Position numbers and translations under genes: made by a program
In this document: positions 1 to 64,000 of the stretch, one piece after another
How positions within the stretch are numbered: the first letter of the stretch is position 1
Layout of the letters: each line of letters starts with the position of its first letter
Assembly: GCA_040403495.1 (NCBI GenBank)
Contig: JBBAKM010000004.1
Coordinates: forward strand, 23,456 to 87,455
DNA: 64,000 nucleotides
Reading direction: 5' to 3'
Source: Bacteroidia bacterium
GTDB lineage: Bacteria > Bacteroidota > Bacteroidia > NS11-12g > UBA955
Notes under the pieces: model-generated
Seen by the model: only the letters and a program-made list of their open reading frames with translations
Database searches by the model: none
Told to the model about the DNA's origin: nothing

Positions 1-237
1 TGTGCCCAGAACGACTGCTATAAATCCAAGAATAGTTGCGTAAATGTTGTCTGCTTGTCCCATAATAATAATGGCGCCTATAATGACTACTCCATGAATG
101 GCATTGGCACCACTCATTAATGGTGTGTGAAGTACACTAGGTACTTTTTCTATCAGTTCGATACCGACAAAAATCATCAACACGACCATGTAAATCATGA
201 GTTGATGTTCTGAAATGAATTTTAATATATCTTGCAT
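1..237 (-). CDS. pntA: NAD(P) transhydrogenase subunit alpha part 2 (PntAB-like small membrane subunit). Partial: the 3' end lies beyond the window edge.
   Basis: The reverse-strand ORF starts at ATG 235-237 and is open to the window edge. It translates MQDILKFISEHQLMIYMVVLMIFVGIELIEKVPSVLHTPLMSGANAIHGVVIIGAIIIMGQ..., a hydrophobic PntA alpha2-type sequence, and lies downstream of pntAA. Confidence 0.65.
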   Translation of the reverse strand, partial: MQDILKFISEHQLMIYMVVLMIFVGIELIEKVPSVLHTPLMSGANAIHGVVIIGAIIIMGQADNIYATILGFIAVVLGT

Positions 238-295
238 TTGGTTAATGGTTATTGGTTAAATTGTTATTGGTTAATAGTCCCGATAGCTATCGGGA

Positions 296-405
296 AATTG
301 TTATATTGTTATATTGTTGAATTGTTAAATTGTTGAATTGTTATAATTTTGAATTATTTTATTTTCAAATTGTTAAATTGTTGACACCTACTAGGCTGAT
401 TCTAG
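296..405. repeat. Array of degenerate tandem repeats of the unit TTGTTA(A/T)ATTGTT(G/A)AA.
   Basis: Direct reading: ttatattgttatattgttgaattgttaaattgttgaattgttataattttgaatt...caaattgttaaattgttgac. The same motif recurs in inverted orientation at 811-840. Confidence 0.7.
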
Positions 406-429
406 TTTCGTGAGGGGGTATCGAAGGGG

Positions 430-810
430 TTATATTGTTAAATTATCGTTTGTGTATTTGATAAGTGAATTAATAGATTTGGGTAATTTTTGAAGTGTTT
501 GTAATAGTTCGTTATATTCGCTTTCAGAAATTAAATTGCGGTGTTTAGATTTTTCGGTCCAATCGTATGATTCAAGTACAGAGCCTTTGCTGTATTGAAA
601 GAATTTGATTTTGTCTTTTTTATGAAATCGTCCAAAACCCTCTGCAATATTGGCGGAAATTGAATCAATGGCTCTAACAAATTGTTTTCCAACAGTATCT
701 CTAGCAAAAAAGTCCCATTTGATGACAATATCCCAAGTAAAGTTACTTAAGTCTTTTGAAATATTGTAAGCTTCTATTTGGCTTATTTTAAGATAATTTT
801 TTTCTGTCAT
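430..810 (-). CDS. Four-helix-bundle protein (23S rRNA intervening-sequence protein family, PF05635/TIGR02436-like).
   Basis: A 126-aa ORF with the characteristic ...ISANIAEGFGRFHKKDKIKFFQYSKGSVLE... core. It sits between pntAA and pntAB on the same strand. Confidence 0.7.
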   Translation of the reverse strand: MTEKNYLKISQIEAYNISKDLSNFTWDIVIKWDFFARDTVGKQFVRAIDSISANIAEGFGRFHKKDKIKFFQYSKGSVLESYDWTEKSKHRNLISESEYNELLQTLQKLPKSINSLIKYTNDNLTI

Positions 811-840
811 TTAAATAACAATTTAACAATTTAACAATCC
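811..840. repeat. Inverted copy of the TTGTTAAATTGTT repeat (aacaatttaacaatttaacaat).
   Basis: The reverse complement, attgttaaattgttaaattgtt, matches the repeat unit at 296-405. Together they flank the four-helix-bundle gene. Confidence 0.65.
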
Positions 841-846
841 AATAAT

Positions 847-1959
847 TTATTTCTTCAAAATTTCTCCGTCTTTACAAATCAATGTTCCTTTGGTGATTTC
901 TTCTTCCATTTCCCATTTAAATCCTTCGTTATTTGCTAGGTGTATAAGGAAAGTGTAAATGTTTTTGGCATAACTTTCACTGGCGTTTTGAGATAATAGT
1001 GACGGTAAATTAGTTTCGCCCACTATTTTAACACCATGTTTCACAACGACTTTGCCAGCTTCACTTATTTCGCAATTGCCTCCTTGTTCTACTGCCATGT
1101 CCACAATAACACTGCCTAGTTTCATGGTTTTTACCATGTCTTCGGTTACTAAAATTGGTGCTTTTTTGCCAGGAATTAAGGCCGTTGTAATCACAACATC
1201 AGCAGCAGCTATGTGTTTGCCAAGTATTTCTCTTTGCTTTTTTAAGGTGTCATCACTGGTTTCTTTCACATAGCCACCTTCTATTTTTACATCTCCAGTA
1301 TCAAAACTAATGAATTTCCCCCCTAATGATTCCACTTGTTCTTTTGTTTCAGGTCTTATGTCGGTTACCTCAACCACAGCACCCAATCTTTTGGCTGTTC
1401 CAATAGCTTGCAAACCAGCTACACCTGCGCCAAAAATCAATACTTTTGAAGGAGTAATCGTTCCGGCAGCTGTCATTAACATTGGGAAAATTCTAGCCGA
1501 ATGGTGAGCGCCAAGCATAACCGCCTTGTAACCAGCCAAATTGGCTTGTGAACTTAATGCATCCATACTTTGTGCCCTCGAAATTCTCGGAATAGCATCC
1601 ATACTAAAAACCGTAATTTTCTTGGCGTTTAACTTTTCTATGAGCTCAGGATTGGTGAGGTGGTAAACAAAAGAAATTAAAGTAGAACCTTCCTTTAATA
1701 AATTGATTTCATCCTGATTGGGAGCATTAACTTTTAGTAATACATCCGATTTTTGACAAACGTCAGCATTTGAATTTAAAATTTCTGCTCCCGCTTGTTG
1801 GTAGTTGTCGTCGGAAAAATTAGACAAAGTGCCTGAACCAGTCTCTATGACACATTTAAAACCTGCTTTCACTAGGTTTTTAACCACATCAGGACTCATG
1901 GCAACTCTATTTTCGCCTTGTTTCGATTCTTTAATAGTACCTATTATCATCATGGGCAA
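847..1959 (-). CDS. pntA: NAD(P) transhydrogenase subunit alpha part 1 (AlaDH/PNT N- and C-domains).
   Basis: The 370-aa product has ENRVAMSP, a GAGVAGLQAIGTAKRLGA Rossmann motif and overall PntAA architecture. Confidence 0.9.
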   Translation of the reverse strand: MPMMIIGTIKESKQGENRVAMSPDVVKNLVKAGFKCVIETGSGTLSNFSDDNYQQAGAEILNSNADVCQKSDVLLKVNAPNQDEINLLKEGSTLISFVYHLTNPELIEKLNAKKITVFSMDAIPRISRAQSMDALSSQANLAGYKAVMLGAHHSARIFPMLMTAAGTITPSKVLIFGAGVAGLQAIGTAKRLGAVVEVTDIRPETKEQVESLGGKFISFDTGDVKIEGGYVKETSDDTLKKQREILGKHIAAADVVITTALIPGKKAPILVTEDMVKTMKLGSVIVDMAVEQGGNCEISEAGKVVVKHGVKIVGETNLPSLLSQNASESYAKNIYTFLIHLANNEGFKWEMEEEITKGTLICKDGEILKK

Positions 1960-2084
1960 ATGTAGAAAAAAAACAAGAGAGTATCGATGTCACATGTTAT
2001 TTTTTTAGCAAAAAGCTTAAATCAATTGGTTTTTATTACATTGTAATGGTTAAGATAAATTATTTTTTAAATTTTTAGTCCTCT

Positions 2085-2160
2085 TTATTCATTTTCCTTT
2101 GGTAGGTATGCAGCCTTGGATTAAGCGATGAGTACCAACCAATTTTTGTGGTCGTTCTGA
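2085..2160 (+). repeat. Conserved ~75-nt noncoding element, copy 1 (tcctttggtaggtatgcagccttggattaagcgatgagtaccaaccaatttttgtggtcg).
   Basis: It is ~75% identical to 3086-3165 in direct orientation. It contains a potential hairpin, TTGGAT...AACCAA, which in copy 2 reads TTGGCT...AGCCAA, a compensatory change. Confidence 0.6.
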
Positions 2161-2233
2161 TAATTAGGAGGCAACCTCACAAGGCTATCATTCAGAATTA
2201 GTATAGCTAAAATCAATAATGAGGGAGTCGGTT

Positions 2234-2854
2234 TTATTTTTCAATATTGTGTCTTACAAGATCCCAAACACGTATATTTTTGTTAGTTGAAGTATCAACG
2301 ATTTTTTTTCTTATGTAACCAACATTCATTGAAAAATAATAGTCAAAATTATATTTAGATACTGACGATCTCCTTCGTATGTCTTTATATGTCTTTCCTT
2401 TAATTTTAAAAGAATCAACAATATAAGATTTGCGGTCATAATATTCAAATGCATATATTCTTAGTAATTTAAAATTATTGTTTTCAATGTCATTAACTAC
2501 AATTTCGTCTGTTGATGGATTTTCATATAGTTTATATTTTGTTAAAGAAATAGTATCTTTATAGAATGAAGAATACAAATACATGTTTGAAGTTCTTAAA
2601 TGGTATTCGTATGAGCAATCATAACTTTTTTCTAGATAATCACTATAATCACTATTTATAACATATACTGAATCTATTGCTTTTGAAATGGTATCTTCAT
2701 AAATCCAATAGGAGTTTTTGTTGAAATATAAGCATTGATAATCTATATTAAATCTCCTGTCAAAGTATGTTAAATTACAAGGGTGATCATTTGGCTTACT
2801 CATACAAGATATCAAAAGTATCACGCTTGTAAATATATAATTTTTGTTTTTCAT
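2234..2854 (-). CDS. Hypothetical lipoprotein.
   Basis: The 206-aa product has a signal peptide plus lipobox (VILLISCMS) and is otherwise unrecognisable, Tyr/Asn-rich. It is flanked by the two copies of the conserved 75-nt element. Confidence 0.5.
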   Translation of the reverse strand: MKNKNYIFTSVILLISCMSKPNDHPCNLTYFDRRFNIDYQCLYFNKNSYWIYEDTISKAIDSVYVINSDYSDYLEKSYDCSYEYHLRTSNMYLYSSFYKDTISLTKYKLYENPSTDEIVVNDIENNNFKLLRIYAFEYYDRKSYIVDSFKIKGKTYKDIRRRSSVSKYNFDYYFSMNVGYIRKKIVDTSTNKNIRVWDLVRHNIEK

Positions 2855-3085
2855 AGTATGGTTAATTTAATTGGAGCTGTTGCTTGAAAAATGAATTTAC
2901 TTTTTTTAGTAACTTTTTGTTTTAAGAGTTAATACGCAAATATATTATTTATTATTTTTTTATTTAGCTATGGGCAAAATAATATCAATAATAGTTTAAA
3001 TCCTCATTTCCGAGGTTTTAGATATCGAAAAAGTTTTTTAATACGGCTTGTCTATTATGTGTTGGTGGGCAAACATCGTTTCACG

Positions 3086-3165
3086 TAAAAAGAATTTCTC
3101 CTTTGCTTGGTATGCAGCCTTGGCTTAAGGGATGAGTAACAGCCAATTTTTGTGGTCGGTCGCAA
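3086..3165 (+). repeat. Conserved ~75-nt noncoding element, copy 2 (tctcctttgcttggtatgcagccttggcttaagggatgagtaacagccaatttttgtggtcg).
   Basis: See copy 1. This copy lies ~150 nt upstream of ald. Confidence 0.6.
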
Positions 3166-3310
3166 TAACATAAGACTAATCATCAATCCAACCACTGTAA
3201 AAAACTTTTTACTTCTAAAATTTGCCTTACTTTTTTCACGGAAAAAGAATTTTTTTTTGAGGGGATAAAAAATTACTTTTGCACCACCTTAACAAAAAAT
3301 AAATAATAAT

Positions 3311-4426
3311 ATGATTATCGGTGTTCCAAAAGAAATTAAAAATAACGAAAATAGAGTTGCTGTAACGCCAGCAGGTGTGAGTGATTTCGTTAGACATGGC
3401 CATACAGTTTATGTGCAACATACTGCTGGAAATGGAAGTGGTTTTAGTGATGAAGAATATACTGAAGCTGGAGCGACTATTTTGTCAACAATCGAAGAAG
3501 TATATGCCATTGCTGAAATGATTGTTAAAGTAAAAGAACCAATCGAAAGCGAATACAAACTGATTAAAAAAGGTCAATTGTTATTTACTTACTTTCACTT
3601 TGCTAGCTATGAGCCATTAACACATGCAATGATTGCAAGTGGTGCTACTTGTTTAGCTTATGAAACTGTTGAGAAAAACGACCGTTCATTGCCTTTGTTA
3701 GTGCCTATGAGCGAAGTAGCTGGTAGAATGTCTATTCAACAAGGGGCTAAATATTTAGAAAAACCAATGGGTGGAAGAGGTATTTTATTAGGTGGTGTTC
3801 CGGGTGTTAAACCAGCAGAAGTATTGGTATTAGGCGGTGGAATTGTGGGAACACAAGCTGCTAAAATGGCTGCAGGTATGGGCGCTCAGGTTACTATCAT
3901 GGATATTTCTATTCCACGTTTACGTCAGTTAGACGATATTATGCCTGCTAACGTTCAAACGATGTTCAGTAACTCATACAACATTAAAGCGGCTATCAAA
4001 ACTGCCGATTTAGTGATTGGTGGCGTTTTGATTCCAGGTGCAAAAGCGCCACACTTAATTACCAAAGATAATTTAAGTTCAATGAAAAAAGGTTCTGTAT
4101 TGGTGGACGTTGCTGTAGACCAAGGTGGATGCTTCGAAACAACTAAACCTACTACTCACGCTGACCCAATTTATGTAATAGATGATGTTATTCACTATTG
4201 CGTTGCCAATATGCCAGGAGCAGTTCCTTACACTTCAACTTTAGCTTTAACAAATGCAACTTTACCGTATGCTATTCAATTGGCAAATCAAGGTTGGAAA
4301 ACAGCTTGTTCAAGCAATAATGAATTGAAATTAGGTTTAAATGTGGTTGATGGAAAAGTGGTTTACAAAGCCGTTTCTGATGCTTTCAATTTACCTTACA
4401 CGCCAGTTGAAGAAGTGTTAAATTAA
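3311..4426 (+). CDS. ald: L-alanine dehydrogenase.
   Basis: The 371-aa product has MIIGVPKEIKNNENRVAVTP at the N-terminus, a GGGIVGTQAAKMAAGMGA NAD-binding loop and full-length AlaDH similarity. Confidence 0.9.
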   Translation: MIIGVPKEIKNNENRVAVTPAGVSDFVRHGHTVYVQHTAGNGSGFSDEEYTEAGATILSTIEEVYAIAEMIVKVKEPIESEYKLIKKGQLLFTYFHFASYEPLTHAMIASGATCLAYETVEKNDRSLPLLVPMSEVAGRMSIQQGAKYLEKPMGGRGILLGGVPGVKPAEVLVLGGGIVGTQAAKMAAGMGAQVTIMDISIPRLRQLDDIMPANVQTMFSNSYNIKAAIKTADLVIGGVLIPGAKAPHLITKDNLSSMKKGSVLVDVAVDQGGCFETTKPTTHADPIYVIDDVIHYCVANMPGAVPYTSTLALTNATLPYAIQLANQGWKTACSSNNELKLGLNVVDGKVVYKAVSDAFNLPYTPVEEVLN

Positions 4427-4450
4427 TTTTTATTTCACATAATTAAAAAA

Positions 4451-4477
4451 GGCGATACGTTTGTATCGCCTTTTTTT
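4451..4477. terminator. Rho-independent terminator, bidirectional between the convergent ald and cyt-b5-like genes.
   Basis: The hairpin GGCGATACgtttGTATCGCC is followed by TTTTTTT on the + strand and preceded by an A-run. Confidence 0.75.
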
Positions 4478-4494
4478 GTAAAAAAAATGTCATT

Positions 4495-4722
4495 TTATTC
4501 AAGTTCGCCAATTTTTGTAAACTTGTTAAATACTGATTCGGAATGTGGCGCATGTGCTAGTTCTTTTGTTAAATCCTGACCAGCCCAGTGCTCGTAATGC
4601 TTGCCATTGCGCCATAGTCGGCTCTCCGTAACATCATAAATATTTCCTTTATATGCCACCCAAATTTCGGGTTTGTCTTGCCCATTTCGCAGGGACAGCT
4701 GTTGTAGCGTGTATTTTTTCAA
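4495..4722 (-). CDS. Cytochrome b5-like heme/steroid-binding domain protein.
   Basis: The 75-aa product carries ...HYEHWAGQDLTKELAHAPHSESVF..., typical of small cyt-b5-like domain proteins. Confidence 0.55.
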   Translation of the reverse strand: MKKYTLQQLSLRNGQDKPEIWVAYKGNIYDVTESRLWRNGKHYEHWAGQDLTKELAHAPHSESVFNKFTKIGELE

Positions 4723-4776
4723 AGTGTTATTTCCTTTTTTTGTTTTAAATTTGAATTCTACAAAGATATTACAGAT

Positions 4777-5928
4777 TTGAAATACAGATTGTTTTTTAGT
4801 TTAATAATTGTTTACATGGCTTGTGTCTTTGGCTGGTGGTTGTATTCCTTTATTTCTTTGGTCCGTTCTGAATACACTTTAGAAAAAGAAAATTTAAACC
4901 TAAATGCTTTACTCATCAGAAAGCGATTGTCCCTCGACTTAGAATCAATGAATAATGACTCTAAACTTAGTCCATATCAATTTTATTTAAAAAATAAATC
5001 GATGGTTGATTCTACTATTCAAAAGTTGAATGAAGAATTGTCAACAGAAACTTATTTAATTGTCAAAGACACAAACGCATCATTTTCGGGACTTTATGAT
5101 GTAGTTGTTCATCCAAGGGAGTTTAAACAAAAAGAGAAAAGATACAACTCTAAAAAAAGAGCTTATTATTCTGAGGTCTTGTTTTTTGGCCTTTTAGTTA
5201 TAGCAGGTTCCGTTTGGATTTTCACCAAATTAGAATCTTTACTTAAGTTGAATAAACTGCAAAACAACTTCCTTTTGTCCATTACACATGAGCTAAAAAC
5301 CCCATTGGCTGCTATAAAATTAAGTAGTGAAACCTTGTTAAAGAGGAATTTAGACCCTGAAATGTCTAAACAAATTGTATCACAAACATTGAGTAATGCC
5401 GAGCGGTTGAATGATTTGATAGACAATGTTTTGTTAGCCACCAATATCGACAGTCAAACCTATCAGTTTAAAATGCAATCGCTCAATCTGTCCGATTTAA
5501 TACACGAAACGGCTGATGTTATTTTTGTAGAACCTCATTTTACAGGACAATTGAATATTGAAACCGACAGTCAACGAATTTATGGAGATGAATTGGCTAT
5601 TAAATTGGTTCTTAGTAACATATTCAACAATGCAATTAAGTATGGTGGTGAAAATGTAGTGGTTGATGTAAAAACAGAAACAGAACGCAATACAGAAAAG
5701 TTAATTATTTCTGACAATGGTATAGGGATTGATGTGAAAGAATCGAAACAGATATTTAAGAAATTTTACCGAGTAGGAGACGAAGAAACGCGTGAAACAA
5801 AAGGGACAGGTTTGGGGTTATACATTGTAAAAGAGATTCTTAAATACCACAAAGCGAAAATTGAAATAAAACCTAATGTGCCCAAAGGGACACAGTTTAT
5901 AATAACCTTTAAAAAATTAAAAATATGA
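4777..5928 (+). CDS. Sensor histidine kinase (HisKA + HATPase_c).
   Basis: The product has N-terminal TM segments, an H-box ITHELKTPLAAIKL, an N-box NAIKYGG and a G-box GTGLGLYIVK. Confidence 0.85.
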   Translation: MKYRLFFSLIIVYMACVFGWWLYSFISLVRSEYTLEKENLNLNALLIRKRLSLDLESMNNDSKLSPYQFYLKNKSMVDSTIQKLNEELSTETYLIVKDTNASFSGLYDVVVHPREFKQKEKRYNSKKRAYYSEVLFFGLLVIAGSVWIFTKLESLLKLNKLQNNFLLSITHELKTPLAAIKLSSETLLKRNLDPEMSKQIVSQTLSNAERLNDLIDNVLLATNIDSQTYQFKMQSLNLSDLIHETADVIFVEPHFTGQLNIETDSQRIYGDELAIKLVLSNIFNNAIKYGGENVVVDVKTETERNTEKLIISDNGIGIDVKESKQIFKKFYRVGDEETRETKGTGLGLYIVKEILKYHKAKIEIKPNVPKGTQFIITFKKLKI

Positions 5929-6629
5929 CCAAAAGAATAATGTTAGTGGAAGATGAATCAAGTTTGCACGACTTATTAAAGTTGAATCTAGAACTTGATG
6001 GCAACAAGGTAGTTGGCGTTAAAGACGGAGAAACAGCTATTAAAAAATTCAATGACCAGCAGTTTGATTTGGTTATTTTAGATGTGATGATACCTGGAAT
6101 TAATGGTTTAAATGTATGCGAAAGTATTCGTTTGAAAGATGGCAATGTGCCTATTTTGTTTTTATCAGCCAAAAGTAGACCGGAAGACAGAATAGCGGGT
6201 TTGAAAAAAGGTGCCGATGATTATTTAACCAAACCATTCAACTTGGAAGAATTGCAGTTAAGGGTTAATAATTTGCTTAATAGACGTCAAATGCAAGGCA
6301 CTACTATGGCGCAAAACCATGGTCTCAAAGAGTTTTCATTTGGTCCAAACTATATCAATTTTGACAATCACGAAGCCAAAGGAGTAAATGGCACATACAC
6401 TTTAACCAAAAAAGAAGTAATGTTACTTAAGCTATTAATAGAACACAAGGGCGAAATAGTAAGCAGAGAGAAAATATTACAAACAGTTTGGGGTTATTCG
6501 GTTTATCCATCTACCAGAACGATTGATAATTTCATACTTTCATTTAGAAAATATTTTGAATTAGACCCTAAAAATCCGCAATACATTATCTCAATCAGAG
6601 GTGTTGGCTATATGCTTGATTTTAAATAA
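5925..6629 (+). CDS. OmpR-family response regulator (REC + winged-helix trans_reg_C).
   Basis: The product has MLVEDESSL...DLVILDVMIPGINGL in the receiver domain and a C-terminal ...ISIRGVGYMLDF winged helix. The start overlaps the HK stop (ATGA). Confidence 0.9.
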   Translation: MTKRIMLVEDESSLHDLLKLNLELDGNKVVGVKDGETAIKKFNDQQFDLVILDVMIPGINGLNVCESIRLKDGNVPILFLSAKSRPEDRIAGLKKGADDYLTKPFNLEELQLRVNNLLNRRQMQGTTMAQNHGLKEFSFGPNYINFDNHEAKGVNGTYTLTKKEVMLLKLLIEHKGEIVSREKILQTVWGYSVYPSTRTIDNFILSFRKYFELDPKNPQYIISIRGVGYMLDFK

Positions 6630-6724
6630 GTTGCGCAATGTCATAATACTGTCATTTTTGAACTTGTTTTGAAATAAACAAGTAATAAAACGTAATTTTG
6701 TAACCACTTAAAATCTCTTTAAAA

Positions 6725-7987
6725 ATGAAAAAAATAGCAAGCATATTCTTCTCTCTCTTTGTTGCTTCTTTTGCAGCACAATCTCAATGTCCTGTAACTG
6801 ATAGTACTCTTATGGGTGCAGGCTCAATCAATGATGTTTATTACAGTTTAAAAAACGGGGTTGTCAAGACAGTTTCAAACAAAAATTGGCATTTGGCATT
6901 TTCGGTAATGCGTAGTCAGTTCCCAGGAAATCCATCTACAGGTGTAGCAGTTCGTTTAAATTCTGCAGGCAATAATATGAAGTTAGTAAGGTTACCCGCC
7001 ACACAAAATCCAGCAAATTGGAGAAGCATAGATACTACAGGCATGTATGCTTTGCCAGAACTAATTGATTCTGATAGTACTTGGTTTTCTACTGCATTCA
7101 CAAAGGGTTACTCATCTGCAGACCCATTTAATTTTATTTGGGGTGCTTACAACATGTCATCCAAACATGTTGATGGAACTAACGTGTATATTATGTTCAA
7201 CAAAGCAGATAATATCTACAAAAAAGTATTTATTAGGCAAGTCACTTTTGATTCTATGTGGAGTGTAGTGGTTTCAAACTTAGACAATACAGATTCTAAT
7301 TTTGTTCAAATTAGAAAAAACGCATATCCAAACAGAATGTTTGTTTATTACAATGCAGTAACCAATGAAGTTTTGGACAGAGAACCAGCGAATAACTCTT
7401 GGGATTTGGTTTGGACTAAATACACCACATTTGCAGTAAGTACCCAAGGCAGTGGATTGTTTCCTTTGGTTGGTGTGTTAAGTAATTTAGGCGTTCAGGT
7501 TGCAAAAAACATAGGTAAGAAATGCGATCAAGTATGGTTGTCAACCAAAACAGCACAAGTGAATCCAAAAATATCCTTGATAGGTGGTGATTGGAAATTG
7601 CACATGGGTGGTGGTGTTTTTTCAATAGCAGATACCTTTGTTTATTTTATCACAAGTGGAAATACTACTCATAAATTAACATTCAAAGGGTATATTGGAG
7701 GAGCAACGGGTAAATCAACATTCAATTTGTATGAGGCTACTTTGTCAAACAATGAATTGTCATCAACTCCACAAATTAAAGTAGTTCCAAATCCAATTAA
7801 TGGTTTAGGTGAAATTTTAACAGATTCAAAAGTTGAGAAAATCACAATTCAGAATTTGCAAGGTCAGGTTATTTTAGAAAATTCACTGTCAAATTCATTT
7901 GATATTTTAAATTATGCAAGTGGTATATATCTAATGACCATTCAAACAGATAAAGGATTAACTAAATTGAAACTGATAAAACAATAA
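6725..7987 (+). CDS. Secreted HmuY-like domain protein with a T9SS C-terminal sorting domain.
   Basis: The product has a signal peptide, a WDLVWTKY motif reminiscent of HmuY-family proteins and a C-terminal ~80-aa Por-secretion-type tail (ILNYASGIYLMTIQTDKGLTKLKLIKQ). It lies adjacent to a TonB-dependent receptor. Confidence 0.5.
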   Translation: MKKIASIFFSLFVASFAAQSQCPVTDSTLMGAGSINDVYYSLKNGVVKTVSNKNWHLAFSVMRSQFPGNPSTGVAVRLNSAGNNMKLVRLPATQNPANWRSIDTTGMYALPELIDSDSTWFSTAFTKGYSSADPFNFIWGAYNMSSKHVDGTNVYIMFNKADNIYKKVFIRQVTFDSMWSVVVSNLDNTDSNFVQIRKNAYPNRMFVYYNAVTNEVLDREPANNSWDLVWTKYTTFAVSTQGSGLFPLVGVLSNLGVQVAKNIGKKCDQVWLSTKTAQVNPKISLIGGDWKLHMGGGVFSIADTFVYFITSGNTTHKLTFKGYIGGATGKSTFNLYEATLSNNELSSTPQIKVVPNPINGLGEILTDSKVEKITIQNLQGQVILENSLSNSFDILNYASGIYLMTIQTDKGLTKLKLIKQ

Positions 7988-8006
7988 TAGCTTTTGTAAT
8001 TAATAT

Positions 8007-10007
8007 TTGAATTTTTTAAAATACATATCACTAATTGTTTTGTTTTTTTGCCTAGCTCACCTTAGAGCTCAGGTTGAAGACTCTACTATGTTTGATGGAT
8101 ATGTCGTTACAGCTGAAATTCAACCAACAAAATCTTCTGAATCGGTTCAGAATATCAGATTAATTTCCCAAAAAACAATTGAAAAACAAGGGGCAGTTAA
8201 CCTAAGCGACCTCCTTTCCAAAGAGATGAATATCAGAGTTGGAAATGATAATATTCTTGGTTCTTCATTGAGTTTACAAGGAATAAGTGGTCAAAATATT
8301 AAAATTTTGTTAGATGGGGTTCCTTTGATTGGAAGAGAAAATGGAAACATTGACCTGAGTCAGATCAACTTATCGAACATTGAAAAAATAGAAATCATTG
8401 AAGGGCCACTTTCAGTCATTTATGGAACAGATGCCTTAGGTGGAGTTATCAATTTAATCTCCAAAAGAATAGCATTAAACAAGAATTCTCTTGTTAATGC
8501 ACAATCTTATTATGAATCAATAGGGCATTACAATTTTGGAGGTGGTGCCATATTTAAGTTAAACAATGTAAATATTTCGGCTAACTTAAACCGTAACTTT
8601 TTTGCAGGTTACAGTCCCGATAATACCAGAGTGATGTTATGGAAACCCAAGCAACAAGTATTTGGTAGTTTTGGAATTCATTCCGACGTGAGCAAGAAAA
8701 TTAGGGTTCGATTTAAAACAGATATTTTTAGTGAAAAAATAGAGAACAGAGGAGCGCCCGTAATTAATCATCTTGAAGCTTATGCTTTTGACGAATACTA
8801 CCTAACCAACAGAAGTATAACCTCTTTGGATATTTCATACAAACAAGATGTTAGAACCAATTGGAATGTGCTGTCCTCTTTCGGTTTTTATCAACGAGAC
8901 AAAATTACTTACAGAAAAAATTTAGTTAATTTATTTTCTGATGTAATTCCAACACAAGAGGCCAATAGCTCAACTTCTTTTTTAAATTTTATGAGTCGTG
9001 GTACTTATAGTAAAATTACAAGTAAGGTTTTTAATTATCAGTTTGGGTATGACATAAATGTCAACAGTGCCTTCGGTACCAGAATAGTGAGTGAAAAAGG
9101 AAAGATGAATGATTTTGCGGTTTTCTCTAGCTTCGAATACAAACCTAATAAATACTTTACACTAAAGCCAGGAATTAGGGCAACATACAACAGTATTTAT
9201 CCCGCACCATTAGTGCCATCAATTCAATTTCAATACAGTCGTTTTAAAAATTTGACAATGAAATATTCTTACGGTAGAGGCTTTAGAGCACCATCACTTA
9301 AGGAGTTGTTTTTGGATTTTGTCGACTTTAATCACAATATTACTGGCAATGAAAATTTAAAGTCGGAAATGTCTGACAATCAAAATTTAACATTCAAGTA
9401 TAAATTGAAACATAAATCAAAAAAAGTCAGTTATATAGATTTGGCTTTTTTTCATAACAGTATTTATAATCAAATTGCAATTGTAGCAGTGAGCCCAATT
9501 GACCTAGCCTATACATACCAAAATATTGATAATTTTTACTCAAAAGGAGCATCATTAAATGTCTCTTCAAAAATCAAAGACTTAAGATACACCTTAGGAG
9601 CTTCTTACATTGGTGTTTACAACAATGCTTTTGATGTATTAAATAATAATAAGTTTTTATATTCCCCTGAATTAAGAGCGCAACTTAGCTATTCTCTCAA
9701 AATAAAGGACCAAGACCCTGTTTCATTGTCGCTGTTTTATAAATACAATGGTGTAATGAACGGTTTTGCTTTCAATGAAACCAGAGATATTGTAGCAACT
9801 AAAATAGCCGCTTTTAATATTTTAGACGTTACCGCTAACAGGACTTTTTGGGACAAAAAACTAAGTTTGACATTAGGCATAAAAAACCTACTCAATATCA
9901 CCAATGTGTTGGCAACAGGAAATACTTCTGTGCACAGTGGCGGGTCTAATTCAATGCCAATTTCTGTAGGTCGTTCACTGTTTGTTCAATTATTACTAAA
10001 AATCTAA
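8007..10007 (+). CDS. TonB-dependent outer-membrane receptor (HmuR-like).
   Basis: The product has a signal peptide and plug-domain motifs (ILLDGVPLIG, IEIIEGPLSVIYGTDALGGVINLISK), followed by a long beta-barrel region. Confidence 0.85.
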   Translation: MNFLKYISLIVLFFCLAHLRAQVEDSTMFDGYVVTAEIQPTKSSESVQNIRLISQKTIEKQGAVNLSDLLSKEMNIRVGNDNILGSSLSLQGISGQNIKILLDGVPLIGRENGNIDLSQINLSNIEKIEIIEGPLSVIYGTDALGGVINLISKRIALNKNSLVNAQSYYESIGHYNFGGGAIFKLNNVNISANLNRNFFAGYSPDNTRVMLWKPKQQVFGSFGIHSDVSKKIRVRFKTDIFSEKIENRGAPVINHLEAYAFDEYYLTNRSITSLDISYKQDVRTNWNVLSSFGFYQRDKITYRKNLVNLFSDVIPTQEANSSTSFLNFMSRGTYSKITSKVFNYQFGYDINVNSAFGTRIVSEKGKMNDFAVFSSFEYKPNKYFTLKPGIRATYNSIYPAPLVPSIQFQYSRFKNLTMKYSYGRGFRAPSLKELFLDFVDFNHNITGNENLKSEMSDNQNLTFKYKLKHKSKKVSYIDLAFFHNSIYNQIAIVAVSPIDLAYTYQNIDNFYSKGASLNVSSKIKDLRYTLGASYIGVYNNAFDVLNNNKFLYSPELRAQLSYSLKIKDQDPVSLSLFYKYNGVMNGFAFNETRDIVATKIAAFNILDVTANRTFWDKKLSLTLGIKNLLNITNVLATGNTSVHSGGSNSMPISVGRSLFVQLLLKI

Positions 10008-11026
10008 TGAGAATTCTGCTAATTATAAGTATTGTTTTTCTAAGTTCATGTTTCAAAAAGGAAAAGCCCTATGAATTGCCAATTGGGGAATCCAATATTA
10101 CTTCATTTTATTTAGGCGAAAATTACGAAAATCAAATCTTTTTTGATTTGGGCACTAATACTTACCAAACAAAGGATTTGTTCGATTGGGACTTAAGGTT
10201 TGAAACAGAAAAAAATCAATTTGGCGTTTTTATTAATAATGGTAAAGACATTAGAGTTAGAAAAACCAATTTGTTCAATTTAGACGAACCCTTGACTTTA
10301 GATACCAGTTATTTAAAATCTTTGCCAGTTTTGATAGATGAGCCCGAAGGAAAAGTAGACAAGTCTGCGATTGGAGATTGGCGAACGTTTTTAGCGCCAG
10401 GGTCTTCTAAGCCAGGAATTTATATTATTGAGTTGATTGATCAAGTGGGTTGGGATAGGTTTGTAAGAATGCAAATATTGGATGTGAATGACACGCAATA
10501 TGTTTGCAAATTTTCGCCAATGGTATCCAATAATAAATTGGTTACAGAATGGACTGAATTAACATACATACCGAAACAAAAAAATCAAAATTTTACTTAT
10601 TTCTCATTCAAGTCAGGAGGCTATGTTTTGAATAATGCCGAGCCAGACAAGCGTACTTGGGATTTAGAATTTACAAAATACAAGCATATCTTTTACAATT
10701 ATGGACCCAATCCATTTCCGTATTTAGTTACCGGTGTTTTGAGTAATCCTAACAATGTAACAGTTGCAATAGATTCTGTTAGTAATTTCAATGACATAAA
10801 CAGTGCTTCTATCAGTAAATACCAGTTTACAAGCAATCGCAATGGCGTAGGTTTTGAATGGAAATCTTTTGATTTTAATACAAGTTTTATATTTACAGTT
10901 AAGCCCAATTTAACATACATCATTAAGGATACTGACGATAAATTATACAAACTAAGATTTATCGATTTCTACAACGAACAACGTGTAAAGGGTTATCCTA
11001 AGTTTGAATTTATTTTAATAAAATAG
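10007..11026 (+). CDS. HmuY-like lipoprotein.
   Basis: The product has a lipobox LSSCFKK and motifs DLFDWDLRFE and WDLEFTKYKH, paralogous to the 6725-7987 product. Its start overlaps the receptor stop. Confidence 0.5.
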   Translation: MRILLIISIVFLSSCFKKEKPYELPIGESNITSFYLGENYENQIFFDLGTNTYQTKDLFDWDLRFETEKNQFGVFINNGKDIRVRKTNLFNLDEPLTLDTSYLKSLPVLIDEPEGKVDKSAIGDWRTFLAPGSSKPGIYIIELIDQVGWDRFVRMQILDVNDTQYVCKFSPMVSNNKLVTEWTELTYIPKQKNQNFTYFSFKSGGYVLNNAEPDKRTWDLEFTKYKHIFYNYGPNPFPYLVTGVLSNPNNVTVAIDSVSNFNDINSASISKYQFTSNRNGVGFEWKSFDFNTSFIFTVKPNLTYIIKDTDDKLYKLRFIDFYNEQRVKGYPKFEFILIK

Positions 11027-11109
11027 GTTAATATAAAAGGCATTTGAGTTTTTTATCCTTCATTTAGTCGATTATAAAGGACATTTGAAGAGAAAAAAAT
11101 CTGTTAAAG

Positions 11110-12162
11110 TTGCTAAATTTAAGCATCTTTGCAAGTCAAATCATGTCAGCAGGCACAGCACAGTCCATTTTAAGTTATTTAGGGAGTTTTACAAATCCTA
11201 AAATCATCATTACTACGCATCATAAACCGGATGCAGATGCAATGGGGTCTTCGCTAGGGTTGTATCATTTTTTGAAATATTTAGGTTTTCATCCAACTTT
11301 AATTTCTCCAACAGATTTTGCCCACAATTTACATTGGATGCCTCAATCTGAATTGGTAATAAACTACGAAGAACAGACAGAAAAATGCAAACAACTGGTT
11401 TCTGAAGCCGATTTGGTATTTTGTTTAGATTTTAATGATTTAAGTAGAATTAATGATTTGGGAATAGATGTAAAAGCTTCACGAGCTAAAACCGTTTTAA
11501 TCGACCATCATCAATATCCTTCCAATTTTGAAAATTTTACCTATTGGGATGATACAGCAAGTAGTACATGTGAATTGGTTTACAGGTTGATACAAGATTT
11601 AAATCAAACCCATTTGGTGGATGCATCAATAGCTACTTGTTTATACACGGGTATTATGGCTGATACAGGTTCATTTAAGTACAGCAATTGCTCGGGTTCT
11701 ACTCACCGTACTATTGCTGATTTAATTGACAAAGGGGCGAATCATGTGGAAATAAATGACCGTTTTTATGATAATTTTTCTGAACAAAGGGTCCGTTTTA
11801 TAGGCTATGCAATTAGTGAAAAAATGGAGGTTTTGAGAGAGTTTAACACGGTTTTAATTGTAATAAATAAAGAAGAGTTAGAACGTTTTCAGCTTACAAC
11901 CGGCGATACAGAAGGTTTGGTTAATTATGGTTTAAGTATCAAAGGGATTAAGTTTGCGGTTTTAATTATAGACAGAACAAAAATGGTTAAAATGAGCTTC
12001 AGAAGTAAAGGTAATTTTGGGGTCAATTTGTTTGCCAAAACATATTTTAATGGAGGCGGTCACTTTTACGCAGCAGGAGGAAGTAGCACTGATACATTGG
12101 AACAAACTGTTGTTAAATTTAAACAAGAATTAGTAAAATATAAAGATGAACTCAATGCCTAG
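11110..12162 (+). CDS. nrnA: DHH/DHHA1 phosphoesterase (NrnA-like bifunctional oligoribonuclease / pAp phosphatase).
   Basis: The product has the DHH motifs HHKPDADAMGS and IDHHQ and a C-terminal DHHA1 GGGH motif (FNGGGHFYAAGG). Confidence 0.8.
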   Translation: MLNLSIFASQIMSAGTAQSILSYLGSFTNPKIIITTHHKPDADAMGSSLGLYHFLKYLGFHPTLISPTDFAHNLHWMPQSELVINYEEQTEKCKQLVSEADLVFCLDFNDLSRINDLGIDVKASRAKTVLIDHHQYPSNFENFTYWDDTASSTCELVYRLIQDLNQTHLVDASIATCLYTGIMADTGSFKYSNCSGSTHRTIADLIDKGANHVEINDRFYDNFSEQRVRFIGYAISEKMEVLREFNTVLIVINKEELERFQLTTGDTEGLVNYGLSIKGIKFAVLIIDRTKMVKMSFRSKGNFGVNLFAKTYFNGGGHFYAAGGSSTDTLEQTVVKFKQELVKYKDELNA

Positions 12163-13018
12163 AATAATTTATTTTTCAATTTTATTTTCAATCTTTTTGG
12201 TAGGTTGTGACCGATATTCAAAAACAGAAAGTGGCTTGAATTACAAAATTCTATCAAGAGGCCCTAACAGTCAATTGCCTTCAGTAGGGGATTATGTGCA
12301 GTGTCATATTTCAATTGCCAATCAGGACGATTCAGTCTTTTACTCAACATTTGGAAAAACACCTGAAAGAATATTGATTTCTGAATTTACACACAAAGGC
12401 GGAGACATAATGGAAGCATTACAAATTTTGTCTGAAGGTGACAGTGCTAAAATTTTAATTAGTGCAGATTCTTTCTATTTTAAAACCAGAAGAGAAACCG
12501 CTTTGCCATCCTATATTAAAGAGGGAAGTATGCTTACATTCTTAATTAAAATGGACAGAAAATTAAACCAATACCAAGTAGATAGTTTAATTAATTCAGA
12601 GAAAATAGAACGTTGGAATAAAGAAATTAAAGACATTACAAAGTATTGCAACAAAAATAGTTTGGAAGTTAAGATTGACACATCTACAGGTTTGAGATAT
12701 CAGTTTCATCAAAAAGCAGTCGATACAGCACAAAGAATTGTAGAGGGTAAAATAGTTACTTTCCATTTTATTGGGAAATTGATGGATGGTACTGAATTTT
12801 TCAATTCTTACACAAGTGGTCAAAAACAAACGATTAGAGTTGTTAAAGGGAATTTAAATCCAATAGGATTATATGAGATTTTAGTCAAAATGAGAGAGGG
12901 CGAGAAAGCAACTTTCATTATGCCTTATGATTTAGCTTATGGTGCAAGAGGTGTTGAGGGTATTATTCCTCCATTTTCAACCTTAGTTTACGAGATTAAT
13001 ATTTTAAAAGTACAATAA
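12146..13018 (+). CDS. FKBP-type peptidyl-prolyl cis-trans isomerase lipoprotein with two FKBP domains.
   Basis: The product has a lipobox FLVGCD and tandem FKBP signatures (GDYVQCHISIANQDDSVFYSTF...; GKIVTFHFIGKLMDGTEFFNSY...YDLAYGARG). Confidence 0.85.
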   Translation: MNSMPRIIYFSILFSIFLVGCDRYSKTESGLNYKILSRGPNSQLPSVGDYVQCHISIANQDDSVFYSTFGKTPERILISEFTHKGGDIMEALQILSEGDSAKILISADSFYFKTRRETALPSYIKEGSMLTFLIKMDRKLNQYQVDSLINSEKIERWNKEIKDITKYCNKNSLEVKIDTSTGLRYQFHQKAVDTAQRIVEGKIVTFHFIGKLMDGTEFFNSYTSGQKQTIRVVKGNLNPIGLYEILVKMREGEKATFIMPYDLAYGARGVEGIIPPFSTLVYEINILKVQ

Positions 13019-13019
13019 A

Positions 13020-14078
13020 ATGAATAAAAAGACATTATTAATTACAGGAGGTGCAGGCTTTATTGGTTCTCACGTCGTACGTCGATTTGTAAACGAATAT
13101 CCCGATTATCTAATTGTTAATTTAGATAAATTGACCTATGCAGGTAATTTAGAAAATTTAAAAGATGTAGAAAATAGCCCAAACTACTTGTTTGTTAAAG
13201 GAGATATTACTGATGCTGCTTTTTTGGAAACTTTGTTCAATCAGTATCAATTTGATGGTGTTATTCATTTGGCTGCGGAGTCTCATGTGGATCGTTCTAT
13301 AAGCAATCCAATGGAATTTGTAATGACCAATGTGGTTGGCACTGTCAATTTATTGAACATGAGCAAAATGATTTGGAATGGACAGTATGAAAATAAACTT
13401 TTTTACCATGTAAGTACCGATGAAGTATATGGTGAACTAGGCGATGATGGAAAGTTTTTGGAAACGACTCCTTATGATCCCAATTCTCCCTATTCTGCAT
13501 CCAAAGCTTCGAGCGACCATTTTGTAAGAGCTTATCACCATACTTATGGACTCCCGGTAAAGATTTCCAACTGTAGTAACAATTACGGTTCACACCATTT
13601 CCCTGAAAAATTAATCCCTTTAATGATACACAATATCTTGAACATGAAACCATTGCCAGTTTATGGTAAAGGTGAAAATGTAAGAGATTGGTTGTTTGTA
13701 GTTGACCATGCCAGAGCTATTGATGTGATTTTTCATCAAGGTAAAATTGGAGATACTTACAATATTGGGGGCAACAATGAATGGAAAAATATTGATTTAG
13801 TAAAACTATTATGTCAATTAATGGATTCTAAATTAGGAAGAGAAGCAGGAACATCTGAAAACCTAATTCATTATGTAACCGACCGTGCAGGACATGATTT
13901 TAGATATGCCATAGACGCTGGAAAATTAATGAATGAACTTGGTTGGCAACCCTCTGTAACCTTTGAACAAGGGTTAGAAAAAACAGTAGAATGGTATTTG
14001 TCAAACCAAGAATGGTTGACCCATGTTACGAGTGGTGCTTATAAAAACTATTACCAACAAATGTATTCAAATAGATAA
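13020..14078 (+). CDS. rfbB: dTDP-glucose 4,6-dehydratase.
   Basis: The product has the LITGGAGFIGSH NAD-binding motif and a YSASKASSD catalytic triad region, with full-length RmlB similarity. Confidence 0.95.
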   Translation: MNKKTLLITGGAGFIGSHVVRRFVNEYPDYLIVNLDKLTYAGNLENLKDVENSPNYLFVKGDITDAAFLETLFNQYQFDGVIHLAAESHVDRSISNPMEFVMTNVVGTVNLLNMSKMIWNGQYENKLFYHVSTDEVYGELGDDGKFLETTPYDPNSPYSASKASSDHFVRAYHHTYGLPVKISNCSNNYGSHHFPEKLIPLMIHNILNMKPLPVYGKGENVRDWLFVVDHARAIDVIFHQGKIGDTYNIGGNNEWKNIDLVKLLCQLMDSKLGREAGTSENLIHYVTDRAGHDFRYAIDAGKLMNELGWQPSVTFEQGLEKTVEWYLSNQEWLTHVTSGAYKNYYQQMYSNR

Positions 14079-14081
14079 GAT

Positions 14082-14945
14082 ATGAAAGGAATAATATTAG
14101 CAGGAGGAAGTGGAACAAGATTGCATCCACTTACATTGGCAATGAGTAAACAAATGATGCCTGTTTATGATAAGCCAATGATTTATTATCCACTGTCCAC
14201 TTTAATGATGGCAGGAATTAGAGAAATATTAATCATTTCGACGCCTCACGATTTGCCTAATTTTCAAAAACTATTGGGAGACGGAAGTCAGTTGGGTTGT
14301 CGTTTTGAATACGCAGAACAAGCTGTGCCTAATGGGTTAGCGCAAGCATTTGTAATTGGTGAATCATTTATTGGTAACGATAAAGTCGCTTTAATTTTGG
14401 GAGATAATATCTTTTTTGGCGCATCTTTACAAAACGTGTTACAAGAAAACAATGACCCTGAGGGAGGTGTAATTTTTGCATACCATGTGAGTGACCCTGA
14501 ACGCTATGGAGTTGTGGAGTTTGATGAACATCTTAATGCAGTAAGTATTGAGGAAAAGCCATTGGTCCCTAAGTCTAATTTCGCTGTTCCGGGCTTGTAT
14601 TTTTACGATAATCAAGTGGTGGAAATAGCTAAAAATTTAAAGCCATCACCACGTGGGGAATATGAAATCACCGATGTTAACAAAGAATATTTAAACAGAG
14701 GTCAGTTAAAAGTTGGTTTGCTCAAAAGAGGAACCGCTTGGTTGGATACAGGAACTTTCAATAGTTTAATGCAAGCAGGTCAGTTTGTTCAAGTCATTGA
14801 AGAACGCCAAGGATTGAAAATTGGTAGTATCGAAGAAGTGGCTTGGAGAATGAAATACATCGATGACAGTCAGCTCGAAAAAATTGCTTCACCATTAGTA
14901 AAAAGTGGTTATGGTAGTTATTTAATAAACCTTATAAAAAAATGA
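14082..14945 (+). CDS. rfbA: Glucose-1-phosphate thymidylyltransferase.
   Basis: The product has [16 protein letters not shown]...[17 protein letters not shown], diagnostic of RmlA. Confidence 0.95.
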
Positions 14946-15730
14946 AAAAAGTAGGTCAAATTTTGTTTTTGGTAGTTGGATTGTTGTTTTTGAACTCATG
15001 CAAAATGTATAAGTCCAATATCATATTAAAAACAGAAAAAGAAACTTTGAATTGGAAGCAAACTTATCAGAAAGTGATAGTTGAATATCCTATTTCAATT
15101 GGGGATAAAATTCAGTTTTCTGTATTTACCAATTCAGGAGAAAACATCATTGAACCATCAGGAAAGTTAGTAAAAGTAGAAACGAGTTCTACTTCTACCT
15201 CTTCTTCTACAGAATCTACAGGGGGGATTAGTTACGAAGTTTTAGAAAATGGAACCTGTCATTTCCCACTCATTGGTAGAATCAATGTCGTAGGGTTAAA
15301 AATTTCACAAATTGACAGTATGTTGGCTCAAAAATACGAAACCTATTACAATGATGTTTATATTATATCGAAAGTCATCAATAGAAAAGTGGTAGTAATA
15401 AATGGCATTGCAGGTCAATTAATTCCCTTTAGACCAAACATGAATTTGTTCGAAGTAATTGCTTTAGGAGGAGGGTTAAGTAATACTGCTAAAGCTTATA
15501 ATATTAGAATAGTAAGAGGGGATTTAAATAAGCCTGAGATAACTGTAGTGAATTTAGCAACAGTTAAATCAATGAAAGAAACCATTGTAAACATAATGCC
15601 ATATGATATAATATACATAGAGCCTGTAAGAAAGCCTGTTACAGAAAGTATAAGTGACAATATTGTGTTTTTAAATATCACTCAATTGTTATTTACTTTT
15701 TATATAATCTTTAATAATACCAACAGATAA
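14942..15730 (+). CDS. wza: Polysaccharide export outer-membrane protein (Wza/Poly_export family).
   Basis: The product has a lipoprotein signal LNSCK, a GDKIQFSVF Poly_export motif and an SLBB-like C-terminal region. It lies immediately upstream of wzc. Confidence 0.7.
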
Positions 15731-15733
15731 AGG

Positions 15734-18118
15734 ATGAAATCATTTGATCTTAATCAGCCAGTTCTTAATCAAGGTAGTAGCGACTCTGGTTTTAATATTG
15801 AAAAATTATTTTTGCTACTCAAAAGGGTTTGGTATTGGATTCCTATCAGTGTTATTTTGTTTTTAGGGGTTGCTTATTATTATCTTAAATATACTAAACC
15901 TGTTTATCAAGCACAATCTCTTATTAAATTAGAACTACCTAAGGAACCTTCAGAATTAGGGTTGACTAATTTTAATTCGAAACAAAATGAAGATTTACTT
16001 GGTGAGGTTGAACTCATTAGATCGCCTTTAGTAGCCAATGATGTGCTGTCATTGCTCGACTTAAATGTTTCCTACTTTGCTATAGGGGAATTAATTACGA
16101 CTGAGATTTATAAGTCTTCCCCTTTTGAAATTGTTGTATTTTCCGATCCCAATACTGTTCTTTACGACCAGCTCTTTTACATTACATTTACTAGTCCCTA
16201 TGAGTTTAAATTGGCTAATGAAGAAAAAGCTATAGCAGAATCCAAAACCTATAGAATTGGAGAAACAATTCAATTTCAGGGATTTAAGTTTGCGATTAAA
16301 ACAGTTGAGAACAAGGGTATGATGCTTGATCAAATGACCTACTGCTTTAAAATCAACAGCAAAGGTTCATTAAGCAATTTTTTATTAAGCAATGTAGGTG
16401 TTGAAATAGCAAACAGTGATGCCCGAACTATTGTTATTTCTTTTAAAGACAATAACAGAAAGAAAGCGATAGATATAGTGGATGCTTATAACCAAGCTTA
16501 CTTAAAACAATCTACTCAGAAAGAACAAAAATCGCAAGAACAAACTTTAGCTTATATTGATAATCAAATTAGTGAAACATCTAACAAGTTGGAAGAGTAC
16601 GAAAAAGGGATAGAAAATTTCATGAAATTACATGGAACCACTTCCCCACTTTCTGAATATGCCGAAATAAGTACAGGTGTAAATGAATTGCAAAAGATAA
16701 AAGAGGAAGTTGATAAAACAAGCTCAAGCATTGACAAAATACAAGCATTTATCCAAAGAGATGAAAGTAAAGACAATGTTATTCCTTTAATTATAGGGTT
16801 AGAAAACAACCAAATAGCTCAAAGTTTGGATGAGTTAAATGGTCTTTACAAACAAAGAGAATTGCTGAAATTTTCTAACAAAGAGGTTTCCATGGCTTAC
16901 AGAAGAATTGAACTTGAAATTTCGCTTTTAAAATCAAGATTACTCTCTTATGTTCAAGAAACCAAGAAGTTTATAAACGAACAAAAAGCAGAAATCAACA
17001 GTAAAATAGGAGAGTTTAAAAATCAATACTCCAGCTTGCCAAATAAAGAAACTGAACTCAATAGATTGAAAAGGTTTAATGCATTGTACGAAAAGTTTTA
17101 TTTAAGTCTGATAGAGAAACAAATAGAATATCAAATTTCAAAAGCAGGGACAGTGCCTGAATTTACTATTTTGTCTAATGCTTATGCCGATGAAAATCCG
17201 ATTTCTCCTAATAAACAAAAAATTTATCTAGGCTTTATTATCATTTCTTTTTTGCCCACAGTTTTATATATACTTTATCAATATCTCTTTAATAATGTTA
17301 TCTTTTCTCGTAAAAACTTAGAGAAAAAATTATTGGCTCCAATTTTGGGAATAGTGCCTTCTTATAATGATAAAATGCCAGCCTCTACTATCGTGGTTGA
17401 TAAAAATCCAAAATCTGCCATCAGTGAATCCTTACGTTCTATAAGGACAAATTCTGAGTTTATGTTAACCAAAAAACAACATCAGATTTATGGGGTAACA
17501 TCCACCGTGAGTGGAGAGGGTAAAACATTTTTTGCTATCAACTACGCAGCCATTCTTGCGATGTCTGGAAAAAAAGTAATTGTATTGGACTTGGATATGA
17601 GAAAACCCAAAATCCATATAGGTTTTAATGTGCCAAATAATCTTGGAATTAGCTCTGTATTATCAGGTTCTGTAGATTATAAAGAAACTATCAAACAGTC
17701 CACAGTTAAAAATTTGGATTTTATTACTGCAGGTCCTATTCCTCCTAATCCTAATGAACTATTACTTAAAAAGGAATTTGATATTTTAGTAGATAGCTTG
17801 TTCGAAGATTATGATGTAATTATGGCAGACAATCCTCCGATAGGTTTGGTGTCTGATGCGAATGTGGTATTCAGACGTTGCGATTTGTCCATTTATGTAG
17901 TTAGAGCAGGTTATACCAAAGAATCGGTTGTCGATGGCATTAATCAACTTTACCAAAAAAGAATATATGACAACTTCTCAGTAGTTATGAATGATGTCAA
18001 TAACTCTAATACTTATGGTCAATATGGCTATGGAAATAGCTATGGCTACGGGTATTATCAAGACGATAAAGTTTCTAGTAAAACTGTGTTTTGGAAAAAA
18101 TGGTTTAAGAAAAACTAA
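15734..18118 (+). CDS. wzc: Polysaccharide co-polymerase / BY-tyrosine kinase (Wzc-like).
   Basis: The product has two TM segments flanking a coiled-coil periplasmic domain, a Walker A box GVTSTVSGEGKT with VIVLDLDMRKP, and a C-terminal Tyr cluster YGQYGYGNSYGYGYYQDD. Confidence 0.9.
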   Translation: MKSFDLNQPVLNQGSSDSGFNIEKLFLLLKRVWYWIPISVILFLGVAYYYLKYTKPVYQAQSLIKLELPKEPSELGLTNFNSKQNEDLLGEVELIRSPLVANDVLSLLDLNVSYFAIGELITTEIYKSSPFEIVVFSDPNTVLYDQLFYITFTSPYEFKLANEEKAIAESKTYRIGETIQFQGFKFAIKTVENKGMMLDQMTYCFKINSKGSLSNFLLSNVGVEIANSDARTIVISFKDNNRKKAIDIVDAYNQAYLKQSTQKEQKSQEQTLAYIDNQISETSNKLEEYEKGIENFMKLHGTTSPLSEYAEISTGVNELQKIKEEVDKTSSSIDKIQAFIQRDESKDNVIPLIIGLENNQIAQSLDELNGLYKQRELLKFSNKEVSMAYRRIELEISLLKSRLLSYVQETKKFINEQKAEINSKIGEFKNQYSSLPNKETELNRLKRFNALYEKFYLSLIEKQIEYQISKAGTVPEFTILSNAYADENPISPNKQKIYLGFIIISFLPTVLYILYQYLFNNVIFSRKNLEKKLLAPILGIVPSYNDKMPASTIVVDKNPKSAISESLRSIRTNSEFMLTKKQHQIYGVTSTVSGEGKTFFAINYAAILAMSGKKVIVLDLDMRKPKIHIGFNVPNNLGISSVLSGSVDYKETIKQSTVKNLDFITAGPIPPNPNELLLKKEFDILVDSLFEDYDVIMADNPPIGLVSDANVVFRRCDLSIYVVRAGYTKESVVDGINQLYQKRIYDNFSVVMNDVNNSNTYGQYGYGNSYGYGYYQDDKVSSKTVFWKKWFKKN

Positions 18119-18864
18119 TGTTTTTGCTGAATAATTTATTTAAGAAAAAAGCATCACCTAATACGCCTGTTTTATGTGATATGCACAATCACATATTGTT
18201 TGGTATAGATGATGGCTCTAAGACATTAGATTATTCAATAGAAATGATTCACCAAATGATGAATTTAGGGTTTAAAAAATTGATTTTTACACCGCATGTC
18301 ATCAGTGATTATTATCCCAATAACAAGGAAACTATTTCTACCCCCTTTTTGGCTCTTCAACAATATGTTCAAGAGAATCATTTAGACATCAAAATTGAAT
18401 ATGCTGCTGAACACTTAATTGATGATGTTTTTATTCAAGATTTAAAAAGTAATCCTGAAAATATATTAAGCTTCGGGAATAAGAACGTTTTAATCGAAAC
18501 GCCATTTATCAACCAACCAATACAACTCGAACAAGTCATTTTTGATTTAATTAACAAAGGATTTACTCCCATATTAGCTCATCCCGAACGTTATGTTTAT
18601 TTGCAAAGTGATTATGAATTGGTAAATAAAATATTTCAAACCGGCGTTAAATTTCAAATCAACTTATTGTCCCTTATCTCACATTATTCGCCTCAATCAA
18701 CGAAGTTGGCAAAGTATCTTATCGAAAACAAACTCTATCACTATGTGAGTTCCGATGCGCATAAATTGTCACACATTGAACAGTTAGAAGAAGTGTATTC
18801 AAGTAAGTTGTTTGGTAAAATAGAAGTTGAGCGATTGTTGAACAATCAATTAGTTGGCGAATAA
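18118..18864 (+). CDS. cpsB: PHP-family protein-tyrosine phosphatase (CpsB/YwqE type).
   Basis: The product has CDMHNHILFGIDDG...FTPHV...AHPERY metal-binding motifs. It is the cognate phosphatase for the BY-kinase. Confidence 0.85.
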   Translation: MFLLNNLFKKKASPNTPVLCDMHNHILFGIDDGSKTLDYSIEMIHQMMNLGFKKLIFTPHVISDYYPNNKETISTPFLALQQYVQENHLDIKIEYAAEHLIDDVFIQDLKSNPENILSFGNKNVLIETPFINQPIQLEQVIFDLINKGFTPILAHPERYVYLQSDYELVNKIFQTGVKFQINLLSLISHYSPQSTKLAKYLIENKLYHYVSSDAHKLSHIEQLEEVYSSKLFGKIEVERLLNNQLVGE

Positions 18865-20280
18865 ACCAGCAGACCAATTCAAACTGTAATTGGATTTGTT
18901 GAACTTATAGAATGCCTCTAATCTTTTTAAACGGCTTTCGTAAAGTTTTTGTTCTCTGGAGTTGATTAAGAAAATACTGCTTTCACCCAATTCAAATCTC
19001 GACTTTTCTGCATTTAATACACGGTTAAAGTTTTCGACCATTGAACTTGCCAAATTAACCTGACTTTGATATAAGTTAGTTTGTACTTTATAGTCTAATA
19101 TTTTATTTACAATACTGTTTTTAACCTGTTCAAAGGTGTAATTATTGTCAGAGATTTTTAGTTTAATAGATTGTAACTGACCTCTTTCTGCACGAAGAAA
19201 GATAGGGAACTGAACATCTACACCCCATTTGTAGTTCTGTGAAAAGTTGTTGTTGGCAATGCTAGGATTACGAGTGGCGTCATTTAATAGCACATTGTAG
19301 TTTACATCTATTTTGGGTAATAACTTATTAAACTTCAATTTTTCTTCCAATTCCAACTGTTCTATCTTTTGTTCAATACTCTTTACTTTTGGATGGTTTT
19401 GTGCCAGAAGGGTAGCTTCGTTTTTTAGTAAAGAATCATTTAAAATAAACTCTAATTCATCCACAACTGTTGGAATTATATTTTGTTCCAAAAATATAGG
19501 CTGATTGTTTTCGTTCCACAAAAAAGTATTGAGTTGAAATTTGATAGAGTTTAATTGGATAATCTCTTCTGCCAATAACATTTCAAAACTTTGTAGTTGT
19601 GATAGAGCTTCCACTGTATCTATGCTTGCAAGGTCACCAAACTCAACAGATTTTTTTAAGCCTACAATTCTCTCTCTGCCTATGTTTACAGCTTCTTTTA
19701 AAAGAGTTACTTTGGTGTATGAAAGCGACCATTCGTTGTAAGCATCATGGGCAGAAAATAATAAGTCGTTGACAGTATTTTGTCGGTCAAACTCACTTTG
19801 TTCAAGCATTGATTTTGCTTGTTTCAAAAATGTTCTTCTTTCATCAATCAATAATCCCGAACCTATACTAGCCTTAACTCCTGTATATAATAAGCCATTT
19901 GGAAGGTTTACGCGGTCACTTCCTATGTACTTGAATGAATTGTCACTCTCTCTTAATCCCTCATTAAACTCAAACCCTATTTTAGGTTGTAGGCCATACC
20001 AAGTAGGAATACTAACCTCGGTTAATAATTGTTGCCAGTAGTTTTTGTTATCAAATGTTTTTTGGTCAAACGAACCCCTAATTGTAGGGTCAAATTGTCC
20101 TCTAGCACTTAGTAAGTTAGCACGAGCTTGTTGTTTTAAAATCTCTGCTTGTTTTGCTACAGGGTGAAACTTCACAACAACCCCTACAAATTCTTTAAGA
20201 GAAAACACAAAAGTGGAATCAGCAGAAGCGCTGTATTGACAAAAAAGTAAAATAACGAGTGCTAAAATCTTACTTCTCAT
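18850..20280 (-). CDS. TolC-family outer-membrane efflux protein. The start is likely the internal Met at 20280; the ORF track's 20328 start would overlap the HlyD gene.
   Basis: The ~476-aa product has a signal peptide MRSKILALVILLFCQYSASA and repeated alpha-helical/beta-barrel OEP halves. It is the last gene of the ABC–HlyD–TolC operon. Confidence 0.85.
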   Translation of the reverse strand: MRSKILALVILLFCQYSASADSTFVFSLKEFVGVVVKFHPVAKQAEILKQQARANLLSARGQFDPTIRGSFDQKTFDNKNYWQQLLTEVSIPTWYGLQPKIGFEFNEGLRESDNSFKYIGSDRVNLPNGLLYTGVKASIGSGLLIDERRTFLKQAKSMLEQSEFDRQNTVNDLLFSAHDAYNEWSLSYTKVTLLKEAVNIGRERIVGLKKSVEFGDLASIDTVEALSQLQSFEMLLAEEIIQLNSIKFQLNTFLWNENNQPIFLEQNIIPTVVDELEFILNDSLLKNEATLLAQNHPKVKSIEQKIEQLELEEKLKFNKLLPKIDVNYNVLLNDATRNPSIANNNFSQNYKWGVDVQFPIFLRAERGQLQSIKLKISDNNYTFEQVKNSIVNKILDYKVQTNLYQSQVNLASSMVENFNRVLNAEKSRFELGESSIFLINSREQKLYESRLKRLEAFYKFNKSNYSLNWSAGLFAN

Positions 20281-21589
20281 TCTTTTTCTGGGTTTTGGTA
20301 GAATAATAAAAATCAGGAGGGAATCCATTCAAGTTACGCCAAATTTCGTACGCAACTCTAACATTTTTTAACAATCCTATTCCTCTGGCACCTCCGCCTA
20401 ATTGTATTTGTTTTGGCCAAGGATGTTCATTAGGGTCGGGGGACACTAATACACGGTATTTCCCATTTTCACTTATATCGCTGTCAATAACTGAAACTAC
20501 ACCGCCAAATGTACCATAACTTGCGCCGGGCCATCCCGAAAATACTATTGTTGGCCAACCATCAAACAGTATCCTAAACTGATTGCCTTTCTTTATTAAA
20601 GGCAAGTCCATTGGTTTTACATATAATTCTACCGCTAGGTTTGGTTGACTTGAGGTGATAGAAGCCACTTCTTCTCCTTGTTTGATGGTTTCTCCAATAC
20701 CCGATTTTCTGATTTTTACTATCTGACCTTTTCTTGGCGATAATAAAAAGTAATTCCCGTTTCTAATGGCGTAATTGCTGTATTGATTGTTTAGCTTAGA
20801 AAGTTCCTCGTCGGCTTTAAACATGTCTGAATTTGTGCTTTCTATTTCAGATTCTATTTTATATATCTTACTCAAAAATTCAGATTCAATGGTGTTTAAC
20901 TCAGTTATGGCATTAATATTTTCACTCAAACTAATAGAAAGTTTTTGTGAAGCTACAATTTCTTTTGAAGCAGCCTCTTGTTCTTTGTTTCTTCTTTGCT
21001 CTAATACTATTAAACTAATATTACCCTCCTTAAAAAGTTTCTCCCCACGTTCTAATTGCTCTTTTGAAATTTTATAATTCACAACAGCGGCTTTGAGTTC
21101 AGCACTGTCTTGCCTTACTTTGTCTCGACTTTGTTTTACTTTAACTTTGGCTTGCGCAAGTTTATTGAATAGGTTTTGTTTTTCTGCACCAACTTGTGAT
21201 TCTAGGAATTTTACCTTACTTTCATAGGAACCGATAGCACCTTCTTTTGCTACAATTTGCTCTTTCGTTCTGTTTAGTAATTTGGGGTCAAAATATTGGT
21301 CTTTTATCTCAGAAATAAAGATGATGGTATCACCTTCTTCTACCAAGTCACCTTCTTTGACATACCATTTTTCAATACGACCATCAATGATGCTTTGAAT
21401 GCCTTGTGGTCTGTCATAGGGGGTTAACGTGGTGACTTTTCCTTCTGAGCTAATATTCTGTGTCCAAGGGAAAAACATTAAAACGACAATAAAAACAAAA
21501 GTGCCAATAATGTATTTTTTTAATTTTCTGGCAGTTTTTGGAACCGTTATTAATCGTTCGCAAAGGCTATTTGATAATATATCTTCCAT
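20270..21589 (-). CDS. HlyD-family membrane fusion protein (type I secretion adaptor).
   Basis: The product has an N-terminal TM segment, a long coiled-coil region and a C-terminal beta domain GGVVSVIDSDISENGKYRVLV typical of HlyD. Confidence 0.85.
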   Translation of the reverse strand: MEDILSNSLCERLITVPKTARKLKKYIIGTFVFIVVLMFFPWTQNISSEGKVTTLTPYDRPQGIQSIIDGRIEKWYVKEGDLVEEGDTIIFISEIKDQYFDPKLLNRTKEQIVAKEGAIGSYESKVKFLESQVGAEKQNLFNKLAQAKVKVKQSRDKVRQDSAELKAAVVNYKISKEQLERGEKLFKEGNISLIVLEQRRNKEQEAASKEIVASQKLSISLSENINAITELNTIESEFLSKIYKIESEIESTNSDMFKADEELSKLNNQYSNYAIRNGNYFLLSPRKGQIVKIRKSGIGETIKQGEEVASITSSQPNLAVELYVKPMDLPLIKKGNQFRILFDGWPTIVFSGWPGASYGTFGGVVSVIDSDISENGKYRVLVSPDPNEHPWPKQIQLGGGARGIGLLKNVRVAYEIWRNLNGFPPDFYYSTKTQKKNEK

Positions 21590-21594
21590 TTATC

Positions 21595-23325
21595 TTAATT
21601 TAGTGTTTCTGTTATTTCAACTCTGTTTTTAATGTTTTCAAAATGGTCGTTTATTTTTATTTCTCCTTTTTCGAGATAAACAATTCTATCGCACATTGAG
21701 GCAAGTACACTGCTGTTGCTTACTATAATCAATGTCCATTTTGCTTCTTTTGAGGTTAGAAGACTGCATATTCTTGCTTCATCCTCACGGCCCATTGTGC
21801 CTATAAAATCTTCTACTAGCAATATTGATGGCTTCAATATTAAGTTTCGTGCAATTTCTATTTTTTTAACAATGGAATTAGAGAGTAACTCGTCGTTAGG
21901 ATACAATACCGTGTTCAATCCGTTTGGAAGATTGCCAATAAATTCAGTTAAATTAGTGTCTTCCAGCGCTTTGATAATTTGACTCATGTCTATGTCCTTT
22001 CGTCCCAAGGTTAAGTTTTCATACAAACTGCCATTGAATATACTTTGATTGCCAAAATCGCCTGATATATAGGTGTATAAATCTTCTAAATTGATGTTTT
22101 TAAGAGATATTTTATTGAATAAAATGTTTCCCTCATAATTTTGATTGATACCCGACAGTAAATTAGATAAAGTTGATTTTCCTGACCCTCCTTTTCCAAC
22201 TAAACAAACTTTTTCTCCCGGTTTGATAGTTAAGTTGACGTTTTTTAAAATTTTAGCGTCGTAAATCATTGAATTAACCGATAGATTGCTAATTTCAATT
22301 TCGATTTTATTGTCCTGTGATTCTAATTTATAGACCCCCTGTTCATCTATAGGAATGGTCAATACTTGGTCTAGTTTTTCTGCACTCGTTGCCACATCAT
22401 AAATGGCTTCTAAGCTTGTAATTAATTTTTCTACAGAACTAATTACCAAAATAATAATGATTTCTGAAGCAACGAATTGTCCAATATTGATTTGTTCAGC
22501 AAAGATTAAATTAGTTCCAATTATTAATAAACCTGAGGTTACTAATAATTTGAACCCTACCAAAAACCAATATTGTTGTATTAGTATTTTAAAGTGTCCT
22601 TTTCTCTCTTTCAACCAATGTGAAACCAATTTGTCAGTTTTGCGTAACGAGAAATCTTTGTGATTGTTCAGTTTGAAAATCTTTTGATTCCTTGCTACTT
22701 CTTCTAACCAAAACACAACCTTATACTTCATTTTAGATTCCTTTAAACTAGAGGCTATACCTCTTGGTAAAGTAAAACGGAGTAAAATAAACAATAAGAA
22801 TATTAAAAATAAACCAAAGAAAACAAAGAAAGGATGGTAAAATGAAAGCAATAACAATCCAAAAAGAACCTGAAAAATAGCGGATGTGAAATCAATCAAT
22901 ATTTTATTTAATCCCTTTTGTATGTTCGTAGCGTCAAAAAAACGATTCACCAATTCAGGTAAATAAACATTATTCAGAGATTCATTTTTAAATCGTGGTA
23001 TTTTGTGCGCAAACTCAAAAGCAGTAGTTGCAAATATTCTTTCTTGAATGCTTTCTGATATCCACATCTGCATAATTTGCAGAAACCCAGAGAATAAAAG
23101 ACCCAATAATACCAATGAAATCAACAAGTATAGCGAAAACGACATTTGCGCTCCCATAATAAATCCTATGATTGATTGAATTCCTAAGGGTAATGATAAT
23201 GCGATGATTCCCGAAAAAATTGCGTAACCATACATCAAATAAACATCCTTGGCGCTTGGTTTTAAAAGTTTAAAAAACTTACGGATTGGTATTAAATAAT
23301 TTATAAAGTGTGTATTTTGTTCCAA
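21595..23325 (-). CDS. ABC exporter (TMD + NBD fusion, no C39 peptidase domain) with a degenerate NBD.
   Basis: The product has six predicted TM helices and a Walker A box GKGGSGKST. Its signature is LSNSI instead of LSGGQ, its Walker B is ILLVED with D and E swapped, and the H-loop His is absent (IVSNSSV). Confidence 0.85.
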   Translation of the reverse strand: MEQNTHFINYLIPIRKFFKLLKPSAKDVYLMYGYAIFSGIIALSLPLGIQSIIGFIMGAQMSFSLYLLISLVLLGLLFSGFLQIMQMWISESIQERIFATTAFEFAHKIPRFKNESLNNVYLPELVNRFFDATNIQKGLNKILIDFTSAIFQVLFGLLLLSFYHPFFVFFGLFLIFLLFILLRFTLPRGIASSLKESKMKYKVVFWLEEVARNQKIFKLNNHKDFSLRKTDKLVSHWLKERKGHFKILIQQYWFLVGFKLLVTSGLLIIGTNLIFAEQINIGQFVASEIIIILVISSVEKLITSLEAIYDVATSAEKLDQVLTIPIDEQGVYKLESQDNKIEIEISNLSVNSMIYDAKILKNVNLTIKPGEKVCLVGKGGSGKSTLSNLLSGINQNYEGNILFNKISLKNINLEDLYTYISGDFGNQSIFNGSLYENLTLGRKDIDMSQIIKALEDTNLTEFIGNLPNGLNTVLYPNDELLSNSIVKKIEIARNLILKPSILLVEDFIGTMGREDEARICSLLTSKEAKWTLIIVSNSSVLASMCDRIVYLEKGEIKINDHFENIKNRVEITETLN

Positions 23326-23373
23326 TGTTATTTATTTTTTGTCAAATTTATTAATATTAAGAGAATATTTTGC

Positions 23374-23398
23374 ATACATTCGGATAAAAAGAATGTAT
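23374..23398. promoter_or_regulatory. Perfect 8-bp inverted repeat ATACATTC-N9-GAATGTAT in the divergent promoter region.
   Basis: Read directly between the T1SS operon (-) and the membrane-protein gene (+). A candidate operator. Confidence 0.3.
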
Positions 23399-23422
23399 AT
23401 TTCGATAATTTTTTAATTCTTT

Positions 23423-24559
23423 ATGCTCCATTACAACAAAGAAACAGTCAATAAGGTTTTGATAACAAGTGCTTTATTGTTTATAAATGCCTTATTTTGT
23501 GTTAAATATTTTGAACGTTATACCACATTGTATCCATTAGTCACTGTATTTTTACTTTCCCTACAAGTTGGTGTTTTGTATTTTTCTTTTTACGGCAAAT
23601 GCACCTTAAAGCAACAAAAAATAATCAAATACTTGTTGTTAATCCTAGCCGTTTTAGGTTCTCTCTTTGTTTTTCGTAAAATACACATTTCTTCTTTAAA
23701 TGTTGACAGATGGAGCGTTATATATTCTTTTTGGGAGGCTTTTTTTAATGGCGATTACCCCTATTTTGCTAAGTCACACATGAATAATCCGCCCGGACCA
23801 ATGCCCATTTATTTTGTAATCGCTTTGCCGTTTTATTTGATAAATGAAATTGGTTGGATGCCCCTTGTTGCCGTTTTTATAGGAGTCCTTTTTATTAATA
23901 AGCTAATCAAAAACCCCACTTCACAACTCGTTTTCATTCTTTTTATGTTCACTTTTATGGGGTTTTACTGGGAACTCCTGTCGCGAAGTACCATTTTGTT
24001 AAATTCATTTTTGGTATTAATTGTGCTCCTATACAGTGAAAAAAGTATTGCCCGACAAAATTATTCCTTTTATCTCAGCGCCCTCTTAACAGGTGTAATT
24101 TTATCAACCCGAATGGTCTTTGTTATGCCTTTTCTCTCCTTGGGAATTATGACCTTGCTTAGTAAAAAAGTTTCGTTTTCTAGGCTATTCAGCTGGACTG
24201 CATTAGCTCTCTTTGCCTTTGCTCTCACTTTCTTGCCATTTTATATCGGTTTCCAAGAATCGTTTTTCGTAATGAACCCATTCAAAGTACAATCAGGGTT
24301 TTTGTTGCCTTCCATTTACAATTACTTATTTATATTCATTTCAATAGTACTGAGTTTGTTTTTTTATAATCAATTAAGTCTTTTACTACTGTCGGGATAC
24401 TCATTGTTTATAAGTATATTTATTTATTTTGTTTACCATTTAATGCATTCAGGATTGCAAGGTGCTTATTTTCAAAGTGGTGCAGATATTTCTTATTTTT
24501 TATTTTGTGTTCCGTTTTTATTAATGCATTTTTTAATAGAAAAGAAAATAAAAATTTAA
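23423..24559 (+). CDS. Polytopic integral membrane protein of unknown function.
   Basis: The 378-aa product has ~10 hydrophobic helices and no recognisable catalytic motif. Confidence 0.45.
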   Translation: MLHYNKETVNKVLITSALLFINALFCVKYFERYTTLYPLVTVFLLSLQVGVLYFSFYGKCTLKQQKIIKYLLLILAVLGSLFVFRKIHISSLNVDRWSVIYSFWEAFFNGDYPYFAKSHMNNPPGPMPIYFVIALPFYLINEIGWMPLVAVFIGVLFINKLIKNPTSQLVFILFMFTFMGFYWELLSRSTILLNSFLVLIVLLYSEKSIARQNYSFYLSALLTGVILSTRMVFVMPFLSLGIMTLLSKKVSFSRLFSWTALALFAFALTFLPFYIGFQESFFVMNPFKVQSGFLLPSIYNYLFIFISIVLSLFFYNQLSLLLLSGYSLFISIFIYFVYHLMHSGLQGAYFQSGADISYFLFCVPFLLMHFLIEKKIKI

Positions 24560-24590
24560 TATATTCGCTTTTAAGAATTCATACTTAAAA

Positions 24591-27500
24591 ATGTCTGTAA
24601 ACACTCAACTTACCTATGATGAAAAATTTGAACAAATTTATCAATCCCTAAATTCAAATCAACAAGAAGCGGTCAACCATATAGATGGTCCTACTATGGT
24701 TATAGCAGGGCCCGGAACAGGAAAAACTCAAATATTAGCAGCTAGAATTGCCAATATATTAAAACAAACCGATACGGCGCCCTACCAAATATTATGTGTA
24801 ACTTTCACTGATGCCGGTGTTGTGGCAATGCGCAGTCGTTTGGAAAGTTTTATTGGTCCCATCGCCTATCAAGTTAATATTCATACATTTCACTCTCTTT
24901 GTAATCAAATCATATTAGAAAATACCGATTATTTTGGATACAAGTCTGTGCAAGCCGCCTCTGATTTGGAAATATTGCAAGTAATAAGTGAAATTATAGA
25001 CGAATTACCTGCACAACATCCAATAAAAAAACTAAAAGGGGATGTCTATCAAGAGGCTATCGATTTAAAAATTCTATTTTCAATTATGAAGAAAGAAGAT
25101 TTTTCAGTTGAATTTATCAAAACAAGAACAGACAAACACTTGGAAGACATGCTTGAAAGTGGTGATTTTTACTATAAAAGAGCTTACAAAGACAAAAAAG
25201 CAGGCGACTTAAAAGAAGATAGTTATAATCAAGAACTTCAAAAGCATGAACGACTGAAAGCCGCTGCCGAATTGTACTCTACTTTTACCCAAAAAATGAA
25301 GGAAAAAGGTTGGTATGATTTTGACGATATGATTCTTTGGGTTATCAATGCATTTAAAGATGATCCCTCTTTTTTGCTCAATTATCAAGAGCAGTTCTTA
25401 TACTATTTAGTTGATGAATTTCAAGACACCAATGGTTCTCAATTAGAGTTAATTAATTTGTTGGCAAGGTATGATGATAATCCCAATTTGTTTGTGGTAG
25501 GTGATGAAGATCAATCAATTTACCGTTTTCAAGGAGCAAATATTAATAATATAATAGATTTTGAGGAAGCCTATAAAAGTCATATTCATACCACTGTTTT
25601 AACCGATAATTACCGTTCATCACAGTCTATATTGGATGCTTCAAAAGCTTTGATTTCCTATAATACAGAACGCATTACAAGTGTAGATAAAGTGCTTTTG
25701 GCCAAAGGAGCAGTGAATGGCGCTTTCCCTAAATTGCCGCCAAGTTTGGAAGTGTATCAAAATAATCTCCAAGAAGTGGTCGGTATTGGAAACCAAATAA
25801 AAGCGCTGCATCAGCAAGGGGTAGCATACAAGGATATTGCAGTTTTGTACAGAAATCACAAACATGTAGATGACCTAATTGCTTACTTCAATATTCATAA
25901 AATGCCATACAGTTCATTTAAGAAAGTGAATGTGTTGGAGGAGCTTTTGATTAAAAAATTACTAACTATCCTAAAGTATATAGAAGCGGAAAATAAAAAG
26001 CCATTCTCGGGGGAATCCATGTTATTCCAAATTTTAAATTATGATTTTTATAACATTCATCCCTTAGATATTGCTAAAATTTCGGTTGAAATTTCCAAGT
26101 CAAGAAAAAAATGGCGAGAGTTTCTAGGTGAGAAAACCCAAGTTAATGCGTCCTTGTTTGACAATGTGAGTTCAAGTGAATCGAAAGCAGAACTTAATAG
26201 ATTGGTGTCCGATTTGGAATATTGGATTAAACAATCTAATAATTTAACACTCCCTCAATTGGTTGAGAAAATTATTGCCAAAGGTGGTGTTTTGAGCTAT
26301 GTAATGCATGCGCCTGATAAAAGATGGCAACTGCAAGTGTTAAGAACGTTTTTTGATTTTGTAAAAGCCCAAGCCGCCAAAAATCCTCAAATTTCAATTA
26401 ATGATTTGGTGCAATTGGTAGCAGAATACAACCGTTTTGGTATTTCATTGGATGCCATACAAATGACTTCCTCCCCTGACAGTGTCAATTTGATGACATT
26501 GCACAAAAGTAAAGGACTCGAATTTGCTTATGTTTTTATGATTAAAAGTACTGAATCTGATTGGTCCAAAAAAGGGGGAAATAAACGCGATTTTAATGTT
26601 GCTAAATATGTAAGTTCACGCGTTGATTCTGTTGCTGACCAAAGGGATATTGAGGAGTTAAGACGTTTGTTTTTTGTGGGAATGACAAGGGCAAAAAAAC
26701 AACTTACCATTTCATATTACAGTAAAACCATTAATGACAAAGAGGTTAGTAAATTGCAATTCGTGTCTGAATTAATTGAAAGTGCTGGATTGCAAGAAAA
26801 AAATGCACAAGTGGATGAAACAGATTTGTTTGATTTCGAAAGTGCCTTTTACCGCTTTGAGGAAACACCTGATTTTGACCTTATCGATCATGCTTTCATT
26901 GATGAAATTCTTAAAAATTACATGCTTTCAGTGACGCATCTCAACTCTTATTTAAAGTGTCCAATCACTTTTTATTTCAACAATGTATTGAGAGTGCCGA
27001 GTGCCAAAAATGAAAATCTAGCTTTCGGAACTGCCGTTCACGCTGCATTTGAGAATTTATTAAAAGAGAAAGCATCACAATCTGCATTGCCAGATGTTTC
27101 TTTATTCTTGTCAAGCTTTGTAAAGTCAATGCACCAAAATAGAGACAGTTTTACAGATAAATCTTTTGAAAGAATGATGATTCATGGGCAAGATGTTTTA
27201 ACAGCCTATTATCAAAATTATCAAAATGATTTAGCCACACTTACCACTTTTGATGTTGAGAAAAACTTAAACTCTGTTAATTTTAATGGCATTCCACTGA
27301 AAGGTAAGTTGGACTGTGTAATTACAGATGGTGCTAAAGCGTTTGTTGTTGATTTTAAGACTGGTAAATACGATAATGGCAAAAAGAAATGCAACCCACC
27401 TAAAGAGGGTGCTACCGAAGAAAGTAAGTTTGAAGAGCAATTTGGCGGTGATTATTGGAGACAAATGATGTTTTATGCCATATTGATAAAACACGATGAC

Positions 27501-27782
27501 CGATACAATAAACAAATGATTGGTGGTGAAATGGATTTTATAGAACCAAACGTGGTGGGAAATTCAACCAAATTCTTTAAAGAAAAATTCCAAGTATTGC
27601 CCAAAGAACTTGCCATTGTAGAACACCAAATCAAAGACACCTATTTTAAAATTAAAAACCATGAATTTGAAAATGGTTGTGGAAAAGAAGAATGTGATTG
27701 GTGTAATTTTGTAAAGTATTACCTAAAAAAAGAAGTTCATCTTAGTGAGCAATTGCCAGGTAGTCAGGTTGATGAAGATTAG
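24591..27782 (+). CDS. UvrD/REP-family helicase fused to a C-terminal PD-(D/E)xK (Cas4/AddB-like) nuclease with a Cys cluster.
   Basis: The product has a Walker A box AGPGTGKT, a DEFQDT DExx box, a helicase motif VI region VGMTRAKKQL, and a C-terminal nuclease with Cys residues (LKCP...CGKEECDWCNF). Confidence 0.85.
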   Translation: MSVNTQLTYDEKFEQIYQSLNSNQQEAVNHIDGPTMVIAGPGTGKTQILAARIANILKQTDTAPYQILCVTFTDAGVVAMRSRLESFIGPIAYQVNIHTFHSLCNQIILENTDYFGYKSVQAASDLEILQVISEIIDELPAQHPIKKLKGDVYQEAIDLKILFSIMKKEDFSVEFIKTRTDKHLEDMLESGDFYYKRAYKDKKAGDLKEDSYNQELQKHERLKAAAELYSTFTQKMKEKGWYDFDDMILWVINAFKDDPSFLLNYQEQFLYYLVDEFQDTNGSQLELINLLARYDDNPNLFVVGDEDQSIYRFQGANINNIIDFEEAYKSHIHTTVLTDNYRSSQSILDASKALISYNTERITSVDKVLLAKGAVNGAFPKLPPSLEVYQNNLQEVVGIGNQIKALHQQGVAYKDIAVLYRNHKHVDDLIAYFNIHKMPYSSFKKVNVLEELLIKKLLTILKYIEAENKKPFSGESMLFQILNYDFYNIHPLDIAKISVEISKSRKKWREFLGEKTQVNASLFDNVSSSESKAELNRLVSDLEYWIKQSNNLTLPQLVEKIIAKGGVLSYVMHAPDKRWQLQVLRTFFDFVKAQAAKNPQISINDLVQLVAEYNRFGISLDAIQMTSSPDSVNLMTLHKSKGLEFAYVFMIKSTESDWSKKGGNKRDFNVAKYVSSRVDSVADQRDIEELRRLFFVGMTRAKKQLTISYYSKTINDKEVSKLQFVSELIESAGLQEKNAQVDETDLFDFESAFYRFEETPDFDLIDHAFIDEILKNYMLSVTHLNSYLKCPITFYFNNVLRVPSAKNENLAFGTAVHAAFENLLKEKASQSALPDVSLFLSSFVKSMHQNRDSFTDKSFERMMIHGQDVLTAYYQNYQNDLATLTTFDVEKNLNSVNFNGIPLKGKLDCVITDGAKAFVVDFKTGKYDNGKKKCNPPKEGATEESKFEEQFGGDYWRQMMFYAILIKHDDRYNKQMIGGEMDFIEPNVVGNSTKFFKEKFQVLPKELAIVEHQIKDTYFKIKNHEFENGCGKEECDWCNFVKYYLKKEVHLSEQLPGSQVDED

Positions 27783-27839
27783 GATTGGTTTTTTGTTGAC
27801 TGAAACCGATATTTGATATTTTTTCTTTATTTTTGAAAA

Positions 27840-28307
27840 ATGAGAAATAAATCACTCCTTCTCTTGCTATTCTTTTGTGGATTGTCACCTCTTTATTCTC
27901 AAAATAATGATAATAAGAATTGCTTTTTTAAAGTGGATTCAGCAACGAAATTAATTGAACATGCCGGTGTTTTTGGAGGAAGTGGTTCCATTCAGTATGA
28001 CCTTTTTATAAAACTATCTCGTAAAAAAATTAAATCAATCGATTCTGCTTGGGCGCACAACCAAACGGCGATTGTTGTTTTTAAAGAACCTAAAAGTGAC
28101 AATGCTTTTGTGCTCAAAAAAAACAGAACTTACCATTTAATCATTACAATTCCCTTTAGACCTGACCCTGATCCGGAATTCCCAATTACAACTGTAAATC
28201 CCCCTCAACCATGTCAGGATTTATTAATCCGCCTGACTCATAAAAACAAACGTCACTTCGTTTGTGTTAAACAATTTAAAATTATCCCATCCATTAATTT
28301 ACCATAA
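27840..28307 (+). CDS. Hypothetical secreted protein.
   Basis: The 155-aa product has a signal peptide MRNKSLLLLLFFCGLSPLYSQ and no recognisable domain. Confidence 0.4.
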   Translation: MRNKSLLLLLFFCGLSPLYSQNNDNKNCFFKVDSATKLIEHAGVFGGSGSIQYDLFIKLSRKKIKSIDSAWAHNQTAIVVFKEPKSDNAFVLKKNRTYHLIITIPFRPDPDPEFPITTVNPPQPCQDLLIRLTHKNKRHFVCVKQFKIIPSINLP

Positions 28308-28310
28308 TTC

Positions 28311-31217
28311 ATGTTTTATAAATCTCTTTTTATTTTTACTTTCTTTGTTTTTACAAGTACACAAGCCCAATCTTGGCTTCAGTCTGCCGATTCAAGCGCT
28401 AGTTTTTTCGAAATTCAGAATAAATTTTACACCTACTGGAATCAACGCCCTATGGAAAAAGGGGCAGGATATACCGTTTTTAAAAGATGGGAATGGTTTT
28501 GGGAAACTAGGGTAGGTCAGTCGGGTCAATTCCCTAATCCTAATCATGACAGGTTGGAATGGAATAAATTCGACCAAAATAGTACCAAAAGAAACAGTAG
28601 CAAAAGCTGGAGAAGTATCGGTCCGTTTACCACTCCAAGTGGATACCATGGTTTGGGTAGAATTAATTGTGTGGCATTTCACCCAAGCGATAAATTTACA
28701 TTTTGGGTTGGTACACCCGGCGGTGGAATTTGGAAAACGGATGACATGGGTTTTACGTGGACTACCACATCGGATAAAAATCCTGTTCTTGGTGTTAGTA
28801 GTATCGCTATTCATCCTACTGTGCCTGACACCATGTATATAGCAACCGGCGATGGTGACCGAGGTAGTTTGTCGGGCATGACCGGTGGTGCAAGAGGAGA
28901 TAGTAAAAGTGTTGGTGTGTTAATGTCTGCTGATGGAGGTAAAACTTGGAAAACAACAGGACTGAATTGGCAAATAAACCAATCTTTCTTGATAAGAACG
29001 CTTATAATGAATCCAAAAAAACCATGGATTTTACATTGTGCAACTTCAGATGGAATCTACAGAACTCTTAATGCAGGAAAAACGTGGACAAGAGCAATTA
29101 CGGGTTACTACATGGATATTGAATTTAAACCAAACAATCCAAATGTTATTTTTGCAACTTCATTCGATTTGAATGGGAATGTCCGAATTTATAGGTCATT
29201 GAATGGTGGTGCGAATTATACATCGTTAAGAACTATTTCTAATGGGTCTAGAATAAAAATTGCTACAACAGCAGCAAACCCTAACAAAGTGCATTTTTTG
29301 GTGGCTCACAAAACGGGTGGAGGTTTAGAAGGGCTGTATGAAACCCTTGACAGTGGAAATACAATAGCAGTGAAGTTTAATACAAGTAACTTGCTGTCAA
29401 ATAAATATGACGGAAGTGGAACCACCGGACAAGGATGGTATGACTTGGCTTATGCTATTGCGCCTAACAATGAAAATATAGCCTTTTTGGGTGGTGTAAA
29501 TACATGGAAATCAACCAATGGTGGCAGCAATTGGACACTCAATAATTTTTGGACAGGTTATGAGCCATTTAATCCAGATCAAGTTAATGTTGTTCATGCA
29601 GATAAACATTTTTTAATGTATCACCCTTTAGATAATTCCTTGTTATTTGAATGTAATGATGGAGGCATTTACATGTCTTCTAATGCGGGTTCCTCTTGGA
29701 CCGATATAACAGGGAATATGGCCATTACTCAGTTTTACAGAATTGGTTATACCGAATCAGATTCTTCTTTGATAATAGGTGGAACCCAAGACAATGGTGC
29801 AAGGGTATTTAGAGACGAAGAATGGTATGAAGCAACAGGTGGTGATGGTATGGAATGTGCCATTGATTATAATAATTCTGACATCATATACTCTTCTTAT
29901 GCATACGGAAGATTGTACAGAAGCGATGATGGATTCCTTTCAGGAAATTATTCCACCATATCAGATAATATTCCCGAAGCAGGATCAGGTGCTTGGGTTA
30001 CGCCATTTTTAATCGACCCTAATGAGCCTTCAAAATTATATGCAGCCTATAAAACAGTATATATATCAAATGATTACGGTGATACTTGGGATGATATTTT
30101 TTCAAGTGTTACCAATAATTCTTTACTCAGAAATATAGCTGTTGCCAAAGGAGACAGTCGCTATATTTATGTAGGTGATTACTACAATATTTGGAAAACA
30201 GACAACGGCGGAACCACTTGGACCAAAATAGTATCTTCGTCCCCACAACCCATCACCATGATAAAAGCGCATCCAAGTAATCATAATATTATTTATTACA
30301 CACTTTCTTCATACAGTGCTGGTAATAAGGTGATTAAATTTAATAGTTCCATGCCAATTGGTTCTCAAAGAGAGAATATTTCTAGTAATTTACCCAATAT
30401 CAGTGTCAATTGTATCCAATTGTCCGCTGCCAAAAACGAAGCCATGTACATTGGGACTGACTTAGGGGTGTTTTATAGGGATTCTTCAAGTAACAGTTGG
30501 GAAGTTTTGAATGGTAATTTGCCTAATGTTGTCGTTACAGATATTGAGGTAAATATGACCCAAAATAAATTAGTGGCAGCTACCTACGGAAGAGGAATTT
30601 GGCAAACCAATTTGTTGGATGAGGAATTGGCAAAAGTGGTTAGTTTAAATCCAGCACAGTTAAGTATAAACAATTCGATTGCAAGCAAACCGGTAATTAA
30701 TTATAATAAACCGATAGTCAAAGGAATTGGAACCATTGTTATTAAAGAAAACGATGAAATTGTATCCATATTGAATGTAGATTCGAGCGCTGTAAGTATC
30801 AATGGAACTCAAGTTGAAATAAATCCGGGTGTTCAATTCAAGTTAAGTTCAACAGTGGATATAGAAATTCCTAATGGAACTTTTGTGGATTTGTTGGGAT
30901 ACAATGTGCTTGCAATGGCTAAAAATGCTTGGCAATTTAATATTGAAGCCTTTGTGTCAATTGAGGATTTAAAAAATGACCAATCTTTCAAGCTGTTTCC
31001 AAACCCTGTTCATCAATTGTTAAATGTGAGTATTAATAATGATTGGATTCATTCTGAATATGAAATTTTTGATTTTACAGGCAAACTGATTGAAAAAGGA
31101 GAATTTAATGCGTTGCAAAATGAAGTAGTTACATCTACTTATCAATCAGGGTTATACAGCTTGAAGATGAGTAAAGGGCAACAAGTGAAGACGCAATATT
31201 TTATCGTCAATCACTAA
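28311..31217 (+). CDS. BNR/sortilin(VPS10)-repeat protein with a T9SS C-terminal sorting domain.
   Basis: The product has many S-x-D-x-G-x-T-W-type repeats (TDDMGFTWT, SADGGKTWKT, NAGKTWT, TDNGGTTWT) and a C-terminal Por-secretion tail (KLFPNPVHQLLNV...YFIVNH). Confidence 0.75.
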   Translation: MFYKSLFIFTFFVFTSTQAQSWLQSADSSASFFEIQNKFYTYWNQRPMEKGAGYTVFKRWEWFWETRVGQSGQFPNPNHDRLEWNKFDQNSTKRNSSKSWRSIGPFTTPSGYHGLGRINCVAFHPSDKFTFWVGTPGGGIWKTDDMGFTWTTTSDKNPVLGVSSIAIHPTVPDTMYIATGDGDRGSLSGMTGGARGDSKSVGVLMSADGGKTWKTTGLNWQINQSFLIRTLIMNPKKPWILHCATSDGIYRTLNAGKTWTRAITGYYMDIEFKPNNPNVIFATSFDLNGNVRIYRSLNGGANYTSLRTISNGSRIKIATTAANPNKVHFLVAHKTGGGLEGLYETLDSGNTIAVKFNTSNLLSNKYDGSGTTGQGWYDLAYAIAPNNENIAFLGGVNTWKSTNGGSNWTLNNFWTGYEPFNPDQVNVVHADKHFLMYHPLDNSLLFECNDGGIYMSSNAGSSWTDITGNMAITQFYRIGYTESDSSLIIGGTQDNGARVFRDEEWYEATGGDGMECAIDYNNSDIIYSSYAYGRLYRSDDGFLSGNYSTISDNIPEAGSGAWVTPFLIDPNEPSKLYAAYKTVYISNDYGDTWDDIFSSVTNNSLLRNIAVAKGDSRYIYVGDYYNIWKTDNGGTTWTKIVSSSPQPITMIKAHPSNHNIIYYTLSSYSAGNKVIKFNSSMPIGSQRENISSNLPNISVNCIQLSAAKNEAMYIGTDLGVFYRDSSSNSWEVLNGNLPNVVVTDIEVNMTQNKLVAATYGRGIWQTNLLDEELAKVVSLNPAQLSINNSIASKPVINYNKPIVKGIGTIVIKENDEIVSILNVDSSAVSINGTQVEINPGVQFKLSSTVDIEIPNGTFVDLLGYNVLAMAKNAWQFNIEAFVSIEDLKNDQSFKLFPNPVHQLLNVSINNDWIHSEYEIFDFTGKLIEKGEFNALQNEVVTSTYQSGLYSLKMSKGQQVKTQYFIVNH

Positions 31218-31321
31218 AAATCCATTTAAGTAAACAGTATTAAGTTGCTGTGGATTTCATTCGTTATTCAAACTGACATAATTCAGTTACTTGGGTTAAT
31301 TTTGCCTTTTAACCCCTTTCC

Positions 31322-33871
31322 ATGGCATTTAAGAACAAAAACACATTTAGAAATGCTGCTGATGACTTTCAGCCAGAGGAGTCTGCTAAAAAAAGTCGTG
31401 TCAAAGGAAACTATTTTTCGTGGTTGAAAGACGAGAAAACCGCCAGAGTAATAGGTGCCTTTTTTGTGCTCTTTTCATTGTTTTTGTTCATGTCTTTTAT
31501 TTCTCATATTGTCAATTTATGGGGATTCGAAACCGATCAAGATTTATTGCTCTCTAATAGTTGGCAGTGGTACAAAACCAATAATCCCAAAGGTGCAGTT
31601 AACATGATGGGTTATTTGGGGGCATGGTTTAGCCACTTGTTTATTCACAAATGGTTTGGAGTTGCCTCTTTTGTGTGGCTATTAACTTTTTTTACATTGG
31701 GTACCAAAATGTTGTTCAATTGGCAATTGTATCCATTGTTAAAAACATTAAGATATTCCTTTTTCATCGTTATTTGGGTGTCAATGTTAATGGGTTTCTT
31801 GTTCTATAAACACAGCTTGTTTATGGGTGGTGGATTTGGTTATTACGGCGTGTCATGGTTGAGCTCATTGTTCGGTAAGTTAGGCGTTGTTCTGTTCTTG
31901 TTGTTGTATGCTTTTATGTTTGCAACTATTGTTTACAATTTAGATTTTAAATCAATTAAAAGAAGTAGTTTAATAGATGACAAGGAATCAAACACACCGG
32001 GTGTGCCGTTTTCTGAACATGAATTGGAAGCAGAGTCTATCAAAAATGAATTTTTAAATCAAGATTCCCCATTTGATGTAACGGCTAGTGAAATAGAAGA
32101 AGAGGATGAAGGTATAGAACTAATAACGATTAATCAAACACCTGAAATAAAAGAAGAAATAGAACTCGAGGAAATGATGAATCCTCAAGTTGTTAGTTTT
32201 GATGTAAACAATACCCCTAAACCAATTTCGAAAACTCAACCGAATTTTGAACTTAAAATAGAAGCACCGCAAGAGGAAGAATTAGTAATTGTTCAACCTG
32301 TAAGCGAACCTGTATTGGATACATCAAATTCTGTCGCTCCTATTACAGCTTCTTTTGGTGATGATTCTCAGTACGACCCACGTTTAGATTTGGCGGGTTA
32401 TCAAATGCCAACCATAGATTTATTGCAGGACTATGAAGTGGCCAAAACAGAGATAGACAGAACAGAACTTGAGCACAGTAAAAACCTAATCATTGAAACA
32501 CTCAAAAACTACAACATTGGTATTTCTGAGATTAAGGCAAACATAGGTCCTACGGTAACTTTATACGAAATAATTCCTGCACCGGGGGTTAAAATTTCGA
32601 GAATTAAAAATCTGGAAGACGATATAGCGCTCAGTTTGGCAGCTTTGGGAATTCGTATTATTGCCCCTATTCCCGGAAAAGGAACCATAGGGATAGAAGT
32701 GCCGAACAAAAAGCCCGAAATGGTCCCTATGAAATCCATGGTGGCAAGTAAAAAGTTTCAAGAGTGTGCTTATGAGTTGCCTGTAATATTAGGAAAAACA
32801 ATATCTAATGAAATTTATATAGCAGATTTAGCCAAAATGCCGCATTTGTTGTGTGCTGGAGCCACAGGTCAAGGTAAGTCTGTGGGTCTTAATACCATTA
32901 TTTGTTCGCTGTTGTACAAAAAACATCCTTCCGAATTAAAATTTGTATTAATCGATCCTAAAAAAGTTGAGTTAACACTTTATAACAAAATTGAAAGACA
33001 TTTCTTAGCCAAATTGCCTGGAGATGGAGATGCTATTATTACTGATACCAAATTGGTGACCAATACATTGAATTCATTGTGTATGGAAATGGATGAGCGT
33101 TACGATTTGTTGAAATCGGCGGGTAAGCGTAATATCATTGAGTACAATACGAAGTTCAAAGAAAGAAAATTATTACCAACAGAAGGGCATCGTTTTTTGC
33201 CATACATAGTGGTAGTGATAGACGAGGTTGCCGATTTAATGATGACCGCAGGTAGGGAAGTAGAAACGCCAATTGCTAGGTTAGCTCAGTTGGCTAGGGC
33301 AGTAGGTATTCACGTTATTTTGGCAACACAAAGGCCATCAGTAAATATTATTACAGGTACTATCAAAGCGAATTTCCCTGCGCGATTAGCTTTTAGAGTC
33401 ACCTCCAAAATAGATTCTCGTACGATTTTAGACAGCAATGGTGCCGACCAACTGATAGGAAAGGGAGATATGTTGTTTAGTACAGGCAACGATTTATTGC
33501 GATTGCAATGTCCATTTGTTGACACCCCTGAGGTGGAACGTATTACAGAATTTATAGGAAATCAAAGAGGATATAGTAGTGCCATGATATTGCCTGAGTT
33601 TAGGGGCGATGAAGACGGTGGTGCAAGAGATGATTTCGATCCTAATGACCGTGATGCTTTGTTTGAAGAAGCAGCCAGATTAATAGTTCAAACCCAACAA
33701 GGCAGTACCTCATTAATTCAAAGAAAATTGAAATTGGGCTACAACAGGGCAGGTCGTTTGATTGATCAATTAGAACAAGCAGGCATAGTGGGTCATTTTG
33801 AAGGGGCCAAAGCCAGAAAGGTATTAATACCAGACGAAGCCAGCTTAGATCAGTTTTTGGATAATATGTAG
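31322..33871 (+). CDS. ftsK: DNA translocase FtsK/SpoIIIE.
   Basis: The product has an N-terminal TM domain, a low-complexity linker, a motor domain (HLLCAGATGQGKSVGLNTII Walker A; VVVIDEVADLMM) and a C-terminal gamma winged helix. Confidence 0.95.
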   Translation: MAFKNKNTFRNAADDFQPEESAKKSRVKGNYFSWLKDEKTARVIGAFFVLFSLFLFMSFISHIVNLWGFETDQDLLLSNSWQWYKTNNPKGAVNMMGYLGAWFSHLFIHKWFGVASFVWLLTFFTLGTKMLFNWQLYPLLKTLRYSFFIVIWVSMLMGFLFYKHSLFMGGGFGYYGVSWLSSLFGKLGVVLFLLLYAFMFATIVYNLDFKSIKRSSLIDDKESNTPGVPFSEHELEAESIKNEFLNQDSPFDVTASEIEEEDEGIELITINQTPEIKEEIELEEMMNPQVVSFDVNNTPKPISKTQPNFELKIEAPQEEELVIVQPVSEPVLDTSNSVAPITASFGDDSQYDPRLDLAGYQMPTIDLLQDYEVAKTEIDRTELEHSKNLIIETLKNYNIGISEIKANIGPTVTLYEIIPAPGVKISRIKNLEDDIALSLAALGIRIIAPIPGKGTIGIEVPNKKPEMVPMKSMVASKKFQECAYELPVILGKTISNEIYIADLAKMPHLLCAGATGQGKSVGLNTIICSLLYKKHPSELKFVLIDPKKVELTLYNKIERHFLAKLPGDGDAIITDTKLVTNTLNSLCMEMDERYDLLKSAGKRNIIEYNTKFKERKLLPTEGHRFLPYIVVVIDEVADLMMTAGREVETPIARLAQLARAVGIHVILATQRPSVNIITGTIKANFPARLAFRVTSKIDSRTILDSNGADQLIGKGDMLFSTGNDLLRLQCPFVDTPEVERITEFIGNQRGYSSAMILPEFRGDEDGGARDDFDPNDRDALFEEAARLIVQTQQGSTSLIQRKLKLGYNRAGRLIDQLEQAGIVGHFEGAKARKVLIPDEASLDQFLDNM

Positions 33872-33998
33872 AACCGAATTAGTATTTAGTTCTAAATGCG
33901 ATAGAGGTTATTAAAATATAATACTTTTGGTGTTAAAATGGTGGAGCGATTAGTTTAAAATATTTACTTGTATTTATTCGTAAATACATAATAGCATT

Positions 33999-34385
33999 TT
34001 ATGCCCATTCTTGTCTAATCTTATATTTCTTAATTATATTATCTTTAGTAATTAGGGTCAAGTTTTCTGTTAGTGCTTGAGAAACAATTAGTCTATCAAA
34101 TGGGTCGCTGTGATGACTTGGTAATTTTGAAAGAGTTAGTAAATGGTCATTCGAAATTTGTATTATCTCGATTTGGTTACGTTCGGTATATTCAAACAAT
34201 TCTTCTAAAGAAATATCTAATGTCAATTTCCCAATTTGATGTTTAATTGTAATTTCCCAGAAACTTGCTATACTCAAGAAACAATGTTCATTAATGTCTT
34301 TTATTTTGGTTTTAATGCTTTCAGGAAGTTGCTTGTCGCCAGCAACAAACCATAGGAAAGTATGCGTATCAAGAAGATATGCCAT
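33999..34385 (-). CDS. vapC: PIN-domain toxin (VapC family).
   Basis: The 128-aa product has MAYLLDTHTFLWF... with conserved acidic residues. Its start overlaps the upstream antitoxin stop. Confidence 0.8.
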   Translation of the reverse strand: MAYLLDTHTFLWFVAGDKQLPESIKTKIKDINEHCFLSIASFWEITIKHQIGKLTLDISLEELFEYTERNQIEIIQISNDHLLTLSKLPSHHSDPFDRLIVSQALTENLTLITKDNIIKKYKIRQEWA

Positions 34386-34588
34386 TAAATATAGTCTTTA
34401 AAAATATCTAATGATTCATCAAAATCTTTGGCAAGCTTAATTTTGCCTTTAGCATATCCAAATTCCCTGAACTTTATTTTGTTCTTTTTCTTATTTTTCA
34501 TTTTAAGAAACGCAACAAAGTCGGCAACTTCTTTTCGAAGTGAGATTGGTAATGACTCAATTTCTATTTTAAGCGATGGGTTGGTCAT
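34385..34588 (-). CDS. vapB: VapB-type antitoxin (DUF2281-like). The start is likely the internal Met MTNPSLKIEI.
   Basis: A small protein encoded immediately upstream of vapC and overlapping it. The ORF track's longer start adds a hydrophobic leader. Confidence 0.55.
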   Translation of the reverse strand: MTNPSLKIEIESLPISLRKEVADFVAFLKMKNKKKNKIKFREFGYAKGKIKLAKDFDESLDIFKDYI

Positions 34589-34754
34589 ACCACAAATATA
34601 CAAAAATAATTTTAAAGTAAATAAGTATTTCCAAAATAATATCATCAAAAACTTTAAGATTATGCTTCCGATATTTCCTGTGTTTGCTTTGTTTCAAATA
34701 ACATATTTGGAAGAATAATTTGTATTCAATTGAAAATACATTAATTTTGAAACT

Positions 34755-34982
34755 ATGAAAACTTTGACAGTAAATATACCCGACAATTTAGATTTGACAA
34801 ATCGGGAATTGCTCATGCTAGTTGCTTCAAAATTGTACGAACAAGGTAAATTATCTCTTGGACAAGCAGCTGATCTTGTTGGATTATCTAAGCGAACTTT
34901 TGCTGAGTTATTACATCAATACAATGTTTCTGTTTTCAATTTTCCGACATCAGATTTAATAAGTGATGTAAAGAATGCGTAA
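34755..34982 (+). CDS. UPF0175-family antitoxin.
   Basis: The 75-aa product has ...LMLVASKLYEQGKLSLGQAADLVGLSKRTFAELL..., typical of UPF0175. It overlaps the downstream DUF3368 gene by 8 nt. Confidence 0.75.
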   Translation: MKTLTVNIPDNLDLTNRELLMLVASKLYEQGKLSLGQAADLVGLSKRTFAELLHQYNVSVFNFPTSDLISDVKNA

Positions 34983-35430
34983 GACCATTATCTCAGACAC
35001 AAGTTGTTTAAATGTTTTGTCAAATATTGGTGAACTTGAATTGTTAAAAAAAGTATATGATCAAATTATAACAACCTCAGACATTGAAAATGAATTTGGA
35101 GAGGAATTGCCTGATTGGATAGTTGTTGAAAATGTAAAAGACCTATCCACTCAAAAAGTATTAGAACTTCAGATAGATAAGGGAGAATCTAGTGCCATTT
35201 CATTGGCCTTGGAGTTGCCAGACAGCACTTTAATTTTAGATGATTATAAAGCTAGAAAAATTGCTCAATAATTAGGTCTTAAAATTACAGGAACAATTGG
35301 AGTAATTGTAAAAGCTAAATTAAATGGGATTATCCCTTCAATAAAACCTTACATTGAGAAAATAAAAGAAACAAATTTTAGAGTTTCTGATGAAATAGAA
35401 ATTGAAGCTTTAAAACAGGCTGATGAGTAA
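34975..35430 (+). pseudogene. DUF3368-family (PIN-like) toxin gene interrupted by an in-frame TAA at 35269-35271.
   Basis: The N-terminal 98 codons end ...DDYKARKIAQ*. The same frame continues directly as LGLKITGTIGVIVKAKLNGIIPSIKPYIEKIKETNFRVSDEIEIEALKQADE*, the conserved DUF3368 C-terminus. That makes this a single nonsense change in a full-length toxin. Confidence 0.7.
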
Positions 35431-35570
35431 GATTTAAAAATGACAGCTAAGTAGTTTGGCTGTTCAAATATAGCTTTTTTTGGATTTTCAAGTGTCTTAT
35501 AATTACACTTAACATAATCTTATAAAAGGAATAAGATTGTATTTTAAAAATTACTTATTCTTGTAGTACA

Positions 35571-35831
35571 ATGAAAATTGATAAAACGGTTTTTGGTATG
35601 TATAAAAAAGTCGAAAAACCGAATGTCTTTAAATATTGGCAAACTAAAACGGTTAAAGAAAGACTTCTTGCAGTAGCCTATTTAAATAGTGTGGCATTTA
35701 ATTACGATATCAATAATCCACCTAAAGTTGATAGAACGGTATTTTCTATTGAAAAAAGAGAGAAAAGAATAATTAATGATTTAAAATGGCAAAACAATCT
35801 TCAGCAAGACCTCTTGATATCAATGATTTAG
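35571..35831 (+). CDS. Hypothetical small protein.
   Basis: The 86-aa ORF has no recognisable domain and lies inside the TA island. Confidence 0.3.
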   Translation: MKIDKTVFGMYKKVEKPNVFKYWQTKTVKERLLAVAYLNSVAFNYDINNPPKVDRTVFSIEKREKRIINDLKWQNNLQQDLLISMI

Positions 35832-35894
35832 AAAATTTGAATTAAAATTTTTAATTAAAATTACATATTTTATTAGCTCTTTTTTAAATGTTAG

Positions 35895-35992
35895 CATCAA
35901 GTTAACCCTCCAAAAGTTAAGCTTTTTGGAGAGTTGATTATCCAAAAAGACAGATATTCGGAGAGTTGACTCTCCAAAAGTAGGGAATTTTG
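35895..35992. repeat. Cluster of three related hairpins sharing a TCCAAAAG core.
   Basis: The hairpins are CTCCAAAAgttaagctTTTTGGAG, GGAGAGttgaCTCTCC and TCCAAAAgtagggaaTTTTGGA. They lie between two convergent genes and none has a U-tract. Confidence 0.4.
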
Positions 35993-36025
35993 GATATTTG
36001 TTTTATTTTAATATTGTAACTTGTA

Positions 36026-36373
36026 TTACTTTATTTTATTGATAAGCTTTTGATTTTGATCTCTCAAGTATTTATTTTCTTCTTTCAATAGCTTAATTTC
36101 GTTTTCTTGAATCATTAATTGATGGATATATCCATAATTGTAATTAACTGAGTTTTCTGAATTATTGAAATTGTTAGTTACGTTATTGCTGAGAAGTTCA
36201 TTAAAATCGATTTCATAAATTTTAGCAAATTTAATCAACTTAGAAATATCTGGTTTAATTTTGCCAGTTTCAATTTTACTGTAATCTGATTGTTCAATTC
36301 CAAGCTCTGATGCAATTTTTTGCTGATCCCAACCTTTTTCTAGTCTTAATTTTTTTAGATTTTTGTGTATCAT
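36026..36373 (-). CDS. XRE-family helix-turn-helix transcriptional regulator with a C-terminal coiled-coil.
   Basis: The product has LKKLRLEKGWDQQKIASELGIEQSDYSKIETGK (HTH_3). It is divergent from the first lipoprotein/OMP module. Confidence 0.8.
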   Translation of the reverse strand: MIHKNLKKLRLEKGWDQQKIASELGIEQSDYSKIETGKIKPDISKLIKFAKIYEIDFNELLSNNVTNNFNNSENSVNYNYGYIHQLMIQENEIKLLKEENKYLRDQNQKLINKIK

Positions 36374-36486
36374 TATTAATATATTTGTTTTATTTTTTTA
36401 GGAAATTATGAAGACTCAATAAATTTAATTATTTTCGATTCGTTATTTTAAATATTGATTCAAACACTAATGAAAAAAACTCGCAT
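36347..36486 (+). promoter_or_regulatory. Leader/promoter block, copy 1, shared by both lipoprotein-OMP modules.
   Basis: Bases 36391-36486 (tatatttgttttatttttttaggaaattatgaagactcaataaatttaattattttcgattcgttattttaaatattgattcaaacactaatgaaaaaaactcgc) are near-identical to 39936-40034. Confidence 0.6.
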
Positions 36487-37713
36487 TTGAAAGGTAATAA
36501 AATTTTATACATTTTAATTGTTTTTCTATCAATGTCATGTTACAAAGAATACAAGATAGAAAATAAAAGTTATTATGTAATGACTGGAGGGATAGTTAAT
36601 GGCTATCCCCCTTTTTTTATCCTATATAAATGTGATTTGTTTTCTACTACAAAACTTCCATATTCTGAATTTGATATAGTAGTTTCAGATGATTTCGGGA
36701 ATGTAGATTCAATGGTTAACGGATTGTTCAATAAAATAATTGGTATACCTGGACGTTCATATTTAGTTAAATGGAAGCTTAAGTTTGATGATACATGGAA
36801 TCAGTTTAGTAAGCAAATGCCGGCTTTTAATATAGATGCTTATAGTGGGTATGTTGAAAATTCAAAGTATAAAGTAAATTCTCCAGATAATTATGAATAT
36901 TTTTTGGCTTACAAATCAAACAATTCAGATTATTTCAATTTGTTTATAGATGGGTTATTCAACCCAATTGATATAGGTAGTGCATTTTTTAAATTAGATA
37001 AATCAAACAATACACTAAACATCTGGCCACCTGCAAATATAGAGATTTCAAATTCAGATAGAAAGGGTATAGAATTTACAAATTATAATTGTTACAAACC
37101 ATTTATTTGGGAAAAAAAGTATTTTAAGTTTGGAAATAAAACAGATGAATTTTTTTTAAAAGACATTTTGTCATTATACTCTGTAAATCAAAATGATATG
37201 CAGAATATAGTGAATGGGAGTTTTAATTTTGCTTATCAAGATCAGCCGTTGTTTATAGGCGAATCGGTAAAATATGATACAAAAAGGAATAATCAATATA
37301 CTATAACTTATTTCATTACAAGTTATAAGGATTTTAATTTTGATAAAGTTGTTGACACCTCTGGTTCAGTTGATTTTGAAATAAAACTAAATAATCAACC
37401 ACTAGATTTAACTAAATATGAAATTGGAAATGTTGGATTTAACATATTGGATAATGATAATTTTAAATTTAATAATATTTACAAATTCTTCGATTCAAAT
37501 AAAACAATCGGCAAATTGTTTAATAAAGATTTTGTAGATTATGTTTTTAATAAAGAAAGTAAAAATAATCAATGTGTTGTTAAGTCAAGTTATAATATTA
37601 GAGTAGTAGTTTATTTTTATGAAAGGTCAAATCCTAATATTAGAAAAACACATTTTGAATTATTAAATTATGATAAAAGCGTTAATAAAATCCAAATAAA
37701 TTTGATTGATTGA
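36487..37713 (+). CDS. Lipoprotein of unknown function (module 1, partner A).
   Basis: The 408-aa product has a lipobox FLSMSCYKEYK and is a ~25-30% identical paralog of the 40035-41210 product, with shared motifs KWKL, NIWPP and CYKPFIW. Its stop overlaps the downstream OMP start (ATGA). Confidence 0.6.
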   Translation: MKGNKILYILIVFLSMSCYKEYKIENKSYYVMTGGIVNGYPPFFILYKCDLFSTTKLPYSEFDIVVSDDFGNVDSMVNGLFNKIIGIPGRSYLVKWKLKFDDTWNQFSKQMPAFNIDAYSGYVENSKYKVNSPDNYEYFLAYKSNNSDYFNLFIDGLFNPIDIGSAFFKLDKSNNTLNIWPPANIEISNSDRKGIEFTNYNCYKPFIWEKKYFKFGNKTDEFFLKDILSLYSVNQNDMQNIVNGSFNFAYQDQPLFIGESVKYDTKRNNQYTITYFITSYKDFNFDKVVDTSGSVDFEIKLNNQPLDLTKYEIGNVGFNILDNDNFKFNNIYKFFDSNKTIGKLFNKDFVDYVFNKESKNNQCVVKSSYNIRVVVYFYERSNPNIRKTHFELLNYDKSVNKIQINLID

Positions 37714-39866
37714 TGTTTGATGTCAAATTTATATTATTTTTTGTTTTTCTGCTGGGTTGTCAGTTATTAAAAGGGCAAAGAGATAATATAGTAGTTGTGA
37801 AGGTTGTTAGTTTTAATAGTCAAGAACCAATATTTGGAATTAAACTAAATATTGAAGATAAAGATTATCAAACAAATTCAGATGGCATTGCAAATGTTTA
37901 TCTCAAAAATAGTATTGGGTTTTTGAAAATATACAAAGGGGATAGTTTAATTAAAACCAGTCGATTGTTTGTTTATAGAGATACATCTATAACAATCGTT
38001 ATTGATGAACAGTATTTTGAAATTGAAAAATTTAAGTTAGTTGGTAATAAGAGCTTTAAAGAATTAGATAACAAAATTTCAATACCTATGAATTTGATAA
38101 AGACTTCGGTTTTGCCTTTATCAACAAATGATCCAATTCATCTTTTAAAAATGCTTCCCGGTGTTTCTACAGCTCAAGAAATGAATTCAAATATAAATGT
38201 AAGAGGCGCATCTTCATATAATACATGTATTTATCTTGATAATGTTCCTGTTCCAAATTTATCTCATAGCTTTGGATTAATTAGTTTTTATGATAATAAC
38301 ATTATAAGGCATATTGATTATTTTAACAATCAAATTTCTTCAGCTTTTGGTACAAGGGGGTCAAGTTATTTCAAGTTTTTTTTAAAAGACCCATTACTTA
38401 ATAAAAATAAAGGTGAATTTATAATTAATCCATTTTTTGTGACTGGTAACGCCAATTTAAAAATGCTAGAAAATAAATTTGGTTTATTTGTTAATTATAG
38501 AAAATCGATATTGTCTGAGCAATATAATGCATCTTTTCCGCTTTTTTCAAATTTTCAAGATGTGTTAGTGAAATCAAAATTTAAAATTAAAGAGAACTCA
38601 CATTTGTCAATATTTTATATGGATAGTTATGACAAAAGTTATAACTCATATGGTTTTGGATTAAATGTAAAAGATAGTGTTTTATCAAGGTTTAAAACAT
38701 TTTCAGTTGTGTTTAATAAAATGAATAAAAGGGGCTTTTCTCAAACAATTAGTGGGTTTATAAAATCTCAATTTCTGTCTAGAACAAACAATAACTTCCT
38801 TGATGTCACATTGAATAATAAACTAGATGAATATAATGTATCGTATTTGAATAGCAAATCCTTAAATAAGTATTTTAAATTTCTTTTTGGATTTGAAAAT
38901 CAATTTCATAAAAGTGAAAATAAAATTGATTCTTTTAATTTTAATAATCAAAAAAACAACATAAGTTCTTTGTTTTTTGATATTGAATATAAAAAAAATA
39001 ATTACAAGGTGTTTGCTAATGTTAGACCAAATTACTTTGTTTCCCTCAATGAAATATATTTTGAAGCAAGATCTGGAATATTGAGAAAATTTAATAATCT
39101 GGGATTATATACAGAGGTAAATAGGTATGTAAACTCAATTCATTCGTTATCAAATAATCTTTTTGCAATTCCTGAAGATTATAGATTTTTACCTACAAAA
39201 GTGTTTAAGCCGCAAACAACAAATGAGATACTTATTGGTTTGAAATATTCAAACCTTAGAATAAACTTCTCATCAAATTTTTACTATAGGGTTTACGATA
39301 ATAGCTATGATTACAAAAAACTTTATTTATCTCCAATTAACAAACTTTCGAATATATCAAAAGTGGATTTTAATAGTTATGGTATAGAAAATTTTGTTAG
39401 CATTAAGATAAGTAAGTCAAATTCAATGAATTTGTCATATACATATTCAAAATCAACAATGTATAATGATTCAATTAATTTAGGAATAAAATATGTTTCA
39501 AATTTTGATAGGCCTCACATTTTAAATGCATTTTATATGTTTAAATATAAAAGAATTACATTTACAACTTCTTTTATATTTAAAAGTGGTAGGCCATATA
39601 CAGCGCCATTGTATGTTTTGAATAATATCCCCTTTTATTCAAACAGGAATGAGTTTAGGTTGCCTGTTTTTCATAAACTAGACATCGGAGTTCTCTATGA
39701 ATTTAAATCAAAGGTTTCTCAAACTCTACAGTTTCACCTGTATAATGTCTATTCACGTAATAATATTTATGCTGTTGTTTTTAATTCTTCTTTTTCTAAT
39801 CCTGAATTTAAGTATTTTTCAGCTTTCCCATTTCTACCATCCTTCTCTTACAGTATTAAATTTTAG
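37710..39866 (+). CDS. Outer-membrane beta-barrel protein with an N-terminal CarbopepD_reg-like domain and a TonB-dependent-receptor plug-like domain (SusC-like, short form; module 1, partner B).
   Basis: The product has a signal peptide and the plug-like region SVLPLSTNDPIHLLKMLPGVSTAQEMNSNINVRGASSYNTCIYLDNVPV. The C-terminus ...AFPFLPSFSYSIKF ends in Phe. The last ~50 nt are identical to the 41207-43366 gene. Confidence 0.7.
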   Translation: MMFDVKFILFFVFLLGCQLLKGQRDNIVVVKVVSFNSQEPIFGIKLNIEDKDYQTNSDGIANVYLKNSIGFLKIYKGDSLIKTSRLFVYRDTSITIVIDEQYFEIEKFKLVGNKSFKELDNKISIPMNLIKTSVLPLSTNDPIHLLKMLPGVSTAQEMNSNINVRGASSYNTCIYLDNVPVPNLSHSFGLISFYDNNIIRHIDYFNNQISSAFGTRGSSYFKFFLKDPLLNKNKGEFIINPFFVTGNANLKMLENKFGLFVNYRKSILSEQYNASFPLFSNFQDVLVKSKFKIKENSHLSIFYMDSYDKSYNSYGFGLNVKDSVLSRFKTFSVVFNKMNKRGFSQTISGFIKSQFLSRTNNNFLDVTLNNKLDEYNVSYLNSKSLNKYFKFLFGFENQFHKSENKIDSFNFNNQKNNISSLFFDIEYKKNNYKVFANVRPNYFVSLNEIYFEARSGILRKFNNLGLYTEVNRYVNSIHSLSNNLFAIPEDYRFLPTKVFKPQTTNEILIGLKYSNLRINFSSNFYYRVYDNSYDYKKLYLSPINKLSNISKVDFNSYGIENFVSIKISKSNSMNLSYTYSKSTMYNDSINLGIKYVSNFDRPHILNAFYMFKYKRITFTTSFIFKSGRPYTAPLYVLNNIPFYSNRNEFRLPVFHKLDIGVLYEFKSKVSQTLQFHLYNVYSRNNIYAVVFNSSFSNPEFKYFSAFPFLPSFSYSIKF

Positions 39867-40034
39867 ATTTTTGTGTATCATTATTAAAAAATAGAATATA
39901 TTCATCAAAAATTGAATTTTTTGATGAATATATTTGTTTTATTTTTTTGGGAAATTATGAAGACTCAATAAATTTAATTATTTTCGATTCGTTATTTTAA
40001 ATATTGATTCAAACACTAATAAAAAAACTCGCCT
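39862..40034 (+). promoter_or_regulatory. Leader/promoter block, copy 2, with a palindrome-containing insertion.
   Basis: This copy matches copy 1 but inserts aaaatagaatatattcatcaaaaattgaattttttgatgaatatatt, which contains the perfect inverted repeat TTCATCAAAAAttgaaTTTTTTGATGAA. It also retains the first ~7 codons of the XRE gene in reverse complement (gtgtatcat). Confidence 0.6.
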
Positions 40035-41210
40035 ATGAAATTTAAAATCATTCTTTTTTTTATCGTTTTAACTCAAATAAGTTGTTACAAAGATTACGAC
40101 TTAATAAAGCAGGAATATTATTTTTTAAGGGGTTTGTTCGTCAATGGACAATCCCCTTCCTTTCAATTGTATTTTCAAAACACACAAGGCGATTATAAAG
40201 TAAATTATACTGACTATCAACTAGAGGTCATTAATGAAAATAATTCTGTTTTTAAAATGAATTCAAATGGTAACTTTTCTTTTTTATCTATAAAGCCTAA
40301 TTCTAAATACAAAGTGAGATGGAAATTAAATAGCGAGAAAGAATGGCACGAGCTTACCAAAGAGTCTATTAACTATGAAACAACGTTAAATGACAAATCA
40401 TTTGTTAAAGTCGAAAATGAATTGTTTGTTAATAGAGATAGAAATGATTCTTTTGTTTATTTTTTATACAATCCATATGATAGAAAGACTTTTGAAGAAC
40501 AGTTTTTAAAATCTTTTTTGATTGAATATCCCGATGCATTTCTTGAATTAAATCAAACAGACAATGCATTGATTTTATGGCCACCTTCCAATAAATATTA
40601 TTTAGATAGATTTAAAAATTCAACTAACTTTTGCTTCAAACCATTCACTTGGAAAATGTTAAGTGGGCCTGTATATAGTAATTTTCAACTTTATAGTATG
40701 TCTAAATCGGATTTTCAATTTTATTATAATTTACATAAAAATGATGTAGGAAAAAATACGCCTTTGGCGGTTGGTGAAGGCATATTGTGGGATTACAGTA
40801 AAGACAATGTAAAAGCCAAAATAGTCAATATTAACAATTATAATAATATTAAAATCTTTGATTATGTTAACAGAGATGAAAGGTTGTATGTTGATTTTTT
40901 AATAAATGGCAACTCAATAGATACATTAAGTCATAGAATAATTAGCGTTAATATGAGATTTGAAAAATCCGAAAATTCTTTTCCAGTTATGGGATGGCAA
41001 AATAAAACTGTTTATGCTGGTACTAAAGAATATTTTGCGCATCACTTCAACGAGAATTTCAATAAACCATGTGGTTATTTTAACAATATTTATAAATTGA
41101 GGTTTTTTGTATATCTTCATGATTTAAAAACAAACATAAGAACAAGTATTGAAATGCCAACATTCAACTACACAAAAGGCGAAAGTGTAGTTTTAGATAT
41201 TAAACCATGA
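40035..41210 (+). CDS. Lipoprotein of unknown function (module 2, partner A).
   Basis: The 391-aa product has a lipobox LTQISCYKDYD and is paralogous to the 36487-37713 product. Its stop overlaps the downstream OMP start (ATGA). Confidence 0.6.
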   Translation: MKFKIILFFIVLTQISCYKDYDLIKQEYYFLRGLFVNGQSPSFQLYFQNTQGDYKVNYTDYQLEVINENNSVFKMNSNGNFSFLSIKPNSKYKVRWKLNSEKEWHELTKESINYETTLNDKSFVKVENELFVNRDRNDSFVYFLYNPYDRKTFEEQFLKSFLIEYPDAFLELNQTDNALILWPPSNKYYLDRFKNSTNFCFKPFTWKMLSGPVYSNFQLYSMSKSDFQFYYNLHKNDVGKNTPLAVGEGILWDYSKDNVKAKIVNINNYNNIKIFDYVNRDERLYVDFLINGNSIDTLSHRIISVNMRFEKSENSFPVMGWQNKTVYAGTKEYFAHHFNENFNKPCGYFNNIYKLRFFVYLHDLKTNIRTSIEMPTFNYTKGESVVLDIKP

Positions 41211-43366
41211 AAAAAATATTTGTATTTTCTCTTTTATTTCTGTGTTTAGTATTAAAAAGCCAAACATTACATCAAATAAATTTTAAGTTTTTAGACCAAG
41301 CAAACAATCAACCGATTTCTAATTTACTAGTCAAATGCCAAAATACTGCAGCGTATAGTAATTCAGATGGTTTTGTTTCTGTGTTCTTACATTCAGATAC
41401 CTGTACGTTTCGTTTTTATGAATCAGATATATATTTACAAGAGTACAAATTAAAAGCATATAATGACACTTTTATAGTATTGAAAATAGAACGCATTTAT
41501 GAAATAAGTAAGTTTAAGCTAAGGGTAAATCACCAGCCCATAACTGCTAAAAATAACAGAATTTCTATAGGTCAAAATACACTTCAGTCTATTTCATTGC
41601 CACTAAGTACCAACGACCCAATTCATTTATTAAAAACATTGCCCGGGGTTAATACCAGTCAAGAAATGAATGCTAATTTAAATATTAGAGGTGGAAGTGC
41701 TTACAATACAGTCTTTTATTTAGATAATATTCCTGTGCCTAATTTAACTCATAGTTTTGGTTTATACAGTTTTTTTGATTTGAATACTATCAGACAAATT
41801 GATTATTTCAATAATAATGTAAGTAGTGAGTATGGCTCTAGGGGTTCAAGTTATATAAAATTTTATCTTAAAGACCCAATTGCTAATAAATCAACATCAG
41901 AGCTGAATATTAATCCTTTTTTTGTTAGTGGTAATGTTAATTTGAAGTTAAAAAAAGAAAAATTGGGTGTTTTTGTTAATTACAGAAAATCAATTTTCAA
42001 CACTGAATATAATGTTCTTTTCCCTCTTTTTTCGGAGTTTTCAGATTTATTGATTAAAACAAAATATAACTTTAACAAAAGGTCGTCATTAAGTTTAATA
42101 TACACCGATAATCAAGACAGGGTTACTGATTTTAATGCAACGGGAATTAACTCAAGAGATAGCTTACAATGGCAGTTTAAAGCCTTTTCATCACAATTTG
42201 ATTTAATCTCTAAAACTGGCGTAAAACATGAAGCAATTTTTTTCATTAAGAATCAAGTATTGTCAAGGCAATCTTTGAATAATCAGTTTAATTACAATAA
42301 CGAATTTAATGAAATGAACTTTAAATATTCGTTAAAGAAAAGTTTTAGCCAGAATTTTAAATCATCATTAGGCTTAGAACATCAAATTCATCAAAATAAT
42401 AATTCAATAGCTTTTAACAATAAAACCATCAATAATTTGAATGTTTTATCACTTTATACGGATAACTCATACCAATTTAAAAACTTGATTTTTAATGCTA
42501 ATTTAAGGTTGAGTAATTTTATAGAATTAAAGAAAACCTATTTGGAAAAAAGGTTAAGTGTAAATTATAAGCTCAATAAGTCGAATTTTATTGCGGAATA
42601 TAATTCTTTTGTTAATTCTACACATAGTTTGGTCAACAATGTTTTTCCCGTGCCTGATGATTTTAAGTTTTTGGCGAATAAAGATTTTTTGCCTCAGGTA
42701 ACTAATGAGTGGTTGATTGGCTATAATGTTCAACTAAAAAAATCAAATCTACAATTAAATGCTTATCATAGAAATTATCTAAATAGCTATGATTACAGAA
42801 GATTGAATATTGATAATTATGCCTCATTTAGCAACGTTTTTAAGATGAATCATATCAGCTATGGGGTTGAAGCTTTGTCAAATATAAACATTAACGAAAA
42901 GCATAGTTTTGTTTTGTCCTATACTTATTCAAAATCTACGATGCAAAATGATTCAGTCAATTTAGGTTTATTATATCCAACTAGTTACGACAGGCCACAT
43001 AATTTTAATTTATTGTATAGTTTTAAATATAAAAGATTTACGTTTACTAGTACTTTTACTTGGCAAAGTGGTAGGGTTGCTACGGTACCTTTATTTGTAG
43101 CTTACGCTAATGCTACCCCAATTTATTCTCTAAGAAATGAGTATCGTTTAAAACCTTTTCATAAAATGGATATTGGTTTTCAATACAGTTTTAGAAATAA
43201 AGGTAAAATTAAACAGTTTTTAAATGTTAATTTGTACAATGTATATTTTCGTCAAAATACTTATGCTGTTGTATGGGAAAGTAACAACAATACTAGATCT
43301 GCTGAACTAAAATATCTAACAGCTTTCCCATTTCTACCATCCTTCTCTTACAGTATTAAATTTTAG
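41207..43366 (+). CDS. Outer-membrane CarbopepD/plug/beta-barrel protein (module 2, partner B).
   Basis: The 719-aa product is ~65% identical to the module-1 protein in the plug region (ISLPLSTNDPIHLLKTLPGVNTSQEMNANLNIRGGSAYNTVFYLDNIPV). It has the identical C-terminal TAFPFLPSFSYSIKF. Confidence 0.7.
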   Translation: MKKIFVFSLLFLCLVLKSQTLHQINFKFLDQANNQPISNLLVKCQNTAAYSNSDGFVSVFLHSDTCTFRFYESDIYLQEYKLKAYNDTFIVLKIERIYEISKFKLRVNHQPITAKNNRISIGQNTLQSISLPLSTNDPIHLLKTLPGVNTSQEMNANLNIRGGSAYNTVFYLDNIPVPNLTHSFGLYSFFDLNTIRQIDYFNNNVSSEYGSRGSSYIKFYLKDPIANKSTSELNINPFFVSGNVNLKLKKEKLGVFVNYRKSIFNTEYNVLFPLFSEFSDLLIKTKYNFNKRSSLSLIYTDNQDRVTDFNATGINSRDSLQWQFKAFSSQFDLISKTGVKHEAIFFIKNQVLSRQSLNNQFNYNNEFNEMNFKYSLKKSFSQNFKSSLGLEHQIHQNNNSIAFNNKTINNLNVLSLYTDNSYQFKNLIFNANLRLSNFIELKKTYLEKRLSVNYKLNKSNFIAEYNSFVNSTHSLVNNVFPVPDDFKFLANKDFLPQVTNEWLIGYNVQLKKSNLQLNAYHRNYLNSYDYRRLNIDNYASFSNVFKMNHISYGVEALSNININEKHSFVLSYTYSKSTMQNDSVNLGLLYPTSYDRPHNFNLLYSFKYKRFTFTSTFTWQSGRVATVPLFVAYANATPIYSLRNEYRLKPFHKMDIGFQYSFRNKGKIKQFLNVNLYNVYFRQNTYAVVWESNNNTRSAELKYLTAFPFLPSFSYSIKF

Positions 43367-43399
43367 ATTTATTCATTGTAGGTAGGGGCTTTAAGTTAT

Positions 43400-43720
43400 A
43401 TGTTTAAACAAGCCAAGTTGCTAACACAAAAAATATTGCAAATGAAAAAAAATAGTATCTTTGAGTATTATTTTTTTCAAATGAAAGCTGAGCACAATGT
43501 AAATAGTCAAAAATTAGAACTTATTCAATGGCTTTCTACTATAGAAGATCAATCTACCATTGAAAAGCTGATTGAATTTAAAAATAAAGAAAATAAAGAT
43601 TGGTGGGATTCACTCTCTAAAAAAGAAGAACAATCAATAAATAAAGGAATTTTAGATGCAGAAAAAGGAAATCTAAAATCCCATTCAATTGTAAGAAACA
43701 GGTATGAAAAGTGGTTATAA
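43400..43720 (+). CDS. Putative antitoxin-like small protein (addiction-module-component-like C-terminus).
   Basis: The 106-aa product has ...DWWDSLSKKEEQSINKGILDAEKGNLKSHSIVRNRYEKWL. It sits immediately upstream of a decayed ParE/RelE-like ORF. The true start may be the internal Met MKAEHN. Confidence 0.35.
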   Translation: MFKQAKLLTQKILQMKKNSIFEYYFFQMKAEHNVNSQKLELIQWLSTIEDQSTIEKLIEFKNKENKDWWDSLSKKEEQSINKGILDAEKGNLKSHSIVRNRYEKWL

Positions 43721-43730
43721 CGTATTCTAG

Positions 43731-44002
43731 ACTGAAAATGCCCTAATAGAATTAGAAGAAACTATTAAATACTTAGAAACCAATTGGACAAATATTGAAA
43801 TCCAAAATTTATTTGAAAATTTAGATAGAACGATAACCCTACTTTCTAAAAATCCATTAATTTTCCCATTAAGTCATAGAAAAAAGGTTAGAAGAGTGGT
43901 TTTCTCTCTTTAAATACTTTGTATTACAGAGTTGTAGATGGTAGGGTAGAAATATTATCGTTTTTTTCAAATAGGCAAAACCCTGATAAAATCAACATTT
44001 AG
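43731..44002 (+). pseudogene. RelE/ParE-family toxin remnant with no start codon and a -1 frameshift near 43905.
   Basis: Frame 1 reads ENALIELEETIKYLETNWTNIEIQNLFENLDRTITLLSKNPLIFPLSHRKKVRRVVFSL*. The shifted frame reads LYYRVVDGRVEILSFFSNRQNPDKINI*. The second half matches the conserved RelE/ParE C-terminus (Y-R-V-x-D-x-V-E-I-L-x-I-x-H-x-R-Q-x-P). Confidence 0.5.
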
Positions 44003-44022
44003 TAATAGTAATAGCTTGTTAC

Positions 44023-44100
44023 TCTTTTTCTAATCCTGAATTTAGGCACTTTACAGCTTCCACATTTCTACCATCCTTCTCTTACAGTATTAAATTTTAG
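44023..44100 (+). pseudogene. Orphan 3'-terminal fragment of a third lipoprotein-partner OMP paralog.
   Basis: The sequence ctttttctaatcctgaatttaggcactttacagcttccacatttctaccatccttctcttacagtattaaattttag aligns to 39788-39866 and 43289-43366. It translates in frame to SFSNPEFRHFTASTFLPSFSYSIKF*. Confidence 0.65.
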
Positions 44101-44223
44101 ATTTAATTGTCTTTTTGTCCTGCTATTCACAGTAATAGTGTTATTTAATAGAAGTGTTCCTTTAAACAAACTCATTTTGGAACACTATTTGGATAGCTTG
44201 AATAATAAATAATAGTATTAAAT

Positions 44224-44907
44224 TTGCGCCCAATGAAAATTAAAGTCCTTTTTTCTTTTTTGATTCTCGTGTTAATGTCCTTTGTAGCTACACCACCCAA
44301 AGTGGAAAAAGACAAAGATGCCAACAAGTTATTGAAAGATATTTCTAAAAAATACAAAGCTTATACCTCTCTTAAAGCCGATTTTACAATGTTGAACGAA
44401 CCTGCCGATGGTAAAAAAAGTACCACCGAAAAGGGCTCTTTGTGGTCGAAAGGGAATAACTTTAAACTGAATTTTGGAGGTCAACAGATTTTTTGTAACG
44501 GTAAGTTTATATGGACTTATACCGCCGAAACCAATGAGTGTGTTAAGGATAATTACAATCCCAATAGCTCAAAAGGAATTAACCCTACCAAATTATTTAC
44601 TATTTGGGAAAAAGGGTTTTTATACATCAGTGAAGGAACATACAAAAAAGGCACTTCTATTATTTCTAAAATAAAACTAACCCCAACCGACAAATCTGTT
44701 CCTTATTTCTTAATGAACTTAGAGGTTGACAATACCCTTAAAACATTGCAAAGTATGAAAGTATCATACAAAGCAGGCAACAAACAAACCTACACTATCA
44801 CTCAACAAAAAGCCAATGAGGCTATTTTGGACAAGGAGTTTGTGTTTGATGCAAGCAAATACAGCGGTGTAGAAATCATCGATTTAACCAGTAAGTCAAA
44901 AAAATAA
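44224..44907 (+). CDS. lolA: LolA-like outer-membrane lipoprotein carrier protein. The start is probably the Met at 44233 (MKIKVLF).
   Basis: The product has a signal peptide and ...LKADFTMLNEPADGKKSTTEKGSLWSKGNNFKLNFGGQQIFCNGKFIWTY..., typical of LolA/LppX-fold proteins. lolA normally neighbours ftsK. Confidence 0.75.
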   Translation: MRPMKIKVLFSFLILVLMSFVATPPKVEKDKDANKLLKDISKKYKAYTSLKADFTMLNEPADGKKSTTEKGSLWSKGNNFKLNFGGQQIFCNGKFIWTYTAETNECVKDNYNPNSSKGINPTKLFTIWEKGFLYISEGTYKKGTSIISKIKLTPTDKSVPYFLMNLEVDNTLKTLQSMKVSYKAGNKQTYTITQQKANEAILDKEFVFDASKYSGVEIIDLTSKSKK

Positions 44908-44969
44908 ACAAGTCTTTTTAAATGATTTACGTCATTTATTGAAATTGTTTTTTTTTATAATTTTGCAAA

Positions 44970-45989
44970 GTGTTGTTACATAATAGAATTAGTAATAAAG
45001 AGTTAAAGGAAAAAATTAAGTTTAGCAACGAAGCTAGAACTACTATTTCTTTTTATAAATACCACCATCTGCAAAACCCCAAGGCTTTCAGAGATGAATT
45101 GTACTTGGCTTGGAATCAATTAGGTGTAATGGGTAGAATCTATGTGGCAGACGAAGGAATTAATGCCCAATTGTCTGTGCCTTCAGAAAATTTTGAGGCT
45201 TTTAAGTCCCATTTATACAGCTATGATTTTTTGAATGGTGTGCGCTTAAATACTGCTGTTGAAGATGATGGTAAATCATTTTTTAAATTGGCTATCAAAG
45301 TCAGAAAGAAAATTGTTGCTGATGGAATAGAAGATCCTAATTTTGATGTCACTAAAATAGGTACTCACTTAAAAGCGGAAGATTTTAATGCACTCATCGA
45401 TAATCCAGATACCATAGTTGTGGATATGCGCAACCACTACGAAAGTGAAATTGGTCATTTTGAAAAAGCTATTTTGCCAGATGTGCTTAGTTTTAGAGAG
45501 CAATTGCCCAAAGTGGCCGAAATGTTGGAAAATCAAAAGGATAAACCAGTTTTGATGTATTGTACCGGAGGTATCCGTTGCGAAAAAGCCAGTGCTTATA
45601 TGCTTTACAGAGGGTTTAAGGAAGTGTATCAGTTGGAAGGCGGTATTATTAAATATGCCAACGATATCAAAGAAAAAGGATTGCCCAATAAATTTCATGG
45701 TAAAAACTTTGTATTTGATGAACGTTTAGGCGAGCACATTTCAACCGAAATAATATCCAAGTGTCACCAATGTGGCAATCCGAGTGATACCCATACCAAT
45801 TGTGCCAATGTAGCATGTAATTTACTGTTTATTCAATGTTCAGCTTGTAAAGAAAAGTACAGCAACTGCTGTGACGAAGAATGCCAACACATTGCTTCAC
45901 TACCCGAAGAGGAGCAAAAGGTACTAAGAAAAGGCACCAACAAAGGTCGTTTGGTTTTTAACAAAGGCAAGAAGTTGAAAACGCAATAG
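44970..45989 (+). CDS. trhO: Rhodanese-domain tRNA uridine(34) hydroxylase (TrhO/YceA, UPF0176).
   Basis: The product has the rhodanese active-site region YCTGGIRCEKASAYM and a Cys-rich C-terminal tail, with full-length YceA-like organisation. Confidence 0.8.
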   Translation: MLLHNRISNKELKEKIKFSNEARTTISFYKYHHLQNPKAFRDELYLAWNQLGVMGRIYVADEGINAQLSVPSENFEAFKSHLYSYDFLNGVRLNTAVEDDGKSFFKLAIKVRKKIVADGIEDPNFDVTKIGTHLKAEDFNALIDNPDTIVVDMRNHYESEIGHFEKAILPDVLSFREQLPKVAEMLENQKDKPVLMYCTGGIRCEKASAYMLYRGFKEVYQLEGGIIKYANDIKEKGLPNKFHGKNFVFDERLGEHISTEIISKCHQCGNPSDTHTNCANVACNLLFIQCSACKEKYSNCCDEECQHIASLPEEEQKVLRKGTNKGRLVFNKGKKLKTQ

Positions 45990-46277
45990 ATAAAGTGTTA
46001 TTTCTTCTTCTTCTTTGTATATTTTACACCCTAGTAAACTCTATTAATGTGGAAAATAGATAGGTGTATTTATAGGCTGACTTATCGCTATTTTATTACG
46101 AGATAATTCAGTTATATGGTTCTTAACATATTAGGAAAATGTTACCTTGTGTTTTAATGTTAAATTTACTTAATGTGCTATAGGGTAATTTACATGTCAA
46201 AGATTTAGTGTTTTAGTCATATAAATGGTAGCAAATTTTTTATTATCTTTGTAAAATAGAAGTTTTTAAATATAGTT

Positions 46278-46451
46278 ATGGAAGAGAAGCAAATAAAACT
46301 ACTTAAAGCATTAGCTAAAAAGATTGAGTCCAAAAAGAGAGAAAGGGCTGTTGTTATGTTTTCTCTTAAATCTGCTAAAATTCTCACCAAGGAGGAAAAT
46401 TTTACAGGGCATTTGAAAAATCTTGATAAAGTCTTTGCCACTGCCGAATAA
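46278..46451 (+). CDS. Small ORF of 57 aa, below the ORF-track cutoff, translationally coupled to the next gene.
   Basis: The ORF reads MEEKQIKLLKALAKKIESKKRERAVVMFSLKSAKILTKEENFTGHLKNLDKVFATAE. Its stop overlaps the downstream ATG (TAATG), and a purine-rich stretch lies upstream. Confidence 0.35.
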   Translation: MEEKQIKLLKALAKKIESKKRERAVVMFSLKSAKILTKEENFTGHLKNLDKVFATAE

Positions 46452-47086
46452 TGTATCGTAATCGTCCAAATTTATCAATTGGATTTCACGGATGTGACCT
46501 TGCTGTAATGCAAGAATTAGTATCTAATCCAGACAAAGTGAAAAAGAGTCAAGAAAAATTTGATTGGCTGGGTAATGGGTTTTATGTTTGGGAAAATAAT
46601 CAAGCAAGAGCTTTGAAATGGGCGGTTGATAAAAAGCAAAGAGGAGGACAACTGAAATATCCAGCTGTCGTAGGTGTTGTATATCAACTTGATTATTGTT
46701 TAGATTTAACAGATTCAGAATCGATTGAATTACTTCCTACCTACTACAAATTGATGAAGGATGATTTATCCATAATGGGCAAGAATATTCCAGAAAATAG
46801 AAATGTAAATGGAGATAAACATCATGACCTTGTTATTAGGGAATTAGATTGCGCTGTTATAGAATATATGCATCAAAAGATTGATGAGGAAATTAAATCT
46901 GATTTAGAAACAAAAGGGTATTCTGAATATAGGCATTTTGATACAGTAAGGGGGATATTTACCGAAGGAGGTCCAATTTTTGATGGTGCAGGAATTCAAT
47001 CTAAAAACCACATTCAAGTTTGTATTAGGAACTTAAATTGTATCAAAGGCTTCTTTATGCCAAGAAAAGAAAGTAAATTTCCTTAA
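46451..47086 (+). CDS. Hypothetical protein with a conserved GFY-type motif (possibly DUF3990-like).
   Basis: The 211-aa product carries ...IGFHGCDLAV...GNGFYVWENNQARALKWA.... It lies in an AT-rich gap after trhO. The family assignment is from memory only. Confidence 0.4.
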   Translation: MYRNRPNLSIGFHGCDLAVMQELVSNPDKVKKSQEKFDWLGNGFYVWENNQARALKWAVDKKQRGGQLKYPAVVGVVYQLDYCLDLTDSESIELLPTYYKLMKDDLSIMGKNIPENRNVNGDKHHDLVIRELDCAVIEYMHQKIDEEIKSDLETKGYSEYRHFDTVRGIFTEGGPIFDGAGIQSKNHIQVCIRNLNCIKGFFMPRKESKFP

Positions 47087-47148
47087 AAGCAATTTGCTTT
47101 TAAATTTGAATTTCTAACAATTGTAAAATTCCCTAAAAAAACAATAAT

Positions 47149-47607
47149 CTAGTTATAAATGACGATATAGGCATTCAGTGAAATGGCAGTAAAAAGCCAA
47201 ATCAGATAAGGTAATAACAGTAAGTTGTAATAATGCTGTACTCTGAAATATCTTAAAAAGGTAATTATCAATACCACTTGTAATGCACTTATTACTAAAA
47301 GTGCCAATATATCATATTGGAAATAAAAGAAAATTGGATTCCATATAATATTGAGAACCCATTGTATGCCATATAAAATATAAATGGTTTTAGATTGAGA
47401 TTTTACATTTTCTATCAATGATTTTAGATAAAAGGCATAGCAAATCATAATCGTGGTCCAAGCAGCCCCAAAAACCCAACCCGGTGGTGTCCAAGGGGCT
47501 TTGTTAATGGTTTGATACCATTCGCTAGCAACGCCGTTTCCGGTAAACTGCCCACCAATTGCTAGGGCTAGAAAATTTAAAGCTAAGAATATTATAAAGT
47601 TACGCAT
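47149..47607 (-). CDS. tspO: TspO/MBR family tryptophan-rich sensory protein. The start is at the MRNFIIF Met, directly after the glnN terminator.
   Basis: The product has five TM helices and the Trp-rich motif WYQTINKAPWTPPGWVFGAAWTTIM. Confidence 0.8.
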   Translation of the reverse strand: MRNFIIFLALNFLALAIGGQFTGNGVASEWYQTINKAPWTPPGWVFGAAWTTIMICYAFYLKSLIENVKSQSKTIYILYGIQWVLNIIWNPIFFYFQYDILALLVISALQVVLIITFLRYFRVQHYYNLLLLPYLIWLFTAISLNAYIVIYN

Positions 47608-47642
47608 AAAAAAAGGGTTGTTGCAAATGTACAACAACCCTT
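47608..47642 (-). terminator. Rho-independent terminator downstream of glnN.
   Basis: On the minus strand the hairpin AAGGGTTGTTGtacatttgCAACAACCCTT is followed by TTTTTTT and then immediately by the tspO ATG. Confidence 0.7.
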
Positions 47643-47664
47643 CTCTTTAAGTTTGGTTTATTTT

Positions 47665-49839
47665 TTATTTTAAAAATAACAAGTCACGGTATTTAGGAAG
47701 TTTCCACATGTCATTGTCGATTAACTCTTCCAATTTGTCTGCACTTTCTCTAATCTCGTCAAAGTACGGTTTTACTTTGTCGCAATATGCTTTTGCTTTC
47801 TTGTCAGCATGTTCAATCAAGTTGGCTTTACGACGCTCTTCGGTCATTTTAGCATTATTACTCCAAATAGAATTGATATGCTTAGAAATTTCCTTGGTGA
47901 GTTCAAGCAATGTTTTGGTTTCTTGTTTTGTTTGACCAATTTTTGTTAAACCTTCAATCGTGTCAATCAATTGTTTTTGATATTTAACCGCTGATGGAAT
48001 TACATAGTTTTTTGCCAATTCACCCAAAATTCTACCTTCAATTTGGATTTTTAACACGTAATCCTCAAATTTTATTTCAGTACGTGCTTCCAATTCTTTT
48101 TTGGTGTATATGCCATTGTCAACAAAGATAGATTGACTTTCTTTTTTATTGTAAGCATCCAAAGCGTAAGGCGTAGTTTTAATATTGCTCAAACCTCTTT
48201 TTGCAGCTTCTTTCACCCATTCTTCGCCATAACCATTGCCTTCGAAAATGATTTTTTTAGAAGTTTTAATATAGCCAATTAATGTTTTTTCAATAGCAGC
48301 CTGTTTGCTTACTTTTTTCTTTAACAATGCATCTACTTCTTTTTTAAACGCCATTAATTGATTGGCAACTATGGTGTTTAAGACAATAACTGCATTTGCG
48401 CAATGGTCACTAGAACCTACCGCTCTAAATTCAAATTTATTTCCAGTAAAGGCAAATGGAGAAGTTCTGTTTCTATCAGTATTGTCTAACAATATTTCAG
48501 GAATACGGTAAATATTAATGGTTTTTTCACTTACTCTGCCCGGTTTTTGTTCAGTTTTAGAATTTTCAAAACGGTTTAAAACTTCTGACAAGGTACTGCC
48601 AATAAATACCGACATGATAGCGGGAGGTGCCTCGTTTGCGCCCAATCTGTGGTCGTTGCCCGCAGTTGCTATACTTGCTCTTAACAAGTCTGCATGGTCG
48701 TGAACTGCTTTAATGGTATTAATAAAGAACGTTAAAAACTGTAAATTGTCTTGAGGGCTTTGTCCCGGTGACAATAAATTAACCCCTGTGTCAGTAATGA
48801 TTGACCAATTGTTGTGTTTGCCAGAACCGTTTACCCCTTTAAAAGGTTTTTCGTGCCACAAAACTTTTAATTTGTGCTTACTTGCCACAGCTTGCATAAC
48901 ATCCATTAGCAATGAATTATGGTCGATTGCAATATCGGCTTCTTCAAACATAGGCGCACATTCATATTGCCCTGGAGCAACTTCATTGTGACGGGTTTTT
49001 AAAGGAATGCCAAGTTTAAAGGCTTCTTTTTCAAAATCAGTCATGTAGTTGTAGATGCGCTCAGGAATACTTCCAAAATAGTGGTCTTCCAACTGTTGCC
49101 CTTTTGCAGGCATGTTACCAACCAAAGTTCTTCCTGCAAATACTAGGTCAGGACGTTGGTGGTATAATTCTTCGTCTATTAGAAAATATTCTTGCTCAAT
49201 ACCCAAAGAGATTTTAGTGTTTTTTACGTTGGTATCAAATAATTGGCAAACTTCTGTTGAAGCTTTTGATAAAATATTAGTTGATTTAATTAATGGCGCT
49301 TTATAGTCTAATGCCTCACCTGTGTAAGAAACGAAAATAGTAGGAATACACAAAGTTTTTCCACTTGCTTTTTCCATAATAAATGCTGGAGAGGAAGGGT
49401 CCCAAGCACTGTAACCACGGGCTTCAAAAGTGTTTCTTATACCACCGTTAGGGAAACTTGATGCGTCAGGTTCTTGTTGAACGAGTGCTTTGCCTGGAAA
49501 TTTTTCTACACCAGAGTCAATCCCTGTAGGTTCAAAAAATGAATCGTGCTTTTCAGCAGTAGAACCTCTTAGCGGTTGAAACCAATGCGTGTAATGTGTA
49601 GCGCCTCTTTCAATGGCCCAATTTTTCATACCTTCGGCAATTAAATTAGCCATTTTCATGTCCAAAGGATGGCCTGTGGTTCTTGACTCGTTAACAGCTT
49701 TGATGGCTTCTTTACTTACATACTCTGCCATGGCTTTTGGTCCAAAAACATTTTTACCGAAGTACTCGGAAATTTGTTTGGTGGTTTTCGACTTACTTTT
49801 TCCAGCGGATTGTATCATTTTATTATTATTTGACTGCAA
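47665..49839 (-). CDS. glnN: Glutamine synthetase type III.
   Basis: The 724-aa product has GSIII-specific length and motifs (...NGSGKHNNWSI..., ...FEFRAVGSS...). Confidence 0.9.
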   Translation of the reverse strand: MQSNNNKMIQSAGKSKSKTTKQISEYFGKNVFGPKAMAEYVSKEAIKAVNESRTTGHPLDMKMANLIAEGMKNWAIERGATHYTHWFQPLRGSTAEKHDSFFEPTGIDSGVEKFPGKALVQQEPDASSFPNGGIRNTFEARGYSAWDPSSPAFIMEKASGKTLCIPTIFVSYTGEALDYKAPLIKSTNILSKASTEVCQLFDTNVKNTKISLGIEQEYFLIDEELYHQRPDLVFAGRTLVGNMPAKGQQLEDHYFGSIPERIYNYMTDFEKEAFKLGIPLKTRHNEVAPGQYECAPMFEEADIAIDHNSLLMDVMQAVASKHKLKVLWHEKPFKGVNGSGKHNNWSIITDTGVNLLSPGQSPQDNLQFLTFFINTIKAVHDHADLLRASIATAGNDHRLGANEAPPAIMSVFIGSTLSEVLNRFENSKTEQKPGRVSEKTINIYRIPEILLDNTDRNRTSPFAFTGNKFEFRAVGSSDHCANAVIVLNTIVANQLMAFKKEVDALLKKKVSKQAAIEKTLIGYIKTSKKIIFEGNGYGEEWVKEAAKRGLSNIKTTPYALDAYNKKESQSIFVDNGIYTKKELEARTEIKFEDYVLKIQIEGRILGELAKNYVIPSAVKYQKQLIDTIEGLTKIGQTKQETKTLLELTKEISKHINSIWSNNAKMTEERRKANLIEHADKKAKAYCDKVKPYFDEIRESADKLEELIDNDMWKLPKYRDLLFLK

Positions 49840-49946
49840 AATTAGGGTTTAAGGGGGCAATAAAGATGGTTTTAAGGGTAAAAAAATTAACAAAATTTCA
49901 ATATTTGTTAAAATATGTCGAAAAAAATTAATAATTTCGACACGAA

Positions 49947-51020
49947 TTGTTAAATAGTCAAATTCCATACAATCAATTGCCTTTATTAACTGAGATTCAG
50001 TTTAAACCAAGTGATAGATTATTGGCTGTTAGTCGGCAATGTCAAATGTCTATCTCTTATTTAAAGGGTTATTTGGATGCTCTACCACAAAATGATTTGT
50101 TTTATATTTCTAAATGGTTTCAGTTGTTAGAACTTAAGTATTCGTTCGACTTGGAAAATAATTCAATCTCCATCCAAAGATTGTTTGAATCCTCTGTTTC
50201 AAAACAAAAAAACAACGACAAAACAACGCAACTTATTTTAGAACAGTTTGTTGCAGAAAGTAAAATAATAGGTAAGGATTTAAGTGATTTTAATAGGTTT
50301 TATATTGCCAAAGTAGGTAAAAAGAGGTCGGAATTAAGTTTTTACAGAGATAAGACCAAAGCCGTGATTAAAAGTTATTTTACCAATTTGGTGTTATATA
50401 CTGCTCCCGATCAAGCCAATGTGCTTAGTCGGTTAAAAAAAGATTTGAATAAAGCGTTATTGACTAAGCCTTTTGAGGATGATTTAATCAATTTGTGTTT
50501 AATGCACCTTCAATTAAGGGCAGTTGCGCCATTCACACAATACAACGATGCGTCAGCTAGATTTTATTCGCAATTTGTTGTCCAAACTTTGTTAGAACGG
50601 TTTATTCCTATCCCTTTTTCACAACAATTGATGTTAGTGAAAGAAGATTATAATGTGATGCTGAAAAATGCGTTGTTTAATGAGAATTATGATTCTTGGT
50701 GTTTGCTAATAATCAATGCAATACAAGAGTCAATTGAAAAAATGATTATGAAACTGAAACAAATTTTTCAATTGAAAGAAAAGCAATCATTGATAATAAT
50801 GAAATATACCAATTATAAATTGCCTGACGAATTACTATTGGTTTTGATGAAACATCCCTTTGTTAAAACTTCAGACATCATGTTGTTGTTAAACTGTCAC
50901 AGACAAACAGCCTATACGTATCTCAAGCAAATGGTAAATGCAGGTCTTTTGATTTCGAAAAAATCGGGAAGGGAACAAGTTTATTATAACAAGGAATTGA
51001 TGGATGTATTGATTTATTGA
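49947..51020 (+). CDS. Fic-family-like protein with a degenerate Fic motif and a C-terminal winged HTH.
   Basis: The region ...LRAVAPFTQYNDASARF... aligns to HPFx[D/E]GNGRxxR, with H, G and R replaced. The C-terminus LLLNCHRQTAYTYLKQMVNAGLLISKKSGREQVYY is a wHTH typical of Bacteroidota Fic proteins. Confidence 0.5.
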   Translation: MLNSQIPYNQLPLLTEIQFKPSDRLLAVSRQCQMSISYLKGYLDALPQNDLFYISKWFQLLELKYSFDLENNSISIQRLFESSVSKQKNNDKTTQLILEQFVAESKIIGKDLSDFNRFYIAKVGKKRSELSFYRDKTKAVIKSYFTNLVLYTAPDQANVLSRLKKDLNKALLTKPFEDDLINLCLMHLQLRAVAPFTQYNDASARFYSQFVVQTLLERFIPIPFSQQLMLVKEDYNVMLKNALFNENYDSWCLLIINAIQESIEKMIMKLKQIFQLKEKQSLIIMKYTNYKLPDELLLVLMKHPFVKTSDIMLLLNCHRQTAYTYLKQMVNAGLLISKKSGREQVYYNKELMDVLIY

Positions 51021-51216
51021 TAGAGCTCCGCAATCTTGAAGATTCCGTATGATTTCCCTTTAAACAAGACCCATCCACAGCACTTTACGGAATGACTTAA
51101 GGGGAAGTATTCATTATCTCACTGACTTATTATTCTTGAATTAGTACTCTCATTTTGCCTCTTTTCATTGATATAATAAAATATCAACAATAAAGTTGTT
51201 ATTTTTGCCATCGTAA

Positions 51217-53034
51217 ATGAATGCCATGTTACGCATATTGAAAATGATAGTGCCTTTTAAGGGCTTAGCATTTCTCAATATGCTTTTTAATTTAATTCAA
51301 ATTGTAGCCGGTTTGTTCTCTTTAGCGCTTATTATGCCTTTGCTCGATTTTATGTTTAATAACAACAAAGACTTGTTGGAAAGTAATTTGAATAAAAAGC
51401 AAGGTGGATTTAATGAATTTTATACCGATTTTATTAGTTGGATGACTCAATTGGTTCAGGATGACAAACGACAAGCCTTACTCTACATTAGTATTGCCCT
51501 AATTGTGGCAACGGTTATAAAAAATATAGCCCGTTATCTTGCTCTTTTTTATTTAGTTATTCTTAGAAACAAAGTTATTCAGGATATACGAAAAAGGGTA
51601 TTTAATAAAATGCTTGATTTGCCTATTTCATACTTCAGTAATGAACGCAAGGGCGACCTAATATCACGAATGAGTAACGATGTTAAGGAGGTTGAGTGGA
51701 GTTTAATGGCCTCTTTGGAAGCAATCTTTAAAGAACCTGTTACCATATTGGTTTACATTGCAACTTTGGTTTTTATGAGTCCTAAGTTAACCTTATTTGT
51801 AGTGGTTTTGTTACCCGTAGCGGGTGGTTCTATCGCTTTATTGGGCAAATCGTTAAGGCGAAAATCAAAAAGAAATCAGGAACAACAAAGTTTGGTGCTT
51901 TCTTTCTTAGAAGAGTCAATAGGTGGTGTAAGAATTATCAAGGCTTTTGTTGTAGAATCTATTTTTAAGAAAAAGTTTGCAGACATCAATCAGTCCGCAA
52001 CTACAGCCAATATTAAAGTCAATCACAGAGGGGATATGGCTTCACCTATCTCCGAAACATTGGGAATTATTGTTGCTGCTGTTATTTTGTGGTTTGGTGG
52101 TAATATGGTTTTTGACGAACAACTTACAGGGTCGGCTTTTTTAGCCTATTTTGCTATTTTTAGTCAAGTTATTCCGCCTTTCAAACAATTGTCTAATGCT
52201 TTTCCAATGGTGCAAAGAGGGGCAGTTAGTATGGACAGGTACGAAGAGATTTTAAATGCGGACATTAAAATACCTGAACCTGAAAATCCTGTGATTGTTG
52301 AACAATTTAGTAACTCTATTGAATTTAACAATGTGAGTTTTTCATACGGTAAAGAAGAGGTTGTTAAACAAGTTAGTTTTTCAATCCCAAAGAATAAAAA
52401 AATTGCATTGGTTGGTTCAAGTGGGAGTGGTAAAAGTACTTTAGCCGATTTGCTGCCCCGTTTTTATGATGTTACTAAGGGTGAAATTACGATTGATGGG
52501 GTCAATGTCAAAGATATTTCTACACAACAATTACGCTCTTTAATGGGTATAGTGACCCAAGAGGCTATATTGTTTAATGATACCATTGCCAATAATATTA
52601 AATTTGGTTTAGATAATGTCAGTCAAGCGCAATTGGAAGCAGCCTGTAAAATGGCAAATGCCTTAGATTTTATCAATGAAACTGAACATCAATTTGAAAC
52701 TGTAATAGGAGAGAGGGGTAGTAAATTGAGTGGCGGTCAAAGACAAAGAATAGCCATTGCCCGTGCTTTGCTTAGAAATCCTCAAATCTTAATTTTAGAT
52801 GAAGCAACAAGTGCATTGGATAATGAAAGTGAAAGATTGGTCCAAGAAGCGCTCGAACATTTAAAAGAGGGACGAACCAGTTTGGTTATTGCCCATAGAT
52901 TAAGTACTATCAAAGATGCAGATGAGATTATCGTTTTAAAACATGGTAAAATAATAGAACGAGGAAATCATTACGATTTAATGACTCGCGAAGGGGTTTA
53001 TTATAATTTGTCTAGAATGACAGAAGGTTTTTAA
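51217..53034 (+). CDS. msbA: ABC lipid/LPS exporter (MsbA-like TMD-NBD).
   Basis: The product has six TM helices and a canonical NBD (GSSGSGKST, LSGGQRQRIAIARAL, ILILDEATSALD, IAHRLST). It lies upstream of waaA. Confidence 0.85.
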   Translation: MNAMLRILKMIVPFKGLAFLNMLFNLIQIVAGLFSLALIMPLLDFMFNNNKDLLESNLNKKQGGFNEFYTDFISWMTQLVQDDKRQALLYISIALIVATVIKNIARYLALFYLVILRNKVIQDIRKRVFNKMLDLPISYFSNERKGDLISRMSNDVKEVEWSLMASLEAIFKEPVTILVYIATLVFMSPKLTLFVVVLLPVAGGSIALLGKSLRRKSKRNQEQQSLVLSFLEESIGGVRIIKAFVVESIFKKKFADINQSATTANIKVNHRGDMASPISETLGIIVAAVILWFGGNMVFDEQLTGSAFLAYFAIFSQVIPPFKQLSNAFPMVQRGAVSMDRYEEILNADIKIPEPENPVIVEQFSNSIEFNNVSFSYGKEEVVKQVSFSIPKNKKIALVGSSGSGKSTLADLLPRFYDVTKGEITIDGVNVKDISTQQLRSLMGIVTQEAILFNDTIANNIKFGLDNVSQAQLEAACKMANALDFINETEHQFETVIGERGSKLSGGQRQRIAIARALLRNPQILILDEATSALDNESERLVQEALEHLKEGRTSLVIAHRLSTIKDADEIIVLKHGKIIERGNHYDLMTREGVYYNLSRMTEGF

Positions 53035-53092
53035 GTCCATAGCGATAGTTTTGAAAGTGAATTTTATTTGAAAGAATTCTTATATTTGTTGA

Positions 53093-53866
53093 ATGTTACT
53101 CAGGTTTTTTATATTAATTAATTGTTTTATAAGTGTTGTATTGTCAGCACAAACGATGGCTGAACAAAAAGACTATCGAAATACGTTGTTGATGGGAATT
53201 ACATATGGCCGTCAACAATCCATAGGTGTTTTAAATGAAAGGTTTGGCGGTAGTAACACTGTTGGACTTAATACTAGTTACAAATTTGGTAAAAACTGGC
53301 AGGCTAGTTTTCAACTTAATACTTTGTTTGGTTCTGTAGTTAAAGAAAATGGAATGTTTGATTCTATTAGTAAAAATGGAACCGACTTGTTGGATGTCAA
53401 TGGAAATTTTGCTGAAATTAGGTTGTATCAACGTGGCTATATGTGGCATTTTGATTTTGGGAAAGTTATTCCATTGTCGCCTCTAAACAAAAATTCGGGT
53501 TTATTAATGACCGCTGGTTTGGGTTTTATGGAACACAAAATCAAGTTTTTCTATCAAAGAGATGTGTTGCCACAATTGGAAAACGGTTATTTTAAAGGAT
53601 ACGATAGGTTGACTAATGGTTTTATGTGGAGAGGATTTGTTGGTTATCAAAGGATAGATGATGAACAAATGTTGAATTTTATTGCAGGTCTTGAATGGAT
53701 GCATGGTTTAACTCAAAGTAGACGCTCTTTTGATTTTGATACAAGAAAAGCAGATTTGCGCCAAAGGAATGATTTGTTAATTGGTCTGAAAATTGGGGTA
53801 ATGATTGCCATTCAAGGGAGAAAAGCAGGTGCCAAAAAAGGACAAGAAGAAAGGTACTTTGATTGA
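53093..53866 (+). CDS. Hypothetical outer-membrane protein.
   Basis: The product has a signal peptide, an alternating beta-strand-like pattern and a C-terminal aromatic-rich region. It sits between msbA and waaA. Confidence 0.4.
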   Translation: MLLRFFILINCFISVVLSAQTMAEQKDYRNTLLMGITYGRQQSIGVLNERFGGSNTVGLNTSYKFGKNWQASFQLNTLFGSVVKENGMFDSISKNGTDLLDVNGNFAEIRLYQRGYMWHFDFGKVIPLSPLNKNSGLLMTAGLGFMEHKIKFFYQRDVLPQLENGYFKGYDRLTNGFMWRGFVGYQRIDDEQMLNFIAGLEWMHGLTQSRRSFDFDTRKADLRQRNDLLIGLKIGVMIAIQGRKAGAKKGQEERYFD

Positions 53867-55089
53867 TGCGTTATTTGTACACTTTTCTGTTAACTATAGC
53901 CGATGCTTGTTTGCCTTTGGCCGCTTTATTGTTAAGGAAAGGAAAGACACACGCATTTGTTGCAGGTAGATTAGCCCAAAGGGAAATAAGTTTGCCCGAA
54001 AAAATAGGACAACGAATATGGATTCATTGCGCCAGTTTAGGTGAATTTGAACAAGTAAAACCAATCATAGAAAGCATAAAACACCAACAAAACTGTCAAA
54101 TAGTAGTTAGTTTTTTCTCTCCGTCAGGGTATCAATATTCTAAAAATTATCCATTTGTTAATGCAGTGCTTTATTTGCCATTAGATACTCCACGAAATGC
54201 CAAAAGATTTATCAAAGCAGTGAATCCCGATAAGGTCATCTTTGTAAAATACGAATTTTGGTTTCATTTTTTAACAGAATTGTTTGCCAAAGACATTCCG
54301 GTTTATTTGGTTTCTGCGGTTTTCAGGCCTAATCAGTTTCTTTTTTCTAAATTTGGAAAATGGTTGTTTAAATTATTGCCAAAGTACAAAACCATCTTTG
54401 TGCAAGATAAAAATTCGTTAGATTGTTTGATTTCTCATGGGATTAATAATGCAATATTGTCGGGAGATACCAGATATGACAAGGTTTATTCTACATCGTT
54501 GAATGTAAAAACAAATCCAATTATTGAAGCCTTTAAAGGCGAATCTAATTTATTGATTTTGGGAAGCAGTTGGTTTGCTGAGGAAGATTTGTTGCTGCAT
54601 TATTTGTCAAAGAGAAATGAAATTGAGTTAAAAATTCTTATTGCCCCACATGACATATCGCAAGGACATGTCAATGAAGTTTTACAAAAGTTTAAAGACT
54701 TTACGCCATTACTTTATTCAAAATTAAAACCATCAGATTCCATGTCTCAAGTTATGGTTTTAGACACTATTGGACATTTAGCAAGTGCTTATTATTACGG
54801 GAATGTGGCCTTAGTTGGTGGGGCATTTGGAAAGGGATTGCATAATATTTTGGAGCCTATTGCCTTTGGCGTTCCTGTGATTTTTGGCCCTCATACACAA
54901 AAGTATCCTGAGGCACAATTAGCGATTAACAATCAAATTGCTATTCAGGTAAATACCGCAGAGGAGTTTGTAAATGCATTAGAGGGGTTAATGAAAAATC
55001 CACCTCAACAAGCGTGTTTGGAATTTATAAAATCCAATAAAGGGGCGAGTGAAATTGTGGTAAAGGAATTGTTGATTTTAAAACAATGA
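53863..55089 (+). CDS. waaA: 3-deoxy-D-manno-octulosonic acid (Kdo) transferase.
   Basis: The 408-aa product has ...[19 protein letters not shown]... and C-terminal ...[15 protein letters not shown]... KdtA motifs. Confidence 0.85.
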
Positions 55090-56103
55090 GTTCCCTTTGC
55101 TGTAATGAACTCTTCCAAGGTGTTTAAAGGCCAATTCTGTCGCTTCACGCCCTCTAGCAGTTCGCATTAAATAGCCTTCTTGAATTAAGAATGGTTCATA
55201 AACCTCTTCAATCGTTCCCGGTTCTTCACCTACAGCGGTGGCTATAGTATTTAATCCAACAGGTCCACCTTTAAATTTGTCAATTATTGTGCTTAAAATG
55301 CGGTTGTCCATTTCATCCAAACCATTGTAATCCACATTCAGGGCATCAAGTGCAATTTTAGCAATAGTCATATCAATATTACCACTTCCTTTTATTTGAG
55401 CAAAATCTCTAGTTCTTCTTAATAAAGCATTAGCAATACGAGGGGTTCCACGACTTCTTCTAGCAATTTCGTAAGCTGCGTCATTAACGATTGGAATATT
55501 GATGATTCCCGAGGAACGGGTTATGATTTTTGCTAACAAATCGGTGTTGTAATATTCCAAACGGTTGGTAATACCAAAACGGGCTCTCAAAGGTGAGGTT
55601 AAAAGGCCAGAGCGGGTGGTTGCCCCAACTAAAGTGAAAGGTGCCAAACTGATTTGCACACTTCGCGCACTTGGACCACTGTCCAGCATAATGTCTATTT
55701 TGTAATCCTCCATTGCAGAGTATAAATATTCTTCAACAACAGGACTCAAACGGTGTATTTCATCAATGAATAAAACATCGCCCTCTTCAAGGTTCGTTAA
55801 CAATCCAGCCAAATCGCCCGGTTTTTCTAAGACGGGTCCACTTGTAATTTTAATATTACTGTTTAATTCATTTGCAATGATATTGGCTAAGGTTGTTTTA
55901 CCTAAACCAGGAGGGCCATGTAATAAAACATGGTCCAAAGCTTCGCCCCTTTGAACGGCCGCTTTTACAAATATTTTTAGGTTTTCTAAAATTTTATCTT
56001 GTCCAGCAAAATCATCAAAATTTGCCGGTCTCAATACCTTCTCAATGTCTTTGTCAGTTGAACTTAATTGTTCAGAGTCTGGATTTAAATGCTCGTTTTT
56101 CAT
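55078..56103 (-). CDS. ruvB: Holliday junction branch-migration ATPase RuvB.
   Basis: The product has the AAA+ motifs [13 protein letters not shown] and [10 protein letters not shown] and a C-terminal winged helix. Confidence 0.95.
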
Positions 56104-56264
56104 CCTTTACACAAAGGTAGGGCATTGTTTAATCAATCCAAAAATTGATATTCACATTTCATGTGGTTTTCTGTCTTTGTGTTGTGACATATTTTCACTC
56201 TTTCAAAGAGATAAAGCAACTTTTTGTCAATTTTTTGCTACTTAATAAATAATTTGTACGAAAT

Positions 56265-57371
56265 TTGTTATCCTTTATAAACATGAAATTTTTAATTACT
56301 GCTACCTTTTTAATCCTATCTCAACTTGCTTTTGCTCAGGTTAACAACGCTATTATTTTTGATAAAATGATACATGATTTTGGAGATGTAAATGAAGAAA
56401 GCAATGAAGTGAGTTGCGTTTTTACTTTTAAAAATATATCTGACCAGCCTATTAAAATATTAAGAGTTGAAACCAGTTGTGGATGTACTACTCCTCAATA
56501 TTCTAAAGAGGAAATTAAGCCGGGTGACAGTGGTATTATCAAAGCTGTGTATGGAACAAGAGGCAGACCCAACAGTTTTAACAAGAATTTATATGTCCAT
56601 TTTTCTAATTCTGCTACATTCCAAACCTTGGTTATCAAGGGAAATGTAATTCCTGCCGTAAATATTGCAAAAAAACCACAAGAATATACAACCAATTATT
56701 CTAATTTGTCATTCAATTATTCTATTGCTTCTTTTCCCAAAATTACAAAATATCAAGTTCTCAATACAACCATAAAAATATACAACTACAATGGTTATCC
56801 AATTAAGTTTTTAGGGGTAAAATCTATGCCTGATTATGTGACATTAGATTTACAAGACAGTCTTTTGGATGTAGATGATTCTTTGATAGTTACAGTTACT
56901 TGTGACGGAAGTAAGGTTCAGAAAATTGGAGATAATTATGAGCAAATTTCTTTGTTGACTGATGATGAAGGAAGTGAAGTGAAAAACATCTACGTTCATA
57001 CCAATTTAAGACAAGATTTTTCAAAGCTTTCTGCAAAAGAATTAGCAAAGGCACCTGTTCTTCACATTGATAAAACCTTGCCTTTGGATTATGGTCGCAA
57101 AACTGCAGGTGCAAGATTTAAAGATGCAATTGTCATCTCAAATAATGGCAAATCAGATCTTAATTTAATGAAAATTATTCCTAGTTGTTCTTGTATTACC
57201 TACTCAATTGCGAAACAGATTTTAAAACCAGGAGAGTCAGTAAAGATGTTTATAAATATCGATACAGTGAACCAATCTATCGCTTTGCACAACAAATATT
57301 TGACTATCATAAGTAATGACCCAATAAAGCCAGAAATGAGTATTAAAATGGTAATGGATATAACCCGATAA
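56265..57371 (+). CDS. Secreted DUF1573-domain protein with two repeats.
   Basis: The product has a signal peptide and the characteristic FDFG...SCGCTTP...KPGDSG pattern (IHDFGDVNEE...VETSCGCTTPQYSKEEIKPGDSG) twice. Confidence 0.7.
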   Translation: MLSFINMKFLITATFLILSQLAFAQVNNAIIFDKMIHDFGDVNEESNEVSCVFTFKNISDQPIKILRVETSCGCTTPQYSKEEIKPGDSGIIKAVYGTRGRPNSFNKNLYVHFSNSATFQTLVIKGNVIPAVNIAKKPQEYTTNYSNLSFNYSIASFPKITKYQVLNTTIKIYNYNGYPIKFLGVKSMPDYVTLDLQDSLLDVDDSLIVTVTCDGSKVQKIGDNYEQISLLTDDEGSEVKNIYVHTNLRQDFSKLSAKELAKAPVLHIDKTLPLDYGRKTAGARFKDAIVISNNGKSDLNLMKIIPSCSCITYSIAKQILKPGESVKMFINIDTVNQSIALHNKYLTIISNDPIKPEMSIKMVMDITR

Positions 57372-57376
57372 AATAT

Positions 57377-58804
57377 ATGATTAAAAAAATAGTATTGAAT
57401 AGTTTATTGTCCCTTTTTTTCGGCGTTTTAGGAGCGGTATTTTTTCAACAATTCAGTTCTAAAACCAATGAAAATGCAATCCCATTAGAGGACTTAAGAG
57501 CAACGTTAGTTAACTACAATGGCAATGCAACCGAGCAAAGCTTAAATTTTGTATTAGCATCCAAAGTAAGCACACCAAGTGTTGTCTTTATTAAAACGAC
57601 GGCAATGGTAAGGCAACGTAATCCGTTTGGTTTTTTCTTTGATGGATGGGATCCATTTGGAAGTATAGGTCAGGTTAGCAGTACAGGAAGTGGTGTTATC
57701 GTGAGAAAAGATGGATATATAGTAACAAATTTACATGTTATAAAAGACGCTGAAACCATTGAGGTAGTTCTCAATAATAAGAAAAAAACATACAAAGCAA
57801 CTTTAATCGGTACCGACCCTTCTACAGATTTGGCTTTGCTAAAAATAGATGCTGAATCACTGCCCGCTATTGCTATTGCCGATTCTGATGTATTAGAAAT
57901 AGGGGAATGGGTGGTTGCAGTAGGTAATCCATTTAATCTTACATCTACTGTTACTGCAGGAATTGTAAGTGCCAAAGGAAGAAATATTAATGTAGTTAAC
58001 AATCAATTTCCAATAGAATCTTTTATTCAAACAGATGCTGCCATTAATCCGGGAAATAGCGGTGGTGCACTTGTTAATTTGAATGGAGAGTTGGTTGGAA
58101 TAAATACAGCGATTTTTAGTAAAACAGGAAGTTATACAGGTTATGGTTTTGCAATTCCTGCCAACATTGTGTCTAAATCTGTCAAAGATTTAATCGATTT
58201 TGGTGAAATACAACGAGGATACCATGGAATGGAAATTGACGAAATTACAGAGAGTAGCGAAAGGATTAACAAAACAACAAATGGGGCGCTTGTTGTAAAA
58301 GTCTACCCTGATGGTCCTGCAAGTAAAGCGGGTTTACTAAAAGATGATATTATCGTCAAAATTCAGAATAAAACCATTTCAGGAAAGTCTTCTTTTGATG
58401 AGAATATGTCCTATTACAGGCCGGGCGATAAGCTCAAAATTAATGTAATAAGAAATGGTTCTGAAAAAGAGTTAACCTTAATTTTAACCAATTTAGATGG
58501 AGAAACTTCTGTTAGAAAACGTCATGTAGTAAGTTCAAGTAAATTAGGGGCAAGTTTCGAAGCTTTGTCAAAAGTTGAACTTCAGAAATACAGAATCCAA
58601 AATGGGGTAAAAGTAACCCAAGTAAAAGGAGGATTGATAGGAAGTATGAACATTGAGGATGGTTTTATTTTCGTAAAATACAATGGTCAGCCCTGCGTTA
58701 ACCCAGAAGATTTAGTTAAGCAATTGGAAAATGCTGGTGGTAGAATGCAAATAGAAGGGGTGGGTTCTGACGGTGGAAGTCGAATCTATAACTTTTATTA
58801 CTAA
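57377..58804 (+). CDS. htrA: Periplasmic serine endoprotease of the Do/HtrA family (trypsin domain + PDZ domains).
   Basis: The product has the catalytic triad context TNLHVI, DLALLKID and GNSGGALVNLNGELVGINTAI, followed by two PDZ-like regions. Confidence 0.9.
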   Translation: MIKKIVLNSLLSLFFGVLGAVFFQQFSSKTNENAIPLEDLRATLVNYNGNATEQSLNFVLASKVSTPSVVFIKTTAMVRQRNPFGFFFDGWDPFGSIGQVSSTGSGVIVRKDGYIVTNLHVIKDAETIEVVLNNKKKTYKATLIGTDPSTDLALLKIDAESLPAIAIADSDVLEIGEWVVAVGNPFNLTSTVTAGIVSAKGRNINVVNNQFPIESFIQTDAAINPGNSGGALVNLNGELVGINTAIFSKTGSYTGYGFAIPANIVSKSVKDLIDFGEIQRGYHGMEIDEITESSERINKTTNGALVVKVYPDGPASKAGLLKDDIIVKIQNKTISGKSSFDENMSYYRPGDKLKINVIRNGSEKELTLILTNLDGETSVRKRHVVSSSKLGASFEALSKVELQKYRIQNGVKVTQVKGGLIGSMNIEDGFIFVKYNGQPCVNPEDLVKQLENAGGRMQIEGVGSDGGSRIYNFYY

Positions 58805-58858
58805 ACAGTTAATCCCTAAAACGTACAACTTGGCTCAATTGCAAGGCTTAGGTTTTGC

Positions 58859-59224
58859 TTAGAATTTAGGAAAAAAAGCATCAATAATATGATGTACTTC
58901 TTCTTGTTTTTTATTGCTAATGATACTAATTATGTCATACCGAATCTCAACATCTCTTAGTTTTTTTACATAACAATAGTAATCTGCAATTTTGGCTAGA
59001 CTTTTTTGTTGAGTTGGACTTACAAATTTTTCTGGATACCCAAAAAAACTACTCGTCCTTGTTTTGACTTCAATGAAAACCAATAGAGAGTCTATTTTAG
59101 CGATTATATCAACCTCGTTTTTGCCCGAACGCCAATTGCGCTCAAGAATAGCATAGCCATTTTTAATTAAAAAAGCACAAGCAATATCTTCCCCATTTTT
59201 GCCCGTAATATTGTGTTGGGCCAT
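58859..59224 (-). CDS. yraN: YraN-family (UPF0102) endonuclease-like protein.
   Basis: The 121-aa product has ...GEDIACAFLIKNGYAILERNWRSGKNEVDIIAK...LVFIEVKTR.... Confidence 0.8.
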   Translation of the reverse strand: MAQHNITGKNGEDIACAFLIKNGYAILERNWRSGKNEVDIIAKIDSLLVFIEVKTRTSSFFGYPEKFVSPTQQKSLAKIADYYCYVKKLRDVEIRYDIISIISNKKQEEVHHIIDAFFPKF

Positions 59225-59231
59225 AGTCCTA

Positions 59232-60581
59232 CTAGTCTACGTTATTATGAAGATATTTGTTGCCACCTTCTTTAAATCTAGGGGCTTTGTTGTCTTTTTC
59301 TTCCTCAAGAAACACGTTTGATATGTCCCCGTCTTTCGGAAGCTCCTCAAAAATAACTTGATGACGTAAATAAGCAGGTGTATTTAAATCGTTGTTGTTA
59401 ATAGGTTTGTGCTCAGTTGGAAATCCTCTTTCAAACGTTGGATTTGTGTTGGTTCTAAAATCGAATTCAAACGGTTTGGGCACCTCTTTTTGAACTGGTT
59501 TTTCTAAATTAGTAAAGTCAATTTCTATTACACCCGATTCTTCTTCGTCGATGATTTCCTCAATTTTAGTCTCAGTTTTAAAAACATTTAAGTTTTCTAA
59601 ATGAACAATGTTTCTGTTTTTTTCAAACCCTGTAGCAACTACAGTAACAGACAATTCATCACCTAAGCCTTCGCTTTGTGTTAAGCCATATTTTAAGTTA
59701 GCATTTTTACCGGCCTCTTGTTGTAAGAATTCGCAAATAGCCGAAATTTCATTGGTATATGGTTCTTCATTGCCGAAACAGATATTCAATAAAATGTGTT
59801 CTGCCCCTTCTATGCTATTATCGTCGAGAAGTGGTGAGTCTAAAGCCATTTGTGCAGCGTTTAATGCGCGATTATCTCCTGTAGACAAACCTGTTCCCAT
59901 AATTGCTCTACCGCTATTCTCTAAAGCTGTTTTAACATCTCTGAAATCCACATTCATATAGCCTTCAACTGTTATAATTTCTGCAATACCTTTTACTGCA
60001 GTACATAAAATATCGTCAGCTTTGCTTAATGATTCTCTGATTCTTAGGTTAGAATACATTTGAATTATTCTCTCGTTATTAATAACCAAAAGAGCATCCA
60101 CATGTGGTTTTAATTCTTCAATCCCTTTTTCGGCTTTGTCTGATTTTGCTGGACCTTCATTTTTGAATGGTTTGGTCACAATTCCGACAGTAAGAATGCC
60201 CATTTGTTTTGCTTTTTGAGCAATAACGGGAGCTGCACCTGTTCCAGTTCCACCACCCATTCCTGCTGTTATAAACAACATTTTAGTGTTGTGTTTAAGC
60301 GCCTCTTCTATGTGATTAATGCTTTCTAAAGCACATCTTTTGCCAAATTCAGGGTCTCCACCTGCACCTAAGCCCTCTGTTAAGCTACTGCCTAACTGGA
60401 TTTTGTTTTTTATTGGGCTTTTTTCAAGATGCTGAGCATCTGTATTGCATAAAAAGAAATCTACCCCTATAATGCCTCTGTCATGCATGTAGTTTACAGC
60501 ATTACTGCCACCACCGCCAACTCCCATTACTTTTATAATAGAGGATTGTTCTTTTGGTAATTCTACTTTAAAATAACTCAT
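59232..60581 (-). CDS. ftsZ: Cell division GTPase FtsZ.
   Basis: The product has the GTP-binding signature GGGTGTGAAPVIA and a T7 loop, plus the long C-terminal linker typical of Bacteroidota. Confidence 0.95.
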   Translation of the reverse strand: MSYFKVELPKEQSSIIKVMGVGGGGSNAVNYMHDRGIIGVDFFLCNTDAQHLEKSPIKNKIQLGSSLTEGLGAGGDPEFGKRCALESINHIEEALKHNTKMLFITAGMGGGTGTGAAPVIAQKAKQMGILTVGIVTKPFKNEGPAKSDKAEKGIEELKPHVDALLVINNERIIQMYSNLRIRESLSKADDILCTAVKGIAEIITVEGYMNVDFRDVKTALENSGRAIMGTGLSTGDNRALNAAQMALDSPLLDDNSIEGAEHILLNICFGNEEPYTNEISAICEFLQQEAGKNANLKYGLTQSEGLGDELSVTVVATGFEKNRNIVHLENLNVFKTETKIEEIIDEEESGVIEIDFTNLEKPVQKEVPKPFEFDFRTNTNPTFERGFPTEHKPINNNDLNTPAYLRHQVIFEELPKDGDISNVFLEEEKDNKAPRFKEGGNKYLHNNVD

Positions 60582-60590
60582 AATTTTTTA

Positions 60591-61898
60591 TTATTTACTG
60601 TAATCGTCCGTGTCACTGTCATCTTTTATCCACTGTTTAAAACTTCCTATAAATCCAAAAAGTTTATTTTTGCCTTCTATGCTCGTTACTTTTACAGGTT
60701 TTGTCTTGTTTTCTGGTTTTATAAGGTTTATGTCCAAGTCTTTGAATCCTTTTAATACTAGGCCAATACAAGTGGCATACATCGGGCTTTTAACTTCTTC
60801 TACTAAGCCTTTTCCCAAGTGTGGGTCAGGTAAGCCAATTTTTACTTCACAACCTAAAATATAAGAAGCCAAATTGCTCAAATCTTTCAATTGTGCACCA
60901 CCACCTGTTAAAACAACCCCTAAGTTAAGCTTGTTTTGATAGCCAGATAGTTTAATCTCCTCGTTAACCATTTCCAATATCTCTTTCATTCTTGCGTGGA
61001 TAACATGAGCTAAGTTGCGTTCAACTATTTCCTTCGGTTTTCTATCGCCAATGCCCTTTACCGAAATAACAGTATTGGTTCTAGCACCTTGTGGTGTAGC
61101 ATGTCCGTGTTTTACTTTAACCAATTCCGCTTGTTTTTCAATGATTTTGAAAGCATCAACTATGTCTGCGGTAATAATTTCACCTCCATAAGGAATAACT
61201 GCGGTATGTCTAATTTTGCCATCGTGAAAAATAGCTATATCGGTAGTACCACCACCAATGTCAATAATGGCAATTCCGCTGTTGATTTCTTCTTCAGATA
61301 AAACAGCATGTGCAGAGGCAATAGGTTCAACAATAACGTCATTTGCTATTAATCCAGCATTTTCTACACATTTTACTATGGTTTTAGCTGCACTTACTCT
61401 CCCTGTTACAATATGGTATTTACATTCAAGTTTTGTGCCCTGCATTCCAATAGGTTCCTTGGTCGGAAAACGATCGTCTATGTTGTATTCCTGAGGAAGT
61501 GCATGTAATATTTTTGATCCTGCATCTACCACAATTCTAAATTGTTCTTTATTCATGTCTTCCAATTCCTTGGCAGTAATTTCAGATTCTGAATTTTCTC
61601 TGATTTTGACCCCATTTTGTTGGAAACTTCTGATATGTTCTCCAGCTATACCAACATGAACAGCATTGATCTGAACATTGGAAATGCTTGAAGCTTTGGC
61701 TACCGCATGTCTTATTGCTTCTACTGTTTTGGTGATGTTCGTAACTTCACCTCTCATAACTCCGCCTAATGAAGGATGTGAACCAACACCCAATATGTTG
61801 ATTTTGCCATATTCATTCATTTGACCCACTATAGCACACACTTTTGTTGTGCCAATATCTAATCCTACTATTAAACTATTTAAATTATTTTCTGACAT
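60591..61898 (-). CDS. ftsA: Cell division protein FtsA.
   Basis: The product has the actin-fold motifs LIVGLDIGTTKV and IDIGGGTTDIAIF. Confidence 0.95.
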   Translation of the reverse strand: MSENNLNSLIVGLDIGTTKVCAIVGQMNEYGKINILGVGSHPSLGGVMRGEVTNITKTVEAIRHAVAKASSISNVQINAVHVGIAGEHIRSFQQNGVKIRENSESEITAKELEDMNKEQFRIVVDAGSKILHALPQEYNIDDRFPTKEPIGMQGTKLECKYHIVTGRVSAAKTIVKCVENAGLIANDVIVEPIASAHAVLSEEEINSGIAIIDIGGGTTDIAIFHDGKIRHTAVIPYGGEIITADIVDAFKIIEKQAELVKVKHGHATPQGARTNTVISVKGIGDRKPKEIVERNLAHVIHARMKEILEMVNEEIKLSGYQNKLNLGVVLTGGGAQLKDLSNLASYILGCEVKIGLPDPHLGKGLVEEVKSPMYATCIGLVLKGFKDLDINLIKPENKTKPVKVTSIEGKNKLFGFIGSFKQWIKDDSDTDDYSK

Positions 61899-61906
61899 GT
61901 TTTTCT

Positions 61907-62701
61907 TTAATTTCTTTTTTCTGCTACGATTTGACCTTTGTACTTTAAATTTATTCGATTGTATTTATCCCACCCAACTGTATTTAATCCTTTACTGTAT
62001 AGTGCTTTTAAGTTGTTGAATTTTTCTTCTATAAATAATCCCGAACCAAATACAATACTATGATTTCCTACCTTAGGAATCAATATTATGTCCATATAAT
62101 TATCTACATACAATTGTTCAATTTGTGATTTCCAAAAGGGATGTTCATTGCAATAGTTCACAATTGATGTTATATCTTGTAGTACTTGACTGCTTGTAAA
62201 GTTAGAATCTGTAAGGCTTTCAGCTATATTTCCATTGGCAATTATTACCCTTGGTGTGAAGTCGGAACCAGCAGGAAACTTGTATCCATTTTTTGATACA
62301 TAATACGTTTGTCCTGTGCTTGAATACACTCTTAAAATAGCTTCTCTCTGTTTTATTTTGATGAATAGCTGTCCCGATTGGTCAAGTAAAATGTCTGCAT
62401 TTTCAATAAATGGATTTTTTTCTAACTGTTTTTCCATTTCAGAAATATTTAATTCTTTGACATTTAATCCGTTTGTTAATGGATTGGCAAGTCGCTCATT
62501 GATTATAGAAATAATTTTACTGCTGTCAATAAAGTTGATTTCATCCGATTTTTTAATATCAATCTTTATGGCTTTTACTTTTAACTCATTTTCATTTTTG
62601 TTTATGAATATAGCAAATAAAATCAAACACACACCCATGCCTATCCACACCCCTGTGTTCCAAATCTTATTGCTCTTTATGTATTCAAAAAACTTAAGCA
62701 T
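61907..62701 (-). CDS. ftsQ: Cell division protein FtsQ (TM + POTRA).
   Basis: The product has an N-terminal TM helix and a POTRA-like region. It is positioned between murC and ftsA. Confidence 0.75.
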   Translation of the reverse strand: MLKFFEYIKSNKIWNTGVWIGMGVCLILFAIFINKNENELKVKAIKIDIKKSDEINFIDSSKIISIINERLANPLTNGLNVKELNISEMEKQLEKNPFIENADILLDQSGQLFIKIKQREAILRVYSSTGQTYYVSKNGYKFPAGSDFTPRVIIANGNIAESLTDSNFTSSQVLQDITSIVNYCNEHPFWKSQIEQLYVDNYMDIILIPKVGNHSIVFGSGLFIEEKFNNLKALYSKGLNTVGWDKYNRINLKYKGQIVAEKRN

Positions 62702-64000
62702 TTTGGTATATTTCTGTAATTGGTTTTATCAATTGGTCTATATTCCCAGCACCCATTATCAATAACAACGGAACCTGTTTTTCTTTGAGCTGTTTTAGTA
62801 TGTTGTCATGTGATATTAAGACCACAGGTTTTTTCATTTTTAAAGCTAAAAACTCGCTGTTGATTCCCGGAATGGGTAGTTCTCTCGCTGGGTAAATATC
62901 CATTAACCAACATTCGTCTAATAAATCAAGGGATTCTGCAAATTCATCTGCAAAATCTCTGGTTCTTGTATACAAGTGTGGTTGAAAGATGCCTACAATT
63001 TTTTGATAGGGATACAATTCTTTAACCGAAAGTATAAATGAACTAAGCTCTGTAGGATGATGGGCATAGTCATCAATAACAATATAGTTTTCCTGCTTTA
63101 CAATGTACTCAAATCTTCTTTTTACACCCAAGAACTTTGCACAGGATGCAACTATTGATTCTATTGGGAGCCCCATTTGTAAACAAGCTGTTATTGCTGC
63201 TGTGGTATTTTCTACATTGTGAAAACCGGGAATGCCATTGCAAACTTCAACTGTTGTTTCTGCATAATGATACTGAAAGTGAAATTGTCCTTCTTTGATG
63301 TTTATATCACGAATAACTACTTTGCAATTTTCATCTTTACCATATATAATGTTGTCAGTGTCTTCTTTAATATCTGCTTTTTCGCAAATAATTTTCCTTC
63401 CATTTGTTTTTGTGTTTTTCAAAAACTCATGAAATGATTCTATTACATCGGCATGCTGACCGTAAATGTCCAAATGGTCGGCATCGGTAGATGTTACTAT
63501 GGCAATATTGGGTTTTAAATGAAGAAAACTGCGGTCGTACTCATCAGCCTCCACAACAATAATGTCTTCTTTTAATAACTTTATACCGTCCGTTTTATGA
63601 ATGTAATTTGAGTTTAAATTGGTGCTTATGCCTCCAAGGAATGCGGTAAAATTTATGTTATTGTCGTTTAAAATATGCGCAATTAAACAACTGGTTGTGG
63701 TTTTGCCATGGGTGCCTGCAATAGCAATAGTATATTGATTTTCGGAAATTAATCCCAGAATTTCGGCTCTTTTGTAAAGCTTAATTCCAAGCGACAAAAG
63801 ATGTAGTTTTTCTTTGTGTTCATTAGGGATTGCTGGCGTGTAAATCACAATCCCTTTGTTTTGTAATATTTCTTCAGGGATTGCTTTAATGTCTTCGTTG
63901 TAATGAATGTCAAATCCCTCTTTTTCTAGTTGGATTGTAAAGTCATTTCTGGTTTTATCGTATCCACTTACCTGAATGCCGATTGAATTAAAATATCGAG
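62694..64000 (-). CDS. murC: UDP-N-acetylmuramate--L-alanine ligase. Partial at the 5' end: the reading frame stays open to the window edge upstream of the GTG listed in the ORF track.
   Basis: The product has ...TIAIAGTHGKTTTS... (ATP-binding) and the Mur ligase middle and C-terminal domains. The frame upstream of 63848 reads FNSIGIQVSGYDKTRNDFTIQLEKEGFDIHYNEDIKAIPEE with no stop. Confidence 0.9.
   Translation of the reverse strand, partial: RYFNSIGIQVSGYDKTRNDFTIQLEKEGFDIHYNEDIKAIPEEILQNKGIVIYTPAIPNEHKEKLHLLSLGIKLYKRAEILGLISENQYTIAIAGTHGKTTTSCLIAHILNDNNINFTAFLGGISTNLNSNYIHKTDGIKLLKEDIIVVEADEYDRSFLHLKPNIAIVTSTDADHLDIYGQHADVIESFHEFLKNTKTNGRKIICEKADIKEDTDNIIYGKDENCKVVIRDINIKEGQFHFQYHYAETTVEVCNGIPGFHNVENTTAAITACLQMGLPIESIVASCAKFLGVKRRFEYIVKQENYIVIDDYAHHPTELSSFILSVKELYPYQKIVGIFQPHLYTRTRDFADEFAESLDLLDECWLMDIYPARELPIPGINSEFLALKMKKPVVLISHDNILKQLKEKQVPLLLIMGAGNIDQLIKPITEIYQNA

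Follow-up and report, generated by a model that had tools for sequence, protein, structure and literature searches.

The window, that is, the whole stretch of 64,000 nucleotides of the Bacteroidia bacterium contig JBBAKM010000004.1 that was analysed, contains two consecutive units, each made of a lipoprotein gene followed by an outer-membrane protein (OMP) gene (unit 1, 36487-39866; unit 2, 40035-43366). All coordinates are window positions. The following features were assigned to the site:

31322..33871, + strand: FtsK, conserved gene bordering the variable site on the left (open reading frame and synteny)
36026..36373, - strand: XRE-family HTH regulator, 115 aa (Pfam HTH_19, E 8.5e-14; HTH_3, E 1e-12)
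36374..36486, + strand: leader 1, with a -7 box TATATTTG at 36380-36387, then the scar of a gene called lipoA
36487..37713, + strand: lipoprotein B type 1 (lipoprotein 1), 408 aa, TTG start, lipobox ...SMSC, then YKEY (open reading frame)
37713..39866, + strand: OMP1, TonB-dependent transporter type 1 (P0007), 717 aa from ATG (Pfam Plug, E 8.8e-6)
39789..39870, + strand: 3'-end repeat copy E1, final 75 coding nt of OMP1, stop and ATTT
39861..39887, - strand: truncated XRE 5' end, 7 codons, 100% identical to 36353-36379
39886..39943, no strand: inverted repeat with 26-nt arms, 85% complementary, overlapping the -7 box of unit 2
39924..40034, + strand: leader 2, with the same lipoA scar as leader 1 and a -7 box TATATTTG at 39929-39936
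40035..41210, + strand: lipoprotein B type 2 (lipoprotein 2), 391 aa, ...QISC, then YKDY (open reading frame)
41207..43366, + strand: OMP2, TonB-dependent transporter type 2, 719 aa (Pfam Plug, E 2.4e-8)
43320..43370, + strand: 3'-end repeat copy E2, 51 nt, 100% identical to E1
43442-43720, + strand: RelB/ParD-like antitoxin (weak NCBIfam RelB_ParD match)
43704-44002, + strand: ParE-like toxin pseudogene, frameshifted in the window copy, which also has a stop at codon 9
44023..44104, + strand: relic E3, non-coding, 82 nt, a type-1 OMP 3' end, 93% identical to E1 and directly upstream of LolA
44224..44907, + strand: LolA, conserved gene bordering the variable site on the right (Pfam LolA and synteny)

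The XRE gene is oriented divergently from unit 1. OMP1, for which a TTG at 37710 is an alternative start, is composed of an N-terminal beta-sandwich, a plug and a barrel, and both OMPs end in ...AFPFLPSFSYSIKF. The first-pass annotation of this DNA had described an ATGA coupling between lipoprotein and OMP in both units; this overlap is present in unit 2, whereas the junction of unit 1 is TGATG, with a 1-nt overlap. The antitoxin and toxin pair (43442..44002) is inserted between unit 2 and relic E3, and both of its genes are intact in the conspecific strain L172. The GC content of the units is 25-27%, compared with 32.7% for the window.

The two units follow each other with a tandem period of 3549 bp. 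Their lipoproteins are 28% identical by BLASTP and 26% by global alignment, within the range of 25-30% first estimated. The OMPs are 47% identical overall in amino acids, with 27% in the N-domain, 67% in the plug, 45% in the barrel and 100% in the last 14 aa, which agrees with the initial estimate of about 65% in the plug and less elsewhere; at the nucleotide level, the identity over the whole genes is 59%. In contrast to these diverged bodies, the flanks match. Identity reaches 97% between the leaders (36375-36478 and 39924-40027; 98% over 107 nt), the longest exact stretch common to both being 37 nt, and 100% over the last 51 nt of the OMP genes (39820-39870 and 43320-43370), beyond which the next longest exact run between these genes is 16 nt. 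The near-identity of the leaders over ~100 nt (97-98% over ~105 nt) and the identity of the last ~50 nt of the OMP genes were correctly noticed at first reading, as was the presence of the first XRE codons in the junction, where 39861-39887 repeats 36353-36379 exactly (27 nt, 7 codons). This pattern of likeness is real and beyond chance. The OMP 3' end exists once more, as the non-coding 82 nt at 44023-44104; this third copy had been overlooked.

In order to establish the nature of the OMPs, family and structure searches were carried out. The Pfam Plug model matched both proteins (E 2e-8 for OMP2, E 9e-6 for OMP1), and the AF2 model of OMP2 (pLDDT 82, pTM 0.80) displayed a beta-sandwich at residues 21-94, followed by the plug and the barrel. 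When OMP2 was compared with the PDB by Foldseek, PirA, BtuB, FecA and FepA were matched with E 7e-23 to 1e-18 and a probability of 1.00 (TM 0.6-0.78 to BtuB, PirA and FecA), and Cir and BtuB complexes were also found among the matches. These results identify the OMP as a small TonB-dependent transporter (TBDT), the barrel of which matches the solved 22-stranded TBDTs. Across the family, the TonB-box position carries a strand motif, such as LKPVTVTSKR in the member P0005; in the window copies, the TonB box is degenerate (KFKLRV and KFKLVG). The C-terminal peptide FP(F/I)LPSFSYSIKF is kept across the whole OMP family, and the strands are less conserved than the long connecting loops.

The Pfam CarboxypepD_reg and TonB_dep_Rec models did not match the window OMPs. 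Their nearest outside relatives (21-26% identity over the full length, E 1e-25 to 1e-42) carry CarboxypepD_reg and Plug, and a DUF4249 gene lies immediately downstream of the relative TBDT in 59 of 63 loci. The units had been proposed to form an undescribed outer-membrane system, neither partner of which belonged to a nameable family. This proposal does not stand: the OMP is a TBDT by Pfam Plug, AF2 and Foldseek and has its nearest outside relatives paired with DUF4249 lipoproteins. Lipoprotein B type 1 had no match in Pfam or NCBIfam.

With 22 matches among 1.84 billion representatives, the family of the lipoprotein is very small and an orphan. None of 21 family members was matched by the Pfam DUF4249 model at E<=0.1. 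When the lipoprotein was aligned with the DUF4249 neighbours by hhalign, a probability of 95% (E 1e-8) was obtained over the N-terminal ~100 aa, and these values went down to 39% (E 3e-4) after removal of the signal peptide and lipobox. In the family, S-C-x-K is invariant after the hydrophobic N-terminus. The surface-export signal of Bacteroidetes lipoproteins is C-X-K-(D/E)2, and KD alone was insufficient in surface-export experiments (PMC5080379). With K at +3 and a single acidic residue, D or E at +4, the lipoprotein fits this signal in part, and is presumably exposed at the cell surface. The AF2 model of lipoprotein B type 2, confident for residues 28-110 and 281-391 only, predicts a beta-rich protein. 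Lipoprotein B type 1 is 96% identical in amino acids to the L090 lipoB and 82% to that of L089, and type 2 is 99, 85, 69 and 60% identical to its orthologues, among which variation is highest in the C-terminal third (40815-41190), where the sliding nucleotide identity falls to 52-76%. The order of the genes, lipoprotein first, holds throughout the close family, and in none of the alleles was the module linked to an enzyme or an inner-membrane transporter.

The Bacteroidota host, the N-terminal carboxypeptidase-regulatory-like domain on a TBDT and the adjacent lipoprotein recall a polysaccharide utilisation pair of the SusC/SusD type, with an unusual gene order. However, no NCBIfam SusC/RagA or SusD match was obtained at E<=1, and no SusD-like Pfam match. 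Moreover, the inverted gene order and the OMP length, ~300 aa below that of SusC proteins, both hold as first described, the prediction for the lipoprotein is beta-rich, against an alpha-helical (TPR-like) SusD, and no glycoside hydrolases are found nearby. A SusC/SusD pair, rejected by the NCBIfam and Pfam searches, is extremely improbable.

In related genomes, each type of unit occurs alone at this same site. A type-2 unit lies alone between ftsK and lolA in L002, L006, L007, L008 and L009, and a type-1 unit, together with XRE and lipoA, lies alone in L090 and L091. Unit 1 is 97.8% identical to its L090 counterpart in nucleotides (OMP1, 98% in amino acids), and unit 2 is 91% identical to the closest type-2 orthologue, against 59% to its neighbour in the window. 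Units 1 and 2 are old, highly diverged alleles of one variable ftsK-lolA locus, which also houses toxin-antitoxin (TA) modules and an AAA_14/DUF4143 ATPase. Between the window and L090, dS is 0.074 for lipoB1 and 0.072 for OMP1, compared with 0.63 for FtsK and 0.43 for LolA. For the type-2 genes, dS is 0.2-0.3, compared with 0.7-0.9 in the flanks, and the plug has a dS of 0.06-0.09. The orthologues of the module are mosaic. The segment 44023-46007, comprising an OMP1 end and LolA, is collinear with 13258-15242 of L090 (93.7% identity).

Among conspecifics, L172 (99%) is 99% identical to the window over 39924-46007, relic E3 included, but exactly the 3549 bp of unit 1 are missing from it, and a leader of the leader-1 type is fused to lipoB2 there. 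Unit 1 is missing from L173 and L179 as well. Lateral transfer and presence/absence polymorphism of the units were both demonstrated, and the idea of exchangeable cassettes is upheld by the dS of 0.07 between unit 1 and L090, against 0.63 for FtsK, and by the conspecifics devoid of unit 1. The dN/dS values (0.10-0.15 for the OMPs, 0.19-0.29 for the lipoproteins) indicate purifying selection and, hence, functional module genes. As the crude dN/dS stays under 1 in all segments, diversifying selection was not demonstrated, and the suggested diversification of a surface component is supported neither by this value nor by the OMP loops, which are not hypervariable.

The identical 3' ends were compared with those of the orthologues. 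Over the 51 nt, L090 differs at 4 positions and L009 and L002 at 5, while E1, E2 and E3 share CTA, AGTATT and TAGATTT. The substitutions common to the three copies occur neither in the orthologues of unit 1 nor in those of unit 2. On this substitution pattern, the identity of the ends is attributed to gene conversion, in which the conserved sequence coding for the C-terminal strand was homogenised in its three copies. The origin by gene conversion or recombination proposed at the outset is thus supported over chance or purifying selection alone.

An old tandem duplication within the genome, followed by divergence, was also considered; here the ends would have been kept by strong purifying selection on the C-terminal strand and the promoter. 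The family-wide C-terminal peptide and the conservation of the leader in L002, L006 and L009 are consistent with such a history. Nevertheless, a simple tandem duplication, which had been the initial view, is contradicted on three points: each unit is closer to a lone orthologue at the same site elsewhere than to its neighbour, the last 51 nt agree within the window even at synonymous sites where the orthologues differ, and unit 1 is missing in conspecific L172. We consider this history very unlikely.

When the leaders were aligned with the XRE-lipoA intergenic regions and lipoA ends of L090 and L010, a remnant of the lipoA start, ATGAAGACTCAATAA, and the last ~12 nt of lipoA, AAACTCGC, were recognised in them. 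By this alignment, the near-identical leaders are copies of one scar, left when lipoA, an upstream lipoprotein gene and third member of the operon, was deleted. They had been taken for dedicated module boundaries; instead, they correspond to this scar and the promoter region of lipoA. The gene remnant had gone unrecognised in the first-pass annotation. A box scan detected the Bacteroidetes-type -7 box TATATTTG in both leaders. The leader RNA is unstructured (z +1.67), and the leader had no match in Rfam.

The palindrome at 39886-39943, present only before unit 2, had been overlooked too. As DNA, it folds with -16.4 kcal/mol (z -6.4). Leader 1 lacks its left arm; L090 and L010 have the homologous region, which is deleted in leader 1 and L172. 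The palindrome is a candidate operator for the XRE protein. The XRE gene adjoins the module in L090, L010, L172, L173 and L179 (100% identity in L172, 80% in nucleotides in L090 and L010), and an XRE-like HTH gene lies next to it in L001. In the window, the truncated XRE copy is joined to the OMP1 stop at a 10-nt microhomology, TTTTAGATTT.

Another possibility is that two co-occurring strains with one allele each were stitched by the assembler into a false tandem. The units are indeed alleles of one site in other genomes and share stretches where assemblers can switch (37 nt exact in the leader, 51 nt at the 3' end); some conspecific contigs (L172, L173, L179) have one unit only, and the junction 39871-39923 was seen in no second independent contig. 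On the other hand, the OMP1-to-XRE junction shares the 10-nt microhomology only, which is too short for a switch in a k-mer graph, and the junction palindrome is missing beside the intact XRE gene, so that the junction was not copied from the other path. Furthermore, the three 3' ends share window-specific substitutions, including an A after TAG that matches XRE-derived sequence. The SRR10607571 short-read contigs match the window at 100% identity and end exactly within the leader and the 3' repeat, the behaviour expected of true repeats, and the single-unit strain L172 assembles straight through. An assembly artefact is quite unlikely.

Taken together, the locus would carry a two-part uptake device of the outer membrane, made of a TBDT and a lipoprotein, two alleles of which have been brought together in tandem at one site; the probability of this reading is roughly 0.6. 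In each unit, the lipoprotein, translationally coupled to the OMP, would most likely act as a substrate-capturing lid on the outer face of the transporter, a role likewise proposed for DUF4249 lipoproteins with their TBDTs. Transcription probably starts just past the -7 box TATATTTG of the leader, and the adjacent XRE protein probably represses it at the palindrome overlapping this box. The alleles move between lineages by homologous recombination, and the tandem can be gained or lost through a crossover between the two leader copies. The matching ends of the units are recombination scars and no new kind of machine. Two very different versions of one uptake module share one site, while related freshwater Bacteroidia carry one only.

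The cause of the diversity may be selection driven by phages, bacteriocins or the substrate. TBDTs are well known as phage and colicin receptors. Rather than nutrient uptake, the main role of the pair could be that of a surface receptor diversified under pressure from phages, bacteriocins or kin recognition; the conserved boundaries and the TA genes would then mark the site as an island of variable surface or defence functions. Several features point in this direction: the highly diverged alleles (26-30% and 45-50% in amino acids) at one site with conserved flanks, the recent lateral exchange, the mosaicism, the old and very divergent C-terminal domain of the lipoprotein, the TA modules and ATPase at the same site and the low GC content of the units. 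However, the structural proteins had no PADLOC or PHROG match, dN/dS is below 1 throughout and the OMP loops are not hypervariable. As a phage-receptor role is compatible with transport, it would explain the diversity and not provide another mechanism. A primary receptor function is possible but rather doubtful.

Compared with known systems, the uptake device resembles first the pairs of a TBDT and a DUF4249 protein, which have been proposed as transporter-lid pairs and of which BT2172/BT2173, with a non-SusC TBDT, show cofitness (Price, Deutschbauer & Arkin 2023, bioRxiv 10.1101/2023.03.17.533168). Pairs of this type contain the nearest OMP relatives outside its own small family. They have in common with the window the OMP plan (a carboxypeptidase-regulatory-like sandwich at the N-terminus, then plug and barrel), a neighbouring lipoprotein gene in the same orientation, with a product of comparable size, and a lipoprotein N-terminal sandwich that aligns in register with DUF4249. 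They differ in several respects: the window lipoprotein gene is upstream and overlaps the OMP start, whereas DUF4249 is downstream; the window OMP is 50-200 aa shorter; the lipoprotein similarity is limited to the first ~100 aa and weak without the signal peptide; and the ancestral operon of the window module has a second lipoprotein (lipoA) and the XRE regulator. With SusC/SusD (RagA/RagB), the module shares the concept of a TBDT with a surface lipoprotein lid and the N-terminal carboxypeptidase-regulatory-like domain; gene order, family membership, OMP length and the beta-rich rather than helical lipoprotein set it apart.

Lipoprotein-first bipartite TonB receptors are represented by TbpB-TbpA, LbpB-LbpA and HpuA-HpuB in Neisseria and Haemophilus and by HmuY-HmuR in Porphyromonas and Bacteroides. 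As in the window, their lipoprotein gene is upstream of the TBDT gene and co-transcribed with it, the lipoprotein is far more variable than the transporter, and the variation spreads by recombination between strains. In contrast, no sequence similarity was detected (no PDB match at E<=1 or E<=10), Tbp, Lbp and Hpu belong to another phylum, and these receptors take host-derived substrates (transferrin, lactoferrin, haem), whereas the window comes from an uncultured freshwater Bacteroidia bacterium. HmuY/HmuR are also discussed in the study on the DUF4249 pairs (bioRxiv 10.1101/2023.03.17.533168).

At the level of the locus, the alleles of one site differ far more than its flanks, the dS of the cassette is discordant with that of the flanks and the orthologues are mosaic. 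This is also the picture of O-antigen and capsule loci, where divergent alleles between conserved flanks are exchanged by homologous recombination. However, the cassette of the window consists of two to four genes and concerns proteins rather than glycan synthesis, and its genome retains two alleles in tandem.

The two lipoprotein-OMP (outer-membrane protein) units lie next to each other on the plus strand between the FtsK and LolA genes. The features of the region are as follows.

36026-36373, minus strand, XRE/HTH_19 gene (115 aa)
36375-36478 and 39924-40027, leaders 1 and 2, which precede the two units (97-98% identical)
36487-37713, plus strand, lipoprotein 1 (lipoB1, 408 aa)
37713-39866, plus strand, OMP1 (717 aa counted from ATG)
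39861-39887, XRE' repeat (exact copy of the first seven XRE codons)
39886-39943, palindrome before unit 2 only (z -6.4), overlapping the -7 box
40035-41210, plus strand, lipoprotein 2 (lipoB2, 391 aa)
41207-43366, plus strand, OMP2 (719 aa)
44023-44104, relic (82 nt), in which the OMP 3' end recurs a third time

Pairwise comparison along the two units bore out the first-pass annotation, which had described diverged bodies with near-identical leaders and identical OMP 3' ends, as well as first XRE codons carried into the junction. The lipoproteins were 26-28% identical and the OMPs 47% identical overall (N-domain 27%, plug 67%, barrel 45%, last 14 residues 100%). The OMP genes shared 59% nucleotide identity, yet their final 51 nt (44 coding nt, the stop codon and a further 4 nt) were identical, the longest other exact run being 16 nt. 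The G+C content was 25-27% in the units (36487-43366), 32.7% in the window and 35-37.5% in FtsK and in LolA plus the rhodanese gene. Several details had to be amended: a coupling overlap between lipoprotein and OMP genes was present in both units, but it reads TGATG in unit 1 and not ATGA; besides the two OMP 3' ends that had been described, the third one in the relic had been overlooked; and so had the strong palindrome before unit 2.

In order to assign the OMPs, profile and structure searches were combined. Both proteins scored above the gathering score of Pfam Plug (PF07715, 23.9 bits), with 26.6 bits for OMP1 and 34.9 bits for OMP2; neither matched Pfam TonB_dep_Rec, and OMP2 had no PDB sequence match at E<=1. 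The AF2 model, computed from a 32-sequence alignment (pLDDT 82, pTM 0.80, confidence low at residues 98-108), began with a beta-sandwich (21-94), which a linker of low confidence joined to a plug and a large barrel, for which DSSP lists about 24 segments (an approximate count) versus the 22 strands that define the barrel of a TonB-dependent transporter (TBDT). When compared with the PDB by Foldseek, this model matched PirA, BtuB, YddB, Cir, FecA and FepA (probability 1.00, E down to 7e-23), with a TM score of 0.76-0.79 normalised to BtuB. Because the Plug threshold was passed and the predicted fold matched those of solved TBDTs, the OMP is identified from the model as a small TBDT. The idea of an undescribed outer-membrane system was thus abandoned in favour of a divergent, order-inverted variant of the TBDT-plus-lipoprotein arrangement.

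The plug motifs were retained when the family was aligned with distant TBDTs. At the TonB-box position, where distant relatives have L-x-E-V-V-V-T-A, the family has LNTVTVTSKK and LKPVTVTSKR, and the window copies have ISKFKLRV and IEKFKLVG, a degenerate sequence in which the alternating hydrophobics are kept. Both OMPs finish with the aromatic C-terminal residue and beta-signal of BAM-inserted proteins, ...SFSYSIKF, and F719 is nearly invariant across the family. Membership of the SusC/RagA and SusD/RagB families was rejected, as no NCBIfam model matched at E<=1 (TIGR04056 included) for either OMP or lipoprotein, and no SusD Pfam model matched.

The close OMP family is tiny: eight clusters (42-94% identity) were found among 5.8 billion proteins, and its members occur in four GTDB species representatives (one only a partial match), all of them metagenome-assembled genomes of uncultured Bacteroidia/Bacteroidota. 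The family forms its own tight group, with 42-50% internal identity. Outside this group, the closest proteins are CarboxypepD_reg+Plug receptors found across Bacteroidota, those of the DUF4249-linked TBDT subfamily, with an identity of only 21-26%.

The window lipoproteins matched no Pfam, NCBIfam, PDB, PADLOC or PHROG model, and lipoprotein 2 had no PDB sequence match even at E<=10; PADLOC and PHROGs returned nothing for the four structural proteins or for lipoA, the extra upstream lipoprotein of some relatives, and only generic HTH matches for XRE. Word-indexed searches gave 3-5 homologues, and an exhaustive HMM search gave only 22 relatives in 1.84 billion representatives; judged by their number, DUF4249, being so widespread, would be expected to add many more. 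Pfam DUF4249 (PF14054) matched none of 21 family members at E<=0.1. A DUF4249 lipoprotein gene lies immediately downstream in 59 of the 63 loci of the next OMP relatives, and profile-profile comparison of the window family with these neighbours aligned the N-terminal ~100 residues in register (probability 95%, E 1e-8). Without the signal peptide and lipobox, the same match fell to a probability of 39% (E 3e-4); since the score comes partly from these elements, kinship with DUF4249 may be taken as a lead and not as membership.

Price et al. proposed, from AlphaFold-Multimer contacts and cofitness, that the DUF4249 protein BT2173 is the lid of its TBDT, BT2172 (10.1101/2023.03.17.533168). The module described here most likely acts as a TonB-energised uptake channel, whose partner lipoprotein would be an extracellular lid or binder; the predicted monomer model of the lipoprotein was poor. 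The lipoprotein is putatively surface-exposed. From the lipobox cysteine onwards the sequences read C-Y-K-E-Y-K and C-Y-K-D-Y-D, with conservation of K at +3 and of an acidic side chain at +4, and with Tyr at +5. This x-K-(D/E) agrees in part with the surface-export signal of Bacteroidetes, C-X-K-(D/E)2-X, for which KD alone is reported to be insufficient (PMC5080379).

Survey of related genomes, which had been advised in the first-pass annotation, revealed several allele types, single units and lateral exchange. In these genomes the synteny is common (UvrD-like helicase, T9SS-tailed protein, FtsK ... LolA, rhodanese) and one unit, of type 1 or type 2, occupies the same FtsK...LolA site. Units 1 and 2 are accordingly alleles of one site, and not a local tandem duplication that later diverged, as had been supposed. 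A type-2 unit stands behind an AAA_14/DUF4143 gene in L002, L006, L007, L008 and L009 (88-91.5% nucleotide identity to window unit 2). The order is AAA_14, XRE, lipoA (459 aa), lipoB2, OMP2 in L010, and XRE, lipoA (438 aa), lipoB1, OMP1, then LolA directly in L090 and L091. Another type, in L001 and L011, lies elsewhere, beside the dcw cluster, together with lipoA and a gene resembling XRE; at least one more, that of L092 and L093, appears among the metagenome-scan matches listed. The L001/L011 and L092/L093 types are ~45% (OMP) and ~29% (lipoB) identical to the others.

The divergence of the units and that of their flanks were discordant. Window positions 36476-39870 were 97.8% identical to L090, with a dS of 0.07 for lipoB1 and OMP1, against 0.63 for FtsK and 0.43 for LolA; XRE was only 80% identical in nucleotides. 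For type 2 (window versus L006, L009 and L002), dS was 0.2-0.3 for OMP2 and for lipoB2, except for lipoB2 of L002 (0.745), and 0.7-0.9 for the flanks. Within this type, the plug-coding part (41415-41800) was 99-100% identical (dS 0.06-0.09, versus 0.7-0.9 in the housekeeping flanks of those genomes), and the C-terminal third of lipoB2 (40815-41190) only 52-76% identical (dS 0.8-1.2). The module is thus a mosaic that recombination carries from lineage to lineage. The plug of OMP2 and the C-terminal third of lipoprotein 2 make an extreme mosaic inside one operon.

Some further observations were made at these loci. By the type-2 unit, the AAA_14/DUF4143 (nSTAND-like) ATPase gene stands in place of XRE or beside it (upstream of the leader in L002, L006 and L009; L010 3592-4791) and also flanks the L001 module (2103-3242). 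LipoA (L090 8650-9966, L010 5457-6836, L001 4150-5454) is a Cys-rich lipoprotein of 434-459 aa, without Pfam, PADLOC or PHROG match, found between XRE and lipoB in some alleles. In L093 (8742-9965) the lipoB frame is apparently broken, with an ORF from 9072 only and tblastn similarity from 8742; either a pseudogene or an error of sequencing could account for this.

Alignment of the leader with L090 and L010 resolved it into three parts. The first is the intergenic region between XRE and lipoA, which carries a conserved -7 box of the Bacteroidetes type (TATATTTG); the second is what is left, in degenerate form, of the start of lipoA (ATGAAGACTCAATAA...); and the third is the final ~12 nt of this gene (AAACTCGC), overlapping the start of lipoB. 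The leader is thus the scar of a lipoA deletion, all that survives of this gene in the window, and the same scar precedes type 2 in L002, L006 and L009. As it also precedes type 1 in the window while L090 keeps lipoA, the scar was copied between units. The palindrome overlapping the -7 box is also present in L090 and L010; before unit 1 and in L172 it has lost its left arm. The adjacency of XRE, whose product has an HTH_3/HTH_19 domain, to the module is conserved; expression of the module would start from a leader promoter, with XRE as its probable repressor acting at the palindrome. A sigma-70 promoter scan was of no help in DNA so rich in AT (63 sites versus 62 expected). That the leader is a riboswitch or otherwise structured was rejected, with no Rfam match at E<=1 over 33800-44400 and a leader RNA that folds worse than shuffles (z +1.67).

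At the other boundary, the three window copies of the OMP 3' end have CTA, AGTATT and TAGATTT in common, and of the 51 positions 4 are different in L090, the orthologue of type 1, and 5 in L009/L002, those of type 2. Substitutions common to the window copies and differing in orthologues of both types show intragenomic gene conversion over a short tract, which encodes the conserved C-terminal strand. Of the recombination or conversion invoked earlier for the ends, conversion is thus kept for the 3' ends; a dedicated diversification mechanism is not, the diverged bodies with identical ends reflecting allele stacking plus the lipoA-deletion scar. The OMP1/XRE' junction lies at a 10-nt microhomology (TTTTAGATTT) found in the XRE 5' end and the OMP end, and the A after TAG is the same as the XRE-derived base there. 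Relic and LolA (44023-46007) are collinear with the L090 OMP1 end and LolA (93.7%), which shows that a type-1 OMP once abutted LolA in the window lineage, as in L090.

Conspecific L172, L173 and L179 were 99% identical to the window over 39924-46007 and 100% in XRE, with the order XRE, leader, lipoB2, OMP2, intact RelB/ParE pair, relic, LolA. They are without exactly the 3549 bp between the two window leaders, and their leader is the leader-1 variant fused to lipoB2. One crossover between leader copies thus turns the tandem into the single state by deletion, or the single state into the tandem by taking up a 3549-bp circle. As the palindrome arm is missing from L172 too, loss from an ancestor with the tandem is the slightly more parsimonious of the two. 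The tandem, and with it the identical ends, could in principle be an artefact of a mis-joined assembly graph, as no second contig spans the tandem junction; we consider this very improbable, since the OMP1/XRE' junction has only 10 nt in common and bears palindrome sequence absent from the other leader copy, and since SRR10607571 short-read contigs, which match the window at 100%, end within the leader and within the 3' repeat, whereas assembly of the single-unit strain runs through. OMP1 (P0007) and lipoprotein 1, looked up by exact sequence, returned no record.

The surrounding island holds other small elements. Just downstream of XRE, 35900-36003 contains three tandem 32-nt units, each a CTCCAAAAG...CTTTTTGGAG hairpin, which resemble a small repeat element of the REP or terminator kind; L002 has similar copies (9688-9770), and so, twice, has L010 (3537-3643 and 4864-4934). 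At 43442-44002 a RelB/ParD-like antitoxin is kept and its ParE-like toxin (43704-44002), in which codon 9 is a stop and the frame shifts near 43900, is a pseudogene; L172 has the pair intact. Two more toxin-antitoxin pairs lie at 33999-35271: PIN + DUF2281 (33999-34648, minus strand) and UPF0175 + DUF3368 (34755-35271). The latter is 97-99% identical to L090, the adjoining FtsK only 87%, so this pair also appears laterally moved. Upstream of the variable site, an 86-aa ORF (35571-35831) without family match is conserved in L010 (1955-2152), and L002/L009 keep it at the DNA level.

Crude Nei-Gojobori dN/dS values were 0.04-0.36, with no segment above 1; the values indicate functional genes, and this crude test gives no positive-selection signal. 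Hypervariable OMP loops were unsupported, as on a provisional topology the long connections are more conserved than the strands. A more speculative and rather doubtful reading is that lipoB-OMP constitutes a distinct, previously unclassified transporter-lid class, whose boundaries (the leader/lipoA end and the 51-nt C-terminal-strand sequence) would serve as population-wide anchors of cassette exchange. Lineages of freshwater Bacteroidia could then swap or stack whole receptor types and, separately, the lipoprotein C-terminal domain, under negative frequency-dependent phage or bacteriocin pressure; the tandem would be an intermediate caught in the act, from which a circle of 3549 bp could be released. 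Were the diversity driven by phages or bacteriocins, the locus would serve as a marker of strain-level predator-prey dynamics in lake metagenomes; were it driven by substrates, it would indicate strain-specific nutrient niches.

What makes the allelic site of interest is its population behaviour, with old alleles at one site, lateral exchange between lineages, tandem stacking or loss via short repeats and patching of the ends by conversion, a clean natural example of surface-module evolution. It also calls for caution when a sequence is read by itself, as "diverged bodies, identical ends" here denotes allele stacking plus a gene-deletion scar. TBDTs whose lipoprotein partner is not SusD abound in Bacteroidota and are, to our knowledge, almost uncharacterised; to these the locus adds a rare, very divergent branch with reversed partner-gene order. 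Indeed, as first noticed in the window, the lipoprotein gene lies upstream of the OMP gene, which it overlaps, in every close-family member (window twice, L001, L002, L006, L009, L010, L089, L090, L092 and L093). This order is opposite to that of SusC/D and also to that of TBDT + DUF4249 pairs of the BT2172/BT2173 type, where the TBDT comes first and the lipoprotein next downstream, whereas TbpBA, LbpBA, HpuAB and HmuYR share the lipoprotein-first order with the window family.

Follow-up and report, generated by a model that had tools for sequence, protein, structure and literature searches.

A perfect palindrome at the junction of two tandem lipoprotein/TonB-receptor units in a Bacteroidota genome, most likely an ordinary intergenic hairpin

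This analysis concerns a perfect palindrome within a 64-kb stretch of DNA (termed here the window, by which the whole analyzed stretch is meant), the source of which is AT-rich and Bacteroidota-like (32.7% G+C). The palindrome lies within a variable island--namely, the stretch of about 10 kb between ftsK and lolA, which contains three toxin-antitoxin modules--and near the junction of two tandem units, the first of which is divergent from a regulator gene. The genes, together with the junction as it emerges from reading the sequence and from a repeat search, are as follows:

36026-36373, minus strand: gene for an XRE-family HTH regulator of 115 aa (Pfam HTH_19/HTH_3), divergent from unit 1
36487-39866, plus strand: unit 1, a lipoprotein gene (36487-37713, TTG start) and a gene for a TonB-dependent receptor-like protein (37713-39866, stop codon TAG at 39864-39866)
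39861-39870, no strand assigned: tandem junction, a 10-nt microhomology TTTTAGATTT common to XRE codons 3-7 and the 3' ends of the receptor genes (further occurrences at 43361-43370 and 44095-44104)
39861-39881, minus strand: remnant of the XRE gene, its first seven codons (ATGATACACAAAAATCTAAAA)
40035-43366, plus strand: unit 2, a lipoprotein gene (40035-41210) and a gene for a TonB-dependent receptor-like protein (41207-43366)

The junction is a head-to-tail joining of two lipoprotein/receptor cassettes through this 10-nt microhomology. The cassettes themselves are very divergent, with 28% and 47% protein identity, and their number (one or two) varies among strains of the same species. An identical XRE protein is encoded on nine public contigs; exact look-ups of the unit-1 proteins returned no matches, and the junction is known from one assembly, contigs from two other read sets ending within the repeated leader.

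A copy of this leader precedes each unit, and alignment of the two copies confirms that they are collinear, as a first-pass annotation of this DNA had noted. Copy 1 consists of 36353-36379 followed directly by 36380-36486, and copy 2 of 39861-39887, an extra segment and 39929-40034; the predicted features below follow from the alignment and from the -7 box rule for Bacteroidota promoters (PMC9723704):

36353-36379, no strand assigned: left shared block of copy 1, XRE codons 1-7 and 6 nt upstream of the ATG, identical to 39861-39887
36380-36486, plus strand: right shared block of copy 1 (the short form), with a -7 box TATATTTG at 36380-36387, a predicted transcription start site (TSS) near A36392 and a uORF at 36470-36490
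39888-39928, no strand assigned: the 41 nt of copy 2, missing from copy 1 and likewise from each of the nine XRE-adjacent contigs of the same species in the alignment
39929-40034, plus strand: right shared block of copy 2, with a -7 box TATATTTG at 39929-39936 and a predicted TSS near A39941

Apart from the extra segment, the ends of which are ambiguous by 2 nt (AA), the aligned copies differ only by A36400 versus G39949 and by the loss of G36472. The extra DNA had been put at 47 nt; it is indeed present, at a length of 41 nt, the TATATT included in the earlier count being found in copy 1 as well. It had also been placed 'where the XRE gene lies', which is imprecise: copy 2 still has the first seven XRE codons (39861-39881), with the segment beginning 7 nt upstream of the start-codon remnant. 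In Bacteroidota the -7 box, TAnnTTTG, occurs at -12 to -5 (PMC9723704), from which transcription of unit 2 is predicted to begin at about 39941, downstream of the hairpin that the palindrome can form; the hairpin ends at a perfect -7 box and thus would occupy about -47 to -7 of the unit-2 promoter, outside the unit-2 mRNA. Because the sequences of the two promoters agree fully from the -7 box on and diverge completely upstream of about -13, it is plausible that the two units are regulated differently, as the annotation had proposed.

The palindrome had been described as an 11-bp inverted repeat; it is perfect, as stated, and its perfect arms in fact extend over 17 bp:

39895-39911, plus strand: left arm, AATATATTCATCAAAAA
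39912-39917, plus strand: loop of 6 nt, TTGAAT
39918-39934, plus strand: right arm, TTTTTGATGAATATATT, whose last 6 nt overlap the -7 box
39935-39949, plus strand: T-rich tail after the hairpin (TGTTTTATTTTTTTG); on the minus strand the hairpin is followed by CTATTTTTTAAT

Its outer 8 bp, AATATATT, are self-complementary and occur already in copy 1. The palindrome is beyond chance expectation: its 17-bp stem is the longest perfect stem in the window, in which only six stems reach at least 9 bp, and the maxima in 30 first-order Markov simulations were 9-14. A 94-nt stretch containing it folds as RNA at -21.5 kcal/mol (z = -3.9), the stem-loop alone accounting for -18 to -18.5 kcal/mol. Nor is it a common genome-wide low-complexity repeat, a possibility raised by the annotation itself: there is no second copy in the window, and a pattern of its arms (11+11) has 39 matches among 185,579 genomes and another 3 among viral contigs, each with an unrelated loop and flanks. 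The shared leader has no matches in viral contigs. The left-arm region has a 19/20 match inside an ORF at 46451-47086, which was judged to be a coincidence within coding sequence.

The annotation took the extra segment for an insertion, which comparison with a distant relative does not bear out. Positions 39880-39937 of copy 2 are colinear with 8439-8495 of the relative's locus, L050--that is, with its XRE-operon control region from the XRE start codon to the -7 box. This alignment scores 48, as compared to 24 +/- 4 for shuffled sequences (0 of 1000 of which reach 48), and among 5912 background windows that score is reached only by the L050 region itself. (Loci L057, L059, L061 and L062 have no usable XRE-side intergenic region; a metagenome scan with a receptor profile found only three loci.) Since the long form is homologous to the full-length L050 control region, the palindromic DNA is probably not an insertion; instead, copy 1 and all nine same-species contigs more likely carry a 41-nt deletion, the direction of the change being judged by this homology. 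The 41 nt are thus most likely ancestral control-region DNA, from the XRE-proximal part of the XRE operon, rather than foreign DNA, and it is by the 41-nt deletion that the XRE-adjacent copy would have lost them.

The reading that is favored here, albeit with slightly less than even confidence, is that the palindrome acts as an intrinsic terminator, probably in both directions, which keeps the two tandem lipoprotein/TonB-receptor operons insulated from each other and which derives from ancestral operator DNA. On passing the end of the unit-1 receptor gene, polymerase would transcribe a hairpin of 17-18 bp and then UGUUUUAUUUUUUU, and would be released there; unit 2 would then be transcribed from its own promoter, with its predicted TSS and with a -7 box that overlaps the hairpin base. 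Read on the minus strand, this hairpin precedes CUAUUUUUUAAU and could also stop antisense transcripts of the duplicated, now orphan, XRE promoter.

Intrinsic terminators are characterized by a U-rich tract of about 7-9 nt directly 3' of a G+C-rich stem. The junction hairpin starts 28 nt past the TAG of the co-directional unit-1 receptor gene, and is preceded by an A-run and followed by TGTTTTATTTTTTT, with T at 8 of the first 10 bases past the stem. It thus combines a stable RNA hairpin, a U-rich tract directly 3' and a site downstream of a co-directional gene end, and it resembles Rho-independent bidirectional terminators in following a stop codon closely, in lying between an A-run and a U-run, and in having a U-rich tail on both strands. 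The first-pass annotation, in proposing a regulatory site here, overlooked this anatomy--that is, the co-directional stop codon 28 nt upstream and the T-run after the hairpin. Hairpins of -17 kcal/mol or below occur within 19-27 nt of the stop at 3 of the window's 48 gene ends (4445-4476, 47613-47642 and the junction palindrome); all three have the same geometry, and 4445-4476 shows the same order of A-run, hairpin and T-run. Beside the divergent XRE gene, where no terminator is needed, the palindrome is absent, both from copy 1 and from the nine same-species contigs. The equivalent stretch of L050, located between divergently transcribed genes, shows no fold (z = 0.17), so the strong hairpin is specific to the site behind a co-directional gene.

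Certain features nevertheless set the palindrome apart from known terminators. Canonical terminators are GC-rich (PMC3993855), as are the two other terminator hairpins of the window, whereas the junction stem is AU-rich, with 2 G-C pairs in 17. Compared with Rho-independent terminators, moreover, this nearly pure A-U stem is unusually long (17-18 bp), overlaps the next promoter's -7 box, and has its origin in promoter/operator DNA, not in the 3' flank of a gene. Hairpins of similar stability also occur within ORFs, at 30071 and 36569, so that fold energy alone is not specific for a terminator. A sigma-70/GC-rich terminator consensus scan, which requires stems with at least three G-C pairs and whose consensus is uninformative for AT-rich Bacteroidota-type sequence, does not list the palindrome, and its promoter-like matches show no excess over shuffles.

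The ancestry of the palindrome--a region that, in relatives, lies between divergent genes and contains probable regulator sites--points instead to an operator. Close to the annotation's own idea, the 41 nt, which lie at -47 to -7 of the unit-2 promoter, may be the retained binding region of an XRE-family repressor (or of another HTH protein), in which case the XRE protein beside unit 1 would control unit 2 in trans, whereas the XRE-adjacent promoter would have lost the sites. This is tentatively entertained as a possibility, though on balance an unlikely one. Candidate operator motifs are GAATATAT and the following hexamer:

39892-39897, plus strand: TAGAAT, a candidate regulator half-site at the L050 offset from the XRE ATG, with TTGAAT 20 nt on (in L050, a second TAGAAT)

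The 41-nt segment has its homologue in the XRE-proximal part of the L050 control region, and in L050 and copy 2 alike TAGAAT lies 13 nt from the XRE ATG, with a second T(A/T)GAAT 20 nt downstream; within either leader, exact TAGAAT occurs only in the extra segment. In another relative, L055, the intergenic region contains four TAGAAT/ATTCTA and one TAGAAC at spacings of 22, 11, 11 and 11 nt, the densest cluster in the L055 locus as against a background of about 0.09 per 100 nt, and shares the TGAATATAT that adjoins the -7 box. The XRE-operon intergenic region of both L050 and L055 harbors a cluster of TAGAAT/ATTCTA hexamers, although these are only two independent relatives and the DNA is AT-rich. 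Moreover, the XRE HTH region is identical to its L050 counterpart at 27 of 33 positions, palindromic operators are obvious in the corresponding type of intergenic region of a further relative (L056), and a protein bound at the palindrome's position would occlude RNA polymerase.

Operators of the XRE/Cro type are short dyad-symmetric sites (about 14-20 bp) that overlap a promoter. The junction resembles Cro/CI-type arrangements in that the palindrome overlaps a promoter and is situated between the remnant of a small divergent HTH gene and the presumably regulated operon, and in that it contains dyads (GAATATATTC) and hexamers that may be shared with orthologous control regions. Here, however, the dyads GAATATATTC and GAATATATTT, at -47 to -6 and separated by 32 bp, form part of a perfect palindrome of 40 bp, which is much longer and more perfect than an operator of this type. 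In none of the ten XRE-adjacent copies does the promoter region of the regulator itself contain the putative motifs, so that any autoregulatory operator must lie elsewhere. In the 64-kb window the palindrome, GAATATATTC and the spaced hexamer pair each occur only once, and a search with the candidate motifs found nothing above chance; binding of XRE to the 41 nt is a prediction from sequence.

A perfect palindrome does not require selection either, which likewise tells against a terminator, since template switching at a quasipalindrome could make one (PMC7202029). The palindrome would then be a functionless by-product, an ancestral imperfect inverted repeat that was perfected during replication, and the same structure would have provoked the 41-nt deletion in copy 1; this we regard as distinctly improbable. 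Such mutations perfect quasipalindromes in a single step (PMC7202029), and the equivalent L050 stretch already has, as we read the alignment, about 11 of 16 arm positions complementary, which makes it a weak quasipalindrome. Perfect arms (17/17) fit a recent templated event; the deletion, which took out the whole left arm and loop and all but a minor part of the right arm, has endpoints that share only a 2-nt AA microhomology; and single-unit strains manage without the palindrome. A perfect repeat where a relative's is imperfect, alongside a sister deletion with minimal microhomology, is likewise what template-switch products and palindrome-stimulated deletions look like in E. coli (PMC7202029), although the mutational history proposed here, unlike that in those studies, is reconstructed from three sequences. 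Against this, the palindrome's placement, energy and T-tail closely match those of the genome's other terminators, and a strong hairpin with a U-run is expected to act on RNA polymerase whether or not it was selected.

Still more doubtful is a combined function, in which the 41 nt would be the original XRE operator, lost by every sampled XRE-adjacent promoter and kept by the distal cassette, so that XRE would switch only the second cassette in trans while the same 40 bp doubled as a bidirectional terminator.

It is very improbable that the palindrome is a small mobile element or a repeat of the MITE/REP-like type, or that it served as the site-specific recombination site by which the two units came to lie in tandem: although it is a short AT-rich intergenic palindrome near a duplication junction in a variable island with three toxin-antitoxin modules, it is single-copy in the window, has no family in 185,579 genomes nor any but unrelated arm-pattern matches in genomes and viral contigs, lacks terminal repeats and any target-site duplication beyond AA, and is homologous to a relative's control region. 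The 'remnant recombination site' suggested by the annotation likewise finds no place here, inasmuch as the extra segment begins 18 nt to the right of the junction, TTTTAGATTT at 39861-39870, and the neighboring genes (toxin-antitoxin modules, XRE, LolA and FtsK) include no recombinase. A riboswitch, attenuator or structured leader was also rejected: an Rfam scan of 35800-44300 gave no match at E <= 1, the shared leader folded as RNA has no significant structure (z = +1.0), and the hairpin is upstream of the predicted TSS.

The junction palindrome is thus most likely an ordinary intergenic hairpin, whose likeliest job is to end one operon before the next. More generally, it serves as a marker of how this locus evolved--through a probable deletion in the other leader copy, through the joining of cassettes by a 10-nt microhomology, and through the divergence of strains with one and with two cassettes. 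A combined function, if true, would be a compact terminator/operator/promoter composite that both insulates and individually switches cassettes within a recombining, hypervariable surface-receptor array. To our knowledge, the promoter and repressor logic of the Bacteroidota is poorly charted; if the 41 nt are indeed an operator, they would provide a simple test case of regulatory rewiring after tandem cassette gain in this phylum.

The leaders of two tandem lipoprotein/TonB-dependent receptor operons (units 1 and 2) are collinear and occur in two forms: a short form (copy 1) before unit 1, which adjoins a divergent regulator gene, and a long form (copy 2) before unit 2. The genes concerned are as follows:

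36026-36373, minus strand: XRE-family HTH regulator gene (XRE)
36487-37713: lipoprotein gene of unit 1
37713-39866: TonB-dependent-receptor-like gene of unit 1, with Plug domain
40035-41210 and 41207-43366: unit 2, with the architecture of unit 1

A left shared block (36353-36379 and 39861-39887; 27/27 identical) and a right shared block (36380-36486 and 39929-40034; identical except for A36400/G39949 and the lost G36472) are separated in copy 2 by 41 extra bases (39888-39928), whose ends are ambiguous by 2 nt because AA is shared. This extra segment contains most of a perfect palindrome, the 17-bp arms of which (39895-39911 and 39918-39934) enclose the hexamer TTGAAT as loop; copy 1 already has the outer 8 bp, AATATATT, which are self-complementary. 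The first-pass annotation had correctly reported both extra sequence in copy 2 and a perfect inverted repeat, but had set the former at 47 nt, which is too long since TATATT also occurs in copy 1, and the latter at 11 bp. The loss of G36472 destroys, in copy 2, the start codon of a six-codon uORF (36470-36490; MKKTRI*), whose stop and the TTG start of lipoprotein 1 overlap (TTGA); the arrangement is alike in the same-species contig L001, where the overlap is ATGA.

The entire stretch from ftsK to lolA (33871-44224) is a variable island comprising three toxin-antitoxin modules (PIN/DUF2281, DUF3368/UPF0175 and ParE), the XRE gene and the receptor units. The ParE module has an intact antitoxin (43400-43720) and, at 43700-44000, a toxin pseudogene (TGG->TAG near the start and a 1-nt deletion), which is intact in L001 (99 aa). 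Just downstream of the XRE gene (35900-36003), a ~32-nt unit with hairpins (GGAGAGTTGAnTCTCCAAAAG...) occurs in three tandem copies that differ between strains (at many positions in L005, another same-species contig).

Of all perfect stems in the 64 kb, only six of which reach at least 9 bp, that of the palindrome is the longest, at 17 bp; the maxima in thirty first-order Markov simulations were 9-14 bp. As RNA, 39867-39960 folds with -21.5 kcal/mol (z = -3.9; 0/200 shuffles as good), and in a sliding 44-nt fold the palindrome and 4435-4478 are the most stable local structures in the window. Palindrome and arms each occur once in the window. The pattern of 11+11-nt arms with any 3-9-nt loop is matched 39 times across 185,579 species-representative genomes, and viral contigs add 3 matches; none of these is a related copy, inasmuch as all differ in loop and flanks. 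By these counts from the window and the public collections, the palindrome is therefore neither a low-complexity commonplace nor a repeat-family member. A 19/20 match to its left-arm region, ATAGAATATATGCATCAAAA (46860-46879), is probably a coincidence; it lies within an unannotatable 211-aa ORF (46451-47086), part of a segment (46008-47113) in whose place L001 has a KilA-N gene.

At its end the right arm runs into TATATTTG (39929-39936; 36380-36387 in copy 1), which fits the sigma-A -7 box of Bacteroidota, TAnnTTTG, perfectly; in Flavobacterium this box sits at -12 to -5 (PMC9723704). From this placement, transcription starts are predicted at A36392 and A39941. The two promoters have the same sequence from -12 onward and are unrelated further upstream; if the predicted start holds, the palindrome would lie outside the unit-2 mRNA and cover -47 to -7 of that unit's promoter. 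RNA structure in the shared leader is not significant (z = +1.0), and Rfam has no match anywhere in 35800-44300.

Which form of the leader came first may be judged from other strains and relatives. An identical XRE protein is encoded on nine public contigs, and the short form adjoins XRE in all nine. In three of these same-species contigs (L001, L004 and L005; 97-99% DNA identity to the window) the short leader leads directly into a unit-2-type operon, and these strains have neither unit 1 nor the junction nor the palindrome; contigs from two further read sets match the window at 100% identity but end within the repeated leader, and speak neither for nor against the junction. Further afield, receptors that share 39-47% identity with that of unit 1 occur in different genomic contexts, and the readable upstream flanks (L050-52, L055 and L056) have one or two lipoprotein genes and a small divergent HTH gene before the receptor. 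The L050 locus, represented by three identical metagenome contigs, encodes a regulator 50% identical to XRE (27/33 over the recognition-helix region); this orthologue (L050 8050-8445, also in L051 and L052) has two in-frame stops in HTH helix 2 in all three contigs, and therefore appears inactivated.

The distance from the XRE start codon to the -7 box is 45 nt in L050 (box TACATTTG), as compared with 47 nt for copy 2 and 6 nt for copy 1. The L050 stretch is colinear with copy 2 at 39880-39937 (42/57 positions identical), including an 18-nt exact match, ATTATTAAAAAATAGAAT, that takes in the left 10 nt of the extra segment. Their local score of 48 (24.2 +/- 4.0 in shuffles; 0/1000 as high) was reached solely by the L050 region among 5912 background 92-nt windows (509 with G+C < 25%); copy 1 has no comparable similarity to L050, its score being matched by 553/1000 shuffles. 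These alignments make an ancestral long form, or at least one that is a true allele of the control region, quite probable, on the evidence of one independent outgroup (L050) and motif-level support from L055. The presumed insertion into copy 2 would then probably be the reverse, a loss of 41 nt from the XRE-adjacent copy.

How the tandem arose is suggested by the left edge of copy 2, which retains XRE codons 1-7 (39861-39881). The same 10 nt, TTTTAGATTT, are carried by XRE codons 3-7 (36353-36362) and span the stop codon of all three receptor 3' ends (39861-39870, 43361-43370 and, in a remnant, 44095-44104), which points to a head-to-tail junction where a receptor 3' end would have been joined to the XRE 5' end by 10-nt microhomology. 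The remnant (82 nt, 44023-44104, past the toxin-antitoxin module) is closer to the unit-1 end (93% identity) than to the unit-2 end (80%); L001, with its single unit, has it too, at 97.6% identity to the end of unit 1. Recent duplication of the units is ruled out by their divergence (lipoproteins 28% identical, receptors 47%, coding DNA 45-75%). The 134-nt leaders are 98.5% identical and the final 50 nt of the receptor genes (39821-39870 and 43321-43370) 100%; such conserved flanks of surface-receptor cassettes look like recombination flanks. The pattern would fit divergent cassette alleles with conserved flanks, placed in tandem and reshuffled by recombination, and the one-unit/two-unit polymorphism, in which the single-unit strains carry the unit-2 cassette only, is consistent with such reshuffling.

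As to present function, the hairpin starts about 27-28 nt after the stop codon of the unit-1 receptor gene (39864-39866), with TTAAAAAATAG directly before it and TGTTTTATTTTTTT directly after. For each of the window's 48 long ORFs, the most stable hairpin up to 110 nt from the stop codon was sought; only three gene ends had one of -17 kcal/mol or better close to the stop:

ORF 3311-4426, plus strand: -17.2 kcal/mol, 19 nt past the stop; A-run, hairpin, T-run
ORF 47665-49818, minus strand: -20.8 kcal/mol, 19 nt past the stop
Unit-1 receptor gene: -18.0 kcal/mol; 8 T among the next 10 bases

In anatomy the palindrome thus resembles this genome's intrinsic terminators, but differs in its stem, which has 2 G-C pairs only. 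On the minus strand CTATTTTTTAAT comes after the stem, so that the hairpin could act bidirectionally. The homologous stretch of L050, which lies between divergent genes, has no fold (z = 0.17). Going by what is established for intrinsic terminators (e.g. PMC3993855), such a structure is expected to halt bacterial RNA polymerase at least partly. Because a strong hairpin with a direct U-run stands behind a co-directional gene, the palindrome is read here, tentatively, as an intrinsic, likely bidirectional, terminator parting unit 1 from unit 2. It would stop transcription leaving unit 1 ahead of unit 2, might also halt transcripts that run antisense from the duplicated XRE promoter, and would have been built out of ancestral control-region DNA.

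The regulator binding site proposed in the first-pass annotation is kept as a rival, rather unlikely, rather than as the best explanation; here the extra segment would be a putative operator. Within this segment, at 39892-39897, is the one exact TAGAAT found in the two leaders; its distance from the XRE ATG (a remnant in copy 2) is 13 nt, as in L050, and a T(A/T)GAAT stands 20 nt further downstream in L050 and copy 2 alike. In 20 kb, L050 has no other such pair. The L055 intergenic region (3351-3415) has four TAGAAT/ATTCTA and one TAGAAC at spacings of 22, 11, 11 and 11 nt, the densest cluster of that locus (background ~0.09 per 100 nt), and in L056 (3340-3420) the equivalent place is taken by three GGAAAC(n)GTTTCC palindromes that go with that locus's own, different HTH gene; both arrays, in HTH-operon intergenic regions, seem clearly operator-like. 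However, a perfect 40-bp palindrome is far longer than an HTH operator, the motifs are missing beside the XRE gene in 10/10 copies, and further copies were not found in the window. An improbable alternative is a neutral quasipalindrome perfected by template switching (a process described in PMC7202029), the same structure having provoked the deletion in copy 1. Both are compatible with the terminator reading as regards origin and differ from it on present function. A mobile element or remnant recombination site is rejected as highly implausible, given the single copy in the window, the unrelated outside matches and a junction that, at 18 nt leftward of the extra segment, does not coincide with the palindrome.

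In kind, the palindrome is an ordinary intergenic terminator-like hairpin; the interest lies in its evolutionary context rather than in the palindrome itself.

Follow-up and report, generated by a model that had tools for sequence, protein, structure and literature searches.

The 64,000 nt of DNA analysed here (the window) carry two genes for outer-membrane proteins, OMP1 and OMP2, upstream of lolA, and between OMP2 and lolA a noncoding stretch in which the 3' end of both genes is repeated in frame. The question raised by this locus is how a gene end came to lie at this site without its gene. A sequence-only reading of the same DNA had assigned the fragment to a third OMP paralog, and had taken the repeated block as the homology arm through which modules are duplicated or deleted. 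Both proposals are weighed below against related loci (given by L numbers), all of which are on short-read metagenome contigs that can break or misjoin at repeats.

The orphan tail and its parent genes

The sequence-only reading had described a 78-nt block at 44023-44100 that is shared by three ends. The copies are real, but the block runs 4 bases further, to 44104, and a repeat search recovered an 82-nt family with three copies in the window (Table 1). With the end of OMP1 as the reference, the orphan copy is 93% identical and the end of OMP2 is 80% identical. The terminal 42 nt (CATTTCTACC...TTTTAGATTT; in full CATTTCTACCATCCTTCTCTTACAGTATTAAATTTTAGATTT) are present in three exact copies with 0 mismatches, against a chance expectation of 0.00 (100 dinucleotide-preserving shuffles, none of which gave a match), so that the noncoding block does repeat the 3' end of both OMP genes in frame, as had been claimed. 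The orphan frame reads SNPEFRHFTASTFLPSFSYSIKF* and is open for only 36 codons since the preceding stop. The further claim that one block of about 80 nt ends both genes stands for OMP1; OMP2 is identical to OMP1 over the last 51 nt only, and in the preceding 31 nt, where the two genes are strongly different, the orphan is OMP1-like.

Within the orphan, positions 44063-44104 are identical to both intact gene ends. Positions 44045-44062 carry six changes of the window lineage, and the conserved FPF motif is broken; this private patch (RHFTAST) was absent from every intact tail seen, and no donor was found for it. The orphan of L021, a relative without module 1, matches the OMP1 tail of the window at 80 of 82 positions, and because of this match the orphan is identified, by sequence, as an OMP1-type tail. 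It lies directly 3' of a decayed ParE gene (43704-44002), so that the stretch is non-coding yet is no empty spacer, and on its left side it is bounded by a non-homologous junction (44022/44023). In the alignment, the stop codon is gone from the orphans of L035-37, which also carry many substitutions, and the orphan of L034 is nearly identical to the adjacent intact tail and has a core of the L002 type. The orphan is a dead, non-functional remnant of a receptor gene's 3' end. When a degenerate codon pattern of the tail was run against 185,579 species genomes (a set that leaves out the source genome), the only two matches were L002 and a gene of Portibacter that is unrelated; OMP2 and P0001, looked up as exact sequences, matched no contig.

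Table 1. Features at and around the orphan tail, followed by the island layouts of the window and of related contigs (positions refer to the window)
Feature	Position	Strand	Description
Orphan 3' tail of an OMP1-type, predicted TonB-dependent transporter gene	44023..44104	+	26 codons, stop and 4 nt
Intact OMP1 tail	39789..39870	+	copy most similar to the orphan
Intact OMP2 tail	43289..43370	+	last 51 nt with OMP1-type variants GCT, CTA, CCA, AGT, TAGA
Left copy of the tail-to-lolA spacer	43371..43427	+	alpha' 43371-43413 (homologous to the L002/L034 spacer) and diverged motif m 43414-43427
Right spacer and motif m	44105..44183	+	spacer 44105-44167; m (AAACTCATTTTGGAAC) 44168-44183
ParE-type toxin-antitoxin cassette	43428..44022	+	antitoxin 43484-43720, toxin 43704-44002, then 20 nt
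Module 1	36487..39866	+	lipoprotein 36487-37713 (408 aa, no family match) and OMP1 37710-39866 (718 aa); 4-nt overlap
Module 2	40035..43366	+	lipoprotein 40035-41210 (391 aa) and OMP2 41207-43366 (719 aa); 4-nt overlap
IG1, upstream intergenic repeat	36375..36486	+	104-nt core 36375-36478, 97% identical to 39924-40027
IG2, upstream intergenic repeat	39924..40034	+	core 39924-40027
Inter-module junction J	39861..39935	+	copy of the first 21 nt of the XRE gene and 18-bp perfect hairpin
XRE-family HTH gene flanking the module array	36026..36373	-	first 21 nt duplicated in junction J
Variable island	33871..44175	.	between ftsK 31322-33871 and lolA 44233-44907; 10,305 nt, against 63 nt in L004
Layout, window			OMP1 and OMP2 modules, decayed cassette, orphan
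Layout, L004			no island
Layout, L002, L023, L024, L025			ftsK, PIN, DUF2281, AAA_14/DUF4143, lipoprotein, OMP2-type gene, spacer alpha, lolA; no cassette, no orphan (L002, L025: right-hand part only)
Layout, L026 (2.95-Mb contig)			L002/L023-type layout minus the PIN/DUF2281 pair
Layout, L021, L022			XRE, IG, lipoprotein 2, OMP2, cassette with intact ParE, orphan, lolA; no module 1; 99.0% identical to the window over 6 kb
Layout, L034-L037, L039			lipoprotein, OMP1-type gene, intact cassette, orphan, spacer alpha, lolA; module 88.7% identical; some contig ends cut
Layout, L018, L019			OMP2-type gene, junction J, 446-aa gene, another lipoprotein gene
Layout, L035, L037, L038			tail core and J upstream of a further three-gene module

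Each parent gene forms a module with an upstream lipoprotein gene, and the coding DNA of the two modules is only 35-78% identical (60-nt windows). The Plug domain PF07715 was detected in OMP1 (26.6 bits) and OMP2 (34.9 bits; cutoff 23.9); the OMP genes had no match to Pfam TonB_dep_Rec, to NCBIfam or to sequences in the PDB. An AlphaFold2 model of OMP2 (pLDDT 77.5, pTM 0.73; residues 681-709 of low confidence) was compared with the PDB using Foldseek, which returned PirA, Cir, FepA, PfeA and BtuB (E 1e-21 to 1e-19, TM about 0.6). Solved TonB-dependent transporters are 22-strand barrels enclosing a plug, and OMP2 is accordingly modelled as a beta-barrel of this type around a plug. The family comprised 13 clusters at E<=1e-70 among 5.8 billion proteins, and the OMP genes form a divergent, rare subfamily of TonB-dependent transporters. 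All members, and the orphan, end in the C-terminal beta-signal ...PSFSYSIKF, with an aromatic last residue. The variable patch of the tail probably lies just before the last barrel strand; by the general topology of TonB-dependent transporters it may correspond to the last extracellular loop, which is put no more firmly because the AlphaFold2 model is unreliable at residues 681-709. Neither partner lipoprotein (408 and 391 aa) had a Pfam or NCBIfam match. Only three homologous clusters were found for lipoprotein 2 (40035-41210) among 5.8 billion proteins, and in the distant relatives L030 and L033 the lipoprotein-transporter pair is located in unrelated chromosomal contexts.

Both modules are bracketed by conserved linkers, namely the 104-nt intergenic block upstream (IG) and the 51-nt tail. 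The IG element (about 100 nt) had no Rfam match and is probably a promoter or leader; in L023 and L026 its conservation is about 90%, against 50-70% for coding DNA. Between the modules, the first part of junction J (39861-39881) matches the first 21 nt of the XRE gene (36353-36373), and a perfect, AT-rich hairpin of 18 bp lies 3' of the OMP1 stop at 39894-39935 (dG -19.8 kcal/mol, z -5.1). This hairpin is missing from the otherwise identical junction of XRE and IG1, and J with the hairpin was also found 3' of the OMP2-type gene of L018.

The variable island and exchange within it

Scanning metagenomes for LolA gave 14 loci, and in 13 of these ftsK (849 aa in the window) was directly beside lolA. 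One of the relatives, L004, has 98% LolA identity and DNA that is about 97% identical on both flanks but carries no island, and the backbone that it has in common with the window starts at 44176. Because L004 has 63 nt in place of 33871-44175, the orphan is placed at the right edge of an island set in the ftsK-lolA spacer. In addition to the modules and the cassette, the island holds a PIN/DUF2281 pair, a UPF0175 gene followed by a 98-aa ORF (no family match), the XRE gene and three 32-nt palindromic repeats.

Several observations on this gene content and its surroundings may be recorded here. The antitoxin-like UPF0175 gene and the 98-aa ORF (stop at 35272) lie within 34657-35532 and are absent from L021, which has 195 unrelated nt instead. 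The three 32-nt repeats (35900-36003) are tandem imperfect palindromes (CTCCAAAA...TTTTGGAG) that adjoin the 3' end of the XRE gene and are about 86% conserved in L023 and L026. A second strain-variable spot is located at 45990-47148, between a rhodanese gene and TspO, and contains ORFs of 57 and 211 aa in the window, L001, L026 and L034, a 277-aa KilA-N gene in L021, L023 and L024, and nothing in L002 and L004.

Five island layouts were found in related lake metagenomes (the variants are listed in Table 1; the contig of L038, which has an OMP1-type module, ends just past the gene). Close relatives have 0, 1 or 2 modules, of the OMP1 or OMP2 type, and this variation in number and type bears out the earlier claim of module turnover. 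The window and L021/L022 differ by the presence or absence of module 1, with breakpoints in the IG repeat (36375-36486 / 39924-40034) and not in the 3' block; in L021/L022 the intergenic block has two IG1-type markers and then runs into lipoprotein 2. Recombination between IG1 and IG2, as reconstructed from these markers, would account for the presence or absence of module 1. Since the only gain or loss that could be mapped uses this upstream repeat, the proposal that the 3' block serves as the homology arm for duplication and deletion of modules was not upheld. An assembler jump across the IG repeat was considered as the cause of the missing module in L021/L022 and is regarded as unlikely: two independent assemblies agree, and only 12 nt separate the IG1-type marker from the first base specific to lipoprotein 2, a distance too short for a k-mer path switch if the IG2 of that population equals that of the window.

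Exchange was also found on a much shorter scale, within the tails. OMP1, OMP2 and the orphan core of the window share GCT, CTA, AGT and TAGA, whereas the orthologues (the OMP1-type gene of L034; OMP2 of L002 and L026) carry GCC, CTC, AGC and TAGT. At the sites of the OMP2 tail, variants of the OMP2 type are kept in L002, L023, L026 and L018. Because the paralogues share variants that are absent from their orthologues, the paralogous tails within one genome are, on this pattern, homogenised by gene conversion; the orthologous tails differ, and the perfect identity over 42 nt therefore does not come from constraint at the nucleotide level. A second trace is given by L002 and L023, which are about 100% identical over most of the module, with a fall to 79% in its final 150 nt. 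Their divergence stems from a patch of roughly 75 nt just before the core, in which L002 equals L026 and L023 equals L018. The earlier description of the orphan as a recombination footprint is supported, and the variants shared by the paralogues and this 75-nt patch show that the block itself is recombinationally active. Over 6,084 nt, 58 differences separate the window from L021, and 8 of them are crowded into 23 nt of the orphan (44045-44067). Whole modules would likewise be exchanged, added or lost by homologous recombination in the conserved linkers (IG, junction J and tail).

The toxin-antitoxin cassette and the origin of the orphan

The insert between OMP2 and the orphan (0.6-0.65 kb) contains the two cassette genes only, with no integrase or other recombinase, and its upstream region is common to the window and L034. 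The antitoxin (78 aa) is intact in the window, and the start of the toxin gene (43704) overlaps the antitoxin end (43720), as it does in L021 (antitoxin 4771-5049, toxin 5033-5332). No Pfam or NCBIfam match was obtained for the antitoxin; its 151 homologues were mostly from Flavobacterium and Aquirufa, and one was named addiction module component. The intact toxin orthologue of L021 matched PF05016 ParE_toxin with 26.3 bits (cutoff 23). The toxin of the window is dead, with TGG changed to TAG at 43728-43730 (codon 9) and a 1-nt deletion after 43901, and a series of decay can be followed from the intact gene of L021 through L020, which has the TAG only, to the window, which has the TAG and the 1-nt deletion, the antitoxin ORF remaining intact. 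The stored gene call of L020 (376-678) reads through two TAG codons, and looks like a gene-caller artefact because TAG is a normal stop here (ftsK and both OMP genes end in TAG).

In the alignments, the cassette is bracketed by direct repeats of roughly 150 nt (43289-43427 and 44023-44183), each composed of tail, spacer and motif m. Beyond the tail, the evidence for the repeat consists of shuffle statistics on short sequences: the two spacer copies are about 70% identical with indels, strict scoring found no homology between spacers, and significance was reached only with scoring suited to about 70% identity. The spacer at 43371-43413 matched the tail-to-lolA spacer of L002/L034 with a z of 5.5 (0/5000 shuffles). 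Elsewhere, motif m, AAACT(T/A)AGTTTGGAACG, stands where the chromosomal backbone begins before lolA; in L034 a 17-nt copy of it also closes the spacer on the left side of the cassette. OMP2 stays a full-length ORF beside the insert. Unoccupied sites, in which receptor gene, spacer and lolA follow each other with neither cassette nor orphan, were found in L002, L023-L025 and L026.

The orphan and the cassette occur together. In a six-frame scan of all loci, gene-less tails were confined to the window, L020 and L021, to which alignment added L034-L037 and BLAST added L039; the orphan is therefore present in independent assemblies (L020, L021, L034-L037). It was found in every variant that bears the cassette and in none without it (L002, L023-L026 and L018 lack both). 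The junction of toxin stop and orphan is homologous across all cassette variants and the orphan is always OMP1-like. The unit formed by cassette and orphan lies 3' of an OMP1-type gene in L034-L037 and L039 and 3' of OMP2 in the window, L021 and L022, which is a further sign of recombination in the block.

The orphan is probably the relic of the right copy of the 150-nt repeat that brackets a ParE cassette set between the last receptor gene and lolA. DNA carrying the cassette and its own copy of tail and spacer would have recombined via that homology, either by a single crossover of a circle (Campbell-type) or by homology-anchored recombination, leaving the receptor gene with a whole 3' end and the other copy of the tail stranded. 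The integration would be old because the orphan is common to sublineages that are about 81% to 99% identical across the region. The stranded copy would subsequently have decayed, as in L035-37, or have been kept up by short-patch conversion from intact tails, as in the window and L034, and such conversion would leave the last 42 nt of the orphan identical to both intact genes. Upstream of the cassette, lipoprotein-transporter modules would have been swapped, gained or lost via IG, J and tail. The order of the spacers adds a complication, as the window reads tail, alpha', m', cassette, orphan, other spacer and m, and L034 reads tail, other spacer, m', cassette, orphan, alpha and m. The spacer types thus seem swapped between the two, which needs two integrations or a later recombination.

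Derivation from a third OMP paralog, as first proposed, would mean that a third complete module once stood between the cassette and lolA and was deleted, possibly via unequal recombination through the block, so that 82 nt were left. Such a history is in keeping with the in-frame reading of the orphan and its ending in the C-terminal signal of the family, with the existence of tandem module arrays (the window and L018; in L035/L037/L038 core and J precede a further module) and with module numbers that differ among strains. However, in the 16 island-bearing contigs examined that position was always without a gene, and even lineages with no more than about 81% identity have the toxin stop joined to the orphan at one and the same junction. 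A deletion would not lead one to expect a duplicate of spacer and motif m on the left side of the cassette, and had the recombination run through the block, it would have produced a complete gene end in place of a fragment whose left edge is non-homologous. No third paralog is needed for an orphan that is OMP1-type, tied to the cassette, joined to it at the same left junction and old; a deleted third module is possible but unnecessary, and is considered unlikely.

Similarly doubtful is an origin in which the orphan came in with the cassette as an element-borne copy, not as a displaced chromosomal tail, and the window lineage integrated the element via motif m instead of the tail. A circle of tail, spacer, m and cassette would give the orders of both the window and L034, depending on the site of crossover. 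Once m is removed, however, the likeness between the right spacer of the window and the left spacer of L034 is weak (z 2.6, 184/5000 shuffles, p about 0.04), as is the beta assignment that it would support, and the L034 order could also result from later homologous import of lolA and its spacer from a cassette-less relative by a single exchange within the orphan, whose core in L034 is of the L002 type. Nothing points to transport by a phage or plasmid, the block being absent from viral contigs and the ParE toxin from plasmids. Att-like repeats at the two ends of the 10-kb island were also considered and discarded, as their similarity was not significant (z 1.2-2.2).

A more far-reaching reading, which is regarded as improbable, takes tail core, J and IG together as a dedicated cassette-shuffling scaffold for the surface receptor pair. 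As a silent partner, the stranded tail would trade with the expressed genes the stretch that precedes the last barrel strand, and the ParE cassette would ride the same repeats, moved by homologous recombination without a recombinase. If true, this would amount to a receptor-variation system kept under phage pressure in a free-living freshwater bacterium. Antigenic variation from silent cassettes is known from Neisseria pilS/pilE and Borrelia vls, and the locus resembles these systems in having a truncated, unexpressed copy beside expressed genes with which short patches are swapped. It differs from them in having a single silent copy, a private patch (RHFTAST) found in no intact gene and no dedicated recombination machinery; membership is not supported, given that the orphan patch 44045-44062 is absent from the intact tails seen.

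It is very improbable that the block is kept for a nucleotide function of its own, as a terminator, small RNA, lolA regulatory site or recombinase target. Identity of 42 nt in three copies, including 4 nt past the stop, in genes otherwise 35-78% identical would suit such a function, but the orthologous tails differ at 3-5 synonymous sites within the same 51 nt, the orphans of L035-37 are heavily decayed, and lolA retains the 57 nt upstream of it in L004, which has no island. The fold of the orphan is no better than that of shuffles (z +0.47), and no Rfam match or terminator-like site was found in it, by which a functional RNA or terminator is ruled out. A chance match or assembly artefact, to which the AT-rich genome and the breaking of short-read contigs at the block (L001, L020) might point, can be dismissed, as 0/100 shuffles gave a match and other samples and studies, assembled independently, show the structure as well.

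Comparison with known systems and significance

For a relic of cassette integration at a gene end, the nearest parallel is icd/icdC at the ends of the cryptic prophage e14 of E. coli K-12, where a C-terminal fragment is left as a pseudogene (PMC13626634). In both cases (and also with phage 21) the insert is located at the 3' end of a gene, the gene remains complete, a homologous C-terminal fragment lies beyond the insert, and the two copies are direct repeats able to recombine (PMC13626634). Here, in contrast, the insert is a 0.6-kb toxin-antitoxin cassette without an integrase, the repeat includes a non-coding spacer, no excision product was seen, and the copies are homogenised with a second paralogous gene. 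By analogy, the insert acts like the e14/icd type; membership is not claimed, because the insert has only the two cassette genes and no integrase.

At the scale of the whole locus, a comparison can be drawn with replacement flexible genomic islands of aquatic bacteria, which are exchanged by homologous recombination (Lopez-Perez et al. 2014, PMC4033161). Shared features are the fixed site between core genes (ftsK and lolA) with content that differs in close strains, the surface-exposed products, and a mosaic identity with sharp changes. The differences are that module number varies (0, 1 or 2) and that linker repeats (IG, J and tail) are present internally. With varied content found at the same site, the locus behaves like a replacement flexible genomic island, and phage pressure may be linked to the variation between ftsK and lolA. 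Concerted evolution of paralogous OMP genes offers a further parallel, in that the paralogues carry common derived variants in a short block; here one of the three partners is dead and the tract is about 45-51 nt.

No new mechanism is revealed by these findings. The orphan records frequent recombination, and as a scar in a variable island it is of an ordinary kind. A practical consequence concerns receptor-gene counts in metagenome-assembled genomes (MAGs), which are unreliable because the block breaks short-read assemblies. The contig of L001 starts inside the block, and that of L020, which is 775 nt long, comes from another sample and is 99% identical to the window, runs from within one core copy to within the next; from these contig ends it follows that short-read assemblies break at the repeat.

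For the biology of this uncultured freshwater member of the Bacteroidia, the locus provides a clear natural case of the rebuilding of a flexible island, in which modules are swapped through short linkers. A toxin-antitoxin pair would have been captured together with a duplicated gene end and would then have decayed stepwise, and the dead fragment appears to be kept like its live paralogues by conversion.
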